Source: a virus
Taxonomy: Duplodnaviria; Caudoviricetes
Direction: 5' to 3' (one strand)
IMG/VR virus record: IMGVR_UViG_3300042914_000630
Span: 1 to 62,593 of that record
DNA: 62,593 nt
Part shown: positions 1-62,593 of the stretch, in pieces
How the letters are laid out: the number at the start of each line of letters is the position of its first letter
How positions within the stretch are numbered: the stretch's first letter is position 1
Notes under the pieces: generated by a model
Databases searched by the model: none
Seen by the model: the letters and a program-made list of their open reading frames with translations, nothing else
What the model was told of the DNA's origin: nothing
Position numbers and translations under genes: made by a program

Positions 1-280
1 AAGGATAAATATGTCTAAGAATAAACCGTGGCTAAAAGCTAAGAAAAGAGATCATACTACTGGTGCTGGCAAGGGCGATAAGTATCGTCCGGTTGACCGT
101 GAGCAGTATGAAAAGAATTATGATGCTATCTTCAATCCAACAAATAAGAACAACGATGACAAAGACACTAAGTGAACTTGAGGAGATGGTCTATGATCTT
201 GCAGCCCTTAGCTACAAGGTTGGACGCCTTGAGACAGATGGTACATCGACTCAGGCAAAGTATGATAAACTGGTTGAACA
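1..280. repeat. Left copy of terminal overlap (circular assembly)
   Basis: Matches 62278-62593 at both flanks, with a divergent middle. Confidence 0.95.
11..175 (+). CDS. Small hypothetical protein (GKGDKYRPVDREQYEKNYDAIF motif); shorter allele of 62288-62494
   Basis: AAGGA SD, ATG at 11; hand translation 54 aa. Confidence 0.6.
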   Translation: MSKNKPWLKAKKRDHTTGAGKGDKYRPVDREQYEKNYDAIFNPTNKNNDDKDTK

Positions 281-377
281 GCGTGACAATCTGAGAAATG
301 AGATTGCTGGTGTGTTCAAGTCTATGAGAAACCCATACACCCCGGAACTAGGTTGGGGTAAAGGAAAAGACGAATGA
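156..377 (+). CDS. Hypothetical coiled-coil protein
   Basis: Internal ATG of ORF 63..377 that overlaps the upstream stop; helical heptad pattern. Confidence 0.6.
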   Translation: MTKTLSELEEMVYDLAALSYKVGRLETDGTSTQAKYDKLVEQRDNLRNEIAGVFKSMRNPYTPELGWGKGKDE

Positions 378-673
378 TGAATAACACTGATACAAGTGAG
401 TGGCTGCAGATGAACTTCCCCGTTGGTGGTGGTCCAGAGATTATTGGTGGTGGCGATTGCCAACCATCTAAGCAGCTCTATATGAAGATTGAGTTTCCAA
501 CTGAGTCTCCTACTGCATACTTTATTATCTCCGAGACTCCGCATACTGATGGTTTCCGTACCCGTGAGGATACTCCGGTGGTTGCCTTTAGTATGTCTGA
601 TGAGTTGCTTCTTAAGATTGTCCGCACCATTGCAGTAAGCAAGGGTGTTACCTACAACGAAGAGAACTGGTGA
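374..673 (+). CDS. Hypothetical protein
   Basis: ORF track; ATGA overlap with the upstream gene. Confidence 0.6.
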   Translation: MMNNTDTSEWLQMNFPVGGGPEIIGGGDCQPSKQLYMKIEFPTESPTAYFIISETPHTDGFRTREDTPVVAFSMSDELLLKIVRTIAVSKGVTYNEENW

Positions 674-676
674 TGA

Positions 677-2398
677 ATGAGTCTGTTCCAAAAGAAAACC
701 GAATGCCCCCGCTGTACATCTAAAGGTGAAGATCGCAGCGGAGACAATCTCGCGGTCTATGATGACCATGTATATTGTTTCAAGTGCAATTATCACCGTA
801 ACACAAAAGGAAAAGAGATGCTAGATGAAACAACTACGATACAGACTAAGGAGTTCAAGCCTATCGCTGGCTCTTACATTGATCTTGAGGATCGTGGTAT
901 TACGGAAAAGACTTGCCGACTCTATGGCTATCAGGTAGCCAAGGTCAATGGCAAGGAGGTTCATGTCGCCAACTACTATCAGAATGGCGAGTTACTAGGT
1001 CAGCATCTCCGTGGTCCTAACAAGCAGTTTGCTTGGAAAGGATCGGCAAAGGGTGCTGAGCTTTTTGGACAGAACCTATGGAAGAATGGTGGCAAGCGTC
1101 TGGTCATTACCGAGGGTGAGATCGACTGCATGACTGTCAATCAGGTACTTGGCGGTACATGGCCTGTCGTATCCATCCCAAATGGAGCGCAGTCTGCTGC
1201 CAAGTCTATCCGTGATAACCTTGAGTTCATCAATTCATATGCAGAGGTTGTTCTTTGCTTTGACATGGATGATCCGGGTATCAAGGCTGCTAACGAAGTG
1301 GCTGAGCTGTTGCCTCCGGGCAAGTGCAAGATTGCCAAGCTTCCCTACAAGGATGCCAATGAGTGTCTCGTCAATGCCCAGACCAAGCAGCTTGTATCTG
1401 CTATCTGGGAAGCGCACCAGTACTCTCCAGATGAGATCCTACATATCTCCAAGATTGTAGATACATCGGAAACAATTACGGCTACGAAGGTTTACCCCTT
1501 CCCCTATGATGGACTCTCCGAGTTCCTTATTGGACAGCGTGGTGGCGAGATTACCCTATGGGCATCTGGCACAGGATCAGGCAAGTCTACTATTCTGCGT
1601 GAGCTGATGATGCACCACCTTTCCGAAGGTCGCAGCGTAGGCTGCATCATGCTTGAGGAGTCTCCTCAGGAGACAATGGATGACATGATCAGCCTCATGC
1701 TTAACAAGCCTGTCCGTGCCATCCGTGCATGTCGCATGATGAATGACCTCCGTGTGCAAATGGGAAAGAATCCCATTCATATGCAGATGATTGATGATCT
1801 TACCGATGAAGAGTACTATACCGCCAAGCGCAAGCTCAGCGAGACTAGCTTCTACATCTATGATCACCTTGGCAATAACGCCATGCAGAATCTGCTTGCT
1901 CGTATGGAGTTCATGTCTGTGTCCCTTGGTGTTCAGGTAATCGTACTTGATCATATCACCGCTGCTGCGGCTGGTCTAATGGGAATGCATGACAAGGATG
2001 TTGAGGGTGGTGGTTCAGAGCGAATCATCATCGACACATTGATGAAGGAACTGAGAGCACTGGCTGTTCGTACAGGTGTCCACATCGACATCGTATCTCA
2101 GCTTAAGAAGTCGGAGAAAGCATATGAGGAAGGCGACCGCATTACTCTGCAGGATCTACGAGGCTCTGGTGCTTTGGCTAGTGTACCTAACACAGTCGTT
2201 GCCCTTGAGCGTGATCGTCAGAATGCAGACCACAAGATTGCCAATACTACAATTGTTCGCGTACTCAAGAATCGCCTGACAGGTCGGGCTGGTATTGCTG
2301 CTACGCTTTTCTATGACCATACTACTGGTCGCCTCAAGGAGATCGGCTTTGCCGTTGCTGAGGATGGCTCACTAGTCTTTGAACCAGAGGAGAACTAA
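677..2398 (+). CDS. DNA primase-helicase (T7 gp4-like)
   Basis: N-terminal Zn finger (CPRC...CFKC), TOPRIM motifs (ITEGEID, FDMDDPG), Walker A SGTGSGKS, VLDH, LRGSG, LKNR. Confidence 0.97.
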   Translation: MSLFQKKTECPRCTSKGEDRSGDNLAVYDDHVYCFKCNYHRNTKGKEMLDETTTIQTKEFKPIAGSYIDLEDRGITEKTCRLYGYQVAKVNGKEVHVANYYQNGELLGQHLRGPNKQFAWKGSAKGAELFGQNLWKNGGKRLVITEGEIDCMTVNQVLGGTWPVVSIPNGAQSAAKSIRDNLEFINSYAEVVLCFDMDDPGIKAANEVAELLPPGKCKIAKLPYKDANECLVNAQTKQLVSAIWEAHQYSPDEILHISKIVDTSETITATKVYPFPYDGLSEFLIGQRGGEITLWASGTGSGKSTILRELMMHHLSEGRSVGCIMLEESPQETMDDMISLMLNKPVRAIRACRMMNDLRVQMGKNPIHMQMIDDLTDEEYYTAKRKLSETSFYIYDHLGNNAMQNLLARMEFMSVSLGVQVIVLDHITAAAAGLMGMHDKDVEGGGSERIIIDTLMKELRALAVRTGVHIDIVSQLKKSEKAYEEGDRITLQDLRGSGALASVPNTVVALERDRQNADHKIANTTIVRVLKNRLTGRAGIAATLFYDHTTGRLKEIGFAVAEDGSLVFEPEEN

Positions 2399-4090
2399 AT
2401 GAAGGTATGCGTCCTTGACATTGAAGGTAACGGATTGGGTGAGCTTGTCCTTGACAGCAAGGGTAAGCCATATACAGAAGCGACTAGAGTTCTATGTGCC
2501 GCTACCAAAGTCAATGACGAAGACCCGATCCTTTGGCTAGAACACCAGATGAAAGATCTGGTCAAGTACCTTAGTGAGATGCCCGTGATTATCGGACACA
2601 ATATCTGGGGCTACGATTTTCCCGTAATGCGTAGACTGTACGGGATGGCGCGACCGAAGTGCATTGTTGATACGCTCGTTATCAGCAAGTTGATGCATCC
2701 AGACATCAACAATCACCCGCTAGGTGACAACTCTCTGGCTTCTTGGGGCAAGTATCTTAAGTTCCCTAAGATGGATTATACAGGTGGATGGGCGCAGTAC
2801 TCAGATGAGATGGGTACTTACTGCTTGCAGGATGCCAGACTAGGTATGGCAATCTATAATGCACAGAAGCCATTCATTACGAAGAACAAGGACTTGGTTC
2901 GCTTTGAGAGCCGAGTGTCCGAGATACTAATGGAGCAAGTAGAACATGGATTTAATTACGACCGTGATGCAGGAGAGAAGCTGTATCAAGACCTTATGCT
3001 GGAAAAGCTTGGCATTGAGGACGAGATGCGTCAAATCTTTCCTGACAAGATTATCATCCGCCATTCGGAAAAGACAGGCAAGCGTCTGAAGGACAAGATT
3101 GAGACTTTCAATCCCGGTAGCCGACAGCAGATTGCCTCCCGTCTTAACGAGAAGTATGGATGGGAGCCACCCCTGACCGACAAGGGTAATCCAAAGGTAG
3201 ACGAAGCAGTGCTTGCTACCCTTGACTATCCCGAGGCAAAGAAGCTGACTGAGTATTTCAACAATGTCAAGCTTATGGGTATGGTTGAGGATTGGAACAC
3301 CAGAGCAAACACAAGCAGAGATCGCCGCATTCACGGTGGCATCAATGCTCAGGGTGCTGCTACTGGTCGTTGCACACACAGCCAGCCCAACATTGCTCAG
3401 GTAAGTGGCGACCATCGTGCAAGAGAGTTATGGATTGCAGATCCCGGAGATGTCGTTGTCGGTGCTGACTTGTCAGGTCTTGAGCTGCGTATGCTTGCTC
3501 ACTTCATGGCTAAGTATGACAACGGCGAGTATGCCAAGGTTCTCCTTACCGGAGACATCCATACACACAATCAACAAGCTGCGGGTCTTGCGACTAGATC
3601 ACTTGCCAAATCATTCATCTACGCTTATCTATATGGCGCAGGAGACAAGAAGATTGCTATGGTATGCGACTGCTCCGTTGATGCCGCTCGTAAGTTGCGT
3701 GAGCGTTTCCAGAAGGAAATCCCCGCACTTGCCAAGGTACAGGAAGCCGTCAGGTTTGAGACAGTCAAGACAGGAAAGGTTCGTCTACCCGATGGCAGAC
3801 AGGTTCCCGTCCGTAGCGAACACGCTGCCCTGAATACGCTCCTGCAAGGTTCAGGCGCGGTCGTATCGAAGTACTGGATGGCTGAGGCTAGCAAGGCTGC
3901 GGCTCAACACAGGGCAAGCCAGCTTGCCTACATCCATGACGAATTGCAGTACTCTTGTCCCAAGTCTTGTGCCGATAGTTTCGGCAAGGCAGTTACACAG
4001 GCAGCAACGACTGCTGGAGAAATGCTTAAACTTAACATTCGTATTGATGCCGAGTATCGTGTAGGTACTAATTGGGCAGAGACACACTAA
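2399..4090 (+). CDS. polA: Family A DNA polymerase with 3'-5' exonuclease (T7 gp5-like, Tyr at the 762-equivalent position)
   Basis: DIE, GHNIWGYD, YCLQD exo motifs; TGR..PN; DLSGLELR; KSFIYAYLYG; IHDE. Confidence 0.97.
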   Translation: MKVCVLDIEGNGLGELVLDSKGKPYTEATRVLCAATKVNDEDPILWLEHQMKDLVKYLSEMPVIIGHNIWGYDFPVMRRLYGMARPKCIVDTLVISKLMHPDINNHPLGDNSLASWGKYLKFPKMDYTGGWAQYSDEMGTYCLQDARLGMAIYNAQKPFITKNKDLVRFESRVSEILMEQVEHGFNYDRDAGEKLYQDLMLEKLGIEDEMRQIFPDKIIIRHSEKTGKRLKDKIETFNPGSRQQIASRLNEKYGWEPPLTDKGNPKVDEAVLATLDYPEAKKLTEYFNNVKLMGMVEDWNTRANTSRDRRIHGGINAQGAATGRCTHSQPNIAQVSGDHRARELWIADPGDVVVGADLSGLELRMLAHFMAKYDNGEYAKVLLTGDIHTHNQQAAGLATRSLAKSFIYAYLYGAGDKKIAMVCDCSVDAARKLRERFQKEIPALAKVQEAVRFETVKTGKVRLPDGRQVPVRSEHAALNTLLQGSGAVVSKYWMAEASKAAAQHRASQLAYIHDELQYSCPKSCADSFGKAVTQAATTAGEMLKLNIRIDAEYRVGTNWAETH

Positions 4091-4098
4091 GGAGTAAT

Positions 4099-4431
4099 AT
4101 GAGTTCACTTACTATGTACATTGCTGGTCCAATGAGGGGATATCCGAATCATAACTTTGATGCTTTTTATAAGGCAGAAAAAAAGTGGGTAAAGAACCCA
4201 ATGATTGAAAAGATTTATAACCCAGCTCGTATGGATGAGGACGAAGGATTCGATCCATCAACAGCTGAAGATTCTAAAGAACACCTCCGTTCATGCATGA
4301 AGAGGGACTTGAATGCAATTCTAAACTGCAACGCTATGGTAATGCTACATGGATGGGAGCATTCCGAAGGAGCTAGAGTTGAGCATTCACTCGCAACATA
4401 TTTAGGGATGCCAATTTTCTATGAAAGTTAA
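4099..4431 (+). CDS. DUF4406-like (nucleoside deoxyribosyltransferase-fold) protein
   Basis: YIAGPMRGYP.NF, NPA, L.GWE.S.GA..E pattern; GGAG SD before ATG 4099. Confidence 0.8.
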   Translation: MSSLTMYIAGPMRGYPNHNFDAFYKAEKKWVKNPMIEKIYNPARMDEDEGFDPSTAEDSKEHLRSCMKRDLNAILNCNAMVMLHGWEHSEGARVEHSLATYLGMPIFYES

Positions 4432-4924
4432 TGCTAAGATTGCCTTCTATAAATTCAAGCCACTACAAGCATGGCGTTATGCCTTTATACGCATACTTAC
4501 TAATGCTAAGCATACTCATGCTCATCTTGAGTTTAGTACTGAACCACCAATAGCTGTTATTGTTATTGATGGAAAGGCTGCTGAGATTATGCAAGTGGCC
4601 TCGCTTTCTAAACTTAAGGTAGAAAAGTATTATGAATATGATATCGGTGATCTTGAGTTATCTTCTAATGACTTCCAGTTTTTTCAGAGATACCGTCAGA
4701 TCAACGCAATCAAGATGATTTTCTATTATGCTATTGGTCGTTTCTTTGGTATGAAAAAACCAGCTAGTTGCGTAACATTTATCTGTGACTATTTAAAATT
4801 CAAGGGTTGGGATATCCCCGATCTATTCAGTCCAAAGGAATTATGGGAGAGTTTACATGCTGATAATAATGATCGGTGGAAAGGCCCGCGTGGGCAAAAC
4901 CACTCTAGCCAAGTGGCTAAGTGA
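4421..4924 (+). CDS. Possible permuted papain-like (NlpC/P60-related) protein
   Basis: HTHAHLEF precedes SCVTFI, followed by SP.EL, the His-before-Cys order of permuted papain folds. Confidence 0.45.
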   Translation: MKVNAKIAFYKFKPLQAWRYAFIRILTNAKHTHAHLEFSTEPPIAVIVIDGKAAEIMQVASLSKLKVEKYYEYDIGDLELSSNDFQFFQRYRQINAIKMIFYYAIGRFFGMKKPASCVTFICDYLKFKGWDIPDLFSPKELWESLHADNNDRWKGPRGQNHSSQVAK

Positions 4925-5588
4925 GTATGCCTACAATGAAGGCTATACCCCTGTAATTCTACCCTTTGCTCAGGCACTCAAGGATGAGGCAGAGAAGCGT
5001 GGTTATTCCAAGGATAAGAATCCCGAAGAGTATCGTGCATTCTGCCAGACCCTTGGATCTGAAGCCCGAAAGGAAGACGAGGATTTCTGGGTAAAGAAGT
5101 TCAAGGAAAAGATCAAGTTCATGTATGAGCAGGAGCAAAAGGCTTTGGCTGAAGAGCCTGATACTTGGCATGAGAAGGCAATCATTGTTGATGACTGTCG
5201 ATACATGAATGAGGTTGCTGCTGCCCGAGAGTTAAAAGCTCTCACGGTGTTTGTCTCTTCAGGTAAAAGAGAATTACCCGAAGAAAAAGCAGAATGGCGT
5301 GAGCATGAATCTGAAGCAATGGCTAATGCAATCGACGGTCAAGATAAGAACTACACTGAGGTTTTTGATTATGTTATTCGTAATGAATATTCAGAGCGTC
5401 AGTACAAGAACAAGGTCACTGAGAAGTTTGAGGAGTGGTTTCATATCCTATCAGAAGGATTGGTTGGCAACCTCTGTACCTGTGAGATGTGCATTGCCTC
5501 AAGAGAAGACCGTGATCCCGATGCCGAAAGAGTAGTTCAGCATATACTGGATATTATCCTAGGAGAAAAGAACGATGGAAAGACCTGA
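4857..5588 (+). CDS. Deoxynucleoside monophosphate kinase-like P-loop kinase
   Basis: GGKARVGKTT, FAQALK, R..CQ.LG, FWV, IVDDCRY.NE, HESE. Confidence 0.85.
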   Translation: MLIIMIGGKARVGKTTLAKWLSEYAYNEGYTPVILPFAQALKDEAEKRGYSKDKNPEEYRAFCQTLGSEARKEDEDFWVKKFKEKIKFMYEQEQKALAEEPDTWHEKAIIVDDCRYMNEVAAARELKALTVFVSSGKRELPEEKAEWREHESEAMANAIDGQDKNYTEVFDYVIRNEYSERQYKNKVTEKFEEWFHILSEGLVGNLCTCEMCIASREDRDPDAERVVQHILDIILGEKNDGKT

Positions 5589-6318
5589 TGTTGCTGTGCT
5601 TGATGGAGATATCCTATGTTATCGTGCTGCTTTCTGGGCAGACCAAGAGGGTGTAGAATACCTAGAGGAAAGACTTGAGCATGATATCAAGGCTTGGACT
5701 CCAGCTGGTATGACCAAGACATACATTGCCATGTCTTGCAGCCGCAAGGATAATTACAGACGAGACTTCTGGGAATCCTATAAGGCTCACCGGGATGTCC
5801 GTAAGCAGACTCCAGATAGCATGGACTATGCTCTGGAGCTGATCCATCAGCATGACATCCTAACAGTACCTAGGCTGGAGGCTGATGATATCATGGGTAT
5901 TATGGCTTCCTCTGGCAAGGGTATTGCCGTGACAATCGACAAGGATCTTAGATCCGTACCCGGTTGGCACTGGAATCCAGACAAGGAACATACACCAGAT
6001 ATTGTGGATGAATATACCGCAGACCTGAATTTCCACAAGCAGTGGATTACCGGGGATACCACAGATAACATCCCCGGTATCTGGAAGTGGGGGCCAGCCA
6101 AGGCTGAGAAGTGGCTAAAGTATGTCCACCCCCGGAACTGGACCGCTGCTGTATTGGCGGCTTATGACCAAGCCAAGCCACAGGATGGCACTAAATATAA
6201 TTATGAGTATTGTTTATCTATGGCTAGGTGCGTTCGCATCCTACGGGATGGCGAGTACGACAAGAAGACCAAGCAGATTAAACTATACTGCCCAATAGTT
6301 GGGGCTACTGAAGAATAA
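5575..6318 (+). CDS. 5'-3' exonuclease (T7 gp6-like)
   Basis: LDGDIL, YKAHR, EADD, DKDL, GDTTDNIPG..G..KA. Confidence 0.95.
   Translation: MERPDVAVLDGDILCYRAAFWADQEGVEYLEERLEHDIKAWTPAGMTKTYIAMSCSRKDNYRRDFWESYKAHRDVRKQTPDSMDYALELIHQHDILTVPRLEADDIMGIMASSGKGIAVTIDKDLRSVPGWHWNPDKEHTPDIVDEYTADLNFHKQWITGDTTDNIPGIWKWGPAKAEKWLKYVHPRNWTAAVLAAYDQAKPQDGTKYNYEYCLSMARCVRILRDGEYDKKTKQIKLYCPIVGATEE
6292..6314 (+). promoter_or_regulatory. Candidate phage RNAP promoter (copy upstream of dUTPase and late genes)
   Basis: CCAATAGTTGGGGCTACTGAAGA; the core recurs at 46420, 50920 and 59580 on the same strand. Confidence 0.7.
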
Positions 6319-6334
6319 ACCAAAGGAGATACTA

Positions 6335-6847
6335 ATGGATACTAAAGTTACTTGCTACGATACTAACTCAGCTGTCTATGCTGATAACAATAATTACAAC
6401 ACTTCTACTTATACCTATAGACCAGATAGTATCCCTATGGTTCTCCATACTGACTATTGTAAACCAGAGTATAAGACTAAAGGATCAGCTGGGGCCGACT
6501 TAAAAATTGTAACAGATATTACTCTGTTACCCGGTGCTAGCTACCTTGTTGCTACTGGTGTATCTTTGGCTATTCCAGAAGGCTATGTTGGTCTTGTATT
6601 CCCACGGTCTGGCTTAGCTTCCAAGGGTATTACCCTGAGAAACTCAGTTGGTGTGATCGACTCTGATTACCGTGGTGAAATTATGGTTGCCCTAGTAAAC
6701 AACTCATATGAGACTGTCGTACTAACTAAGGGTGATCGTGTTGCACAAATTGTTTTCCTCCCTGTTACTCAATTCCCATTCATCTCTGTCGATAAACTAC
6801 CAGAGACTACAAGAGGAACTGGTGGTTTTGGAAGTACAGGTTTATAA
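6335..6847 (+). CDS. dut: Trimeric dUTPase
   Basis: AGADL, PRSG, GVIDSDYRGE, GDRVAQ, RGTGGFGSTG. Confidence 0.96.
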   Translation: MDTKVTCYDTNSAVYADNNNYNTSTYTYRPDSIPMVLHTDYCKPEYKTKGSAGADLKIVTDITLLPGASYLVATGVSLAIPEGYVGLVFPRSGLASKGITLRNSVGVIDSDYRGEIMVALVNNSYETVVLTKGDRVAQIVFLPVTQFPFISVDKLPETTRGTGGFGSTGL

Positions 6848-6874
6848 AAAACTAGCCGTTTAAGAAGGACAGAT

Positions 6875-8767
6875 ATGGATACATTTCAAAACTTTATTGC
6901 CATCTCTCGGTATAGCCGATGGATGGATTCTGAATCTCGCCGTGAGACTTGGGATGAAACCGTGGATCGTTGGTGGAATTACTTTACGACCAAGGTTCCT
7001 GCCCTAGCTTCACGACCAGATGTTCGTGATGCAATTCTAAACCTTGAGGTTCTACCCTCAATGCGTGGGCTTATGACCGCAGGACCAGCTCTGGACCGCG
7101 ACCATACAGCCCTCTACAATTGCTCTTATCTTGAGATTGATTCACCACGATCATTCTCAAATCTAATGTACATTCTAATGTGCGGTACTGGTGTTGGCTA
7201 TACTGTTGAGCGTAGATGCACAGACAAGCTTCCCACCATTCCCACAATACACAAGATGTTCGATCAGGTAATGACAGTCGATGACAGCCGCGAAGGTTGG
7301 TGCGACTCCCTCCATTACCTAATCAAGAATCTTTACATGGGTGTCCACCTCAAGTGGGATACCAGCAAGATTCGCAAGGCTGGAGAAAGACTCAAGACTT
7401 TCGGAGGACGCGCAAGTGGTCCTGCCCCGCTTGAGGAAGTATTCCGCTTTGTCGTTCAGACATTCTACAAGGCTCAGGGACGAAGACTCACTCCGCTTGA
7501 GTGTCACGACATTTGCTGCAAGATTGCTCAGTCAGTCATCGTTGGTGGCGTTCGCCGCTCAGCAATGATCTCTCTCAGTGATCTCGCGGATCGTGAGATG
7601 GCAACATGCAAGAGTGGTGCTTGGTGGGAATCATCAGGACACCGCGCCCTAGCCAACAATTCCGCTGTTTACAATGGTCGCCCTTCAATGGGACAATTCC
7701 TAGAGGAGTGGACAGACCTGTACAACTCTCACAGCGGAGAGCGCGGTATCTGCAACCGTGATGCGATGAAGGCTATTGCAGTTACGGCTGGTCGTAGTGA
7801 TGAATATTATTATGGGACCAACCCTTGCTCTGAGATTATCCTCAGACCTAATCAGTTCTGCAACCTATCGACCGTTGTAGTCCGCGCTTCAGATACACCT
7901 GAGACATTGGCTAAGAAGATTGAGATGGCTACAATCATCGGCACAATCCAAAGCATGTTCACTTACTTTCCATATCTTTCCCGTGAGGATTCCTCATGGG
8001 CAAAGAACTGTGAAGAGGAGCGATTGCTTGGCGTGTCGATGACAGGCATCTTTGACAACAAGCTGATGTCTGGCCTCCTTAGTTACGGAAAGCTCATGCA
8101 TGTTCTTGAACTTCTTCGTGAGGTTGCTATCAAGACAAATCTTGATTGGGCTAAGCAGCTGGGTATCAACCCAAGCAAGTCAATCACTTGCATCAAGCCA
8201 GAGGGAACTACCTCATGCTTGGCTAATTCGGCCAGCGGTCTTCATCCAAGATATGCTGAGTACTATTATCGTAGAGTTCGTATCGACAAGAAAGATCCGT
8301 TGTACATGCTGATGCGTGATGCTCAGGTTCCTGTCGAAGACTGCGTAATGAATCCTGATTCAACAGCAGTATTCACATTTGCTCAGGCTGCTCCCTCTGG
8401 TTCTCTTACACAAGATGAACTACAGGCAATCGACCACCTTAATCTGTGGCTTGCCTATCAGGAATGCTACTGCCAGCACAAGCCAAGCATCACCGTCAAC
8501 TATTCCGACAGTGAGTTTATGCCAGTAGGTCAGTGGGTATGGGAGAACTTTGACAAGATCTCTGGTATCTCCTTCCTGCCAAAGTCTGACCATGTATATG
8601 CTCAGGCTCCGTTTGAGGCAATCACCAAGGAAATGTATGATGCATATACGATGGTTCCTGTCGATTTTAATCATCTATCTTTCTATGAAAAGACAGACAC
8701 AACAACATCCTCTCATACAATGGCATGCACCGCTGGTGCGTGTGAGATTATAGATCTCAAAGGATAA
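6875..8767 (+). CDS. nrdJ: Class II (B12-dependent, monomeric-type) ribonucleotide reductase
   Basis: PSMR, NC, GTGVG, SGP, GGVRRSA, TNPCSEI, CNL, KPEGT, C-terminal CTAGAC; no NrdB partner gene. Confidence 0.93.
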   Translation: MDTFQNFIAISRYSRWMDSESRRETWDETVDRWWNYFTTKVPALASRPDVRDAILNLEVLPSMRGLMTAGPALDRDHTALYNCSYLEIDSPRSFSNLMYILMCGTGVGYTVERRCTDKLPTIPTIHKMFDQVMTVDDSREGWCDSLHYLIKNLYMGVHLKWDTSKIRKAGERLKTFGGRASGPAPLEEVFRFVVQTFYKAQGRRLTPLECHDICCKIAQSVIVGGVRRSAMISLSDLADREMATCKSGAWWESSGHRALANNSAVYNGRPSMGQFLEEWTDLYNSHSGERGICNRDAMKAIAVTAGRSDEYYYGTNPCSEIILRPNQFCNLSTVVVRASDTPETLAKKIEMATIIGTIQSMFTYFPYLSREDSSWAKNCEEERLLGVSMTGIFDNKLMSGLLSYGKLMHVLELLREVAIKTNLDWAKQLGINPSKSITCIKPEGTTSCLANSASGLHPRYAEYYYRRVRIDKKDPLYMLMRDAQVPVEDCVMNPDSTAVFTFAQAAPSGSLTQDELQAIDHLNLWLAYQECYCQHKPSITVNYSDSEFMPVGQWVWENFDKISGISFLPKSDHVYAQAPFEAITKEMYDAYTMVPVDFNHLSFYEKTDTTTSSHTMACTAGACEIIDLKG

Positions 8768-8770
8768 CAT

Positions 8771-9487
8771 ATGGCTACAAAAGCAGAACTCCAAAAGCAA
8801 CTAGCCACTATTGAGGCTGGTCTTTTGGATTTTACGGCGGTAGGAGAGCAAGCATATCTAAAGCAAACAGGACAAACAAAACTGAAAGCTAAAGAAACAC
8901 CTACTTATTCTTCTATTTATGATCCTATTTACAAAGCTACAAAAGATGTTCAGTTTTCTTTGGGTGCTGATGCTAGAACATCAGCAGCTGGGGATCGCGC
9001 TTTTTATGTTTTTAATCCTGCAGTAGAAGCTGAAAAGCAAACTCAAAAAAAGCTAGCAGACATTGAAACATTCAATACCAGTGTTAAGCAGCAAGAAGAA
9101 AACATTAAGAAATTTCTTGTTTCTGAAAAAGAAACAGCTAAAACAGCTGTCTTACAGTCTTATCTCTCAACTATGTTAAATCCCCAGTTGAAGTTTGGGG
9201 AAAGAAATCCTTTTGAATGGGAAGCAGTAGATGTAAATACAAAAGAAGGATTTGAACGCTTTCAAAAAACAAGAGAAAGAGTTGTAGATAGACCCAGATA
9301 TTCTGGTTCTGGTCGAAGCATGGCAGCTACTTACTATGTAAAGCTTACTCCAGAACAGGCTGCTGCTAAAAGAAAGCTAACAGAGTCTATTGAAACAACA
9401 CGCTTTATGGCTAGTCCATCTTTGCAGAAAACATATGCAGAGAAATACAGAGCACAGCTACAAGCTCAATTAAAGAAGATGAAATAA
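8771..9487 (+). CDS. Hypothetical protein
   Basis: 238-aa ORF with AAGGA SD. Confidence 0.7.
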   Translation: MATKAELQKQLATIEAGLLDFTAVGEQAYLKQTGQTKLKAKETPTYSSIYDPIYKATKDVQFSLGADARTSAAGDRAFYVFNPAVEAEKQTQKKLADIETFNTSVKQQEENIKKFLVSEKETAKTAVLQSYLSTMLNPQLKFGERNPFEWEAVDVNTKEGFERFQKTRERVVDRPRYSGSGRSMAATYYVKLTPEQAAAKRKLTESIETTRFMASPSLQKTYAEKYRAQLQAQLKKMK

Positions 9488-9605
9488 AACATGGTAACTA
9501 ATATTCAGTCAGCTATAACAAAACTAGGGCTATCAGCTCCGATTGATACCCCTGAGATTAAGCTAATGCTCAAAGACATCTATGCAAAACTAGATGAACT
9601 AACAA

Positions 9606-9797
9606 ATGAAATCAGAAAAGTTTCCGAGAATCGACCCCGAATTAATAAAGATTCTGGAAGAACTCTATAAACCTCTAGAGTATGATCCTACTGTATGTGA
9701 TCAGGTCTTCACACGAAGAGCTGCTTTCAGAGCAGGACAGATAGAGGTTGTTGACAAACTCAAAGCTGTCCTCAAACAACAGCAAGGAGGCAGATAA
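9606..9797 (+). CDS. Hypothetical protein (pre-portal)
   Basis: ORF track; position typical of small T7-like pre-portal genes. Confidence 0.65.
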   Translation: MKSEKFPRIDPELIKILEELYKPLEYDPTVCDQVFTRRAAFRAGQIEVVDKLKAVLKQQQGGR

Positions 9798-9798
9798 T

Positions 9799-10134
9799 AT
9801 GGGTGGTTCCCCTAAAATCAGTGGTGGAATGACTTTTGCTGAACAGCAGAAGCTTCTAAAAGATGAAAGAGAATTCCAAAAACAACAGGAAGAAGAGCGA
9901 AGAAAGGCTGCTGAAGATGCAGAAACCCGACGAGTCGCTAGAGAAGAAGCCGAGAGATCCCGAACTAAGGCCCAAGAAGAACGCGCTATACAAGAAGCGT
10001 CACAAGCTGAACAAGAAGCGGTACTAGAAGCCCAAGCTCAGGCTGAAGAAACCCAGATGCAGGGTATTCAGGGTACTAATGTTCGTGCTCTTGACTTCTA
10101 TTCTTCATTATACAATGGCATGAATAACCAGTAA
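9799..10134 (+). CDS. Putative virion/tail assembly protein (gp7.3-position), coiled coil
   Basis: AGGAGG SD; MGG start; E/R/Q-rich; directly upstream of portal. Confidence 0.6.
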   Translation: MGGSPKISGGMTFAEQQKLLKDEREFQKQQEEERRKAAEDAETRRVAREEAERSRTKAQEERAIQEASQAEQEAVLEAQAQAEETQMQGIQGTNVRALDFYSSLYNGMNNQ

Positions 10135-10144
10135 GGAGGCATCA

Positions 10145-11749
10145 ATGACAAACAATCTTGCTGATCGCTTCCGTATGCTGGATGCAATGAGAACATCCAA
10201 ACTTTATAGAGCTAGACTTTGCTCAGCTCTTACAATTCCAAGCATCCTTCCACCCGAAGGATGGACTGAAGAAATGGAACTACCTCAACCCAACTCATCT
10301 GTTGGCTCCAGAGGTGTCACTTCTTTGGCAAGTCGAATGCTATCAGCAATGATGCCTTTGAATGATACGCCATTCTTTAAGTTTGGATTACGCAGTGGTG
10401 TCGAACCAACTGCAGAAATCTCTCAGTATCTAGAGACAATGAGTTATCAGGTCTATCGAAAACTCATTAGTACAAATTTAAGAGAAACAATTTATCAAGC
10501 TATCCAGAACTTAATTGTTGCTGGAGATTGCTTGGTACATGAGATGGATGATTTTAAATTCCGTGTCACACGCCTTGATCAGTACGCAGTACAGCGTGAT
10601 GTAACAGGCATTGTAAATGAAATCATTCATATTGAATATGACTTGGTTGATCCAGAGGCAATTAGTCCACACTATTCGCTTCCACAGTCAGCTAAGAAAG
10701 GATATAAAACAACCTACTGCCAGTATCTAAGGGAGGACGATGTATGGAAATACAGAAAGGAAGACTCCGAAGGTACGCTACTAGCGGAGGGTGTATACGA
10801 AATCTGTCCTGTGACGGTTCTACGGTGGTATGGCATACCCGGAGAAAACTACGGGAGATCGCACTGCGAAGATATCCTAGGAGATCTATCAAGTCTGGAC
10901 GGATACACAAAGGCAATGCTTGATGGCATGGCAGCTGCTTCAGCATTCTGGATGGGCTTAGATCCATCCGGTATTTCTGAAGTAGACGATGTTGCCGATG
11001 CTCCCAATGGTTCATGGATTCCAATTAGACAGCAGGATGTATTTGTCCTGTCGCCTTCACAGACCATGAATCCACAGATTGGTGCTGCACAGACAGCTGT
11101 TGAAACAATGCGTAGAGAAATCGGTCAGGCATTCTTAATGTCTTCTTCCGCTATTCCAAGCGGCGACCGTGTTACTGCTACTGCCGTAAGAATGATTGGC
11201 TCAGAACTTGAGACAGTCTTGGGTGGTGCGTTCTCTGCAATTGCCAGAGATCTTATGGAGCCAATCGTAAAGCGAAGCGTTTTCCTTATGATTGAAAACG
11301 AAGAGCTAGACAACAGAATGTATGAGCAATTCTTTGATAAAGAAGGTTCACTATCTGTTGAAGTAATCACTGGTCTTCAGGCTCTTAGCCGCGACACTGA
11401 TCTACAGAAGCTCATGCAGATGGGCGAGATGGTACGCAATCTCCCAGAACAGGCAGCAATGTCGTTCAAGTGGGAAGAGTATGCCCGTGCCTTGATTACC
11501 TCTCTTGGCTTTGATGCTCGTAATTGGGTACGCTCTGCCGAAGATATTCAGAGAGAACAGATGGCACAGCAGCAGCAGATGATGCAGCAGCAAGCAATGC
11601 AAGCTGGTGGTCAGGCCGTATCTGGTGCTCTTGGAAACCTAGCTATGAGTGCTGGTCAGCAAGACCTAGCACAGAATGGTGGACAGGGCATTCTAAATGT
11701 TCTACAGAATTCTGGCGCAGATATGTCTGCATTTACAGGAGGTCAGTGA
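10145..11749 (+). CDS. Portal (head-tail connector, T7 gp8-like)
   Basis: LASRMLSAMMP...FF, GENYGR, RVTATAVR..ELE..LGG, ITGLQAL.R, Q-rich tail. Confidence 0.95.
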   Translation: MTNNLADRFRMLDAMRTSKLYRARLCSALTIPSILPPEGWTEEMELPQPNSSVGSRGVTSLASRMLSAMMPLNDTPFFKFGLRSGVEPTAEISQYLETMSYQVYRKLISTNLRETIYQAIQNLIVAGDCLVHEMDDFKFRVTRLDQYAVQRDVTGIVNEIIHIEYDLVDPEAISPHYSLPQSAKKGYKTTYCQYLREDDVWKYRKEDSEGTLLAEGVYEICPVTVLRWYGIPGENYGRSHCEDILGDLSSLDGYTKAMLDGMAAASAFWMGLDPSGISEVDDVADAPNGSWIPIRQQDVFVLSPSQTMNPQIGAAQTAVETMRREIGQAFLMSSSAIPSGDRVTATAVRMIGSELETVLGGAFSAIARDLMEPIVKRSVFLMIENEELDNRMYEQFFDKEGSLSVEVITGLQALSRDTDLQKLMQMGEMVRNLPEQAAMSFKWEEYARALITSLGFDARNWVRSAEDIQREQMAQQQQMMQQQAMQAGGQAVSGALGNLAMSAGQQDLAQNGGQGILNVLQNSGADMSAFTGGQ

Positions 11750-12048
11750 TGGCTAAGAAACTAAACAAAGCAAGCATGCCTTGCAATCGACCACAGAAAT
11801 CTCCTAATCCCAACAAGAAAAAAGTAGTCAAGGCTTGTGCCAATGGACAGGAAAAGATCATTCACTACGGAGCTACGGGCTATGGTCATAACTATAGTGC
11901 TGCTGCCCGTAAGTCTTTCCGTGCAAGACACAAGTGTGGCTCTGCCAAAAACAAACTTACTGCTCAGTATTGGGCTTGCAAGAACCTATGGGCTGGTCCC
12001 GGCGGTTCAAAGGCAAGCTGCCCAAAGGGAAGGAAGTGCAAGAAGTAA
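11749..12048 (+). CDS. Small basic Cys-containing protein (SFRARHKC...AQYWAC)
   Basis: Start overlaps the portal stop (TGATG); GGAGG SD. Confidence 0.75.
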   Translation: MAKKLNKASMPCNRPQKSPNPNKKKVVKACANGQEKIIHYGATGYGHNYSAAARKSFRARHKCGSAKNKLTAQYWACKNLWAGPGGSKASCPKGRKCKK

Positions 12049-12185
12049 TGGCTAAAGACGCATGCTATCGCAAAGTAAAGTCCCGCTACAAGAAGTGGCC
12101 TTCGGCTTATGCCTCGGGTGCTTTGGTTCAGTGCCGTAAAGTCGGTGCTGCAAAGTGGGGTTCAAAATCCAAGAGGAAAAAGTAA
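12048..12185 (+). CDS. Small basic protein (DACY.KVK.RY..WPSAYASGALV.CRK)
   Basis: TAATG coupling to upstream gene. Confidence 0.7.
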   Translation: MAKDACYRKVKSRYKKWPSAYASGALVQCRKVGAAKWGSKSKRKK

Positions 12186-12418
12186 TGCCCAGAAAAAAGA
12201 AGGCTGACTTCTCTCTTGAGAAAAAGAAAGGATTGCATGGTTGGTTTGCACGAAACAACGGAAAAGGTTGGATCGACTGCAAGACAGGTAAACCATGTGG
12301 TCGTAAAAGCGCAAGCGACAAAAGCAGGAAGTATCCTGCCTGTCGTCCAACCAAATCAATGTGTACCGCCAAGGGCGTTCGCGCCAAGAAAAGCGGTAAG
12401 CAAGTAAGGTGGGAATAA
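12185..12418 (+). CDS. Small basic Cys-containing protein (W.DCKTGKPCGR...YPACRP)
   Basis: TAATG coupling. Confidence 0.7.
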   Translation: MPRKKKADFSLEKKKGLHGWFARNNGKGWIDCKTGKPCGRKSASDKSRKYPACRPTKSMCTAKGVRAKKSGKQVRWE

Positions 12419-12543
12419 TGCCATTCAAATCTCAACAACAGCGTAAATTTATGTATGCAGTCCACCCAAAGATTGCAGCCCGTTGGTCGAAAGAAACACC
12501 AAAGGGAACTAAACTTCCAAAGCGAAAGAAAAAGAAAAAGTGA
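12418..12543 (+). CDS. Small basic protein MPFKSQQQRKFMYA...
   Basis: Hand translation 41 aa; TAATG coupling; below ORF-track cutoff. Confidence 0.65.
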   Translation: MPFKSQQQRKFMYAVHPKIAARWSKETPKGTKLPKRKKKKK

Positions 12544-12544
12544 A

Positions 12545-12985
12545 ATGCATCGAAATAGAACTTGGTCTTTTACTTCTCCACTTTGGAGACTTGATCACAA
12601 TAGAATATTAAACACAGATGGTTTTATTCCAGCATTGCTTTACCTTTTCTGGTCCCCTTTTAATGTTGTACTACTTACGCAGCTAACTGTACTTAATCCT
12701 CTTAGAAATGCTAATACAATTTCTGAAACTTATCAACCAGTTTGTCTTAAGTGGACTTTAATAACAGGCGGTGTTCCTAGGAATGTAATATTATACTATC
12801 GTAAAAATGGCGGTGCTTGGGTATCTTTTGCTGAAAATACATTTACAGCTGTAACTTTTACAAATGGAGATACATTTCAACTAGGTGCTCAGACAGGCAC
12901 TGCTACAGGTACTTTTAGTCTTGCGTTATTCAATGATGCAGACGGCTTGCAATGTTCGGAAGTACTCTCAATATCTGTTATTTAA
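12545..12985 (+). CDS. Putative virion accessory protein
   Basis: Beta-rich; N-terminus resembles that of 13518..14801. Confidence 0.6.
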   Translation: MHRNRTWSFTSPLWRLDHNRILNTDGFIPALLYLFWSPFNVVLLTQLTVLNPLRNANTISETYQPVCLKWTLITGGVPRNVILYYRKNGGAWVSFAENTFTAVTFTNGDTFQLGAQTGTATGTFSLALFNDADGLQCSEVLSISVI

Positions 12986-12999
12986 ACAAAGGATATTAA

Positions 13000-13518
13000 A
13001 TGATTCACACACATACAATGACACAATTGAAAACAGTTCAGGAACCAATGAAGTGGTTGTCGGCTAATATCCCAACAAACACAACAACAATTCCCAATGA
13101 AGCACCAACAGTTACTGCACCAAGTGGTGCTGGTGTACTTTCAAACTCAAGCTTGAACTATATTAAGATTGTTCCAATGCTTAATGCTTTGGCGACATCT
13201 CAAACTATTAGAGTAACTGGATGGAGCAAAGCTATTGTTGGTACAACAACATATTATGTTCCTCAGCTTTTGTTTTATGGTTCTATAACTGCCTTAAACA
13301 CAACAGCCACAGCCCTTACACTTAACTCTGTTACTTTGCTACCTGTAGCTACAATTACCAAGACACAGGGTGATGCCAAGATTTATAACTCAACAAGCAT
13401 CAATTCGACTTCTTCGATTCTTGTCGATACTCTTGGATGCGAGCTTGTTGAAGTAGAATACTTTGCAACTGCTGGTGGTTCTTCTACTGGTGGTAATCTT
13501 TTCTACGGAGCAATCTAA
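13000..13518 (+). CDS. Putative virion accessory protein (T/S-rich)
   Basis: AAGGA SD; beta-rich composition. Confidence 0.65.
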   Translation: MIHTHTMTQLKTVQEPMKWLSANIPTNTTTIPNEAPTVTAPSGAGVLSNSSLNYIKIVPMLNALATSQTIRVTGWSKAIVGTTTYYVPQLLFYGSITALNTTATALTLNSVTLLPVATITKTQGDAKIYNSTSINSTSSILVDTLGCELVEVEYFATAGGSSTGGNLFYGAI

Positions 13519-14801
13519 TGCATCGCTTCAGGTCTTGGACATTAGATCCACCTGAATGGAGAACGCAGAGGAATCGTATTCTTGCTGTTGAAGGTGGAGA
13601 TGGTTCTACTTTGTCATTAGATTTTACTACAGGAGTGCTTGATCCACGCCTGACGTTCACGCGGGCGAGCACCACGGCGACGTACATCAATTCGAGCGGC
13701 TACGTCACGACGGCAGGCACGAACGTCGCCCGCTTCGACCACGACCCGACCACGCTAGCTCCTCGCGGTCTGCTGATTGAGGGAAGCGCGACAAACCTTG
13801 CGCTACGCAGCGGTGATTTCAATACTACGGTGACTGATGGCACGAATTGGAGTGCAAGCGGCTACACAGCGGGAACGTTGTCAACAAGTCTTCCAGACGG
13901 AACCACGGGCAACGCACGAAGGATCAGTATTGCGTCTGGATCTGGGTCGTTCCGTTCAACAACGATTACGGTGACGGCATCAACTGCGTACACGTTCTCG
14001 TTTTGGGCGCGAAACAACGGCGGATCGCAGGCACGATTCCGTGTCTGGAACGTAACGGCTGGTTCTTCCATCGTTGACTACACGCAATCCATCAACAACT
14101 ATGTCTCGCAGATTGGCGGCGCAAACAACACATCCTCTACCTGGGTTCGCGTGTCCGTTCAATTTACGACGCCCGCAGGATGCACAGCAATCTACGTCTA
14201 CCCAACTTCAAGCGATTCCGGCACGGTTGATCTTCTGGTTTGGGGCGCACAGGTCGAAGCAGGTTCCGGTGCCTCCTCGTACATCCCCACGGGCGCGAGT
14301 CAGGCGACGAGGGTGCAGGATCTTGTGTCGATCACATCGACGAATTTCTCGTCGTGGTGGACATCAAACAATCCCGCATCGTTCCTTGTAGATGTTTCAT
14401 CGACAAACCGGCCGCTGGCAAACCACATCTTCCGGATCGCAGATAGCAGCGGGTCTGCATATGGATATCAGTCGTACTTCAACAGCACGACGATGCCGAT
14501 GCAAGTCCGTGCGGCAATGAGTTCGACCGCAAGCAGCGACGTGGCAATCGGAAGCAACCTCGCGGCAAATACGCGCACCAAAATCGGCTTTACCGTTGAA
14601 ACAGCATCGCTCAAGCGATTCCGCGACGGAAGCCCCGCCAGTACCTTGAACACGCCGACGCTTCCCCCGAACATGTTGACGCAAATGTACATCGGCGGTA
14701 CTTCCACGTTTGGCAATTCGAGCGCGGATTTCCACATCAGGCAATTCAAGTATTGGCCCATCACGCTGTCCGATGCGGTCATGCAGGGACTCACCACATG
14801 A
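13518..14801 (+). CDS. Putative fibre/receptor-binding protein (carbohydrate-binding/LamG-like domains)
   Basis: FTRAS.ATY...RFDHDP...GLLIEG..TNL; VWGAQVEAGS.ASSYIPT; C-terminal KYWP..L; high-GC body. Confidence 0.75.
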   Translation: MHRFRSWTLDPPEWRTQRNRILAVEGGDGSTLSLDFTTGVLDPRLTFTRASTTATYINSSGYVTTAGTNVARFDHDPTTLAPRGLLIEGSATNLALRSGDFNTTVTDGTNWSASGYTAGTLSTSLPDGTTGNARRISIASGSGSFRSTTITVTASTAYTFSFWARNNGGSQARFRVWNVTAGSSIVDYTQSINNYVSQIGGANNTSSTWVRVSVQFTTPAGCTAIYVYPTSSDSGTVDLLVWGAQVEAGSGASSYIPTGASQATRVQDLVSITSTNFSSWWTSNNPASFLVDVSSTNRPLANHIFRIADSSGSAYGYQSYFNSTTMPMQVRAAMSSTASSDVAIGSNLAANTRTKIGFTVETASLKRFRDGSPASTLNTPTLPPNMLTQMYIGGTSTFGNSSADFHIRQFKYWPITLSDAVMQGLTT

Positions 14802-14959
14802 ACGACTTCATGCTCCGAACCATCACCGAGGCGCAGATGGACGATGCGCTGGAAGCCGCAGGACTGCTTGTTGAGCAGGACATGGGCGGCGGCGAACTCA
14901 AATATTGGCCTATCACAAAAACTTTAGCAGAGCTTAATGCTTTGACTACAGGAGTATAA
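14798..14959 (+). pseudogene. Chimeric recombination scar ORF
   Basis: N-half resembles the next gene's N-terminus; C-half repeats the KYWPIT fibre C-terminus. Confidence 0.65.
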
Positions 14960-14960
14960 T

Positions 14961-15272
14961 ATGGATTATTTACTTCGCTTAAACACAAAAGAAGAAATGG
15001 AACAAACTTTATTATCCGCTTCTTTATTACAAACCCATACCATAGACGAACAGGAAGTTAAACTTCCAGTTTCTGGTGTCTATGTGGATTATATTGGTTC
15101 TATTACCAAAGGTGGTCAATGGGATGAAAATGGACAGGAAGTGGTAGCACCAACTACTGATTCAAGATTTCACACCAATATTAGAGTAACTATTGATCTG
15201 ACTGCAGAGCAAATTGCTGCTCTTCCACAGGTCGATCCGCCTCCCGCAATTCCCTATAGAGTATTTGCATAA
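14961..15272 (+). CDS. Fibre-associated protein (possible chaperone)
   Basis: AGGAG SD; D.IG...FH.N.R...P..P.RVFA pattern next to fibre gene. Confidence 0.65.
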   Translation: MDYLLRLNTKEEMEQTLLSASLLQTHTIDEQEVKLPVSGVYVDYIGSITKGGQWDENGQEVVAPTTDSRFHTNIRVTIDLTAEQIAALPQVDPPPAIPYRVFA

Positions 15273-15559
15273 TGAACCTAAACAGCAAACTACAGCAACA
15301 AGCTTTGTTGAATAAGAAGTTGCAGCGTTTGCTTGCTTCTTCTCTTCAACAACTCTCAGATGTTAAATCATCTACCGATTCTGCTACCAAAGCTGCAAAT
15401 GATGCACTTCAAGCTGCAGATGCTTCTGTTAAACCAACAGCTTTAACTTCTGGTTTAGCAGGTAAAGCTAATTTAGTACATACTCATTCTGTAGCTGATA
15501 TTATAGGATTAACTACTGGTGGTTCTTATACAGAACTGAAAGGTTGGTTTTTCCTATGA
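15272..15559 (+). CDS. Short fibre-like protein (coiled coil plus HTH repeat motif)
   Basis: L.GKA...HTHSVADI.GL motif typical of tail fibres. Confidence 0.6.
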   Translation: MNLNSKLQQQALLNKKLQRLLASSLQQLSDVKSSTDSATKAANDALQAADASVKPTALTSGLAGKANLVHTHSVADIIGLTTGGSYTELKGWFFL

Positions 15560-16425
15560 GAAGATGGAGACTCAATTCAGGATACTGTGGCAACACAGAC
15601 CAACGCCGCACCAAAGCGGGAACCATTCCTGCTCTGAAGCACTACATTGAGAGGGCTTTGGGGCAGTTTAATAGCACTCCTTGGACACCATCACAAATCA
15701 CGACAGACCTTTGGTTTGATGCAGCCGATGCATCTACTATAACTCTTAATGGTAGCACCGTATCTCAATGGAACGACAAGAGTGGAAATGCTAGAAATAT
15801 ATCACAGGTTACAACAGCAAACCAACCCACATACAGTAGTGTAAACTCAGAAATTGTATTTGATGGAAGTAATGATATTCTTAGCAACGCTTCTGTGGGA
15901 GCAGCCAATTTGGTTTCAGTAACTATAATTACTGTAATGAAAATGAATAGTGGTGGTGGAACCGAAGATGTTCTTATGGGAATCGGTGAAACAGGAAATC
16001 TAGGGAGAATCAGAACATTTTATAGAAGTCCTAATCAAACAACGGTAGGATTTGCAGGTTGGGGAGCAGATGTTGGGACTTCAACACACAGTTGGGATAT
16101 TGGTGGTGGTTATCACATTTTCTCTGGATGGAACACCGCACTTGGCGCATCAAGCAATGTTCGTTTATCCCGTGATGGTGTCACCCCAACAGTACATTCT
16201 CCAAATGGCTCTTTAGTCGCATCTATTAACGGTTTCAGCGTTGGTTCTCTTCGGGGAGGAGCGGTTGGAAATTATTACTCTGCAATTAGTGTGAAAGAAA
16301 TAGTTGTTTTGTATTCCGCAGTCACAGACACCAACAGACAACTCATTGAAGGATATCTTGCATGGAAATGGGGACTATCCGCAAATCTTCCATCAGATCA
16401 CCCGTACAAAAGCGCAGCACCATAA
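15556..16425 (+). CDS. LamG/concanavalin-like virion protein
   Basis: LWFDAAD...VSQWNDKSGN, FDGSND, IEGYLAWKWG. Confidence 0.75.
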   Translation: MRRWRLNSGYCGNTDQRRTKAGTIPALKHYIERALGQFNSTPWTPSQITTDLWFDAADASTITLNGSTVSQWNDKSGNARNISQVTTANQPTYSSVNSEIVFDGSNDILSNASVGAANLVSVTIITVMKMNSGGGTEDVLMGIGETGNLGRIRTFYRSPNQTTVGFAGWGADVGTSTHSWDIGGGYHIFSGWNTALGASSNVRLSRDGVTPTVHSPNGSLVASINGFSVGSLRGGAVGNYYSAISVKEIVVLYSAVTDTNRQLIEGYLAWKWGLSANLPSDHPYKSAAP

Positions 16426-16449
16426 GCATAAATATCAAAGGAAATACTA

Positions 16450-16770
16450 ATGCCAGACGCATATAAAAACTATGCCACATCCGTTGGAGTGACTACTGCT
16501 ACTACAGTTTATGCGGGTATTACTGGCACTGCGATTGTGAATGCAATTCATATTGCTAATACAAGTACAACACTAGCCAACAGCGTATCTGTTCAGTTAT
16601 TCAAAGGAGCAACTGGCTACTACATTGTTCGTGCAGCAGCAGTCCCAATTCAATCCACCTACCAAGTATTAGATTCACCTATTCCTCTAAATACAGGCGA
16701 TACAATTAAAGTAATTGCAGGGTCAACCGCAGGACTTGATGTTATTGTATCAGTGTTAGAAAGCACATAA
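16450..16770 (+). CDS. Putative virion accessory protein
   Basis: AAGGA SD; beta-sandwich-like pattern ending L..GD.I.V. Confidence 0.65.
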   Translation: MPDAYKNYATSVGVTTATTVYAGITGTAIVNAIHIANTSTTLANSVSVQLFKGATGYYIVRAAAVPIQSTYQVLDSPIPLNTGDTIKVIAGSTAGLDVIVSVLEST

Positions 16771-16868
16771 TGGCAAAGAAAACATACAAGTGCAACTGTG
16801 GCAAGACCACGACATGCACGGGCAAAGATGCCCAGAAAATGGTATACCTAAAGAAAGGAAAGAAATGA
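16770..16868 (+). CDS. Tiny basic protein MAKKTYKCNCGK...
   Basis: Hand translation 32 aa; TAATG coupling. Confidence 0.5.
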   Translation: MAKKTYKCNCGKTTTCTGKDAQKMVYLKKGKK

Positions 16869-16945
16869 AGAAGCCAATGAAGAAGGCGGCTAAAAAGCCA
16901 GCTAAGAAGATGGCGGCTAAGAAGCCAGCCAAGAAAATGTATTGA
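16865..16945 (+). CDS. Histone H1-like Lys/Ala/Pro peptide
   Basis: MKKPMKKAAKKPAKKMAAKKPAKKMY; AAAGGA SD; ATGA overlap. Confidence 0.6.
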   Translation: MKKPMKKAAKKPAKKMAAKKPAKKMY

Positions 16946-16973
16946 TTTTAAACTCTAACGAAAGACACACACT

Positions 16974-17897
16974 ATGAATGAAGAGACTCCCGATATGATG
17001 GAACAATCCTCCGAGACTCCAGTAGTATCACAGGAACAATCTCTTACATCGACAGCAGAAGACGCTATCCTATCCCGTGAGAAGGCAGCATTTGATGCGT
17101 ATGTAAGAAACCAAGGCATGCAGGTTCCTGAGAATTTCAAGGATGCTGGTGCTTGGTTTGAAAGCCTCAAGAATGCCCAAAAGGAATTTACCAAGTCACG
17201 ACAGGAAGTAGCGGACCTGAAGAAGAAGTATGAGCAGACCCCCTCTACAGCAAACCCGGTCAAACAGGAGGCTGCGCCAACGAAGGAAGAAATTCCTGTC
17301 GTACCAGAGGTACTGAAGATTCCAGAGAAGAAGGCAGAAGAGACACCCAAGGTTGAGCCACAGGTTGCAACCGAGGATGATTGGAAGCAGTGGACCGTTG
17401 AGTTCGCCACCAATAACGATCTTTCTCCTGAGACTCTGGATACAATCAAGAAGAAGACTAACCTTCCTGAGTCGATCATCAATGAATATATGATGGGTCA
17501 GAAGGCAAAGCTTGAGATTGCCTATTCTAAAGCAGCCGAACTAATCGGTGGCAAGGATCAACTTGCCAAGATGTTTGATTGGGCTAGCAAGAATCTATCT
17601 CAGGCTGAGCAGAATTCAATTAATCAGAACCTCGCTTCTCCCGCTTGGGACATTGCTCTCTATGGCTTGCAAGCCAAGTATGCCAAGGCTACTGGCACAA
17701 GCAAGGCAGCAGAACCCAAGCAAACAGCAAGGGGTCAAGTACCTCTTGCTAGCACTCAGCAGAGTATTACCGCTTACCAAACTAAGCGAGAATTCAGTGC
17801 TGAGCGCAACAACCCAAAGTTCAATACTGATCCTAAGTTCCGCAATTATGTAGAACAACGGATGATGCGAACTGACTTTACAAAACTACCAAAATAA
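16974..17897 (+). CDS. Capsid scaffolding protein (gp9-like)
   Basis: Acidic; GG......WA..NL motif; C-terminal P.F..DP.FR..V; directly upstream of capsid gene. Confidence 0.9.
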   Translation: MNEETPDMMEQSSETPVVSQEQSLTSTAEDAILSREKAAFDAYVRNQGMQVPENFKDAGAWFESLKNAQKEFTKSRQEVADLKKKYEQTPSTANPVKQEAAPTKEEIPVVPEVLKIPEKKAEETPKVEPQVATEDDWKQWTVEFATNNDLSPETLDTIKKKTNLPESIINEYMMGQKAKLEIAYSKAAELIGGKDQLAKMFDWASKNLSQAEQNSINQNLASPAWDIALYGLQAKYAKATGTSKAAEPKQTARGQVPLASTQQSITAYQTKREFSAERNNPKFNTDPKFRNYVEQRMMRTDFTKLPK

Positions 17898-18056
17898 TCC
17901 GCACCTGAGACAGCGGATTGACTGAGGACAGCCTCTGGGCAAATCCCCCCGAGTGGTAATGGATGGCCCTTGGCTGGACTCACTCAAGCAAGTAGACTCC
18001 TTTAGGAACAATCGAACGATTGAGCTTTCTATTATTGTCTCACTTTTAGTCTACTT
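17896..18056 (+). ncRNA. Candidate structured RNA leader of the capsid gene
   Basis: Several nested helices and a 7-bp loop-distal pairing (see findings). Confidence 0.5.
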
Positions 18057-18074
18057 AAATAAGGAATAAAACAA

Positions 18075-19271
18075 ATGGCTATTAACTCAGATTTAGGCGC
18101 AGGCGATTTAGTAATGCGCGGTTCCGTTACTGCTGGACCAGCCGGTGGAGCAGCGGGTGCAAACAAACTTTGGCTACCACTCTGGTCTGGCGAAGTAATT
18201 AATGCTTACGATGAGTACAATGTTTTTGAGAATCTTATTACCAATAAGACACTAACTGGTGGCTTCTCTTACGAGTTCCCCGTAACTGGAACCGTTGCTC
18301 TCAAGCCATCATGGAGTGCTGGTGAAGAGCTTGGTGGCGGTGATGCTAGCAGCACCACTTTCAAGGTAAACCTTGATCCACGCCCAATGGCTGCTCACTT
18401 TGAGACTGACAATGTTGACTTGCTCGTTACTCAGTGGGATTACCGTTCTGAGCTAGCTCGTCAGGCCGGTCTAACACTAGCTAACACCCGTGATAAGCAG
18501 ATTGTTTCTTCTCTCATTGCTGCTAGCGTTGTTGCTCCACTTACTTCAGATCCCCGTGGTCTTGTAGCAGCAAACTTCCCCGCTCCAGCTGTAGTTGCTA
18601 CAGGCACTCAGGCTATTGGTGTTGAAGTTTCTGCATGCACCGAGACAATCGCTCTCAGCATTCTCCAGAATATCGAGAACTACCTCGTATTCATGCAGGA
18701 AAATAACTTCCCTGTTGAGAATGTTTATTGCGCTGTTCCACCAAAGGTCTTCCAAGTCATTCGTGGTCTTGGTATTCCCCGTGCTACAAACGCCTTCGCA
18801 AACACACCAATGTTCACCGCTAGCGATGACTATGGTGCTGGTGCTCCAATTTCTGTTGGAATGAATAAACTATCTGATACCCTTGATTACATGGGCGTCA
18901 AGATCATCAAGACCAACCACATTCCCCGTGCTGATCTAACCGGAGCATCAATTGGCGCAGCTAAGTATAACCTAGTTTGCAACAGCGTCAACATCTTTGG
19001 TATAATCTTCCAGCCAGAGGCCGTTGCTGGTCTATCTCTCATGGGTATGAAGGTTGATACCGTACAGGATGTTCGCCGCAACACTCAGTTCACCGTTGCA
19101 AGCATGCTCAAGGGTACTGGTGTTCTCCGTCCAGAACTCTGCCAGATTCTCGTTGGTACTACCAGCGTTGCTGCTGGTGATACTTCTGCCGAGATTGATA
19201 CTCGTTCTGAACTAGCTGCTATCTTTGGTACTGGTTCTGGCTTCGGTGCAGAGTACGCTGTAACTGCATAA
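18075..19271 (+). CDS. Major capsid protein (gp10-like)
   Basis: LWL..WSGEV..AY, S..FPVTG, DYRSE...Q.G..LA..RD, G.GVLRPE. Confidence 0.95.
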   Translation: MAINSDLGAGDLVMRGSVTAGPAGGAAGANKLWLPLWSGEVINAYDEYNVFENLITNKTLTGGFSYEFPVTGTVALKPSWSAGEELGGGDASSTTFKVNLDPRPMAAHFETDNVDLLVTQWDYRSELARQAGLTLANTRDKQIVSSLIAASVVAPLTSDPRGLVAANFPAPAVVATGTQAIGVEVSACTETIALSILQNIENYLVFMQENNFPVENVYCAVPPKVFQVIRGLGIPRATNAFANTPMFTASDDYGAGAPISVGMNKLSDTLDYMGVKIIKTNHIPRADLTGASIGAAKYNLVCNSVNIFGIIFQPEAVAGLSLMGMKVDTVQDVRRNTQFTVASMLKGTGVLRPELCQILVGTTSVAAGDTSAEIDTRSELAAIFGTGSGFGAEYAVTA

Positions 19272-19347
19272 TGATTTTATCCACTTCTGAAAGGGGGTTT
19301 AGTTTGTTTACTAACCTAGCTTGAAGAGGAGGTGATCATTATCTACC

Positions 19348-19384
19348 CCCGGCTCCCTTAAGTGGGAGCCGGGTGGTTTTTTTT
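19348..19384 (+). terminator. Intrinsic terminator after capsid (T-phi position)
   Basis: CCCGGCTCCC-TTAAGT-GGGAGCCGGG then T8. Confidence 0.9.
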
Positions 19385-19397
19385 CTAAGGAGGCTAT

Positions 19398-20075
19398 ATG
19401 GGCTTAATTACTAAGTTACAGGCAATTAACCAAATGCTGTTGGCTTCAGGTGAAAACCTTGTAGCCGACCTAGAAGGTGAGTCCGGTATCGACACCGGAA
19501 TTGCTGAAACAATTCTAGAGCAGACTAGCTTGGATTATCAGCTAAGAGGTCTTGCTTCAAATAAATTTGTAAAGAAGATTACTTTAACAACTGATGGATA
19601 TATTAGAATGCCTACCCCTGATTCAGATGAAGAAGGCATTCTTGCTGTTGAATTAGTATCTCAGCATCTATCAGCAGAAGACACAATCATCAAGGCAAGA
19701 GTATTGAATAACTCTGAGCCAGCAAGATTGTGGAATATAACAGAAGATACGGATATATGGATTGCAACTAAAGGTCCATACTATCTTGAGTTCACAATGA
19801 AACTACCTTGGGAAAATCTTGAGACTACCGTGCAGCGAGCTATCCTAGCCACTGCTATGCGGCACTATCAAAGCATTACCCAAGGCGATGAGGCTACCGA
19901 TGCATTCTTGGGATTCCAAGAACAACTACACAGCATCAAGCACAAAGCAGCAGACATCAACGACAAGAAGAAAAGTATCTTTTCCTCTAACAGTATTCTG
20001 CAGGATGCCTCATTCCGCTCTCGCTACTACAGCGATCCAAACAGATTTAGGTACTGGCGTACCAGAGGTTTTTAA
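19398..20075 (+). CDS. Tail tubular protein A (gp11-like)
   Basis: TKLQAINQML...GE; W.NL...; position after capsid terminator. Confidence 0.88.
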   Translation: MGLITKLQAINQMLLASGENLVADLEGESGIDTGIAETILEQTSLDYQLRGLASNKFVKKITLTTDGYIRMPTPDSDEEGILAVELVSQHLSAEDTIIKARVLNNSEPARLWNITEDTDIWIATKGPYYLEFTMKLPWENLETTVQRAILATAMRHYQSITQGDEATDAFLGFQEQLHSIKHKAADINDKKKSIFSSNSILQDASFRSRYYSDPNRFRYWRTRGF

Positions 20076-23000
20076 TGGCTATACGAAGACGAGGCCCACG
20101 GGCTGGTTTAGTAACAACTAAGATTCCTGTCTATACCTTAAATAGTGTAGGCAGACAGTCGCCTAACCGCAGACAGCCAAACGAGGCTGAGAACATTGAC
20201 AATGCTCTAGTCTCTCTTGAAAGAAACTTTGAGAAGCGTCCGGGCTTTGAGATCGTACCACAAAAGACCGTAACAACAGCAACATCATGGGATCTCAGTT
20301 CCAATACAATTAGATTAGATCTTTACTCTCTTGCCTCAGTAGATCCATCACATGACTTGTGGTATTACTGGTACAGCATCAACGAAGAAAACACATTCTT
20401 GGTTGTCATTGATTTCGACGCAACTGCAGATGGAGACAAATTGTTTTATATCTTCCGTGTATATCCTACCGGATCATGGGAAGATCTAACTCCACCCACA
20501 CAGACAGAAGCTAGTAATGTAGTTAGTATGACAACTAGAGCATACATTACCCATAAGTCAGGAACAAAGACTGCCAAAGAATCTCTTAAGGCCGTGTCCT
20601 TAGGATCAAGCGTAGTCATTCTCAATAAGAATGTACGGGCTGGGTTTAGCTCAGATGTCGCTGGAAAGTTATTTGATCTTGATGGTGTCGTTACGGCTAC
20701 GGATGATATCGAAGGTCGTAAGGTAACTTACTATTCAGCATCCAAGGTAATGAAGGTATATGATAAAGGTGATGATGGTTTAGCAGCTACACCAGATGAT
20801 GTTCTATTAGGTTGGCGACCAAGTATACATACTGGTCAAGCAACTAATGGTGGTGCTAATGATATTCATTTGTCAAACTCTGCTTCAAATGCGAATGATG
20901 CTTATAATGGAATGTATATTACTATTACTTCGGGAACTGGAGCTGGGCAAACAAGAAGAATTACTGATTATACTGGAAGCTCAAAAATAGCAGCAGTTAC
21001 TCCAAGCTGGAGTCCACATCCAAGTTCTAGTTCTTACTATTCAATTGATCTTAGTACCACAATGTTTACTGGTACTGCTCAGTCAGGTACAACTAACTCA
21101 ATAACTTTAGCTACTACCGAAACAACAGTCAATGGTTATTATGCTGGTTCTTCTATTTCTATAGTTAGTGGTACTGGCTCTGGTCAGACCAGAACAATTA
21201 CTTCTTACAATGGATCAACCAAAGGTGCTGGTGTAACTCCTGATTGGACGACCACACCAAATAATACCTCTGTTTATGAAATCACTAGTAAATCAGCTAC
21301 ATATATTCCAGCTGAAGATTACTATTATTTTAGTTCTACCTATAATTACTTAGGTCAGAAGGTTGATGATCTAGGAGAAATTAGACTACCACCTGAAGAT
21401 GATGATTGGTATTCAAATAACTCAGATCTAAATGCCAATGATACTACAGCAAGACAAATGTTAAAGCTGTTGCACGACCCAGACACAAATTATAACGGTA
21501 TAATCGACGGTCGTGGTAAGATTTACTTTACCGTAAATCCATATCTAAATTCAACCAGTGGATTCTATCGTGTTGTTTCGTGGAATAACACAGGTAAAAC
21601 TTTCTACTACGCTCCTAGTGATCCCTTAAAGGGAATCTATTCTTTCTCTGGTACAACAGGAGCAATTACACACACAACAGCAATTACTCCAGCTGGTCGT
21701 CCATATCTCCAGAAGGTAAGAACACCAGACGAGCATTCCTATCTTGATCCAAGACGAATGCCTCAGAAGCTGGTGGTAACTATCTCGGCATCCAATGTCA
21801 CTGATTGGAAGATGGAACCCATTAAGTGGACTCCACGAACTTCCGGTGACAAGAGATCCAACCCCGGTCCAAGTATTTTTAAAACTGTCGATAGGAAGTC
21901 TCTAAGACAAGTACCAATCACAAGCATTGCCGTATTCAAGGATAGACTCTGGTTTGCTGCGGATGATGTTGTATTCTCCTCACAGATGGGTGAATACGAG
22001 AATCTATTCTATGATGATCCATCCAATATTGTAAGCACAGATCCTATTGATATTCGTGTCTCTTCAAACAACTATTGTGAAATCACAAGCATGACTCCAT
22101 TTGAAGATTACATGTTTATCAATACAAAGGCAAATACGCAGTTCCAGTTGGCTGGTGCATCTACTGCTGAGATTTCACCAAGCAATGTCGCGGTAGCTCC
22201 AGTAACTTATTACTCTACTGCACCTATTCTTGATCCTCAGTTTATTGGATCACGCCTATACTTCTTTGACTCACAGCGTCTATTCCTGTTTACAGGCAAG
22301 GGCAGCATGGGCTTTGCTTCGGCTGTCGAAGTATCCAGCCAAGCTGCTGGCTATCTTCCTAGAAAGTATCGTGCTGCTGCTACGGCTCCAGCTCAAGATA
22401 CCTTGCTGTTTGTAGATGACGATCAGCCTAATCATATCTATGGTTATATCAATAGATATAGTGGCGATAGAGTAATTCAGAATTCATTCTATCGTCATAT
22501 CCTAGCAGAAGAAGATTCAATTGAAACTCTTCAATGCTATGATAACTATATGTATGTTGTTAGTAAAAGAGAAACAAGCGCAACATCAGGAACATATGCT
22601 TATTATCTGTACAGAAATCTCATGTTAAATGAGGATGTATATGTACCTCGTCTTGATCGTATGTTTAAGATGAAGGTTATTAATAGCACTATAGAGCCAA
22701 CTAACTGGAATGCTGACTACGATCCATATACAGCAAGTACTACTTATAGATTACCCGGACATACTGATATTACAGATATATCTAAATACTTTGTAGTCTT
22801 ATTTAAAGGATGGGAAACAGCTTCAGAAGATTTAAGTAATGTTGCTATTCAACCATTATCTGTAACAAACAAAGTAGATGCTAGTTCTAATCCATATACA
22901 GAAATTGTAGTTCTTGGTGCAGACTATGCAGTACAAGATTATTATGTTTATATTGGCATCAAGTATAAGATGCGAGTAGAACTTAGTACGCTGTTTGTTA

Positions 23001-23335
23001 GAGATGACAATAACAATATTATTGATGGTGTCTTGAATATTCGTAGTGCTGTCTTTAGACATTACTACACAGGCCCATATGATATTGAAGTTACTCATAG
23101 AGGAAGAACTGCATTTACTACAAGTTATATTCCAACTAGACCTGAATACACAGCCTATGAAGATACTCTTCCACTTGAAATTTTCCAAGTTCAAGGAGAG
23201 TTTGTTACAAAGATTATGGGCTATTCAGACTCAACTACAATATCTATTTCCAGTGAATACCCTACTCCAGTAAACATTACAAACATGGAATTCAAGGGCA
23301 AGTTCAAACAGAAGTATACAACCATTGATACTTAA
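20075..23335 (+). CDS. Tail tubular protein B (gp12-like) with inserted domains
   Basis: KRPG, W..R.SGD..SNP.PS, FKDRL, DPID; 1086 aa. Confidence 0.9.
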   Translation: MAIRRRGPRAGLVTTKIPVYTLNSVGRQSPNRRQPNEAENIDNALVSLERNFEKRPGFEIVPQKTVTTATSWDLSSNTIRLDLYSLASVDPSHDLWYYWYSINEENTFLVVIDFDATADGDKLFYIFRVYPTGSWEDLTPPTQTEASNVVSMTTRAYITHKSGTKTAKESLKAVSLGSSVVILNKNVRAGFSSDVAGKLFDLDGVVTATDDIEGRKVTYYSASKVMKVYDKGDDGLAATPDDVLLGWRPSIHTGQATNGGANDIHLSNSASNANDAYNGMYITITSGTGAGQTRRITDYTGSSKIAAVTPSWSPHPSSSSYYSIDLSTTMFTGTAQSGTTNSITLATTETTVNGYYAGSSISIVSGTGSGQTRTITSYNGSTKGAGVTPDWTTTPNNTSVYEITSKSATYIPAEDYYYFSSTYNYLGQKVDDLGEIRLPPEDDDWYSNNSDLNANDTTARQMLKLLHDPDTNYNGIIDGRGKIYFTVNPYLNSTSGFYRVVSWNNTGKTFYYAPSDPLKGIYSFSGTTGAITHTTAITPAGRPYLQKVRTPDEHSYLDPRRMPQKLVVTISASNVTDWKMEPIKWTPRTSGDKRSNPGPSIFKTVDRKSLRQVPITSIAVFKDRLWFAADDVVFSSQMGEYENLFYDDPSNIVSTDPIDIRVSSNNYCEITSMTPFEDYMFINTKANTQFQLAGASTAEISPSNVAVAPVTYYSTAPILDPQFIGSRLYFFDSQRLFLFTGKGSMGFASAVEVSSQAAGYLPRKYRAAATAPAQDTLLFVDDDQPNHIYGYINRYSGDRVIQNSFYRHILAEEDSIETLQCYDNYMYVVSKRETSATSGTYAYYLYRNLMLNEDVYVPRLDRMFKMKVINSTIEPTNWNADYDPYTASTTYRLPGHTDITDISKYFVVLFKGWETASEDLSNVAIQPLSVTNKVDASSNPYTEIVVLGADYAVQDYYVYIGIKYKMRVELSTLFVRDDNNNIIDGVLNIRSAVFRHYYTGPYDIEVTHRGRTAFTTSYIPTRPEYTAYEDTLPLEIFQVQGEFVTKIMGYSDSTTISISSEYPTPVNITNMEFKGKFKQKYTTIDT

Positions 23336-23346
23336 TCGGAGAAATA

Positions 23347-26300
23347 ATGACAACATATAATAACTTAGAAATTGCAGAAGTTTCTCTGACATTTTCAGGG
23401 GAACTTGATCCTTCTATTTCTACTAGAACATTCGATTTAAGCACACTTAGCTTTCTTCCTAATGTTCCTCTTATAGATCAAATTGAGGTCGAGCGTATCT
23501 TTGATACAGGCTATGACACAAAGTTTGGTGAGAATATATTTACCATTGCTGATAGACGGCAAATATTTATTCTACCTAAAGCATGGTATTCAATCAACGA
23601 ACAGACAAAGATTTTAACTGTTGTTGATCTTAGTACTATTCCAACTTATACTACTAATGGTTTATATTATCCATCATCTAGAACATTTGTATTAGAGACT
23701 CTAGATTCAAATAATGCCCAACAAACTTTAGATATTCCTAACTTTTTAGTTAACAATGTTGGTACAAATGTCAATGGCGTTGTAAGACAGCCCGATACTG
23801 TAATCATTAGAAGAAAAACTTTATCTATTGATAGTATTGTTACTTTTGCTCCCGGCACAAGACTAACTACAACACAGCTGAATCTTCAGTTTAATCAGCT
23901 AAAGTATATTCTTCAGGAGCTTGTTGCTAAAGTTAGAAACGAAATTATTCTGAAGTTTGATGAGAATGCTGTTGACGGCCCCTTCTTAGGTGGCAGTGAT
24001 CTTAAGATGTCTAACAATTACATTAACGATCTAAATAGTTTGTCTATTGGTGAAGTTAATGAAGAGTTTAGTACTGGTGTTGGTGCTGGTATAGTATCTG
24101 GTGCAACTTTTGCAACCAATGTTGGTGCCGTTTATGATGCCTTGACACAAGGAACAGTACACCGAACAACCATGAATGGTGGCGTAACTGTACCATTCTC
24201 TGGTCATTTTACAGCAACTCCTGATGGCGGTTCTCCATTGAGAATTACTAATATGGCTAATGCTGTCGATGATACAGACGCAGCCACCCTTGGTCAGATT
24301 AGAAACGCAAGCAATCTAACACAAGGTACGCTTGATCCAGCGAGAATCCAAACCAATAGCTTACCATTAACTAAGTTATCAGAAGCTTCAGGACAAGGAT
24401 ATACACTCCCTGTCGATGCTTTGGCAAACAGCGGAGCAACCGCAGGAAACTATGGTGTATCTACAGCTGGTAATACCAATAACATGGTATACATGACTGT
24501 CGATGCTAAGGGTAGAGCAACTACTATTTCTTCTAGAAACATGACTGTAGATGATCTACCCATTTCTGGTGTAAATGCATCTACTTATGGTAATGGAGCT
24601 ACTCCTTTGGTTGAACTTGTTGTAGACTCTAAGGGTCGTATTACAGGAGCTACCGAACGAGCAATAGCAGCTGGCGATCTTCTTGATATTAGTGCTACTA
24701 ATATTATTACAGGTACTCTTAATGCAGACAGATTAGCTACTAGTGGAGTCTCTGCTGGTACTACAACTATTCCTAATTCTATTACTGTTGATAATAAAGG
24801 AAGAGTAACAGCAATTGCTGGTGGCAGTATTCCTGCTGCTAATGTGTCAGGCTTTGATACTCAAGTTCGCACAAATAGACTTGATCAAATGGCTGCACCT
24901 ACAGCAAGCGTAAGCTTTGGTAATCAAAAGATTACAAATCTAGATACACCAGCTGTTTCTGCAGATGCTGCTACTAAGGGTTATGTCGATGGTTATGCAG
25001 CTCCTCTATCAACTTTTAATACAAATGTTACTAATCTCATTCAAACAAACTCTGTTTATTGGGATAGCGGTAATGATAGATATACAGCCCAGCGTAGTGC
25101 TATTAATAAAAAGATTACTGGTGTTGCAGACCCAAGTAATAGTAATGATGTTGTAAACTTAAACTATTTTAACACCAATGCTTTGGCTGTTTCTGGCGGT
25201 GTTATTAATGCTAATAGCAACCCAATCATTAATGTTACAATGCGTTCTGGTGGCTCGCTAGCCGCTAATGATGCTGTAAACTATGGGTATGTACAAGCCC
25301 TTACTCTTTATGGTCAGGCTGTCACAGACCCACAAACCTTTACAAATGCTTGGCCTACTGCTGGTACTATAGTAAATGGTAATAAACCTTATGAGTTTTC
25401 TTTAGCCACTCTTGCTGCAACAACAGCAGAAATGCTAATAGTAACTGATTCAGAAGGTCGTATTTATATTCCAAGTACAGCGGTTCCAGCCGCAGCTGGT
25501 AGATTCTTCCGTTTAGATACAGGCGTAAGTCCTAAGAAAGTAATTGTCTATTTAGATAGTGCTATTACTCCTTCAGGTTCTGTGTTTATCAGAAACTTTG
25601 GAACATCTAGATCAGTATCTGCTAGCATTGCTGGCGCAGCTACACTAGGTTTAGTTCAGGTTCCTACGGCTGGTGGTTTATTAATCAATAGTGGTACAGG
25701 TGATATTACTCTCAATACAGCAACTGCTGCTCAAATTGGTGGTATTAAACTTGGTACTGGTCTTGTTGATATTGGCTCTAGTGTTATAAAAGTAGATCTT
25801 TCTGATTCAACTTCACTAAATAGCTCAGTTAAGGCTGCTTCTTCTAAAGCAGTAAAAGATACTTATGACTATGCTGTTGGTGTAAATAGCACAGTAAGTT
25901 CCTTAAGCTCAACAGTTTCATCTGTTAGCGCAACAGCAACAGCAGCTCAGAACACAGCAAATGCCGCTCTAGCTCGTTCTGGTGGAACAATGACAGGTAA
26001 ACTAATAACAGTAACTCCAGCTTCTGGTGCTGCTAGTATTGTATTACCTTCTGGTTCTGCTCCAACTACTCCTATATCTGGTGATGTTTGGAACAACGCA
26101 GGAACTTTACAGTTCTATAATGGTTCTGCTACTAAGAGTATTGCCTTTACTGATTCTAGTATTACAGGCAATGCAGCTACAGCAACACAGTGGACTACTG
26201 GTCGTACTATTCAATTAACTGGTGCAGTTACAGGAACAAGCGGTTCTTTCAACGGAACTTCTAATCTAAGTTTTGCTACTACTTTAAGTGCGTCTGCTGC

Positions 26301-27615
26301 TGTTATTTCACTACAAGGAACTGCAAATCAAGTTCTTGTAAATTCAACAAGTGGAACAGCTACTGCTGGAGCAATTACACTAACATTACCTCAGTCTATT
26401 GGTACATCATCTACACCAACCTTTGCTGGCTTGACTTCAAACAATATTCAGGTTGGTAATACTTCAGGAACCATTACAACAACTACAACAAATCAAAATC
26501 TTATCTTGTCTGCAAACGGTACTGGTTTTGTAAACATTGCAGATAATGCCGATATTGATGGTACACTAAATGTTGATGGTGCTTCTACTTTAGTTGGTAA
26601 TACAACCATACAAGGTTCTGTATCGGTAACAGCAGGAGCATCTAAGATTGCTATGGGTGCTGATGCAAGTACTGCAACAACTAGTATCAATAGACAAAAC
26701 ACAACAGCATCTCCTGCTGATGTCGGAGATTTGATACTAAGAGTTCCTACAGACCGTAAAGCATTCCTTGTTGCAAATAATACAATTGCGACAGCAGCAG
26801 TTGCTAATGATGAGCTTATAACTAGACATTCTTTAAATCAAGCACTAACTCCTTATGCACTAACATCAAGCCTTAGTACTTATATGGCAACTTCAGGTAC
26901 TTTGGTAACTGGAGCTACAAACCAAGTACTTGGTACTGGTGCATCTGCTACAGGAAGCTTTATTGTTAAGACTGATAATACAGATAGACTTACAATTAAT
27001 GCTGCTGGTACTACATCAATAGCTAGTGGTCTTAGTGTAACTGGTAATGCATTATTTAGTAATAATTTAACTGTAAGTGGTACTACCAGTTTAAATGGTA
27101 CTGTTACCTTAAATAATGCTCTTAAAAATAGTGATATTACTGTATACGCATCTGCTACTATAGACTCTTATCTCACAAAAGCACAGCATTTACTTAGAAA
27201 TGCTGATCGTTATTACGAAGTAAACATTGGAGGTATATATAAGGACTTTGATACTACTGCAAACTTTAATTTTCCACTGGATGGGCTTCCTGTTTGGCTT
27301 CATTGGTATGTAGCAGGATCAAACAGCGGATCTAGAATAGTAAGGTTGGTTGTACCAGCAAATCAAGTTATTTATATAGTTGGTTATACCGGAGTCCACC
27401 TACAATCGGTTATAACAAGTAGAGGAATATTATCTCCGTGGAGTTCTTTTGTTGTACCCACCCAAATTGTAAGCGACACCACTTTTGGTTTAACTCTTAG
27501 AGGGGCTATACCCACTCCAATACCAGTGTCAACAACAAACCAAACTTATATCTTAATGAATACAACCAGTGCCAGTGGTGGAGGACATCGTGTTGGTTTC
27601 CTCCGTGTTAAATAA
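23347..27615 (+). CDS. Tail fibre protein
   Basis: gp17-like N-terminal anchor (IRRKT...F.PG..LT...LN..F.Q..Y..QE); VD.KGR repeats; ITN...DAAT neck motifs. Confidence 0.88.
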   Translation: MTTYNNLEIAEVSLTFSGELDPSISTRTFDLSTLSFLPNVPLIDQIEVERIFDTGYDTKFGENIFTIADRRQIFILPKAWYSINEQTKILTVVDLSTIPTYTTNGLYYPSSRTFVLETLDSNNAQQTLDIPNFLVNNVGTNVNGVVRQPDTVIIRRKTLSIDSIVTFAPGTRLTTTQLNLQFNQLKYILQELVAKVRNEIILKFDENAVDGPFLGGSDLKMSNNYINDLNSLSIGEVNEEFSTGVGAGIVSGATFATNVGAVYDALTQGTVHRTTMNGGVTVPFSGHFTATPDGGSPLRITNMANAVDDTDAATLGQIRNASNLTQGTLDPARIQTNSLPLTKLSEASGQGYTLPVDALANSGATAGNYGVSTAGNTNNMVYMTVDAKGRATTISSRNMTVDDLPISGVNASTYGNGATPLVELVVDSKGRITGATERAIAAGDLLDISATNIITGTLNADRLATSGVSAGTTTIPNSITVDNKGRVTAIAGGSIPAANVSGFDTQVRTNRLDQMAAPTASVSFGNQKITNLDTPAVSADAATKGYVDGYAAPLSTFNTNVTNLIQTNSVYWDSGNDRYTAQRSAINKKITGVADPSNSNDVVNLNYFNTNALAVSGGVINANSNPIINVTMRSGGSLAANDAVNYGYVQALTLYGQAVTDPQTFTNAWPTAGTIVNGNKPYEFSLATLAATTAEMLIVTDSEGRIYIPSTAVPAAAGRFFRLDTGVSPKKVIVYLDSAITPSGSVFIRNFGTSRSVSASIAGAATLGLVQVPTAGGLLINSGTGDITLNTATAAQIGGIKLGTGLVDIGSSVIKVDLSDSTSLNSSVKAASSKAVKDTYDYAVGVNSTVSSLSSTVSSVSATATAAQNTANAALARSGGTMTGKLITVTPASGAASIVLPSGSAPTTPISGDVWNNAGTLQFYNGSATKSIAFTDSSITGNAATATQWTTGRTIQLTGAVTGTSGSFNGTSNLSFATTLSASAAVISLQGTANQVLVNSTSGTATAGAITLTLPQSIGTSSTPTFAGLTSNNIQVGNTSGTITTTTTNQNLILSANGTGFVNIADNADIDGTLNVDGASTLVGNTTIQGSVSVTAGASKIAMGADASTATTSINRQNTTASPADVGDLILRVPTDRKAFLVANNTIATAAVANDELITRHSLNQALTPYALTSSLSTYMATSGTLVTGATNQVLGTGASATGSFIVKTDNTDRLTINAAGTTSIASGLSVTGNALFSNNLTVSGTTSLNGTVTLNNALKNSDITVYASATIDSYLTKAQHLLRNADRYYEVNIGGIYKDFDTTANFNFPLDGLPVWLHWYVAGSNSGSRIVRLVVPANQVIYIVGYTGVHLQSVITSRGILSPWSSFVVPTQIVSDTTFGLTLRGAIPTPIPVSTTNQTYILMNTTSASGGGHRVGFLRVK

Positions 27616-27624
27616 GGAGTAACT

Positions 27625-27879
27625 ATGGTAGAGAATAACCTTGCAATATATGTTTCTGTTATGCAGTTGGCTATTCTCACCATCGGTGTAGTCACTGTCA
27701 TTGTCAAGCTTGGTAAGCGAGAAGCCCTAATAGAATCCAATGCCGAAGAGTTAAAGCAACTCAAGGAGATAACAAAGGATCTAGTAAAGGCTGACATTGA
27801 GAACGGCAAGAATATCCTAACAGTAGTTGGGGATCTCAAGGCACTGAAATACCGTGTCGAAATGCTGGAGTCAAAATGA
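27625..27879 (+). CDS. Single-TM coiled-coil protein (holin-like)
   Basis: N-terminal hydrophobic segment; position after tail fibre. Confidence 0.5.
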   Translation: MVENNLAIYVSVMQLAILTIGVVTVIVKLGKREALIESNAEELKQLKEITKDLVKADIENGKNILTVVGDLKALKYRVEMLESK

Positions 27880-28346
27880 TTCGCTATCTTTGGTTTTTAT
27901 TTCTGGTTGGATGCTCTTCAACCCAAGAGATATCCACCAGCAACCATTACATCCAAAAAGAAGCAATGTCCATTCTTCGTACCGCCGATATCAAGGTAGC
28001 TCACAAGCATGCCCACAATATCATAGGTGAATCTGCTGACATTGCAGGAGCGGTTGGCAATGTAAAAGATACTACCCCGTGGTGGGGAGACATGATCACA
28101 TACGGGGCTATTGCCTTGGCCGTGATTGGCGTTTGTTTCCTTCTCTGGTATACCGGAGTAGGTACTCTAATTAAAAAGGTGGTCTATTCATTAGGCCTGT
28201 TCATCCCGGATAAAAAGCTTCAGCAAGCCAAGGTTCTTGCCGAGGCCAAGGATGAAACAGATCCAACCACCATTCGTGAAGCAATAGCAGTCATGCGAGC
28301 CAGTGATCCTGCGTTCGATGCTGCATACAAGAAAGTGAGTAAGTAA
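27876..28346 (+). CDS. Lipoprotein with additional TM segment (possible u-spanin-like lysis protein)
   Basis: Lipobox LVGC; internal hydrophobic helix. Confidence 0.5.
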   Translation: MIRYLWFLFLVGCSSTQEISTSNHYIQKEAMSILRTADIKVAHKHAHNIIGESADIAGAVGNVKDTTPWWGDMITYGAIALAVIGVCFLLWYTGVGTLIKKVVYSLGLFIPDKKLQQAKVLAEAKDETDPTTIREAIAVMRASDPAFDAAYKKVSK

Positions 28347-28347
28347 T

Positions 28348-28461
28348 ATGGATTCATTCCTAGGTTCAGTTTGGTTCGCTCTTATGCTCTTTGCAGTCGG
28401 CTACATTGCGGGTTCTGTCGTTCCCGTAAGTAAGCTGCCTGAGCTTTTCAAGAAGAAGTGA
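28348..28461 (+). CDS. Small membrane protein
   Basis: Hand translation 37 aa, one TM segment and basic tail. Confidence 0.55.
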   Translation: MDSFLGSVWFALMLFAVGYIAGSVVPVSKLPELFKKK

Positions 28462-28682
28462 ACAAAGAACTAATCAACCTCCTTAATCAGCGTCTGGTAG
28501 AACGACTACTGGATGATCTTAAGGACGATACTAAATCAACCCCCGGCCTATACCAAGTCGTTCGCGGCGTGGTAAACGACAACCGGGAAGCGTTGGATGG
28601 TATTCCCTCCAGCACTCTGGATACCCTTGAGGAATCCATGAAGGCTAGGATGCCATTTAAGTTTAAGTCTTCTCAGATTTAA
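28458..28682 (+). CDS. Terminase small subunit (gp18-like)
   Basis: Size, position before large terminase, V...V.DN motif. Confidence 0.7.
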   Translation: MNKELINLLNQRLVERLLDDLKDDTKSTPGLYQVVRGVVNDNREALDGIPSSTLDTLEESMKARMPFKFKSSQI

Positions 28683-28687
28683 TACCC

Positions 28688-28728
28688 GGCTTCTAGGGGC
28701 AGAAATGCCTCTAGGAGCCTTTTGTTTG
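28688..28728 (+). terminator. Intrinsic terminator-like hairpin
   Basis: GGCTTCTAGGGGC-AGAAAT-GCCTCTAGGAGCC followed by TTTTGTTT. Confidence 0.75.
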
Positions 28729-28802
28729 ATTCAGGCTACCCAGATAGCCAAGATCCATTAGAACCGTTTATAGGCCATTCTAGGGCCATTAGGAGGCAAA
28801 CC

Positions 28803-30485
28803 ATGAAGCCACCCCCAGAGGTCATAGACGACTTCCGTAATCACCTATACTTTTGTTTCAAGTATTTGGGTCTAGGTGAACCCACCCCACTCCAGTATGC
28901 CATAGCCCATAGGCTGCAGGACGGTCCTAGTGACCACATCCTACAGGCAGGGCGAGGTGCTGGCAAGAGTGTAATTACGGCTTGTTATGTTTCGTGGATT
29001 CTACTACGGAATCCCAATACTACAGTACTTGTACTTTCTGCTACGGCTGACAAGGCCATCAAGTTCGTGTCGCAGACCAGATCAATCCTGACTCTGGTTC
29101 CCTACATGAAGACCCTTGAGCCACAGGAGTTTGACAAGGACAGCGCATTCGGATTTAATGTAAACAATAGAACTAAATTCACTCAGGATCTATCCGTTAC
29201 CGCCAGAGGTATCACCTCCCAGATCACAGGTCTACACGCAGACAAGATCATTGGCGATGACATTGAGATCCCTGAGAACTCAGACAGTCCACAGGCCAGA
29301 GAGAAACTCTGGGAGAGATGTCTTGAGCTTGAAAATGTAAAGAACAAAGAAGAAGATTGTTCAATTCGATTCCTAGGTACGCCACAATCCAAGGACTCCG
29401 TATACAACAAACTAGGTGGCATATACAAAATTATCAAGTTCCCCGCAGTAATGCCAGACTTGGATAATGCAGAGGATGTTGAAGATGTTGATACCTATGT
29501 GTTGCGATTGGGCTTGGAGCCGGGTTGTTCGACTCAGCCGGAAAGATTCTCGGATGAGAAACTTGCTGAACTTGAAGCAAAGATTGGTCCTACAAACTTT
29601 GAACTCCACTATAAACTCAAAACGACTTCAGCAGACAACAAGAAGTATCCGCTCAGGCTTCAAGACCTGATCGTTATTGATGTCGATCCAGAAGTATTTC
29701 CCGTAAAGGTAGTCCATGCAAAGAGCGTGGTCAATCGACGGGTATCCTCGTTTGGTATGAAGGGAGATCTGGTCTATGAGCCGATGCACATTGAACCTAA
29801 GTTTGTCCCGTACTCACAGACCGTTCTCTTCATTGACCCCTCTGGTCGTGGCGCGGATGAAACTGCAATATGCGTTGCGTCATTCGCTCATGGTTATGTT
29901 GTCATCCATGAACTCCTTGGCATTCAGGGTGGATACGACACGCCAACATTAAAGCAAATCTGCAAGTTAATCAATCAGTACGATATTAGTCTAGTTCGAT
30001 ATGAGTCCAACTATGGTGATGGTATGTTCGGAAAGATCCTTGCACCAGTAGTCATGCAGAACTGTGGTCAGGTAGCCATTGAGGAATTCAAGGTATCTGG
30101 TCAAAAGGAAGTACGGATAATTAATACCCTTGAGCCTATCATGTCTCAACATAGACTTGTAATGGATACTCAGGTATTGCTTAACAAAGATAATCAAATT
30201 CAGATTACCAGAATGCAGGAAAAGCGTGGAGCACTAAAGCACGATGACCGTGTGGATGTCCTTGCTGCTGCCGTATCTTACTGGACTGATGCCTTGGCAA
30301 TCGACCCAGAAAAAGAAATGGTTGTCAGGCAGGAAGAAGATTACAAGAACAAAGTAAAAGAATGGATGAGTAACAAGAGATCCCTAGGTATTCTAGGAGA
30401 AAGAATCTCTGGTGCTATCCTATTAAATGGAAAAGAACCAAAAGAAAAGAAGTTTGGTAAATCCATACTAAGGAGAAAACGATAA
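28803..30485 (+). CDS. Terminase large subunit (gp19-like)
   Basis: RGAGKS, ITG..AD.II.DD.E, LGTPQ, IDPSGRGADET, HDDR.D; AGGAGG SD before ATG 28803. Confidence 0.96.
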   Translation: MKPPPEVIDDFRNHLYFCFKYLGLGEPTPLQYAIAHRLQDGPSDHILQAGRGAGKSVITACYVSWILLRNPNTTVLVLSATADKAIKFVSQTRSILTLVPYMKTLEPQEFDKDSAFGFNVNNRTKFTQDLSVTARGITSQITGLHADKIIGDDIEIPENSDSPQAREKLWERCLELENVKNKEEDCSIRFLGTPQSKDSVYNKLGGIYKIIKFPAVMPDLDNAEDVEDVDTYVLRLGLEPGCSTQPERFSDEKLAELEAKIGPTNFELHYKLKTTSADNKKYPLRLQDLIVIDVDPEVFPVKVVHAKSVVNRRVSSFGMKGDLVYEPMHIEPKFVPYSQTVLFIDPSGRGADETAICVASFAHGYVVIHELLGIQGGYDTPTLKQICKLINQYDISLVRYESNYGDGMFGKILAPVVMQNCGQVAIEEFKVSGQKEVRIINTLEPIMSQHRLVMDTQVLLNKDNQIQITRMQEKRGALKHDDRVDVLAAAVSYWTDALAIDPEKEMVVRQEEDYKNKVKEWMSNKRSLGILGERISGAILLNGKEPKEKKFGKSILRRKR

Positions 30486-31318
30486 TGTTTGACCCCGTTT
30501 CAATAGGTGTTATGGGTGGTTTATCGCTTGCTCAGGGAGTCTTTGGTGCGCTTGGTGCATCAAGTCAAGCCAAAGCTCAGGCTATGGCTGCAGAAATCCA
30601 GCAGCGTAATGCAAACTTTCAGGCACAGTGGCAAAAGGAAGCGCAAGATAGAAACACAATGCGCCAGTTCCAAGCCAATCTTGAAAGAAATATTCAAATA
30701 GAAAAAGCAGCCAACAAAGAAAGAGCGATGGCTGAGCTTTATTTAGATAAGACTTTTTCAAATCAAAAGAGTACCCTCAGCAAGCAGACTGCACAAGTCA
30801 ATGCTCAGTTCTTGGCAGCAACCACAAGACGGGGAATGAACCCAACTAGTGGTACAGCCCGAGCCTTGTTCCGTCAGAACATTGAGTCGCTTGGAAATAA
30901 CATGGTGGCTCTAAAGTTAAATCATAGAAGTGCATATCAGGATATTGTAACTCAGCAGCAAGCAAGACTTGCTCAGAGGGCATCATCCATCAGCCCTGAT
31001 CTTGGTGTCTTTATCCCAGCTAAGGGTGGCATTCCAGATAATTCTAGTGCTGCTTTGACAACAGGGCTTATTCAGGCCGGTCTACAGGGCGTTGCAACAG
31101 GAGTTAATACTTATCTAAAATATGGTCAGCAACCAAATCCAAGCCAAGGAGGAGGAAACTCTTCATCTCCTATGCCTTTCTCTGAAAGAGCTGGCGGTGG
31201 AGATACTATGGGAAGCGGTTATTCTGGTCCTTATTCTGGTAGAGGCGGAAATTCACTCCCAGCTTATACAGGAATGGGTAGTGCATCTTTTTCTGATATT
31301 CAAACTTTTCAATTTTAA
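30485..31318 (+). CDS. Internal virion protein (gp14-like)
   Basis: M.DP.S hydrophobic start, A/Q-rich helices. Confidence 0.7.
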   Translation: MFDPVSIGVMGGLSLAQGVFGALGASSQAKAQAMAAEIQQRNANFQAQWQKEAQDRNTMRQFQANLERNIQIEKAANKERAMAELYLDKTFSNQKSTLSKQTAQVNAQFLAATTRRGMNPTSGTARALFRQNIESLGNNMVALKLNHRSAYQDIVTQQQARLAQRASSISPDLGVFIPAKGGIPDNSSAALTTGLIQAGLQGVATGVNTYLKYGQQPNPSQGGGNSSSPMPFSERAGGGDTMGSGYSGPYSGRGGNSLPAYTGMGSASFSDIQTFQF

Positions 31319-31331
31319 ACGGAGGTAGTTA

Positions 31332-32384
31332 ATGGCTAAGAAAGATCTTATGTCTTCTTTGCAGAAGATTGCTTCTGAATCTATAACCGGAACAGTAATA
31401 CCGGAAGCAAAAGAACAAGAATTAATTGATACTCAAGATGTTGCAAAGATTAAGCAGATTGCTGAAGTTGCAAATCGAATGTATCCAAATAACCCAGCTA
31501 ATCGTTTTAATTACTGGAAAAAGAATATTAGTATAGATGGTATGTCAAACACTGCTAGAAATGAGTATTGGAAGATATACCAAAACACTCACCCAAGAGG
31601 TTTAGATGGTGCTAAGTCTGATTTTGTAAATGTAACTCTAAACGAAATTAACCTAATTAATGGTGTTTCAAATAAAGAGTTTTTCTTACGAGATCGTCTT
31701 GATAACTCACCATCATGGGCTAAGGAAGTACTTGAACCAGAACTTGCAAAGCTATCAACAACTGTTGCAAATGCAAACCTAAGCAAAGCAAGTCAAGTCT
31801 ATAGCAAAAGCCTAGAAGAAAAGGTTAACACCTTTATTCTTCAGAATGATTTAGATCCAGATGTTTCCGTTGAACAACACACAGCCGACTTTGTAAGATT
31901 AGAGCAACTGAATTTATTTGATGTTGCTAATGTTATTAATGGTCGTATTGGAATCTATGGACAGAACAATGAGTTTGTTCCCGGCTTTGCTGTAGAAAAT
32001 AGACAACAGGTATTCCCTAAAGATCAGTTCGGTGCTCCTTCGTTTGCTGAGCAAGTATTAGTTCGGGATAATGCAATCAACCCAATCAAACAAGCAGTTG
32101 ATATGAAGCTCTCGGCACAACGCTCAGCTATTTCAATGCAAGAGCGACAGTCTGCAATGGAAGCCACAAAGCTTCTTGAGCAAGGCTTCTATACTATTGA
32201 TCGCTGGGGAGAGGCATTTTCAATCAATGCCGAAAGCAGTCCTAAAGACCAGATCATTCGTGGTCTTAAAGGAGAGATTGCCAGCAAAAGAATCACTAAT
32301 GAACAAGAACTTGCTGAAAGTATTTACACAGCAATGACAAAGTATCCAAACATGTTCGGAGATTTAAATGGCAAAACAGAATAA
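31332..32384 (+). CDS. Putative internal virion protein
   Basis: GGAGG SD; position in ejection-protein cluster. Confidence 0.6.
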   Translation: MAKKDLMSSLQKIASESITGTVIPEAKEQELIDTQDVAKIKQIAEVANRMYPNNPANRFNYWKKNISIDGMSNTARNEYWKIYQNTHPRGLDGAKSDFVNVTLNEINLINGVSNKEFFLRDRLDNSPSWAKEVLEPELAKLSTTVANANLSKASQVYSKSLEEKVNTFILQNDLDPDVSVEQHTADFVRLEQLNLFDVANVINGRIGIYGQNNEFVPGFAVENRQQVFPKDQFGAPSFAEQVLVRDNAINPIKQAVDMKLSAQRSAISMQERQSAMEATKLLEQGFYTIDRWGEAFSINAESSPKDQIIRGLKGEIASKRITNEQELAESIYTAMTKYPNMFGDLNGKTE

Positions 32385-35300
32385 TGTAAGTAAAGAACTA
32401 CAAAAGTTACTTGGTGGTTCTAAGAATTTAGATCCCATTGAACAAACAATATTTGAGACAGGCCCACAGGCTGGATTCACTCCACCAGAAGTTGCCAATG
32501 TTTATCAAGAAGGTCAGACACAGTTTGCTCAGCAGCAGATCGGTGTCGAAGCTGCTAACATTGATTGGTATACTCTTGGTCAGAATGCTTCTCAGCTTGC
32601 AGCACAGACTTACGAAAATGTACTAGACTACCTTATTACATCTAAAAGAAATGGTGTAGTTGAATTAAAAGATAAGTATCAGAGTACTTTGGATGATTAT
32701 TATCTCCAGCAAAGTACTGAGCTTTATAACGCAGACAAAGAAAAAAGACCACCAAACTCCAAAGTAATCAATGATTTGGTAACACGAATCAAAGAAACTA
32801 AGGATGCTTTTAAGACTGATGCTATTAAAGTATTAGGTAATGATGGTTACTTTGCGGAAGATCTTGATGTACCAAGCTTAGGTCTTAAGTACCAAGAGTT
32901 GGCTGTAACATCTAGAAACTCTTTACGAGATATTGATAGGTTTGCAAATAAGCTTCTCTATGAAACACAGAGAGTTGTTAATGGTCTTGTCAAAGAAGAA
33001 GAAGGCTTTAGTGCATGGAAAAATGGAGCTGGTGTTAGAGATCCTAAGATTCAACCACAAGTTTTCATGGGAGTCTTGCCACTACCAACTCATCCAGACA
33101 ATCCAGAACTACCTATCATTGGATTTGAAAAAGACATGTCTGGTAATTGGATGCCCCTTTCAGCAACTGATCCAATGACAGGCGCACAAAACGCTCCTGT
33201 AATTCAAAGAGCAGATGGTAAGTGGTATCTAAGACCTGAATATATTGATGCTTTTAAATCAGCAGATGAGTTTAAAACACTGATAGATATTGATCAGTAT
33301 TCTTACGGTCCATATAGTGCTGTAAGTAATGCAACAGGTCAGTTTACTGTTGATATGGAAAGAATAATAAAAGATGTTGTAGAAACTGAACAGCCAAACA
33401 TTGGAGTAGCTGCTTATGTTTCAACTGCTCTTGCTAATATTCCAGATCATCTTGCTGATAATGCAATAGATCGTATTGATGGTCTTGATGAAGATCAGAA
33501 GATCAAGCTATCTATGATGCGTATGCATGTCAAGAATGGTTTTGAAATCCAGCAGCTTCCGCAAATCACAGGTCTTAAGAGAGATCTACTTAAGTCTACT
33601 TATGGTAGAGTGCAGAAACTAAAAGCAGGAACTACAATTTATAATGTAGCAGAAAACGAACAAGAAGTAGAAAAGTTTGCGGAGTTAACTTCAATTCTTT
33701 CTGCTGTTATGCAAGAATATGGCTCTCCTCTTGACGAAGATGCTCTGTCTTTTGAAGCTACTGGTCAAAATCTAATTGACGAAACACCAGAGATGTCTGC
33801 TTCTGCATTGCTCACACAGAATCCTCAGCTTGTCCCAATGGTTGCTAGAATTGCTGCAACACTGGATGCGAACGAAAATCTGTATAGAGATAATCCAGAA
33901 CAAAAAGCAGAAGACATGAAGAAACTATTGAAGGAACATATCAAAAGAGAAGGCTATTTGGTAATGCCAAATGATGCTACAGGTATTCCTAATATTCTGT
34001 ATGCACCCAATCTAATGTACTTTAATGGTGCAAGAGATACACTACTAAGCCCACAAAAGCTTGCTGGTCTACCAGAGGAAAAGCGAGAAAGACTGATAGC
34101 TGATCCTAGAGAACAAAACAAAGCTCTTGCCAATGCTCACCTATTCAGCACAAACTGGACAGGCAATGTTGGTGGTGAAAACCTAGAGGATATTGCTCTT
34201 CGTTTTGCTCAGCGAATAAGCCCTAAGCTTGATACTGAAGTCTTTACGACTTTAGTTAATGGAGCTGTTTATACTAAGCGAGATGATAAAGGAGCTAGAG
34301 TTCGTAGCGCAATGCCATTGGCAGAATTGCTGCGACTAACTATTGCTGCAACTCCATCAGCAATGGAAAAGCAAGGCTTGACTCCAAGCATTAGCGAAGA
34401 AACACGACCATCTTTTGATGATCGCTTGGCATATGCTAAAAAGATTTATGATGATCTTCCTATGATGTCAGAGCAAGGAGCTATTCCTTGGCTACAAGCA
34501 GACCTAGATATCACACAGCAGAACTATAACTTTGTGGGAACACCAAGAGGTGGCCTCCCTATTAAGTTCCTTGAAATCAAAGGAACATCGGGAGTCGATT
34601 ACAAAGATGTTATGACTGTTCGTGGTTCTAAAGAACTTGGTGCTATTACTCCAAGAACAAATGATGGTATGCCTTTAATCTTTATTCCATCTCAAACAGA
34701 TAAATCTGGAGATGTAGCTAAAGAGTTTAAGGATGGCTTGAATAGATATCTAGAAGCAGAGCAAGGTGATTACAACATTGCTCCTGTATCTTACGATGTA
34801 GAGTCTGTTCCCAACAGAGGACCAATGACTCCTGCAGAGGTCTTTAGTCAAGTAAATGAATCATATCTACCAGCTAGAGCTGCTATCTTGGTTAGCGTAG
34901 ATGAGCCACTTTCATCTTTTGAAAAGGCTCTCACATTCTTTACACAAAACAATACAGCATTCCATGATATTGTTAAATCAGATCCTGAGTTGACAGATGT
35001 TCAGAAGCTAGCTTGGGAAGTTGCTATTACCCCAGATGGTAAGCAAATCTACAATAAGAACAAAGCACTGTTTACAGAAGAAAACCTTAGGCTTCTTTAC
35101 GACAAGGCTGTAGCAAATGGAGCTAAGACCCATGTTGATTTCATGGGTTATATCTTCAATGCAATGAGAGTCTATGGCGATAATAAGGAGCTTGTTGGTG
35201 GTCGTTTAACAGGTGTAGAATATGTAACCAAGTCAACATCAGAAGACTTCTTAGGAAAAGAAGGAAAGAAAGCTGGCATTGTTCTTTATGAACCAACCAG

Positions 35301-36573
35301 CCCAGCTTTCTATGATGGCGTGTTTGATCGTCTAAATCAAGGATATAACCTCTACAAAAAAGACGGTCAGTTCTATATGTTTACACCCGACAAAGCAACT
35401 AAAGATTTTACTATGGTTATTGATTCTTCAAAGCCACAAGAAGTAGTTGAATCTGAAGTTGGTAAGTTTAAGGTTAAGCAGGATAGAGTTAATAAGGCTA
35501 AGCAGATGTTCTTCACTGGAAAGAAGATGCCAAGTTCTAAAGGCATTGCTGAACTAGCCAGACCTTCCACAATCTCTGCAGAAAAGATCGACAGCTTCCA
35601 TAAAGATTTTATGAAGTACTCTTATGATAATGATCTGCAGGAGTTTACTGATTTCCGTTTTATTGATTGGCCTCAGATTTATGCAGAGCACGGTCGCTTC
35701 CCCTTTAAGCCAGCAGAAGTTCCTGAGCAATACTTCTTGCCCGGACATTCGGCTAGCCTAAGCAGACGCGGTAAACTAGCTCTTAAAAATATCAGAGACA
35801 AAGACGCTACCTTTATTGGAGCTGGTGTTGATGAAGCAATGAAGGATGTTGAACCTTTTGTTTCATTAGATGGCTATCAGCCACATCAGGTTCTCCTAAA
35901 ACTTAATGCTTACTTACGAGGAGCTAGTGCTGGTCTAGTATACGGTGCGTTGGATGCGGCAAAGACCGAAGAAGATGTCTACCGTATGGAAGGCGTAAAG
36001 CAAGAGCCAATGAAGTGGTTCAATAAAATCTTTGGTAATGACGATACAGCTCTGTTGCGAAGAAGCAAGATGCCTTCTGGTGATAACATAACAATTCCAG
36101 AAAAGGCATTTAATCTTGTTAACTTTGCAAAAGCTACTGATTATCCTTATGACTCAAAAGCATTTGGTGGTCTTTCTCAACAGGCGTGGACTACGATTAA
36201 GGAATCTAAGTTTACTCCACTAGAGTTAGAATATCAAATCAGAGTACAGGCTGCAACAACGCATAAAGACAAGAAAGAAATTGAGCAACTAAATGCCGCA
36301 CTTGAAACTATTGCAAACGACTCGTTTGTATTGGATTCAACAAAGGCAAACCAGTTTGCCACTGAGCTTTATCAGGCATCCTTGTCTCCACAAGAAACTA
36401 TGACAAAAGAAGAAGCAAAGGCATTGGCTTTCAATCCAGCTGCATTGGTTGAGATCAAAAGACGATACTTTGCTATGACACTAAAACCAGATGGGTACTT
36501 TACCCGTCCCGGCAAGAATGCTTTTACTTCAAGAGTAAGCATGATTTCCGATATGCTTAAACAACAACAATAA
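32368..36573 (+). CDS. Large internal virion protein (gp15-position)
   Basis: 1401-aa helical ORF; synteny. Confidence 0.65.
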   Translation: MAKQNNVSKELQKLLGGSKNLDPIEQTIFETGPQAGFTPPEVANVYQEGQTQFAQQQIGVEAANIDWYTLGQNASQLAAQTYENVLDYLITSKRNGVVELKDKYQSTLDDYYLQQSTELYNADKEKRPPNSKVINDLVTRIKETKDAFKTDAIKVLGNDGYFAEDLDVPSLGLKYQELAVTSRNSLRDIDRFANKLLYETQRVVNGLVKEEEGFSAWKNGAGVRDPKIQPQVFMGVLPLPTHPDNPELPIIGFEKDMSGNWMPLSATDPMTGAQNAPVIQRADGKWYLRPEYIDAFKSADEFKTLIDIDQYSYGPYSAVSNATGQFTVDMERIIKDVVETEQPNIGVAAYVSTALANIPDHLADNAIDRIDGLDEDQKIKLSMMRMHVKNGFEIQQLPQITGLKRDLLKSTYGRVQKLKAGTTIYNVAENEQEVEKFAELTSILSAVMQEYGSPLDEDALSFEATGQNLIDETPEMSASALLTQNPQLVPMVARIAATLDANENLYRDNPEQKAEDMKKLLKEHIKREGYLVMPNDATGIPNILYAPNLMYFNGARDTLLSPQKLAGLPEEKRERLIADPREQNKALANAHLFSTNWTGNVGGENLEDIALRFAQRISPKLDTEVFTTLVNGAVYTKRDDKGARVRSAMPLAELLRLTIAATPSAMEKQGLTPSISEETRPSFDDRLAYAKKIYDDLPMMSEQGAIPWLQADLDITQQNYNFVGTPRGGLPIKFLEIKGTSGVDYKDVMTVRGSKELGAITPRTNDGMPLIFIPSQTDKSGDVAKEFKDGLNRYLEAEQGDYNIAPVSYDVESVPNRGPMTPAEVFSQVNESYLPARAAILVSVDEPLSSFEKALTFFTQNNTAFHDIVKSDPELTDVQKLAWEVAITPDGKQIYNKNKALFTEENLRLLYDKAVANGAKTHVDFMGYIFNAMRVYGDNKELVGGRLTGVEYVTKSTSEDFLGKEGKKAGIVLYEPTSPAFYDGVFDRLNQGYNLYKKDGQFYMFTPDKATKDFTMVIDSSKPQEVVESEVGKFKVKQDRVNKAKQMFFTGKKMPSSKGIAELARPSTISAEKIDSFHKDFMKYSYDNDLQEFTDFRFIDWPQIYAEHGRFPFKPAEVPEQYFLPGHSASLSRRGKLALKNIRDKDATFIGAGVDEAMKDVEPFVSLDGYQPHQVLLKLNAYLRGASAGLVYGALDAAKTEEDVYRMEGVKQEPMKWFNKIFGNDDTALLRRSKMPSGDNITIPEKAFNLVNFAKATDYPYDSKAFGGLSQQAWTTIKESKFTPLELEYQIRVQAATTHKDKKEIEQLNAALETIANDSFVLDSTKANQFATELYQASLSPQETMTKEEAKALAFNPAALVEIKRRYFAMTLKPDGYFTRPGKNAFTSRVSMISDMLKQQQ

Positions 36574-36609
36574 CCTATTCATGGCGCATAGCTCCCAGAA
36601 AGGATACTA

Positions 36610-39600
36610 ATGTTAAATTTCTCTGAAGGTTTTCCCATAATTCCAGAGACACCATCGGCGGGGCCATTGAGACTCAATGCTTATTCCCCCGGTCAGGTAC
36701 TGGCTGCTTATGACGGAGATGATCTAGAGTTCCTAGATCCATCTCAGTTAACCAATCCACTCGTTTATACCCGAGGGGATATCAAGAAGGTAGAAACCTA
36801 TAACCAGTACTACGCACTAACACAAGCTCTTGGTGCTTTGGAAGGAAACCTTACTGGTGTATCAGACGGCATTCTTGGTATTGCCAATGATCCCACAAAG
36901 GGTGCAGCATGGCGACAACTAATCGGTAAAGCTCCACTAACACCTATTCGTTATGGTGATTCTGAGCTTACTCAAGAAGCCATTGATGCAGATCTAAAGA
37001 GTCTAAACATGATGCTGGAGGCCGAGGAGGGGGTAGATTTTTCTACCCTCTCCTACGACCAGCTATCAGATAGACAAAAGCAAATAAGAGATATCACTGC
37101 AAAAGTTTCGTATGCTGAGGCAAGAAACAAGGCAGCTGAAAAGCTTGGCTTTGATTGGCTTGATCAAGTCGCAGCACAGGATATCTTTGGAATAACAAGT
37201 ATACTATCAGATAAAGAATTGGCTGGAGATACTCAAGATATTGAAAAGCTAATGAACAGAGAAGATCCAAACTTTGATTATAAGTCATGGTTTGGTACTA
37301 AATTCTCAAATGAAATTGTTTCTCAGTACCTTGTTGAAAATGGAATCACAGACGATTTCATTAGCGACTCTCCAAATGCAGATCACGCAATGATGCGTAT
37401 CATGGCTCAGTTGAATACATCCGATATTCAAAGACGGATGGAAACTTATAAGCCAACAAATCTAGATTCTTTTAGATTACTTAGAGATGGCTTTATCGGC
37501 GGTATGATCAACAGCCCAGACACAATTCCAAGCGTTGTAGCTGAACTAGGATTAGTCGGTATTTCAACCTTGGCTGGTTCTTTGCTTGCTCCCGGCGCAG
37601 GAACCGTTGCTGGTGCTGCTGCTGGTGTAGCCGCAGCTGAGGGTATCTCTACGGCACTAGGCGCATCTTCAGTCTTTATGAGACTCAAGAAAGCATATGA
37701 TGCTTCTACCTTTGCTGGTCGTGCTTTACGGGCAACTGCCTATACTACAGAAACCCTTTATAAGCTTCCATTGGGTATGATGCCCGGTTATGTAGCAAAC
37801 TTTGGTTTGATTCGCGGAGCTACTGCATCATTTACTTTCGGTGTTGTACAGGGTGGTCTTGCAGAGTACGCTAGACAAAAGCGAGAGATTGCTTTTGGTG
37901 CAGCAACTCTATATGCCAATCCAAATGCAATGACCGATTACAATGCTTCTCTAATAGCTACAACTGCTTTAGAGTCTGGCCTATTGTTCGGCGGTGTCTT
38001 CGGTCTTGGTGGTGGCTTACTCCGTAGTGGTATTGGTGCATTTCAGAATAGAGTAAAAGGTGTAATGATCGACCCCAAGACAGGGTTTAGAAACATTGCA
38101 GACACTCGCTTTACTTTTGAGAACACCCCGCTAGGAAACACAATAGATAATATCCGTGGCTTTGTAAACAGAAAAGAACGAGCACTTATTGATGCTCCTG
38201 TCACTGAGAAAGCAGCTGTAGAATCTGTAATTGAAAACACAGAAGTAACTCCAGAAAAGTTAGCAGCAGATACAGAAGCACGGGTAGATCGTGTCGAAAC
38301 AAGAGAGGCTACTGCTTCTCCTGATGCCGCAAGAGCGACACCAGAAGACGCTGGTACACGCAGATATGAAGGCGAAACAATCCCTGAGTATGTTGCCCGT
38401 GTTGGTCCTAACAGAGCAGTCCGAAACATCTATGAGATTGTTACCGAGGTTGCTAGACGAACAAAAGCAGAAGGCAGTGAGAGACTTATTGAAGCCTCTG
38501 AACAGTTTGATCAGATGTCTATTCAAGACCAGATGCGTGTTCTATTCAATACCAAAAAAGTATTGGATGACGCGAAGAAAGCTGAGACAGATGCTGTCGG
38601 TCTTCCAAAAGAACGAGAGCGTCTTTATGATGAGCTAGAGAAAAGTCGAAAGGCTTGGTTTGCTCGTCTTAAGAAGAAGCTACCAAAGGAAGCTTTCAAA
38701 GCACTTAAGGAAGAGCTAGAAGAAAACAAAAAGGCTTCAGGCAGAAAGCTACCTGAGCTTCTTAAGGAAGCCAGAGATACAGCAAAACCAGCTGCAGAGC
38801 GCAAGGCTGCTTCTGATGAGATGGCTGCTAAGTTGCTTGAGTCTATTTCAGCAGCTGCTGCTTCTCCTGAGCGTGAAGCCCAGATCAAAGCACAAGTTCC
38901 ACCAGAAGTTATTGATACAGTAGATGCTGCAATTGTAGAACACAAGCTTACGGGTACAGTAAGTGACGCAACTGCTGAAGCTCTTAAGGCTGATATTGCA
39001 GGTGTAAAGAAGCAACCAAAAGTTGGTCCTGTAGATAGAATGCTAAATGCAATTTCAAAAAGCATAATTGCAGCTAAGATTGATCCCAATCGTGTAAAAA
39101 AGATTAAAGCTGTAATCAGAGATCCTGATGCATTCGTTAGTCTTGTAGATGGCGATAAAGATAATGCTACTAGGTTCTTTGATTATCTAAATGAACTGGT
39201 TATCAATAATATGATTTCCAGCGCAGACAGACAATTAGTACTTGCTTCTGTTGTTCATTTAAACTTTAGTTCAAAAGCTTTTGGTATTAATTTTAAAGTT
39301 GAAAGCATTCTTGACAAAGCAGGAAACAAGCAAGAGGATCTTATCGGCTCGTTTAGACGCTCTAATAACTCCTTGATTATGAACTTGGATTTTGCTGGTA
39401 CTACTAATGATTTAAAGAGAAGACGAGCAAAAGCTTTACTCCATGAGCTAGGTCATGCTTATTTTGCTCACGAAGCAAGTGGTGATAACTATCTATCGGC
39501 TTTGCGTCTGTACAATAAAACAATTATTTCAAGCGGCATTGAGCTGATGCGGTATCGACCAGATACTCCAGATCCTCTATTGAATTCAGGTTTCTTAAAT

Positions 39601-42600
39601 CAGTATCATATGCAGAATGCTGAAGAAGTCTTTGTTCAGACCTTCTCTCAGATTCTGTTCTCAGAAGCAGAGGCTGTTATTGGAACATGGAGTCCAATGC
39701 AAGTCAGTCGAACAAAGTTTGTTCTAGACAAGATTGCAACCAGTGTTGCACTAGCTGCTACACTGTTTGATAGTTCAGAACACTACGCAGCTGCAAAAGA
39801 AATCATTGACTCTATTACAGACATTGATAATAAAACAAAGTCATTCATCTCAATGCCAACATTGGCTAGAGCATATGGCAATCTCCACAGCATGCTTGAC
39901 TCAGTTGATGATCTGGCTGAATATAATAAGAAGCTTGATGCTGAGTTCCCTGATAGAGATATGAAACCATATCATCTAAATAAAGCTGAGCTAACTCTAT
40001 TTAAAAATAGCAGTAAAGATCCCGGCTTCATAATTGCAATGACCATTATGAAAGCAGATCAAAAGAGTTTTGTCGATTCTAATGGTAACTTTACTCGCGG
40101 CATTAATGATCTAGTAAAAGCCTATAAGGAATACAAACTAGCTCAGCTAACCTCAATGCAAATTAAAGTAGCATTCTTGGTTGGTTCTAATGATTATAAA
40201 GTACTCAAAGGATTGGATAAATTTGATAGACTTGACTTTGTAAAAGACGAGTTGTTCTCTCTTTATTCCCGTGAGTTTGTAAATGGTAAATCAAAGCGAA
40301 CAATCCTACCAGCTACCTATGAAGATCTGGATGCTTTACGCAATCTAGATACAATGGATTATTTAGATCCCACTGGTAGCAGTGTTCCTTATGCTGTCGG
40401 TTTCTTTGGAACAACTGGTGATATTCTAATTGATGCTATTGAGTCAGTCGTTCCTACCGGAAAAGCTCTGGCTTCTGATACACTATCTGCAGAACAAGTA
40501 TCTGCACTAGTTGGAAGCTTGAGAGTAGACGATGCATTAACCACCAATCTAATAGATCAGCTCCGAGTTTATTTGGATAACATTGGATTGGAAGAACTAT
40601 CTGAAGTTGTTATAGAAGCACAGCATCTTGCGTATATTCAGAAACTGAAAAACGATGGCATGCTGGATATAGAAGAACCTTCTAGATCAACTCCAGAATG
40701 GTCTAATAAACAAATAGCTATCACATCTCTTGGTTTGATGCTGAAAGAAAAACTATCCGTAGATCAAATCAAAGTAATCTTGAAAAACAATCTTTCAAGT
40801 TCTATGTATACTTATCTAATCAATAATCACAAGATACCAAAGAAATTGATTGGTGCGGTTAGTAAACTACTGGAAGAAGATGGTATTGTTCTAAACGAAG
40901 ACTCTAAAACATGGGGTATTAGAACAAGTAAGCCAGCAACTAAAGTTACAGCGGCTGCTCAAGAAGCAGCAGTTAGCTTTGAGTCTACAGCTCTAACAAA
41001 GGATAATCTAGTTGATGTTGTTTCTCGTATTATCAAACAATCAATGCGAGGAAATGTTACAGACAATTACTTTGTAGATGCTGCTGGAAGTATGATTACG
41101 CCTAAGCCTGATGCAAAGACTGTGGGTAAAAAAGCTTATGCTGGTAACTTAGAGCTAATTCTCTCTAAGATTGAAAACGGTAGTTTAAAGACTGTTAAAG
41201 ATCTTATCGGTTATATTCACACTACCGCATTCAATCTAAAGAAGGCAGATGTAGCTGAAAGAGAAAGCTTAGAAACCCCAGATGGCGTAGAGAGAACTGT
41301 TGTTGAAGGTCGTCCAGCTACCGCTGCTGATAGAATTGTCACAACCAAAAAAGGTATTCGTAAGACAATTCTTACAGAAGCTCTGGATTTAAACACAGGT
41401 ACAAATGGTAGGCTGCTTACTGCAGAAGAAACCGAACTTGTTAATGTATTTACTACAGCACCAACCAACAAAGAAGCTGGCGTTAAACTTGGTGTTTCAG
41501 AATCAACAGCAGGAAGATATAGAAGAACTCTAATTGCCAAGCTTGTTGATGTCTTTGAGCAATCAGCAATCAGTTTGGATAGCGGCAGAGATCAGATTAT
41601 CTCTGGTCTAAATAAACACTTTGATACTGTAGAGAAAAAAGTAAATGCAGCTAAGCCAAACAGTGAAGAGGCTGTCATTAAAAAGGCAAAAGAAAAGAAG
41701 CCAAAGCCAGAAGCAGATCCCGTTGTTTCTGGAGCAAGAGCTTTGCAAACAGCGGCTTTAGCTGAAAAACTTAGAAACAAAAATCCAGAAGCTGTTATTG
41801 TTCCCTTGCCAAAAGACGCTGAAGGTGTTATGTACAAGGTTACTGATGAAGTTACTGGCAATGAACCAGAAAAGGTTTTCCGGCCTTCTGAACAAGCTGA
41901 TGCTGTTATGCATGGATCTCCAACAGCGTCTAAAGAAGCTGTATCGTTTGTTCCAAAGAAGCCTTTGCCCATGAACTATGGGACCAGTACAGATCTAACA
42001 TCACAGCCAAAGAAACTAGAAAGCACTCTTAAGAGCGCAAGTAGACTTGGTGTTGATGCTCTTGTATTCAAGGATGGTTCTGTAATTCCTGTTAATATCG
42101 AAGAACTTCCAGTTATCGGTAAGACAGAAGTTAAGAAAGAACCTGATGCTGAACCTGAAGTTACTCTCACTGTTGAGAATAAGAAACCAGTACTTAGCGT
42201 TATTTCTAAAGAGCGCAAGCCAACAGAACCAAAACCAAAGAAGGAAAACTTCCCTGTTAAGGTTGAAAAGAAGAAGCTGCCACGCAAACCAAAAGCAACA
42301 ACAGCTGCTCCTGAAACCACAGGACCAAGAATTCCAATGCCTCCTAAGAAGGAGGTTCCTGTTGAAAAGACTCCAAGTGATCAAGTAAAGACACCTGAGG
42401 TCGATGTCGTTGAGCGTAAGGTCAATGAAGACCCAAAGCTTTTACGACAGTCTGGAATGGATTCTAACTTCTTGAAAACATTCATTAAGAAGTATTGGGA
42501 GTCAAAGGTTGAGGCTGATGGTCGCAATACAATGACACCAATGTTTAAGAAAATGTGGTCACACTTTGTGAATGTAAACCAATACATTGCAGATGCCAAT

Positions 42601-45600
42601 AAGAGAATCCTTGGTGATGACATCATGGATAAGTTCTGGACAGCTGTTGATCGCATTCGTGCGGAGTCCCTACGACTAAAGGTAACTGAAGGCCCACAGG
42701 GAAAGAAGCCCTTGTCATACCGCCAGATTCTAGAGCAAGCAGCAAAGGAAGTACAGGTCGAAGGTAAGCCTGAGTTTGTAATTCCATTGTTGCCTGATGA
42801 AGTTAAGTTCGTTAAGGAGAATGAAGCTGGTGATTATAGGCTTTCTGCCCGAAGCAAGAAAGCCAAGGAAATCATCAATGCTGCTGGAGAAGATCCAGTT
42901 ATTCCCCCACCCCCAAGTGCAGATGCCATTGTCCGTGCTGGTGAAGGTCAGCCTGAAGTTCCAGTAGTTGCGGAGCCTGAGCCACCCACACCAAAAGAAA
43001 AGCTTATTGGTCAAGGCATCAATCAGTCTGAGGGTGGTGCTTCAAGACTGCTGCGCTTGAACAACCTTGTTGGTTGGATCTTTGGTGGAAACCAAAGAGA
43101 GAATCGAACTTGGTTTGAAAACTTAATGAACAAGGGAAGCAACGCAACTCAAAGTGCAACTCAGCTTGGCAACACTCTTAGAAGTCAAGTTGATATGCTA
43201 TCGTTTGTTTCCAGATTCTTTGATGATACAAAGACACAGACAGGTCACTTGGTTGGTGCAGGAAAGACTGCATTCAGAACCGCTATGCAGCTCCGGGCAG
43301 AAGAGGGTCGCTTAATGACCCGCATCTTCCGCGAGTATGCTAAGGTTCATAACCTTGTTCCTAGACTGACAAGCGATGTACGGTCTGCTCTGGATATGTA
43401 TATTTATGAATCGCTATTCAAGAATAGACAGCCAAACAAAGCAGACCTAGTTGCGTTGGGTATTCCAGCATATCAAGCTGATGCTGTTGCAAAGCAAGCA
43501 TCCTTGGTAATCAAGTCTGCTCAGATTGCAAACAGAAACATACTTGAGCTGGAAGCACAGACAGGACGCATGAGCATTGTGGATGAGAACGGTAATCCCG
43601 TTTCCCCAACAACCTATGCTCCTGTTCAGTTGGATCACGAAGGGTTGGCACGGTTGGATCAGAACAGCAGATCTGCGCTTATTAAGGCAATGGTTGCTGC
43701 TCGTACAAACCGTAAGCTAAACGATCCAATGCTAGATATAAATACCATGATTGTAATGGGCTGGCTAGATGTAGCCTTTGATGAGGATGCAAAGACACTG
43801 AATGTATTTGCAACTGATCGCACAATCAAGTATTCAGAAGCTTCAAACATGTTTAGTAATGAGACATTGCTAAAGTTGTTCGACGCTGAAATCAAGAAGG
43901 AGGGAATCACTGGTCGTAAGTCAGATCTTCTCAAGCTGCTCCGAAAGAGCAACCCAGAGAAATACTTTGTCTTGGAGTTCGATGATAAGTATGTTATCTA
44001 CCGCATTCCAGAAAAGGTTACTGATCTAGCACCAGCTGATAAGGCTAAGTACATGGAAGCCGTCAAGGGCAATACAGCAATGTATACCGAGAAGTGGCGT
44101 AAGCAACTTAACAATCAGAACTTGATTGAACGGGAAATGAAGGAGATACTTAAGTATAAGACTAAGCAGTATCCCTACAATAACCCCGATGACTTCAACT
44201 CAGTTACGAAGCAACCTTTCTTCAAGATTGATCCAGAAGGAAAGACAGTTCTCCCAATCAGAGGACTCACTCCAGAAGAGCTACTGGCTGCTCCAGAAAC
44301 CAGAGCTGTCCTACGCACAAACCTAGCCGAGTCATACTTCTACTTCCTGAAGGGCCGACACTTTGAGTTGGCCTTCCAGAGAGAGCTGGATAGAATGTTC
44401 GGACAGACAGGAATCACAATCTTGGATGTGTTTGACTATGTAGAAAAGACAGGCTATGAGAACTTTGAGAAGATAGCTGAGCTGGCTAACTGGACTCCTC
44501 AAGAACTCAGCACCGCCCAAAAGGGATTGGCTGATGGCTTGAAGAGACTGAGAGAGGAATATCAGTTCAATGCTGATACCTTACCCTACCTCAACTCCGA
44601 AGTTGGACACTCAGCCAGAATCGGCCTAGCCGCTATCCGCTTCAAGTTCTCAGCTGGCTATGGTATTTCAGCTTTCACTGAAACCTTGGCAGAGCTTGCA
44701 AAGCAAAGTCCTGAGTTCTATAGTATTCCAAAGAATATCGTTAATGCCTTGCGTTATGTATTGGCAGACTACAGATTCTCAAAGCAAAAGCTTTTGGAAT
44801 CTGATATTGGCGATATGACCTTTGTTCTAGAAAACTTCAGGACAGATCTTGCCAACCGTTTCATGGGAGAGATTGGATACGGATCATTCCGTACAGACTC
44901 TCGCCTTGGAACCAAGGTTTCCAACTCAATGCTCAATATCCGAGATGCTCAGGGTGGCCTTGAAACAGCGACCAGAACATTTGAGGAAGCGGGTAAGTGG
45001 ATGCAGAGCATCGGCTCACTACAGGCAGTCACCAATGGAACCCGTGCTTTGGCTAAGCAGAGAATCCAGAGAATGATCTGGAAGCATATCCAAAAGGGTA
45101 ACATTGAAAGATTGTTTGATGTATTGCAGGAGTCTGCTACCGCTGATGAGTTGGCTCAGCTAAAGAAAGCAGCTGCTACTGATAGCAGAGCAGAGGCTTC
45201 TCTTTGGAAGAAGTTTGCTGGCCTTGCCAGACATCAAGCCAAGTTTGGAGATGCCAATGAAGCTGCCTTGTTCCTGAAGTATGGTCTGACCACCAAGGAA
45301 CAGATTGTTCATCTCAAGTGGGCAATGGAAAAGGCAGGACATAGGGATGGTAGAATAAACATCTTTAATCTCTTGGATATCCATGAAGATCTCAGGGATA
45401 ATCCAGTAGATGGGTTCAGTCCTGATATTCTTGAATCAGCCATTTCAGCTTATGCTCACATGGTTGAAGACCTGATTATCAAGACATCTACCTCTGAACT
45501 TAAGGGCTTGAATAAGATCACCTCCTTGGATTCCAGAAGTGCCTTGGGCAGAATGTGGTATGCCCTTACCTCTTGGGTACGGTCATATCAAGACAATGTT

Positions 45601-46338
45601 ATCTTGGACTTCGGAAGCCGTAGCACCGTCAAGTATCTTGCCAGCGGTATATTCCTATATGCTGCTTTGGATACCATTGTCGGTCTGTTTAAGGAATGGT
45701 TGGCTGGTCGTGAAACCGAGGATATGCTAAAGGAGTTGGAAGAACAGCCAGGTCAGTATGTCCTCCGTGGAGTGTCCAGAGTTCCCTTCCTAGGCATTGC
45801 CAATGGTCTGGTTGAATCTGGTGTCAGTACCATCTCCGGATTGACCGGAGGTACTTACAAGTACTATGGTATCCCCCTCATGCCAGCTGGTGCTGGAGCG
45901 GGTATGGGAGCCATTGAGACTGACTATAGGAACATGACAAAGATCGTAGAAGATCCCCTGTCAGCCAGATCCTTGAAAGCAGCTAGTGATCTATTCGGTG
46001 CTACCTCTTTGGTAAACCGTAGCCCCGTAGCTATCCCTGTCCGTTTGCTTGAGGATATGAATACCTTCAAGGAAATGGATGCCATTCAGAAGTATCTGGA
46101 TATGGTCCAAAGAGATCCATACCCATACTCCAAGAAGGCTGCTGGTAAGTTTAAACCAATTGAATTGGATTACGAGACTACCCCAAGGAACTACGCCTTG
46201 GAGCAGCAGATGGCTACCCAAGCTATGCAAAGAGAGATGGCTAGAAGACCTATGCCACAACCTGAGTCACCCAATACATTCCCAATGGTTAACGACCAGA
46301 AGGGTGTATCTGAAAGACTAGGAGAATTGTTAGATTAA
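36610..46338 (+). CDS. Giant multidomain internal virion protein (gp16-position)
   Basis: 3242 aa; Gly/Ala hydrophobic segments, HELGH zincin motif, HTH, K/P-rich linker. Confidence 0.8.
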   Translation: MLNFSEGFPIIPETPSAGPLRLNAYSPGQVLAAYDGDDLEFLDPSQLTNPLVYTRGDIKKVETYNQYYALTQALGALEGNLTGVSDGILGIANDPTKGAAWRQLIGKAPLTPIRYGDSELTQEAIDADLKSLNMMLEAEEGVDFSTLSYDQLSDRQKQIRDITAKVSYAEARNKAAEKLGFDWLDQVAAQDIFGITSILSDKELAGDTQDIEKLMNREDPNFDYKSWFGTKFSNEIVSQYLVENGITDDFISDSPNADHAMMRIMAQLNTSDIQRRMETYKPTNLDSFRLLRDGFIGGMINSPDTIPSVVAELGLVGISTLAGSLLAPGAGTVAGAAAGVAAAEGISTALGASSVFMRLKKAYDASTFAGRALRATAYTTETLYKLPLGMMPGYVANFGLIRGATASFTFGVVQGGLAEYARQKREIAFGAATLYANPNAMTDYNASLIATTALESGLLFGGVFGLGGGLLRSGIGAFQNRVKGVMIDPKTGFRNIADTRFTFENTPLGNTIDNIRGFVNRKERALIDAPVTEKAAVESVIENTEVTPEKLAADTEARVDRVETREATASPDAARATPEDAGTRRYEGETIPEYVARVGPNRAVRNIYEIVTEVARRTKAEGSERLIEASEQFDQMSIQDQMRVLFNTKKVLDDAKKAETDAVGLPKERERLYDELEKSRKAWFARLKKKLPKEAFKALKEELEENKKASGRKLPELLKEARDTAKPAAERKAASDEMAAKLLESISAAAASPEREAQIKAQVPPEVIDTVDAAIVEHKLTGTVSDATAEALKADIAGVKKQPKVGPVDRMLNAISKSIIAAKIDPNRVKKIKAVIRDPDAFVSLVDGDKDNATRFFDYLNELVINNMISSADRQLVLASVVHLNFSSKAFGINFKVESILDKAGNKQEDLIGSFRRSNNSLIMNLDFAGTTNDLKRRRAKALLHELGHAYFAHEASGDNYLSALRLYNKTIISSGIELMRYRPDTPDPLLNSGFLNQYHMQNAEEVFVQTFSQILFSEAEAVIGTWSPMQVSRTKFVLDKIATSVALAATLFDSSEHYAAAKEIIDSITDIDNKTKSFISMPTLARAYGNLHSMLDSVDDLAEYNKKLDAEFPDRDMKPYHLNKAELTLFKNSSKDPGFIIAMTIMKADQKSFVDSNGNFTRGINDLVKAYKEYKLAQLTSMQIKVAFLVGSNDYKVLKGLDKFDRLDFVKDELFSLYSREFVNGKSKRTILPATYEDLDALRNLDTMDYLDPTGSSVPYAVGFFGTTGDILIDAIESVVPTGKALASDTLSAEQVSALVGSLRVDDALTTNLIDQLRVYLDNIGLEELSEVVIEAQHLAYIQKLKNDGMLDIEEPSRSTPEWSNKQIAITSLGLMLKEKLSVDQIKVILKNNLSSSMYTYLINNHKIPKKLIGAVSKLLEEDGIVLNEDSKTWGIRTSKPATKVTAAAQEAAVSFESTALTKDNLVDVVSRIIKQSMRGNVTDNYFVDAAGSMITPKPDAKTVGKKAYAGNLELILSKIENGSLKTVKDLIGYIHTTAFNLKKADVAERESLETPDGVERTVVEGRPATAADRIVTTKKGIRKTILTEALDLNTGTNGRLLTAEETELVNVFTTAPTNKEAGVKLGVSESTAGRYRRTLIAKLVDVFEQSAISLDSGRDQIISGLNKHFDTVEKKVNAAKPNSEEAVIKKAKEKKPKPEADPVVSGARALQTAALAEKLRNKNPEAVIVPLPKDAEGVMYKVTDEVTGNEPEKVFRPSEQADAVMHGSPTASKEAVSFVPKKPLPMNYGTSTDLTSQPKKLESTLKSASRLGVDALVFKDGSVIPVNIEELPVIGKTEVKKEPDAEPEVTLTVENKKPVLSVISKERKPTEPKPKKENFPVKVEKKKLPRKPKATTAAPETTGPRIPMPPKKEVPVEKTPSDQVKTPEVDVVERKVNEDPKLLRQSGMDSNFLKTFIKKYWESKVEADGRNTMTPMFKKMWSHFVNVNQYIADANKRILGDDIMDKFWTAVDRIRAESLRLKVTEGPQGKKPLSYRQILEQAAKEVQVEGKPEFVIPLLPDEVKFVKENEAGDYRLSARSKKAKEIINAAGEDPVIPPPPSADAIVRAGEGQPEVPVVAEPEPPTPKEKLIGQGINQSEGGASRLLRLNNLVGWIFGGNQRENRTWFENLMNKGSNATQSATQLGNTLRSQVDMLSFVSRFFDDTKTQTGHLVGAGKTAFRTAMQLRAEEGRLMTRIFREYAKVHNLVPRLTSDVRSALDMYIYESLFKNRQPNKADLVALGIPAYQADAVAKQASLVIKSAQIANRNILELEAQTGRMSIVDENGNPVSPTTYAPVQLDHEGLARLDQNSRSALIKAMVAARTNRKLNDPMLDINTMIVMGWLDVAFDEDAKTLNVFATDRTIKYSEASNMFSNETLLKLFDAEIKKEGITGRKSDLLKLLRKSNPEKYFVLEFDDKYVIYRIPEKVTDLAPADKAKYMEAVKGNTAMYTEKWRKQLNNQNLIEREMKEILKYKTKQYPYNNPDDFNSVTKQPFFKIDPEGKTVLPIRGLTPEELLAAPETRAVLRTNLAESYFYFLKGRHFELAFQRELDRMFGQTGITILDVFDYVEKTGYENFEKIAELANWTPQELSTAQKGLADGLKRLREEYQFNADTLPYLNSEVGHSARIGLAAIRFKFSAGYGISAFTETLAELAKQSPEFYSIPKNIVNALRYVLADYRFSKQKLLESDIGDMTFVLENFRTDLANRFMGEIGYGSFRTDSRLGTKVSNSMLNIRDAQGGLETATRTFEEAGKWMQSIGSLQAVTNGTRALAKQRIQRMIWKHIQKGNIERLFDVLQESATADELAQLKKAAATDSRAEASLWKKFAGLARHQAKFGDANEAALFLKYGLTTKEQIVHLKWAMEKAGHRDGRINIFNLLDIHEDLRDNPVDGFSPDILESAISAYAHMVEDLIIKTSTSELKGLNKITSLDSRSALGRMWYALTSWVRSYQDNVILDFGSRSTVKYLASGIFLYAALDTIVGLFKEWLAGRETEDMLKELEEQPGQYVLRGVSRVPFLGIANGLVESGVSTISGLTGGTYKYYGIPLMPAGAGAGMGAIETDYRNMTKIVEDPLSARSLKAASDLFGATSLVNRSPVAIPVRLLEDMNTFKEMDAIQKYLDMVQRDPYPYSKKAAGKFKPIELDYETTPRNYALEQQMATQAMQREMARRPMPQPESPNTFPMVNDQKGVSERLGELLD

Positions 46339-46344
46339 ACCATA

Positions 46345-46382
46345 GGGGATACCTAGGGAAACCTAGGTATCCCCATTCTTTT
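46345..46382 (+). terminator. Terminator-like hairpin ending the late operon
   Basis: 13-bp perfect stem GGGGATACCTAGG-GAAA-CCTAGGTATCCCC then ATTCTTTT. Confidence 0.8.
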
Positions 46383-46419
46383 ATCGACATGTATTTGTAC
46401 AATCATGGTCACAGAGTGA

Positions 46420-46442
46420 CCAATAGTTGGGGCTACAGAAGA
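46420..46442 (+). promoter_or_regulatory. Candidate phage RNAP promoter (right-end copy)
   Basis: CCAATAGTTGGGGCTACAGAAGA; 22/23 match to the 6292 copy. Confidence 0.7.
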
Positions 46443-47010
46443 TATACCATAGGGATAACCTAGGTGTCTATGGATATCCCCTATAGGTTTTATTATTGTT
46501 TGTGTATAGTCTTAGCTAAGACCCCTAGGTTAACCTAAGTATATCCCTTGTTAACCACAGTTAATACATCAACAATAATAACAATAGAACAGAGCACTCC
46601 GGGGTTTAACCCCCCGGTTTGATCCCTTGTCGATTTCCTTGGATTCTAACGGGCCTAGGATGCCCGGAGAACCGCCGGGATAGCGAAGGTGGCCCTCGGG
46701 GTCATTCACAACATAAACCCCCTTATAGGGAATCCTAGGGCTGTATGTGTTTTAGAGCTGTCGATTTCCTTGGTAAGTCTTTTGGGACTCCCGTAAGTGT
46801 TTTACACAAAGGTTAAAGAAAGTTTAACTTTTAGGAAAATCGACTTAGGGGTAAAAAATTAGCGAAGGGGTATCCCCCGTAGGTACCTTACCCCTTCCCC
46901 CCGGCATCCCCCCTGCGAGTTACCGGACGCATGCCTGCGGTTCCGATAACCTAGCCGGGGCAGAGTCCGATAACCTAGGCTGCGCCCACGGGTGTTATCG
47001 GACGCTATCG
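46443..47010. repeat. Non-coding repeat/palindrome-rich region, probable physical genome ends
   Basis: TGTCGATTTCCTTGG x2, TCCGATAACCTAG x2, many CCTAGG; lies between last late gene and first early gene. Confidence 0.65.
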
Positions 47011-47128
47011 GCAAAGTTTGACCGATTCTAGCGTGGTATCCCTTTCCATTGTCCCCGCCGATGCGAGGACGGGTAAATGCGGGAGCCTGATGAATCCCCT
47101 GCGTTCTTTCTGACGGAGAATCTACACA

Positions 47129-47431
47129 ATGGTTGGAACAAATCTCATGGCGGTTGTTGAGGAGTCCATCGGGAATCTCAACGGAGGCCGCGCACAACTT
47201 GAGCCTACCCTCACGGAAGTCGTGCGCCATGCTGCGGAGTTCTTCGGGAATGATAACCGTAGCATTCGCATGGTGGTGAATACGGTACTGGAATCGTGCG
47301 GCCATGATCGGGAATCGCGTGATGAAATCATCGAGGCTCTTTATCGGAAGAACATCATGGTCAAGAAGACCTATGCGGCGAATCCGATGGCGAAACTCCG
47401 CAAGAAGATCGCGGAGCAGGCGGCGAAGTAA
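47129..47431 (+). CDS. First early protein, hypothetical
   Basis: GGAG SD; GC-rich codons. Confidence 0.7.
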   Translation: MVGTNLMAVVEESIGNLNGGRAQLEPTLTEVVRHAAEFFGNDNRSIRMVVNTVLESCGHDRESRDEIIEALYRKNIMVKKTYAANPMAKLRKKIAEQAAK

Positions 47432-47544
47432 TCCCCTGCGGATTGTGACGGGCTATCCTACGGGCTACCGTAGGGTATCCCCTCGGGGAATCCCACGGGG
47501 ATTCCTCAAGGGAATACCTTACCCCTAACCAACGGAGGTTTCGC

Positions 47545-47814
47545 ATGGACATTCTCTCGGAAGTTCGTCAAGTTTCGACGGTCATTCAAGCGGTTCATTT
47601 CGCCAAGCGACTAGCAAAGTTTGCGGATATTCCTGCAAAGACTGCGCTAGAGTTTGTGCGGGAGAAGCGTGGGATTGAAGTTACCCCGGAAGAATACCGG
47701 AAGTACGCGAACTATGTTCCGTCTTTCACGGTGAACACTCGGGCAGAATCTCGGGATATTCGGCAGGATTCTTCGGGACATCTTCCCCGATTCGACCGAA
47801 TCATGGCGCGGTGA
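47545..47814 (+). CDS. Early hypothetical protein
   Basis: GGAGG SD. Confidence 0.7.
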   Translation: MDILSEVRQVSTVIQAVHFAKRLAKFADIPAKTALEFVREKRGIEVTPEEYRKYANYVPSFTVNTRAESRDIRQDSSGHLPRFDRIMAR

Positions 47815-48092
47815 ATCCTTCGGGGATTCTTGGAATCCTACTTGTGCGCTTCCACAAGTATAAATAAGCGGAAGATATGGTGGTAATACCACTAGACATA
47901 TTATGAGGAAACTTGTAATATGTCATTGCTTGTGGGTCTAGTAACCCTCGGTGGAAGTTACCTCAACTTCCTGCAAAGTGTGTGTTCACTATTGGCACAC
48001 TTCAAGATGTAAATAGTTTGGGTATATCATAGGGAAACCTATGGTATATCTTTCCGTCTGATTTCTTTCTCTCTAACTTTAGGAGACAAACA

Positions 48093-49790
48093 ATGTTTGA
48101 GTTTCTCTTTCTGTTGGGTGGTGTTTCTTTCATGTATGCTTTGCTTTGGTGTATTCGTGAGAATGAAGATCTAAAGTAACTACCTTTCGTCCACCTTGGT
48201 AAGTCCCGAATAGGCTTCGGCTCTGTATTGCTTCGGCAATGCTAGGGATTACTTTCTTTCTTTAGGAGAACTAATGAATCCGTATGACATCTGTGTTGTC
48301 TTTGGTGATGACGAGGTTTGTTGTCATCAGGTTTGGGCAGCGAATGAATCCGAGGCTCATCGTTCCGTGATGGTGTTCTATAAGGACAGTACTGTTATCG
48401 GTGTTGTCTTTGGTTCCGATGGGCTAGGAGGATGACGATGGATGTTTGCTTCAAGTGTGGTAAGGAACATGAGGAAGCCTTTGCTAAAGTTCGTATTGAC
48501 TATCCCGATACGGAAGATTGGGAATCGTTTGAACTTTGTCCTGACTGTTTGATTGATCTCTTCAATAAGGAGAATGACTAATGCATCAGTACCATGTGGT
48601 TGTTGAGGGTGTTAGTGTCGCGGTCTATGACAACAAGTACAATGCCGCTCGTCATGCCATGCAGTATTCTCTTGGGCATGATGGTGCTAATGTTGTTGTG
48701 GAGTACCGCTATGTCTCAGCCTGAAGTGTGGTACAACTTTACCTTTTGGCAGAATAATAGCGGAGGATACTTCATTGGTCCTTCGGAGTTTACTGTTACT
48801 GCAAAGACAGAGAAGGATGCCTTTGCTATTCTAAAGTCACAACCTTGGTATTCGGAGAATCATTGCGAGTGTTGTGGTGTTAGGTGGTTTGATCTTGCTC
48901 ATTTTCAGGAGAGAATCTAATGAATATTGGAAGAGCATATAATGCTAGTAATGGATTCGTGACTGTCGTTGTTCTCAATGATGGTGAAACCTTTAGTGAT
49001 ATTCATAACTGCAGTATCTGTATTGTTCCTATTGAGCAATACGAGAGTGTTATGGCTAGTGGTGGAGATGCAAAGGACTTTATTCCTGTTTCAGAGATTG
49101 GACTCAACAATATTACCGTTCCAAAGGAGTATCTGTAATGGCATATAAGCACACGGTTTACATTCCGCAGCATGACAATGATCATTCGGAGTCGTCTTAT
49201 GTTCTCGCTCCTACCATCAAGTCAACTTTGGTTGAAGCCTTTGTCGTGAACTTTGGTGGGGCTACTGTTACCGAGGGATATGGTTACTATAAGATGAGCG
49301 ATGGGTTTACCGTGGAGGATAAGGTCTGGATTGTTCAGACTATCGCTGATGTACCCTCTATTGATGGTATCCTTGCCTTTCACATTACCAATATCAAGAA
49401 TGTTCTGAAGCAGGAATCTGTTCTTTACACTACGGAGAATCTCAACAATGTCACCTTCGTTTCCTGATGATTACTGCCCTGATGTGGACGCTATCTATGA
49501 GGAGCGTCATCTGAATCCTGCCTATATGGAGGAACTAAACTCTTCCCGTTACGAGGATTTCTATGGTCCCTATGATGGTGGATATGATGATGATTGTCCG
49601 CCGGATGATTGGGAGGATGAGGATGAAGACTATGAAGAGGAGGATGACCGATGAAGGTTATCGTTGTCTTTGACTTTCCCGATGTTGTGGATGTAGACTC
49701 TGATCATGCCGACAATGTGATTGATGAACTGACGATTGATCTCAAGCGTCTTGAGAATACGGTAGGTTATACTTGGTATATTGAGGAGGC
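48093..49790 (+). other. Cluster of small early ORFs (e.g. 48093-48179, 48711-48920, 48920-49138, 49138-49467, 49448-49654)
   Basis: Chain of short SD-led, overlapping ORFs; several acidic or CxxC-containing. Confidence 0.65.
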
Positions 49791-49795
49791 ATACA

Positions 49796-50665
49796 ATGAC
49801 TAGCGTTGGAGAACTAAAGTCTGTTGTTCGTCCTGTTACTGGTAAGGCTCCGTCATTTGAAGGTGAGAGGTTCAAGGCTAAGTCTTATGTGTTTGATGCG
49901 GAGCTGAATGAGTGGGTTAGTTTCTATTGGATTCTTACTGATAGTGCTAACCGTGATGGCTGTGGTAATCAATGTGATTGGTATGACAATAATGCCGAGG
50001 TCGATAATGAGGAACACTTTGGCATCAAGTTGACCGATCAGAATCTTGGCACTAGCAATGCAAAGGCTGCTGCTCTTGCAATGTATCAGCGACAGAAGTT
50101 GGCGGCAGACAATGGACTTGCTCCTCCTGTGCATGGTATGTGTTGCGTGAAGTTCTATCGCAAGGATTCTAGTAAGATTGAAACTGCATGGGGCTATCTT
50201 TCTAGCCGTGCTGTTACTGACTTTGATCCTGTAGAGCATCCTGATTCTCTTGCTGCTTTCGAGGAGTACCTTGAAGAATGCAGGAATGCTTGGGATAAGT
50301 ATGAGGAACTGGAATCTTATCTTGAGTCCTGTGATTGGATTGATAGTTATAATCAGCGTCGAATGCTGAGTGATGCTAGGGATTGTGTTGGGTATCCACA
50401 TCCTGATGATGTTTCATTTAGTGAGTGGTGCTATGATAACGATATGGCTGTCCATGATCTTGATGGATTGAAGGAGGAACTCAGGGATCTTGATGCTGGT
50501 GGTTTGCAGCATGACTTTTATCCTCTTGGTCATAAGTATCCCCGTGGTACTTGGATGGGATCTGATCTGCATGAGCAGAATGTAGCGTTGTGGCAGGGTA
50601 AGATTGTGTGCATTGACTTTGGACACCATTGCCTAGGAAAGAGGTATCGACATGAGCATGCATAA
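49796..50665 (+). CDS. Protein kinase-like early protein (gp0.7 analogue)
   Basis: GIKL, LAPPV, DLH..N, IDFG kinase-fold motifs; GAGGAGG SD. Confidence 0.75.
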   Translation: MTSVGELKSVVRPVTGKAPSFEGERFKAKSYVFDAELNEWVSFYWILTDSANRDGCGNQCDWYDNNAEVDNEEHFGIKLTDQNLGTSNAKAAALAMYQRQKLAADNGLAPPVHGMCCVKFYRKDSSKIETAWGYLSSRAVTDFDPVEHPDSLAAFEEYLEECRNAWDKYEELESYLESCDWIDSYNQRRMLSDARDCVGYPHPDDVSFSEWCYDNDMAVHDLDGLKEELRDLDAGGLQHDFYPLGHKYPRGTWMGSDLHEQNVALWQGKIVCIDFGHHCLGKRYRHEHA

Positions 50666-52518
50666 TAAGTATATCGTAAAGCAGGAGGACTGCTGGGATG
50701 GAACATGGTTTGCAGTGTATGTTAATGGACAATATGTATCGGCATTCCGAGAGAGTGGTGATGCCCATTTCTATGGACTGTGGTGTGCAAATCCAAATCC
50801 TTCCAACAAGAATGAACGACCGCAAAGTGTATGTGATTCAGGTAATCACTCCGAGTAATCCCCGGTGGATTACCGTAGGGGTATCCGAAACTCCTGCACT
50901 TGCACTAACCGCCCTCTGCCGAATGGTTGGGGCTACTGATACAGTACTACAGGGAGACTCGTAAATGAACAGAACTAATAGACACAATACAACAATCCAT
51001 ACTTACTATGGAGAAGTTGATGTAGAGTTTGATGTTATTTGGACTATGGATAGTAGCAACAACTGGTGTTTTACTGATGTAGATATCGTGGATCTTCCTT
51101 ATGATTCTACTGTTGAGTATGATACTGTTCGTAGTGATGTAAGGAACTTTGCACAAACTTATTGCGATCCCTTTGGAGGTATCAATGAAGACTCTGATTA
51201 TTCAGATTGAGGTCGATGACTCTGCTCAGCAACAGTTACTTTATGATGTACTACAGGAGATGATTGAGGAGCGACAACTTAGAGGATACTTTACGCTGGT
51301 CGATGATGGTGAACCCGTGGATGATCTTCCTGATTACATGGCGTTTGAAATGAATAAGTTGATTCCCGAGATTGTTAAACTGGAGAAGTGCCGTGCATCA
51401 TACAAGCACAAGCATTGTGAGTGATAACATTGAGTTCATTGGTGAAGCATGGGGTAACATGCATAACTGGATGGACAATAAGGGTAAGAGAAAGAAAGCA
51501 TTGCAAATGCTGAACGAGTTTCAGCAACAGGTTAATAACGAGTATTGGATTACTGATGACGAGGAACTGTTTCTCGCCACTATTTCGCACACTATTGAAA
51601 GTTCTTGCTAATGTCTACTACTGATACTAATACCACTGCTATGACTCAGGCTATCGAAGTTCTCGCTGAGGCTATTGCTTCCGAGGTTATGAAGAACCTT
51701 CAGTCTACGATTGAGCGGAAGGTTGAGCGCGCTATGAGCGATTACTTGGATGGTTCGGACTTCACCTATCAGCTTGAGGATGTCATCAAGGATAAGATGG
51801 AGTCGCTCGTTGATGATTATGTTTCGGATGTTTCCCTCTCTATTCGGGTGGACTGATGCAGGAAGATAACACCATTAACTATTGGCGAGATTGGATGGAT
51901 GCATTCAATGTAGATCACAGTCGATATACCGAAAAGGAATTTATCGAATGGGTGAATGACATGGAATGCTTTGTCGGTGATGCTTTGGATTCTCTCATGC
52001 CTGATGAGTGGATTCCAGAGAACGATGATGAGGATAATGATTGGGAAGATCTTCCATCAGAGGATGCTGAAGATGATTGATTATGTTGTAATCCTTTTCA
52101 TCATTGCACCATATGTTAGTACACTGCTACTTAATCATCTGATATCTAAGGATATTATGCAGCTCTATCAGGCTATTACAAAACTGCAGGATGAGGTCAA
52201 GGTTCTAAGTACTCATGCTGCATCTATGGATTCCAAGATTAACTATTGGAATCCCTACTCAAAGAAAGGTGATAAGTGATTTACGGAATTCTAACTAGCG
52301 TCTGTCTTGTTGCTCCTATTATGTATCTTCTTGTGTGTAACATCAGGAATGATAAGCGTATTGCCTACATGAATAGCGAGCTTACTCAGATTAAGAACAA
52401 GCAGGAAGCTTTGAATTGTAAGATTGAGTTTGTTAAGGGCAACGATAAGGCTGAGCTTTGCTATAAGATTCTTAAGGATCAATGCAAGCGCATGGGTACT
52501 TGCGGAATGTTCAAGTAA
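50652..52518 (+). other. Cluster of small early ORFs (50652-50858, 50965-51210, 51610-51856, 51856-52080, 52276-52518 and others)
   Basis: ORF track with overlapping starts and stops. Confidence 0.6.
50920..50942 (+). promoter_or_regulatory. Candidate phage RNAP promoter
   Basis: CGAATGGTTGGGGCTACTGATAC upstream of ORF 50965. Confidence 0.7.
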
Positions 52519-52524
52519 TAACTA

Positions 52525-52600
52525 GGAAGGGTGGCTGAAAAGTAGTTAGAGCGCATGCCTTATAAGCGTGAATATGTGGGTGCAACTCCCGCCCCTTCCA
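52525..52600 (+). tRNA. tRNA-Ile(UAU)
   Basis: Acceptor GGAAGGG/CCCTTCC; anticodon arm CATGC-CTTATAA-GCGTG; T arm GTGGG-TGCAACT-CCCGC (non-canonical loops). Confidence 0.78.
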
Positions 52601-52605
52601 CATTT

Positions 52606-52679
52606 GTCCCTGTAGCTCAACTGGATAGAGCAATGACCTTCTAAGTCATAGGCTACAGGTTCGATCCCTGTCAGGGATG
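52606..52679 (+). tRNA. tRNA-Arg(UCU)
   Basis: GTCCCTG/CAGGGAT; ATGAC-CTTCTAA-GTCAT; GGTTCGAT. Confidence 0.92.
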
Positions 52680-52697
52680 TTTACCAGAAAGGTTTGT

Positions 52698-52991
52698 ATG
52701 AGTAATAAGAATTGGGATATGCTGCGCCACGATATGGATGTATCCTGTCTACCTTCTTCCGAGTATTTGATTCATCTGTTTCAAACTTTGGAAGCACTTA
52801 AGAATAGGTGTGATGTTCTGGAGCGAGAGGCTCGCCTCAACAAGACTAAGTATTGTGATTTGATTGATGCTCTTGAGGCTAAGTTCAAGCCAGCAATGAA
52901 GTCACATATGTATCTCATGGATAATCAAGTTGAAGTTTATAGATATGTTGCTGCTCTAACTACCAAGAAAACTGGTAAGAAAAAGAAGTAA
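52698..52991 (+). CDS. Hypothetical protein within tRNA cluster
   Basis: AAAGG SD before MSNKNW. Confidence 0.6.
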   Translation: MSNKNWDMLRHDMDVSCLPSSEYLIHLFQTLEALKNRCDVLEREARLNKTKYCDLIDALEAKFKPAMKSHMYLMDNQVEVYRYVAALTTKKTGKKKK

Positions 52992-53008
52992 GTTTTTCTT
53001 ACAAGTAT

Positions 53009-53051
53009 TCCAAGTATACAGCGGGCTTTGACCCCGCCAAGGTACTTGGAT
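53009..53051 (+). ncRNA. Armless tRNA-Gln(UUG)-like element
   Basis: TCCAAGTA/TACTTGGA stem enclosing GCGGG-CTTTGAC-CCCGC; no D or T arm. Confidence 0.55.
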
Positions 53052-53055
53052 ATAT

Positions 53056-53128
53056 GGCACTGTAGCCCAAAGGCAGAGGCAATCGACTCAAAATCGACCA
53101 AGTGTGGGTTCGACTCCCACCAGTGCTA
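53056..53128 (+). tRNA. tRNA-Leu(CAA), short variable loop
   Basis: GGCACTG/CAGTGCT; TCGA-CTCAAAA-TCGA; GGTTCGAC. Confidence 0.85.
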
Positions 53129-53132
53129 CTTT

Positions 53133-53205
53133 GGGTTGGTAGCTCAATAGGTAGAGCAGTTGACTTTTAATCAATTGGTTGAGAGTTCAAGTCTCTCCCG
53201 ACCCA
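53133..53205 (+). tRNA. tRNA-Lys(UUU)
   Basis: GGGTTGG/CCGACCC; GTTGA-CTTTTAA-TCAAT; GTTCAAG. Confidence 0.93.
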
Positions 53206-53224
53206 TTCCATAGAAAGGATTACA

Positions 53225-53569
53225 ATGGGACTTGATTTGTTCGCGCATGGTGTTGATCCTAAGAAGTTTGAACGCATTCCTCCGCTGCTGTGTGGCAGCA
53301 TGTTTAGTGATGGACAGTCCAGCATTCGCGGTAAAGTGTATGCTGGGTTCATCAATGAGATCTGTGATGTCGATCTTTATCAAGAGAAACTCAAGCCCGA
53401 TGAACTTCAGCGTGTCATCACTAGGCTTCAAATGTATCTGATGGATGTCGCTGATAATCCGCGAAGTAATCCCGAGTATGATGACTTCAGTTACGAAGAG
53501 GTTGCTGCCCTGTTGATGTGGTTTACAATCATAAAGGAAAACAATGGAACAGTCATCGGATGGTGGTAA
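53225..53569 (+). CDS. Hypothetical protein (MGLD...FRGK-like family)
   Basis: AAGGA SD; ORF track. Confidence 0.7.
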   Translation: MGLDLFAHGVDPKKFERIPPLLCGSMFSDGQSSIRGKVYAGFINEICDVDLYQEKLKPDELQRVITRLQMYLMDVADNPRSNPEYDDFSYEEVAALLMWFTIIKENNGTVIGWW

Positions 53570-53828
53570 GTACGAAGAGTTTGTAGGTAGTATGGTGATC
53601 ATCTATTGGGATGATATTGCTGGGTTTGCTGATGCATGGATGGACTTCAAGGAGATCTATGAGATGCGTCCTCACAAGTGCTACACTATTGGTATCTTGT
53701 TTGAAGTAACCGAAGAATATATTACTATCGCATCCACTTGCGATGACTTGCGAACTATCGTATCGGATATCAACTGTATTCCGATTGGCTGCATTACTTC
53801 TATTAATAAGCTTAAGGAAATTAAATGA
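53544..53828 (+). CDS. Hypothetical phage protein (W.D...C.T.G...IP..C pattern)
   Basis: ORF track. Confidence 0.65.
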   Translation: MEQSSDGGKYEEFVGSMVIIYWDDIAGFADAWMDFKEIYEMRPHKCYTIGILFEVTEEYITIASTCDDLRTIVSDINCIPIGCITSINKLKEIK

Positions 53829-54136
53829 TTAAAGCAAGTAAAACTAAGACTGTTGGAACTAGGCCGGATGATTATACGATTGTGTCATTGATGGTGAATG
53901 AATGTAATATGGGTTGGGGTGATAAGTATGATTTTATTACCGTAAATATCCTAAAGAATAACAACGGCACAATGACTGTTATTCAGCAGCATCTTTCTCT
54001 TGAAGATGTTGATGAGCTTGCAAGCACACTTTATCAGATTAAATGGGACTATGAGCGAAGACAGAGAGAAAAGAAGGAAGCGACTGCAGCAGAAGCAGAA
54101 GCACAAGGAATTGGAACCGAAAAAGCCGAGGCTTAA
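53825..54136 (+). CDS. Hypothetical protein
   Basis: AAGGA SD. Confidence 0.65.
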   Translation: MIKASKTKTVGTRPDDYTIVSLMVNECNMGWGDKYDFITVNILKNNNGTMTVIQQHLSLEDVDELASTLYQIKWDYERRQREKKEATAAEAEAQGIGTEKAEA

Positions 54137-54220
54137 TCCATATAGTCGAAGCAAGACACGCGACAATGATCGTCATGGTCGCTTTGAACAAGATGACGAA
54201 ACCCTTTATTAAGGAAACTA

Positions 54221-55216
54221 ATGGCTCACAATATTACGGATACTGATGGCGCGGTCTTTCATAAGGTTGCTGCTTGGCACGGACTTGGTTTGATTGTTGA
54301 GGATGCAATGTCTCCGACCGAGGCTATGCAGATCGCTGGTCTTGATTGGGAAGTGAATAAGGTTGGTCCTGTGTTTGCAGGTAATCCCCTCACCAATGCT
54401 CCGTCCTCTGATGACTATGTTGCCATCGTTCGCAGCGACAACAATAAGATCCTGTCTATTCAGTCGCCTGACTATCAGCCTATTCAGAACTCCGAAGTGT
54501 TTGAGATGGCATACAATCTTGGTGCTGATATCAAGGTTGAGTCTGCGCTCTCCATGAATGGCGGTCGCCGCTTGGTTGTTCTTTGCAAGACTGATACTAT
54601 GGATGGAGTCAACAGCAACGATCCGATTGAGAAGTACATGGCTTTCATCAACAGCCATGATGGTACTCTTGCTCATTCTGCTATGCCTACCAGTGTGCGT
54701 ATCGTCTGCCAGAATACTTTGAGTATGGCTATGGCATCCGGTGCTAAGAAGGCTTTCCGTATCGTCCACTCTGGCGATATGAAGAAGAAGCAGGAGGCTA
54801 TGGCTGAGGCTCTCAAGTTCTACACTAAGACGGGCAAGTTGTTTGAGGAGAAGGTGTCTACCCTTGTCCGCAAGGAACTTACCAAGGCTGACATTCAGAA
54901 GTTCTGGATTGATGTCTGGGGTATCCTTGAGACTCCTGTTGATGCTAACCCGCAGACCGAGGCTGAATATACTAACTATCTCAAGGCTACTACCACTGTT
55001 GCTAAGTGGGCGGATATCTTTGACAAGGAGATGCGTGAGTTGAATTGCGGTGCTAACCTGTGGCTTGCTTCCAATGCTGTCACTAAGGAACTTCAGCACC
55101 GTATTCCTGCCCGTGGTAAGAAGCCTACCTTTGAGTCGAATGCCTACAGCAATCTCATGGGTAAGAATCAGGACTCCACGATTGATGTTATGCGTTACGC
55201 TTTGACCCTTGCTTAA
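54221..55216 (+). CDS. DUF932 family phage/plasmid protein
   Basis: AWHGLG, AGLDW.V, Y.PIQN, NSHDGT, RIVCQNTL, NLW...NAVT. Confidence 0.9.
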   Translation: MAHNITDTDGAVFHKVAAWHGLGLIVEDAMSPTEAMQIAGLDWEVNKVGPVFAGNPLTNAPSSDDYVAIVRSDNNKILSIQSPDYQPIQNSEVFEMAYNLGADIKVESALSMNGGRRLVVLCKTDTMDGVNSNDPIEKYMAFINSHDGTLAHSAMPTSVRIVCQNTLSMAMASGAKKAFRIVHSGDMKKKQEAMAEALKFYTKTGKLFEEKVSTLVRKELTKADIQKFWIDVWGILETPVDANPQTEAEYTNYLKATTTVAKWADIFDKEMRELNCGANLWLASNAVTKELQHRIPARGKKPTFESNAYSNLMGKNQDSTIDVMRYALTLA

Positions 55217-55224
55217 GGAAACAT

Positions 55225-55440
55225 ATGGCTACTAAGAAGAAGACTACTATTAACTATCGTAAGATTGCCGAAGAGTTTGCTATTGAGGTTGATGATGTGT
55301 TGTTTACTCTCTATGAGACAAAGGATATGACGCTTAATGGAGAGCTTACTCATAAGGATCTAATCAACGATCTCTTTAATTTGTGCAGCAAGCTTGAGAA
55401 TGCTATGGCTAAGTATGAAGAGAGTACTGACGAGGATTAA
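55225..55440 (+). CDS. Hypothetical protein
   Basis: AAGGA SD. Confidence 0.65.
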   Translation: MATKKKTTINYRKIAEEFAIEVDDVLFTLYETKDMTLNGELTHKDLINDLFNLCSKLENAMAKYEESTDED

Positions 55441-55899
55441 ATGAATATCTTTGTACTTGACAACAGCCCAGAGTTTGCAGCAAAGTATCAATGTGACAAG
55501 CATGTTGTGAAGATGGTTCTTGAAACGGCTCAGCTTCTTTGCTCAGCCCATGAGACTGCGCCTTATAAGCGTACTCATTATAATCATCCGTGTGCTATCT
55601 GGACTAGATCAAGTCTTAGTAATTATGATTGGCTTGTGCGGCATGGACTCGCACTTGCAAGGGAGTATACTTTCAGGTACAATAAGATACACAAGAGCAC
55701 CGAGGTCATTGAATGGGCATGGCAGAATAAGCCTACCATTCTTGACCTTGGACTCTTGCCCTTTGCTCAAGCCATGCCTGATCAGTATAAAGATCCCGAT
55801 CCTGTCGTAGCGTACCGTAACTATTACATGAAGGAGAAAGCAAGACTTGCCACTTGGAAGTTCTGCGATACTCCGCATTGGTTTGAGGTTACACCATGA
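55441..55899 (+). CDS. Pyrimidine-dimer DNA glycosylase (DenV-like) family protein
   Basis: MNIF.LD, DKHVVKMVLE.AQLL, H.NHPC..W, QAMPD.Y, AYR.YY. Confidence 0.82.
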   Translation: MNIFVLDNSPEFAAKYQCDKHVVKMVLETAQLLCSAHETAPYKRTHYNHPCAIWTRSSLSNYDWLVRHGLALAREYTFRYNKIHKSTEVIEWAWQNKPTILDLGLLPFAQAMPDQYKDPDPVVAYRNYYMKEKARLATWKFCDTPHWFEVTP

Positions 55900-56034
55900 A
55901 GCAGAATAGAAACTACTATAGCGAAGAACATGGTTATGTATGCGACTGTCGCCCTTCAACAGAACCTTATGAGCAACTCTGTTGGTGCTGTCAGCAATAT
56001 GTCGATAACCTAAAGTCATACGAGGAGGACATTG

Positions 56035-58506
56035 ATGACGAGACTATGGAATCAGCTGACGAACGAAGAGAAGGAGAAGCGGAATAATCTTCAAGTAGTT
56101 CTTGAAGAAGACATGCTCTGTCTTTCCGAGCGTAAGTATTGGGAGGCTTACAATGCTAATCCTGATGAGGGAATTCCAGAGCAGACTTTGATTGATGCAT
56201 GTGTGATCCATCTGACACCTTTCTATCAGCAGTGGATTGATACTATCTCAAGCAATAGAAAGACTCCTGAGTGGGCTGTTCCTTTGTTTGCCGTTGGTGC
56301 TGCTAAGATGGCAGACATTACCGTTCGTGCCTTGATTCTTGAATGGTTCAACTCTTCTTTCTGGGAGCGTAAGTATGAGGGAGATCTGTTCCCTCTGCCT
56401 ACGGCTCAGCATATTGCCCATGTCATTTCCGAGATGGTCATTGAGATCGTAGCCTATCAGCAAGCCAAGAAACAATTCCGTGAGGATTGGGCAAAGCAGT
56501 CACACTATCAGAAGAAGTGGACGCCCAAGCGTTGCAAGGCTTTTGCCTACAAGATGGGTACGCTTAACAAGAAGAACTTTAATAGGAAGCAGCGTGAGGA
56601 TTTCGGTCATCATATGCTGCGTATCGCTGAGATGTCTGAGATTATTCAGCTCAAGAACATTCGCAAGCATACGGGTAGGCGTTGGTCTGAGCGTGTGGTT
56701 GTTACCTTTACTGATGACATTCTCAAAGAGTTGCACAAGCGACACAAGGATGTCATTGCCAAGGCAGCTTTGCTCTATCGACCAATGATCGTTCCTCCTG
56801 TTGAGCATACGCTTACCAGCAGCGGTGGTAATGTACTGCCGTATGTTCGTAAGCCTGTGGTTCAGAAGTTCAAGGATGTCATGTGGGATGAGAAGGTTCA
56901 CCAAAAAGGTAGTACACCATCACAGACCGTGATCGACGGTCTTAATGTGATGATGCATACCGAGTGGACTATCAACGAGCGTGTGCTTGAGGTAATGGAA
57001 ACACTCTTCAAGAACAATACACGCGATGCCAATCTTCCTGCCTATGACTTCTCTGCCTTTGACTTTGCTGAGCCTTATCCTGCCAATGGAACTAAGGAAG
57101 AGCAAGCCAAGTGGTGTGCTCAGAAGGAAGAGGCATACAGCAATTGGTACAAGGAGGAACAGCTCCGTGGTCGTATGCTTGTCAGGCTTCAGCTTGCCAA
57201 GTCTATGATCCCGCAGAAGTTCTTCTATCATATCTTTACATGTGACTTCCGTGGTCGTGCTAACTCTGCCTGTGATCTTCTGTCGCCACAAGCTTCAGAC
57301 TTTGATCGTGGGTTGATCATGTTTGCAGAGCCAAGGAAGCAGACAACTAATGGTTTGTTCTGGCTTAAGGTACATGTCGCTAATCTGTTTGATCAGGACA
57401 AAGTTCCCTTTGCAGACAGAGCCAAGTGGGTTGATGACAACATGGCTATGCTGCGGCAGATCAATGACAATCCATACGATACTAGAAAGCTATGGGTATC
57501 AGATAAAAAGAAAAAGAACCCTAGCTTTCAGCGTCTTGCTGCAGTGTTTGATCTATGTCGTACTGATGGTATGACTCAGGTTGCCGTGCAGATGGATGGT
57601 TCCTGCAATGGTGTTCAGCATTGGGCTGCGCTTATGCGTGACCCCGTGCTTGCCAAGAAGGTGAATCTGATTCAGACAGAAAAGCCGCAGGATCTATATC
57701 AGTTTGTTGCAGATAGTATGACCAACAAAATGACTGAGGTTAAGGACGAAGACAGTAATAAGGGGCGGTGGGCTACCAAGTTTCTTGAGTATTGGGAAGG
57801 GGATATTGATAGGTCTGTTGTGAAGAGAGCGGTTATGACTGATCCATATGGAGTTACCTTCTATGGTATCCGCCGATACTGCAAGACCGAAGGACATCTT
57901 GATTGGGTAGGCAAAGACCAGATTGCTGGTGCAGTCATGGAGCTTGCCACCTTTATTGATCAAGCCCTCAAGGGTACATTGATCGAACCCAACAAGGGTA
58001 AGGCTTGGCTCAAGGTCGTAGCTGATATGTTCTCTGAGGTCGGTAAGAATGTTGAGTGGACTACGCCGTGTGGCTTTAAGGTTGTCCACCAGTACTATGA
58101 GATACTAACTAGACGATCAGTAGCCAAACTGTTCGACATGAAGGAGCTGCATTTCGGTGCTCCAGATAAGGAAACAATAGATGGAAGCTCAGTTAATCTG
58201 GCTATCTCTCCAAATTACATACACTCCTTGGATGCGAGTCATATGTGGTCTACCATCAAGCGAATGAAGGAAGCTGGTATTACACAATACAGCATGATCC
58301 ATGATTCGTATGGCTGTCCTGCACCTGATGTCAATCTGATGCGAGTCTATACTAACGAGGAGTTCCACAGAATGCACAGCACTAACTTGCTGGCTGATAT
58401 GCGGACTGAACTTATGAATAACATTGACATGGAGCTGCCGGATGTTCCCGAAGTCGGAGTATTCGACATGGATAATGTGCTTGATGCCGAGTACTTCTTC
58501 CAATGA
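56035..58506 (+). CDS. Single-subunit DNA-dependent RNA polymerase (T7 gp1-like)
   Basis: PMIVPP, DFRGR, DGSCNGVQH, R..VKR.VMT.PYG, PNYIHSLDA, IHDSYG; GAGGAGG SD. Confidence 0.97.
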   Translation: MTRLWNQLTNEEKEKRNNLQVVLEEDMLCLSERKYWEAYNANPDEGIPEQTLIDACVIHLTPFYQQWIDTISSNRKTPEWAVPLFAVGAAKMADITVRALILEWFNSSFWERKYEGDLFPLPTAQHIAHVISEMVIEIVAYQQAKKQFREDWAKQSHYQKKWTPKRCKAFAYKMGTLNKKNFNRKQREDFGHHMLRIAEMSEIIQLKNIRKHTGRRWSERVVVTFTDDILKELHKRHKDVIAKAALLYRPMIVPPVEHTLTSSGGNVLPYVRKPVVQKFKDVMWDEKVHQKGSTPSQTVIDGLNVMMHTEWTINERVLEVMETLFKNNTRDANLPAYDFSAFDFAEPYPANGTKEEQAKWCAQKEEAYSNWYKEEQLRGRMLVRLQLAKSMIPQKFFYHIFTCDFRGRANSACDLLSPQASDFDRGLIMFAEPRKQTTNGLFWLKVHVANLFDQDKVPFADRAKWVDDNMAMLRQINDNPYDTRKLWVSDKKKKNPSFQRLAAVFDLCRTDGMTQVAVQMDGSCNGVQHWAALMRDPVLAKKVNLIQTEKPQDLYQFVADSMTNKMTEVKDEDSNKGRWATKFLEYWEGDIDRSVVKRAVMTDPYGVTFYGIRRYCKTEGHLDWVGKDQIAGAVMELATFIDQALKGTLIEPNKGKAWLKVVADMFSEVGKNVEWTTPCGFKVVHQYYEILTRRSVAKLFDMKELHFGAPDKETIDGSSVNLAISPNYIHSLDASHMWSTIKRMKEAGITQYSMIHDSYGCPAPDVNLMRVYTNEEFHRMHSTNLLADMRTELMNNIDMELPDVPEVGVFDMDNVLDAEYFFQ

Positions 58507-58763
58507 AGAGCAAGGTATACAAGGTTTGCAGCGAAGGTGACATGGAGGAGGCGGTTAAAATGTTCACCGCCTTGGCTCTGTCTAACAAGAGAAGAAAGAA
58601 GCTGTCGTTCTGGTTTGCTACTGAAGCATTCAGTGATATCTTTTTGAATGCAGCATACACTGAGTTTGCTTTCAGAAACATTCCACCACAGCCTAATATG
58701 AACATTAATATTTACATCGGAGGAGATAACGACGATGATTTGGAAACCGAACAAGATGCTTAA
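58503..58763 (+). CDS. Hypothetical protein
   Basis: ATGA overlap with RNAP stop. Confidence 0.6.
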   Translation: MKSKVYKVCSEGDMEEAVKMFTALALSNKRRKKLSFWFATEAFSDIFLNAAYTEFAFRNIPPQPNMNINIYIGGDNDDDLETEQDA

Positions 58764-58920
58764 CGGAAAGCATTGGCGTTGGGGTGATCTCTATGATTCA
58801 TGGAATCAGACACAGAAGGATCATTTTGACGGCAAGCTTGATGTCTATGCACCGCAAGGTAACATGCCATCTATTGCACAGCAATGGAAGGATCAGTTCA
58901 AGCGAAGGCGGCGCAAGTGA
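58735..58920 (+). CDS. Hypothetical protein
   Basis: GGAGG SD. Confidence 0.55.
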   Translation: MIWKPNKMLNGKHWRWGDLYDSWNQTQKDHFDGKLDVYAPQGNMPSIAQQWKDQFKRRRRK

Positions 58921-59573
58921 GTAGAATCCTAGTGATTGGAGATACTCACTTTCCCGCAGTGCTTGATGGCTATCTGCAGTTTGTGAAGGATGTCAAGAAG
59001 GAATACAAGTGTGACAAGGTTGTTCATATCGGTGATGTGATCGACCACCATTGCATCTCATTCCATACGAAGCATCCTGAGCATCCCGGTGCTGTCAAGG
59101 AATACGAGATGGCTATGGAGTGCGTGAAGGAATGGAAGTCTTCTTTCAAGAATATGATCGTGACTATCGGCAATCACGACGAGCGAGTTCGTAGACTTGC
59201 TGCTGATGCTGGTATTCCAGACTTCTATATCAAGGCATACAATGAAATTTATAACACAACTTGGCAATGGGTTAAGAACTACACTGTTGATAATGTGTTT
59301 TATTATCATGGCGTTGGGGGTGGCGGTCTATATCCTGCTTTCAACACTGCTAAGGGTATGGGTATTTCTGTGGTTGCTGGTCATCACCATTCTTGCGCCG
59401 GAATCAACTGGCAAGTTAGTCCGCTTCATGCAATCTTTGGCATGAATGTTGGATGTGGTGTTGACCGCAAGCATCTTGCCATGAAGTATGGCGAAGACCA
59501 TATCAAGAAGCCCGTGATTAGTTGCGGCGTTGTCGTTGACGGCAAGCCCTACATTGAAATGATGAGTCTTTAA
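58917..59573 (+). CDS. Calcineurin-like metallophosphoesterase
   Basis: GDTH, GDVID, GNHD, HG, GHHH. Confidence 0.92.
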   Translation: MSRILVIGDTHFPAVLDGYLQFVKDVKKEYKCDKVVHIGDVIDHHCISFHTKHPEHPGAVKEYEMAMECVKEWKSSFKNMIVTIGNHDERVRRLAADAGIPDFYIKAYNEIYNTTWQWVKNYTVDNVFYYHGVGGGGLYPAFNTAKGMGISVVAGHHHSCAGINWQVSPLHAIFGMNVGCGVDRKHLAMKYGEDHIKKPVISCGVVVDGKPYIEMMSL

Positions 59574-59579
59574 GTAATC

Positions 59580-59602
59580 CCTATGGTTGGGGCTACAGAT
59601 AT
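59580..59602 (+). promoter_or_regulatory. Candidate phage RNAP promoter (replication cluster)
   Basis: CCTATGGTTGGGGCTACAGATAT in intergenic gap. Confidence 0.72.
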
Positions 59603-59631
59603 ACTGTATATCAGAAAGGAGAAAAGAAATT

Positions 59632-59838
59632 ATGAACACGAACGAAGTAATTGATGGCGAAGTTACCTCTGCTACTACTACTCCCGCACAGGAAATGGTT
59701 CCTGCTATCCGCAGCGATAGCGTAGTTGCGTATCTCAGCGGACTTGCTTCCGGTCTGAGTGCTATTGTTAACGACCTCAATATGCAGGTCGCTCAGATCA
59801 CTGACGCTATGAAGAAGGACGAAACCACTAATGGTTAA
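59632..59838 (+). CDS. Hypothetical protein
   Basis: AAGGAG SD. Confidence 0.65.
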   Translation: MNTNEVIDGEVTSATTTPAQEMVPAIRSDSVVAYLSGLASGLSAIVNDLNMQVAQITDAMKKDETTNG

Positions 59839-60373
59839 TAACAAGAAGATGAAGAAGATGCCGCAGTTTGTTACCGAAGTGCTTGAGGTTAAGTGGAGCA
59901 ATCTACTTAAGCCTGATACCGCTTTCGGTGAGGCATCTGCGAATCACAACATTACCGTGATTCTTGACAAGAATCTTGAGAAGCAGCTTGCTGATATCCT
60001 CAAGAAGTCTGGTGCTAAGAAGATCAATGGTATCATGGAAAAGGATGGAGTCAAGACACTCAAGGCTAAGAGCCGAGTGCATGTTGAGCATGGCAAGTTC
60101 CCTTGCGTTGACTCTGCTGCTCAGGAGACTGAGGCAGTACCCTTTGGTGGAGACAAGGTTCGTCTGAAGCTTGCCCCTGCGGTTGTCGCCCGTGATAACA
60201 GTCTCTCAGTCTATCTCAATGGCATTCAGATTGTTGAGAAGAATGCCAACAATACCACAGGTGTTAGCACTGGTGGCTTTGGCGCAGTCGATGGTGGCTT
60301 TGTCGGGACTCCCGCAAAGAAGGCTCCGGTTGCTGAGGTTGAAGAGACTGAGGATGAAGACCTTCCGTTCTAA
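59831..60373 (+). CDS. Single-stranded DNA-binding protein (gp2.5-like)
   Basis: L.KPDT.F, GG..V.L, S.YL..IQIV, acidic tail ending DLPF. Confidence 0.88.
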   Translation: MVNNKKMKKMPQFVTEVLEVKWSNLLKPDTAFGEASANHNITVILDKNLEKQLADILKKSGAKKINGIMEKDGVKTLKAKSRVHVEHGKFPCVDSAAQETEAVPFGGDKVRLKLAPAVVARDNSLSVYLNGIQIVEKNANNTTGVSTGGFGAVDGGFVGTPAKKAPVAEVEETEDEDLPF

Positions 60374-60744
60374 TGAATTGGAAGTTTGATATCAATCCCG
60401 TGGCTGCATCCAGACCACGGGTTGGTAAATGGGGTGCTTACTATACAGGTACTTACAAGGAGTTCAGAGAGAAAGCAGCAGAGATCGTATGGGATACCAT
60501 CGGTAAGGACTTTGAGGCTATCGACATAGAACTTGCAGTAAGTATTGAGTTATATGTAAAGCGTCCCAAGTCTACTGAGAGGGAATGGCCGAAGGCAGAT
60601 ATCGACAACTTTGCCAAGGCTGTTCTGGATACCATGAACGGAAAGATCTGGAAGGATGACTCCCAGATAACTTCCCTTCATGTATCCAAGCAGTGGGCTG
60701 ACAAGGGTGAAGATGGTTACTTCACCTTAGAAGTAAATACCTAA
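60373..60744 (+). CDS. rusA: RusA family Holliday junction resolvase
   Basis: P...RPR, DIDNFAKAVLD, W.DDSQI...K. Confidence 0.92.
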   Translation: MNWKFDINPVAASRPRVGKWGAYYTGTYKEFREKAAEIVWDTIGKDFEAIDIELAVSIELYVKRPKSTEREWPKADIDNFAKAVLDTMNGKIWKDDSQITSLHVSKQWADKGEDGYFTLEVNT

Positions 60745-60776
60745 AAGGATTGGGGAGAAATCCCCTTTCCTTTTTT
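60744..60776 (+). terminator. Intrinsic terminator-like hairpin
   Basis: AAGGA..GGGGA-GAAA-TCCCC..TCCTT then T run. Confidence 0.65.
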
Positions 60777-60789
60777 CAAAAGGAGAACA

Positions 60790-61446
60790 ATGTACGAACA
60801 TATTTCAGTTGAGTTGATCGACAAGATGGGAACAGACAACACGGTTGTCGATGCTGCTAGAGTGTCGTTCAGCAAAGAAGCTGCCAACTACACAGAGGAG
60901 CAGAACAGCAAGCTTATCAAGTACTTGGCAAAGCACAATCACTGGAGTCCTTTCGCTCATTGTACTCTGCAATTCAGAATTAAGGCTCCCATCTTTGTTG
61001 CCCGACAGCTGCAGAAGCATCAGGTCGGGTTTGCTTGGAATGAGGTAAGCCGCCGCTATGTTGACTATGATCCCACCTTCTGGAATCCCAGTGGTAACTG
61101 GAGAAAGAAGGCTGAGAACAAGAAGCAGGGATCTATGGATGATCTGATCGATGATCCTCTGGAGTCTCAGGATGTCTTTGAGGATGCTATGCGTTACTGT
61201 ATGCTGACCTACAATCTAATGCTTGCCAACGGTGTATGCCCGGAGCAAGCCCGTGCCGTGCTTCCTCAGTCTATGATGACTGAGTGGTACTGGACGGGTT
61301 CTCTGTACGGCTTTGCCCGTGTATGCCAGCTGCGGCTTGATTCCCATGCCCAGAATGAATGCCGACAGGTTGCCATGTGTCTCAATGAGGCATGTGCCGA
61401 GGCATTCCCGATATCTTGGAAGGCTCTTAATGGAACACTGGATTGA
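60790..61446 (+). CDS. thyX: Flavin-dependent thymidylate synthase
   Basis: AARVS, HWSPF, PIFVARQ..KH, NEVSRRY, EQARAVLP, HAQ.E. Confidence 0.96.
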   Translation: MYEHISVELIDKMGTDNTVVDAARVSFSKEAANYTEEQNSKLIKYLAKHNHWSPFAHCTLQFRIKAPIFVARQLQKHQVGFAWNEVSRRYVDYDPTFWNPSGNWRKKAENKKQGSMDDLIDDPLESQDVFEDAMRYCMLTYNLMLANGVCPEQARAVLPQSMMTEWYWTGSLYGFARVCQLRLDSHAQNECRQVAMCLNEACAEAFPISWKALNGTLD

Positions 61447-61786
61447 ACTGGCTAAGCATATTGCATCGACTGTCGATAGAGACAGAGCGCATATCTCGCT
61501 GATCGTCAGAAAGAATAGACTGCTTGCTGTCGGAACTAATAACTGGAAGACGCATCCCAAGACTGCTGAGTATGGGTACATGTATCCGTATCTCCACTCT
61601 GAGCTGGATGCCTTCCGAAAAATAAAGACACCACAAGATAAACTGGTTCTTTATAACTTTCGATTCAGTAAAACAGTAGGTAGGTTGGGAATGGCTAAGC
61701 CGTGCAAGTTCTGCATGCCTTGGTGTTCCCATGTATTTGATCGAATCGTTTACTCTAACGAGGAAGGTAAGATTATAAATGCCTGA
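61430..61786 (+). CDS. Zn-dependent cytidine/dCMP deaminase-fold protein
   Basis: G.N, HSE, PC..C. Confidence 0.82.
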   Translation: MEHWIELAKHIASTVDRDRAHISLIVRKNRLLAVGTNNWKTHPKTAEYGYMYPYLHSELDAFRKIKTPQDKLVLYNFRFSKTVGRLGMAKPCKFCMPWCSHVFDRIVYSNEEGKIINA

Positions 61787-62126
61787 TAGAGATTCAAATG
61801 GTGTAGATATCCTTGATCGCTTCTTGGCTTACAAGAATCGGTTCATGCAATTTAGCGTGACTGAAGATGTCTTTAATCAAGTAGTTGAGTATATCAAGGA
61901 ACTACGCGTCGAGCGCGACGAGGTAAGAGCTTTGTATTGTAAGCAACTGTCTCCCGCAGATCCTCAAAAGATTGCTGAGAAGTGGAGATGGGATTGCTTT
62001 GACAATGGTAAGAACGCATGGCTACTCCCCGAGAGCAAGAAAACTATGGATCGGTTAGTGGAGTTGGGGGAAGAACTGGAAGCTAACCATAACAATCAAA
62101 AGTACAGGGTAACTGACGGTGAGTGA
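61779..62126 (+). CDS. Hypothetical protein (ERDE.R...WDCF motif)
   Basis: ORF track. Confidence 0.65.
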   Translation: MPDRDSNGVDILDRFLAYKNRFMQFSVTEDVFNQVVEYIKELRVERDEVRALYCKQLSPADPQKIAEKWRWDCFDNGKNAWLLPESKKTMDRLVELGEELEANHNNQKYRVTDGE

Positions 62127-62295
62127 CGATCCTCTGGCTCAAGCTGTTCAAGAGTTAGAGTGGGTCACTCACGAAAGAGATCAGGCAAGAAGAGAACTGA
62201 TTGCCTATGATGCAATACACTTTAAGCTTTCAGTAGTCGAAGCTGCTAAAGCAAGAGGTTGGGGTTATCTAATTACAAAGGATAAATATGTCTAA
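62119..62295 (+). CDS. Hypothetical protein (ERDQARR...ARGW motif)
   Basis: Hand translation from GTG 62119; fills the gap between genes. Confidence 0.55.
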   Translation: MSDDPLAQAVQELEWVTHERDQARRELIAYDAIHFKLSVVEAAKARGWGYLITKDKYV

Positions 62296-62593
62296 GAATA
62301 AACCGTGGCTAAAAGCTAAGAAAAGAGATCATACTACTGGTGCTGGCAAGGGCGATAAGTATCGTCCGGTTGACCGAGAGCAATATGAAAAAAATTATGA
62401 TGCTATCTTTAACTCTGCAAAGAAGGTAAATGAAAAGCACAAGAAGACCTTAGAGAAACTGAATGATGAAGACAAAGACATTAAGCGAACTTGAGGAGAT
62501 GGTCTATGATCTTGCAGCCCTTAGCTACAAGGTTGGACGCCTTGAGACAGATGGTACATCGACTCAGGCAAAGTATGATAAACTGGTTGAACA
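62278..62593. repeat. Right copy of terminal overlap
   Basis: Matches 1-280 but is 36 nt longer. Confidence 0.95.
62288..62494 (+). CDS. Small hypothetical protein; longer allele of 11-175
   Basis: ORF track 68 aa. Confidence 0.6.
   Translation: MSKNKPWLKAKKRDHTTGAGKGDKYRPVDREQYEKNYDAIFNSAKKVNEKHKKTLEKLNDEDKDIKRT

Follow-up and report, generated by a model that had tools for sequence, protein, structure and literature searches.

Cleavage of tRNAs is a common end-point of bacterial immunity, and the known phage answers to it are tRNA repair and the supply of replacement tRNAs. Phages also deploy RNA decoys, including pseudo-ToxI antitoxin mimics and RNA anti-CRISPRs derived from solitary repeats, in which a small RNA copies a host RNA to occupy a defence protein. 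Copies of an anticodon arm occur outside tRNAs as well, as in the operator of E. coli thrS, an anticodon-arm mimic that binds the synthetase. Small RNAs other than tRNAs are likewise part of phage tRNA clusters, the stable RNAs C and D (species 1 and 2) of T4 being co-transcribed and processed with the tRNAs of their cluster, with a function that is not known, and irregular hairpins in the early transcripts of T7, comprising about two turns of double-stranded RNA with an internal loop, are sites of cleavage by RNase III. At the extreme of tRNA reduction stand the armless mitochondrial tRNAs of enoplean nematodes, which are about 42-45 nt long; a CCA is added to their defined acceptor end, and they are charged and function with mitochondrial factors adapted to them. 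With respect to tRNAs carried by phages, a T5 tRNA-Lys is reported to act against the PARIS defence (PMC11464382) and a phage tRNA-Tyr against retron effectors (PMC11555353), and an anticodon-loop variant hypothesis is set out for phage tRNAs facing tRNA-cleaving defence (PMC10264068). Hairpins that copy an anticodon loop are also described for HIV-1 (PMC5113203) and for domain V of the poliovirus IRES (PMC3384309).

Here we describe an element in the tRNA row of a T7-like phage that has retained nothing of a tRNA-Gln(UUG) but its anticodon arm, which is carried on a variable lower stem via a fixed internal loop. Like the enoplean armless tRNAs, it consists of an anticodon arm and a terminal stem joined by short connectors and is of similar size, but its stem can be anything between 4 and 14 bp long, the first pair of that stem varies, and it belongs to a phage of bacteria. 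As with the anti-defence phage tRNAs, it lies in a phage tRNA cluster, its anticodon loop matters, and a role in conflicts over tRNA is plausible; those tRNAs, however, are complete and chargeable and replace cleaved host tRNAs, whereas an element without a D or T arm could only compete or bind. It shares with the thrS, HIV-1, and poliovirus mimics a hairpin that copies an anticodon loop, although these are cis signals in mRNAs or genomes and the element is free-standing in a tRNA row with no cognate gene adjoining. The T4 RNAs C and D are comparable as non-tRNA small RNAs of a phage tRNA cluster but are, by their description, over twice as long, and we know of no account of them as copies of an anticodon arm. 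RNase III hairpins of the T7 type resemble it in being irregular, in having an internal loop, and in lying between genes of the early region; unlike them, it has a fixed loop of the anticodon type, a single copy per genome, and a helix of variable length. The likeness to the phage RNA decoys is by proposal only, as pseudo-ToxI and the RNA anti-CRISPRs copy an antitoxin RNA or a CRISPR repeat and the element copies the anticodon arm of a tRNA. In shape it resembles the armless mitochondrial tRNAs, from which its variable stem separates it, and in its proposed action it would resemble the synthetase-binding mimics and the phage RNA decoys, although it is not assigned to either class. No description of an RNA consisting of an anticodon arm only in a phage tRNA cluster was found in searches of open-access papers and bioRxiv preprints.

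The stretch of DNA analyzed here (hereafter the window) is a virus record of 62,593 bases, estimated as 93% complete by CheckV and thus complete or nearly so. It is the genome of an uncultured phage of the T7-like podovirus type, belonging to a freshwater clade, and it encodes a single-subunit RNA polymerase (PF00940, E 5e-85) as well as a primase/helicase, DNA polymerase, ribonucleotide reductase, portal, scaffold, capsid, and tail proteins, and a terminase. Four tRNA genes were called by ARAGORN in a row amid small ORFs upstream of the RNA polymerase gene, and the element is located within this row (Table 1), on the + strand, which is the direction of all genes. The small hairpin that precedes it recurs in a longer form 5' of the element in the relatives of the L023/L024 type and is missing in the L029 group of relatives. 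The ORFs flanking the element have no match in Pfam or PHROGs, so no tRNA-related family was found nearby by these searches. CAA makes up 40% of the Gln codons in the phage, a figure that decides between none of the readings discussed below.

Table 1. Features of the tRNA row and of the hairpin element in the window (positions are those of the window).
Feature	Position	Strand	Basis or remark
tRNA-Ile(UAU)	52525-52601	+	ARAGORN
tRNA-Arg(UCU)	52605-52680	+	ARAGORN
104-aa ORF	52677-52991	+	between tRNA-Arg and hairpin element
Small upstream hairpin GTAAG-TTTTT-CTTAC	52988-53002	+	predicted fold; overlaps stop codon of ORF 52677-52991
Hairpin element (tRNA-Gln anticodon-arm copy)	53009-53050	+	RNAfold and comparison
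Outer stem, 5' strand, TCCAAGTAT	53009-53017	+	pairs with 53042-53050
Internal loop, 5' side, ACA	53018-53020	+	invariant, 18/18 distinct versions
Anticodon arm, tRNA-Gln(UUG) type, GCGGG/CTTTGAC/CCCGC	53021-53037	+	identical 17-mer in phage tRNA-Gln genes
Internal loop, 3' side, CAAG	53038-53041	+	C38 and G before stem 18/18; AA 16/18
Outer stem, 3' strand, GTACTTGGA	53042-53050	+	RNAfold, covariation
Spacer TATAT, 5 nt, hairpin element to tRNA-Leu	53051-53055	+	sequence
tRNA-Leu(CAA), 74 nt, short variable loop	53056-53129	+	ARAGORN, Rfam search
tRNA-Lys(UUU), end of tRNA row	53132-53206	+	ARAGORN, Rfam search

A first-pass annotation of this DNA had pointed to an armless hairpin resembling tRNA-Gln(UUG) in the tRNA cluster, and the sequence is as it described, with RNAfold returning exactly that structure. 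The outer stem comprises eight Watson-Crick pairs, from T53009-A53050 to A53016-T53043, followed by U53017.G53042, and the inner stem consists of 5 bp between GCGGG (53021-53025) and CCCGC (53033-53037); the two are separated by an internal loop of 3/4 nt, ACA opposite CAAG. The terminal loop, CTTTGAC, spans 53026-53032 and holds TTG at 53028-53030. The predicted energy of the fold is -20.3 kcal/mol, compared to a mean of -9.05 (sd 2.36) for shuffled sequences (z -4.77), with none of 200 shuffles as stable, and the fold is unchanged when it is embedded in a folded context of 151 nt. It is present once in the 62.6-kb genome, where no second copy was found.

No close relative was found among cultured phages, as blastn of positions 52500-53260 against 50,697 phage records matched tRNAs only and nowhere reached 80% query coverage, and tblastn with the neighboring 331-aa protein gave identities below 60% throughout. 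Related loci were sought among uncultured viruses. The 331-aa protein, a DUF932 protein, yielded 19 viral loci, and an alignment search with the 114-aa protein encoded just 3' of tRNA-Lys yielded 29 viral and 80 metagenome loci. With a covariance model built from eight versions of the element, cmsearch identified it in 18 of 42 sources, i.e., the window and 17 viral loci, and in 12 of the 80 metagenome loci at E <= 1e-12, while an AT-rich, weak metagenome match at E 0.65 was discounted. A pattern scan added one further viral contig, that of a DUF932-protein locus starting too late to show the element. In total, 31 contigs including the window carry the element at the same place, in 18 distinct versions.

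Overall, the distribution of the element is limited to a single narrow clade of T7-like phages, all of them uncultured and from freshwater. It was found at each of the 16 DUF932-protein loci that reach upstream (three others begin too late) and at each of the 12 upstream-reaching metagenome loci whose 114-aa protein is at least 58% identical (four others are incomplete). Where the identity of the 114-aa protein falls below about 45%, the element occurs in two lineages only, L022/L045 and L028/L040. The distant relatives have tRNAs of the same kinds (Lys, Ile, Arg, and Leu) as well as Glu(UUC), and in three of them (L057, L062, and L063) a small ORF and a promoter-like site lie between tRNA-Arg and tRNA-Leu, and the hairpin is absent. 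The first-pass annotation had called for a comparison of the locus in relatives, which returned the conserved armless form; ARAGORN detected a full tRNA-Gln at this place in none of the gathered viral and metagenome loci, and the sole tRNA-Gln among the relatives, with the anticodon ctg, lies elsewhere in the locus of the distant L099. A degenerate 29-nt core pattern matched only one other viral contig, and a looser pattern matched 14 contigs, 13 of which are family members; the remaining one (L276) was rejected as a chance match with neither hairpin nor tRNA. When a generic descriptor of armless anticodon arms was run on 747 kb of phage DNA, 12 of its 23 matches, counting either strand, were the element family, and the other 11 had no tRNA context.

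The versions of the element differ extensively in sequence while preserving the fold. Across the 18 distinct versions, 92.1% of the cells in paired columns are paired, compared to 29-51% when the 3' partners are slid, and 8 of the 12 pairs, in 37 cells, have changed on both sides. None of 500 shuffles reached the observed value on four of five measures, whereas the fifth, the number of further pair types, was reached by 133 of 500. This alignment was fitted to the covariance model and is hence biased towards the structure; a plain MAFFT alignment of eight versions gave 90.4% paired cells and, again, 8 of 12 pairs changed on both sides. In the inner stem, four of the five pairs have changed on both sides among the relatives, the variants being GCGGG/CCCGC, GATGG/CCATC, ATAGG/CCTAT, GTAGG/CCTAC, and GCGG(A)/(C)CCGC. 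The arm-closing pair is A.C in 9 of the 18 versions, and the loop of the L023 type is 9 nt long. The outer stem varies in both sequence and length, from 4 bp in L022, which has an extra 3-bp mini-hairpin 3' of the arm, to 14 bp with bulges in the L029 group. Counting both stems, the window has 14 pairs, whereas L023 has about 18, the L029 group has about 19, and L022 has about 9. Accordingly, the acceptor-like stem starting with U1-A that had been noted for this locus is present in the window, but in the relatives it is replaced by stems of other lengths with other first pairs.

By contrast, the loops hardly change. All 18 versions share the ACA 5' of the arm, C32, U34, U35, the C that follows the arm, and the G preceding the 3' strand, and U33, G36, and A37 are each kept in 16. 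The triplet corresponding to the anticodon is UUG in 16 of the 18 versions; in the exceptions, the loop of L028 reads A-CUUUCAA-C, giving UUC, and that of L040 reads CCUUUAA, giving UUU. Position 33 is C in L085 and L040, and position 37 is U in L022/L045. Conservation of the loop was one of two points on which the first-pass annotation had staked its reading, and UUG has persisted while most inner-stem pairs were exchanged. Stems that covary around unchanging loops are the signature of an RNA that is read via its loops. In addition, a U.G pair tops the outer stem in 14 of the 18 versions; such pairs would be A.C on the other strand, which indicates that it is the + strand RNA that folds, rather than DNA or the minus strand. 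Compensatory changes have kept the base pairs in independent lineages, as is expected of a conserved structured RNA, and the earlier remark that the element looks unlike random decay is borne out by the maintenance of its structure across the 18 versions. We are thus highly confident that the element is a real, selected structured RNA.

At most loci, the element also lies close to the next tRNA of the row. The 3' end of the covariance-model match, which extends a few nucleotides beyond the stem, is followed by the start of the next tRNA at a distance of -1 to +2 nt in 26 of 30 loci, this tRNA being tRNA-Leu in 25 and tRNA-Lys in one (L072). The exceptions are L028/L040, with a gap of 50 nt that contains another hairpin, and L022/L045, with a gap of 18 nt. 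On the other side, tRNA-Arg ends 1-4 nt upstream of the element in the L029 group, where the whole spacer between tRNA-Arg and tRNA-Leu is 57 nt, i.e., the hairpin plus 3 nt on each side. Since this spacer holds little beyond the hairpin, the element takes the place of a tRNA in a row whose members lie close together, and since the next tRNA abuts it, maturation of the neighbors would be expected to free the hairpin.

Some information on transcription is provided by four RNA libraries. In two of these, the metatranscriptomes X19 and X24, which belong to two studies sharing year and type of habitat, contigs bridge the element of a relative that is about 94% identical, although DNA carry-over is possible in such libraries and contigs do not reveal the ends or strand of an RNA; the element was uncovered in the other two (X20 and X23). 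In the RNA-library contigs of this close relative, A53013>T occurs together with T53046>A, the two sides of one pair.

It is worth noting that the resemblance to tRNA-Gln extends to identity over the entire anticodon arm. The 17-mer of stem, loop, and stem matches 18 viral contigs, and in 15 of them the match is the anticodon arm of a tRNA-Gln(ttg) called by ARAGORN, which substantiates the earlier likening of the arm to tRNA-Gln(UUG), whose anticodon arm likewise combines a 5-bp stem with the loop C-U-UUG-A-C. The ACA directly 5' of the arm is also found in 11 of these 15 genuine phage tRNA-Gln genes. Bacterial genomes, by comparison, are uninformative: among the at least 120 matches listed there for the 17-mer, 113 lie outside any tRNA call, and among the matches listed five are tRNA-Gln calls (one of them doubtful) and two are tRNA-Thr calls on the opposite strand. 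Most of these matches are attributable to chance in GC-rich coding DNA, so the 17-mer says nothing about the host, and an attempt to infer the host from it was abandoned. On the 3' side of the arm, the element reads CAAGGTAC, and one type of genuine phage tRNA-Gln has here its variable loop, an AAGGT opening the T arm, and an AC opening the acceptor strand. This resemblance is short; it would fit an origin from a tRNA-Gln that lost its D arm and the greater part of its T arm. Taken as a whole, descent of the element from a tRNA-Gln is probable.

How might an RNA reduced to an anticodon arm be used? In the scheme that we tentatively favor, the cuts that mature its neighbors, i.e., 3' trimming of tRNA-Arg and RNase P cleavage at the 5' end of tRNA-Leu, would free a hairpin of about 45-57 nt, whose 3' end would be set by the 5' maturation of tRNA-Leu. 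The released RNA would not decode but would act as a molecular mimic, its terminal and internal loops being bound by a protein that reads the anticodon loop of tRNAs with U34 and U35 (tRNA-Gln and, by extension, tRNA-Glu and tRNA-Lys). The likeliest partner would be an anticodon-loop nuclease of the host or another tRNA-directed defence protein, for which the element might serve as a competitor or trap, and the next likeliest a synthetase or a wobble-U modification enzyme. Activated LshCas13a is reported to have tRNA-Lys(UUU), Glu(UUC), Gln(UUG), and Thr(UGU) as its preferred substrates and to cleave, in addition, small loops that resemble anticodon stem-loops (PMC11042736), and a Cas13b is reported to cleave isolated anticodon stem-loops (PMC13692257). 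The deviant loops UUC and UUU, together with the main form UUG, represent three of the four anticodons preferred by LshCas13a, and a nuclease of this class would thus fit. On the other hand, several considerations count against a mimic. A stoichiometric decoy would have to outcompete a very large pool of tRNAs; the variable outer stem and the 9-nt loop of the L023 type show that the tRNA-like geometry is kept only loosely; the flanking ORFs match no tRNA-related family in Pfam or PHROGs; and the distribution is limited to a narrow clade. Weighing these points, we regard it as quite possible, at somewhat less than an even chance, that the element is a mimic read by a protein that binds anticodon loops. 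That it is specifically an anti-nuclease decoy is unlikely on present analogies.

The main rival to the mimic holds that the element is a hairpin for processing or stability, i.e., a remnant of tRNA-Gln retained as a structured spacer without any reader of its loop, which would guide or protect cuts of the polycistronic transcript in the manner of the T7 RNase III hairpins or form a structure in the 5' leader of tRNA-Leu. The phage is T7-like, and the element sits amid small ORFs 5' of the polymerase gene, where its irregular hairpin, interrupted by an internal loop, immediately precedes a tRNA. In the window it also comes after an ORF, and its outer stem is unconstrained in length; all of this fits such a role. 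A processing hairpin, however, needs no fixed loop, yet C32, U34, and U35 are invariant and UUG nearly so while the stems change; the helix, with about 9 bp in L022 but about 19 bp in the L029 group, is a poor fit to a double-strand nuclease that acts as a ruler; and one copy in the whole genome contrasts with the sites expected between several early genes. This explanation accounts for place and shape but not for the fixed loop, and we consider it possible, though rather unlikely. Another reading is that the element acts not as RNA but as a signal in the DNA, such as a promoter, terminator, origin, or attachment site. The loop contains TTGAC, with TATAT 17 nt further 3' in the window, and a weak promoter-like match is present on the minus strand at 53040-53013. 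A consensus scan nevertheless found no + strand promoter or terminator at the element, and promoter-like matches in the region number 15 against 18.7 expected; the spacing from TTGAC to TATAT is not kept among the relatives because the length of the stem changes, and the G.U pairs and compensatory changes indicate pairing in + strand RNA. A better candidate for the phage's own promoter is a 21-nt motif with four copies elsewhere, and an intrinsic terminator was rejected, as the hairpin is followed by TATATGGCAC with no T-run and coincides with none of the 13 terminator-like sites in 46300-56100. As for the internal loop, the possibilities of a K-turn, promoter, or terminator were dropped on inspection by eye. 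A DNA-level function is thus barely credible.

Explanations that do involve the loop were weighed as well. UUG (followed by A) is both a Gln anticodon and a Leu codon for tRNA-Leu(CAA/UAA), and the element could therefore be a partner of the adjacent tRNA-Leu, its UUUGA kissing the UCAAA of the tRNA over five pairs and shielding it or aiding its folding or maturation. The two loops are indeed complementary (CUUUGAC in the element and CUCAAAA in tRNA-Leu), a tRNA-Leu(CAA or UAA) is present in all 30 element loci and in 29 is the first tRNA 3' of the element, G36 can still pair as G.U when the anticodon is UAA, and the CCUUUAA of L040 is complementary, with a shift of one base, to the loop of its tRNA-Leu(UAA). 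However, position 36 of the element does not covary with position 34 of tRNA-Leu, G occurring with both C34 and U34; L028, with UUC, does not fit; a tRNA-Lys intervenes in L072; tRNA-Leu(UAA) is kept without the element in more distant relatives; pairing between U-rich and A-rich loops arises easily by chance; and the identity of the full arm with tRNA-Gln is left unexplained, making this proposal improbable. A mimic directed at GlnRS, at a non-discriminating GluRS, or at the enzymes that modify the wobble U of Gln, Glu, and Lys tRNAs would modulate charging or modification during infection, as with the anticodon-like hairpins of eukaryotic viruses. Conservation of the loop supports it to the same degree as the anti-defence version of the mimic, and the variants UUG, UUC, and UUU correspond to tRNA-Gln, Glu, and Lys, the three bacterial tRNAs that have thiolation of the wobble U in common. 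For a synthetase, one arm of a tRNA is usually not enough, no such protein was found to be encoded nearby by Pfam and PHROGs searches of the flanking ORFs, and a benefit to the phage is not evident. Reported precedents are the binding of LysRS by the HIV-1 tRNA-like element (PMC5113203) and of GlyRS by the poliovirus IRES (PMC3384309). On balance, a target of this kind is distinctly unlikely.

A further reading is a working minimal tRNA-Gln, charged and active in translation, and the first-pass annotation had offered a minimal tRNA that scanners miss. It is consistent with the intact anticodon arm and with the U-A that begins the outer stem in the window, and the metazoan-mitochondrial mode of ARAGORN reports an 'mtRNA-Gln(ttg)' over the element. 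That call, however, is 66 nt long, has a mismatched acceptor, runs 5 nt into tRNA-Leu, and is lost under the stricter -mtx setting. In its bacterial mode, ARAGORN finds the four neighbors but misses the element, even when the threshold is lowered. An Rfam 15 cmscan at E <= 10 gave 17 matches in 51500-54500, none of which overlaps 53009-53051. The element lacks the D and T arms and the 7-bp acceptor of a canonical bacterial tRNA (RF00005), with only 3-4 nt in the places of the two arms, and bacterial EF-Tu, the ribosome, and GlnRS require an L-shaped tRNA. The acceptor identity of tRNA-Gln consists of a U1-A72 first pair and a fixed discriminator; in the relatives, the stems start with G.U, G-C, or C-G, the following base varies, and CCA is not encoded. 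Nor does the element fit the armless tRNAs of the mitochondrial type, which have a fixed-length acceptor stem with a CCA-accepting end and connectors of conserved length, as its stem varies over 4-14 bp. The idea of a minimal tRNA is thus not supported, and we regard a functional tRNA as extremely improbable.

The mimic, then, is the reading whose consequences are worth spelling out. By analogy with known decoys and nucleases, this clade of phages might make a free-standing anticodon-arm RNA, excised from its tRNA operon, that traps or out-competes a host immune nuclease specific for U34-U35 loops (Gln/Glu/Lys), a doubtful proposition at this stage. If true, phages would have a third answer to tRNA-directed immunity, beside repair and replacement, and the element would be the first RNA decoy of a tRNA; a conserved RNA reduced to the portion of a tRNA that the nuclease reads would suggest mimicry as a cheaper answer. 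The element would also serve as a 45-nt reagent with which to fish for its reader in freshwater bacteria. As it stands, it joins the tRNA-mimicking RNAs. Whatever its function, it indicates that a tRNA gene can be reduced to one arm and yet be maintained by selection, and that selected, tRNA-derived small RNAs in the tRNA rows of phages escape tRNA scanners.

The two ends of the record are nearly repeated, with an identity of 94-95%, short of 100%, and they may represent a terminal repeat assembled out of a mixed population. Within the record, the hairpin directly after the 3242-aa ORF has a perfect 13-bp stem and a GAAA loop followed by a T-rich tail, and ranks first among the terminator-like sites of its region. 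A 21-nt motif is present in four copies that are 86-100% alike, three of which run on to about 39 nt, and it is a candidate promoter for the single-subunit RNA polymerase that this phage encodes. One of these copies precedes the tRNA row by 1.6 kb.

Coordinates of the additional features (window positions unless a locus is named)
Feature	Position	Remark
Near-repeated record ends	1-280 and 62278-62593	
21-nt motif, four copies	6291-6311, 46419-46439, 50919-50939, 59579-59599	+ strand
3242-aa ORF	36610-46338	
Terminator-like hairpin	46345-46374	directly after the 3242-aa ORF
104-aa ORF	52677-52991	inside the window's tRNA row
tRNA-Leu(CAA)	53056-53129	same gene in relatives L023-L085
tRNA-like sequence	L022:1259-1334	also in L045

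The 104-aa ORF had zero matches in Pfam or PHROG. Only in the window and in three other element-bearing phage loci (L070-L072) is the gap between tRNA-Arg and the element, at 316-322 nt, long enough to hold this ORF; other relatives have a 27-nt hairpin spacer in its place. In the RNA-library contigs of a roughly 94%-identical relative, 209 nt of the ORF are substituted by 203 different letters.

The tRNA-Leu of this clade (anticodon CAA or UAA) is just 73-75 nt long in the window and relatives L023-L085, with a 5-nt variable loop, whereas bacterial tRNA-Leu carries a long extra arm. Its first pair is G1.U72 and position 73 is A73. L072 differs in having a tRNA-Leu(caa) of 85 nt, sited after tRNA-Lys. 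In the lineage of L022 and L045, two further loci bearing the element, a tRNA-like sequence occupies the position held by tRNA-Arg(UCU) in relatives. ARAGORN made no tRNA call on this sequence in L022. The sequence combines a 7-bp acceptor with a T arm and an anticodon arm whose loop is CUUCUAA, lacks a proper D arm, and includes about 22 additional bases between the anticodon and T arms.

The tRNA-Gln anticodon arm of the element is also found within full tRNA-Gln(UUG) genes on contigs of other uncultured phages (L002, L004, L011-L013, L017, and L018), adjoining tRNA-Lys(UUU) and tRNA-Glu(UUC) and, on some of these contigs, tRNA-Leu(UAA/CAA). Such rows are a possible model of the ancestral state of the window's tRNA row.
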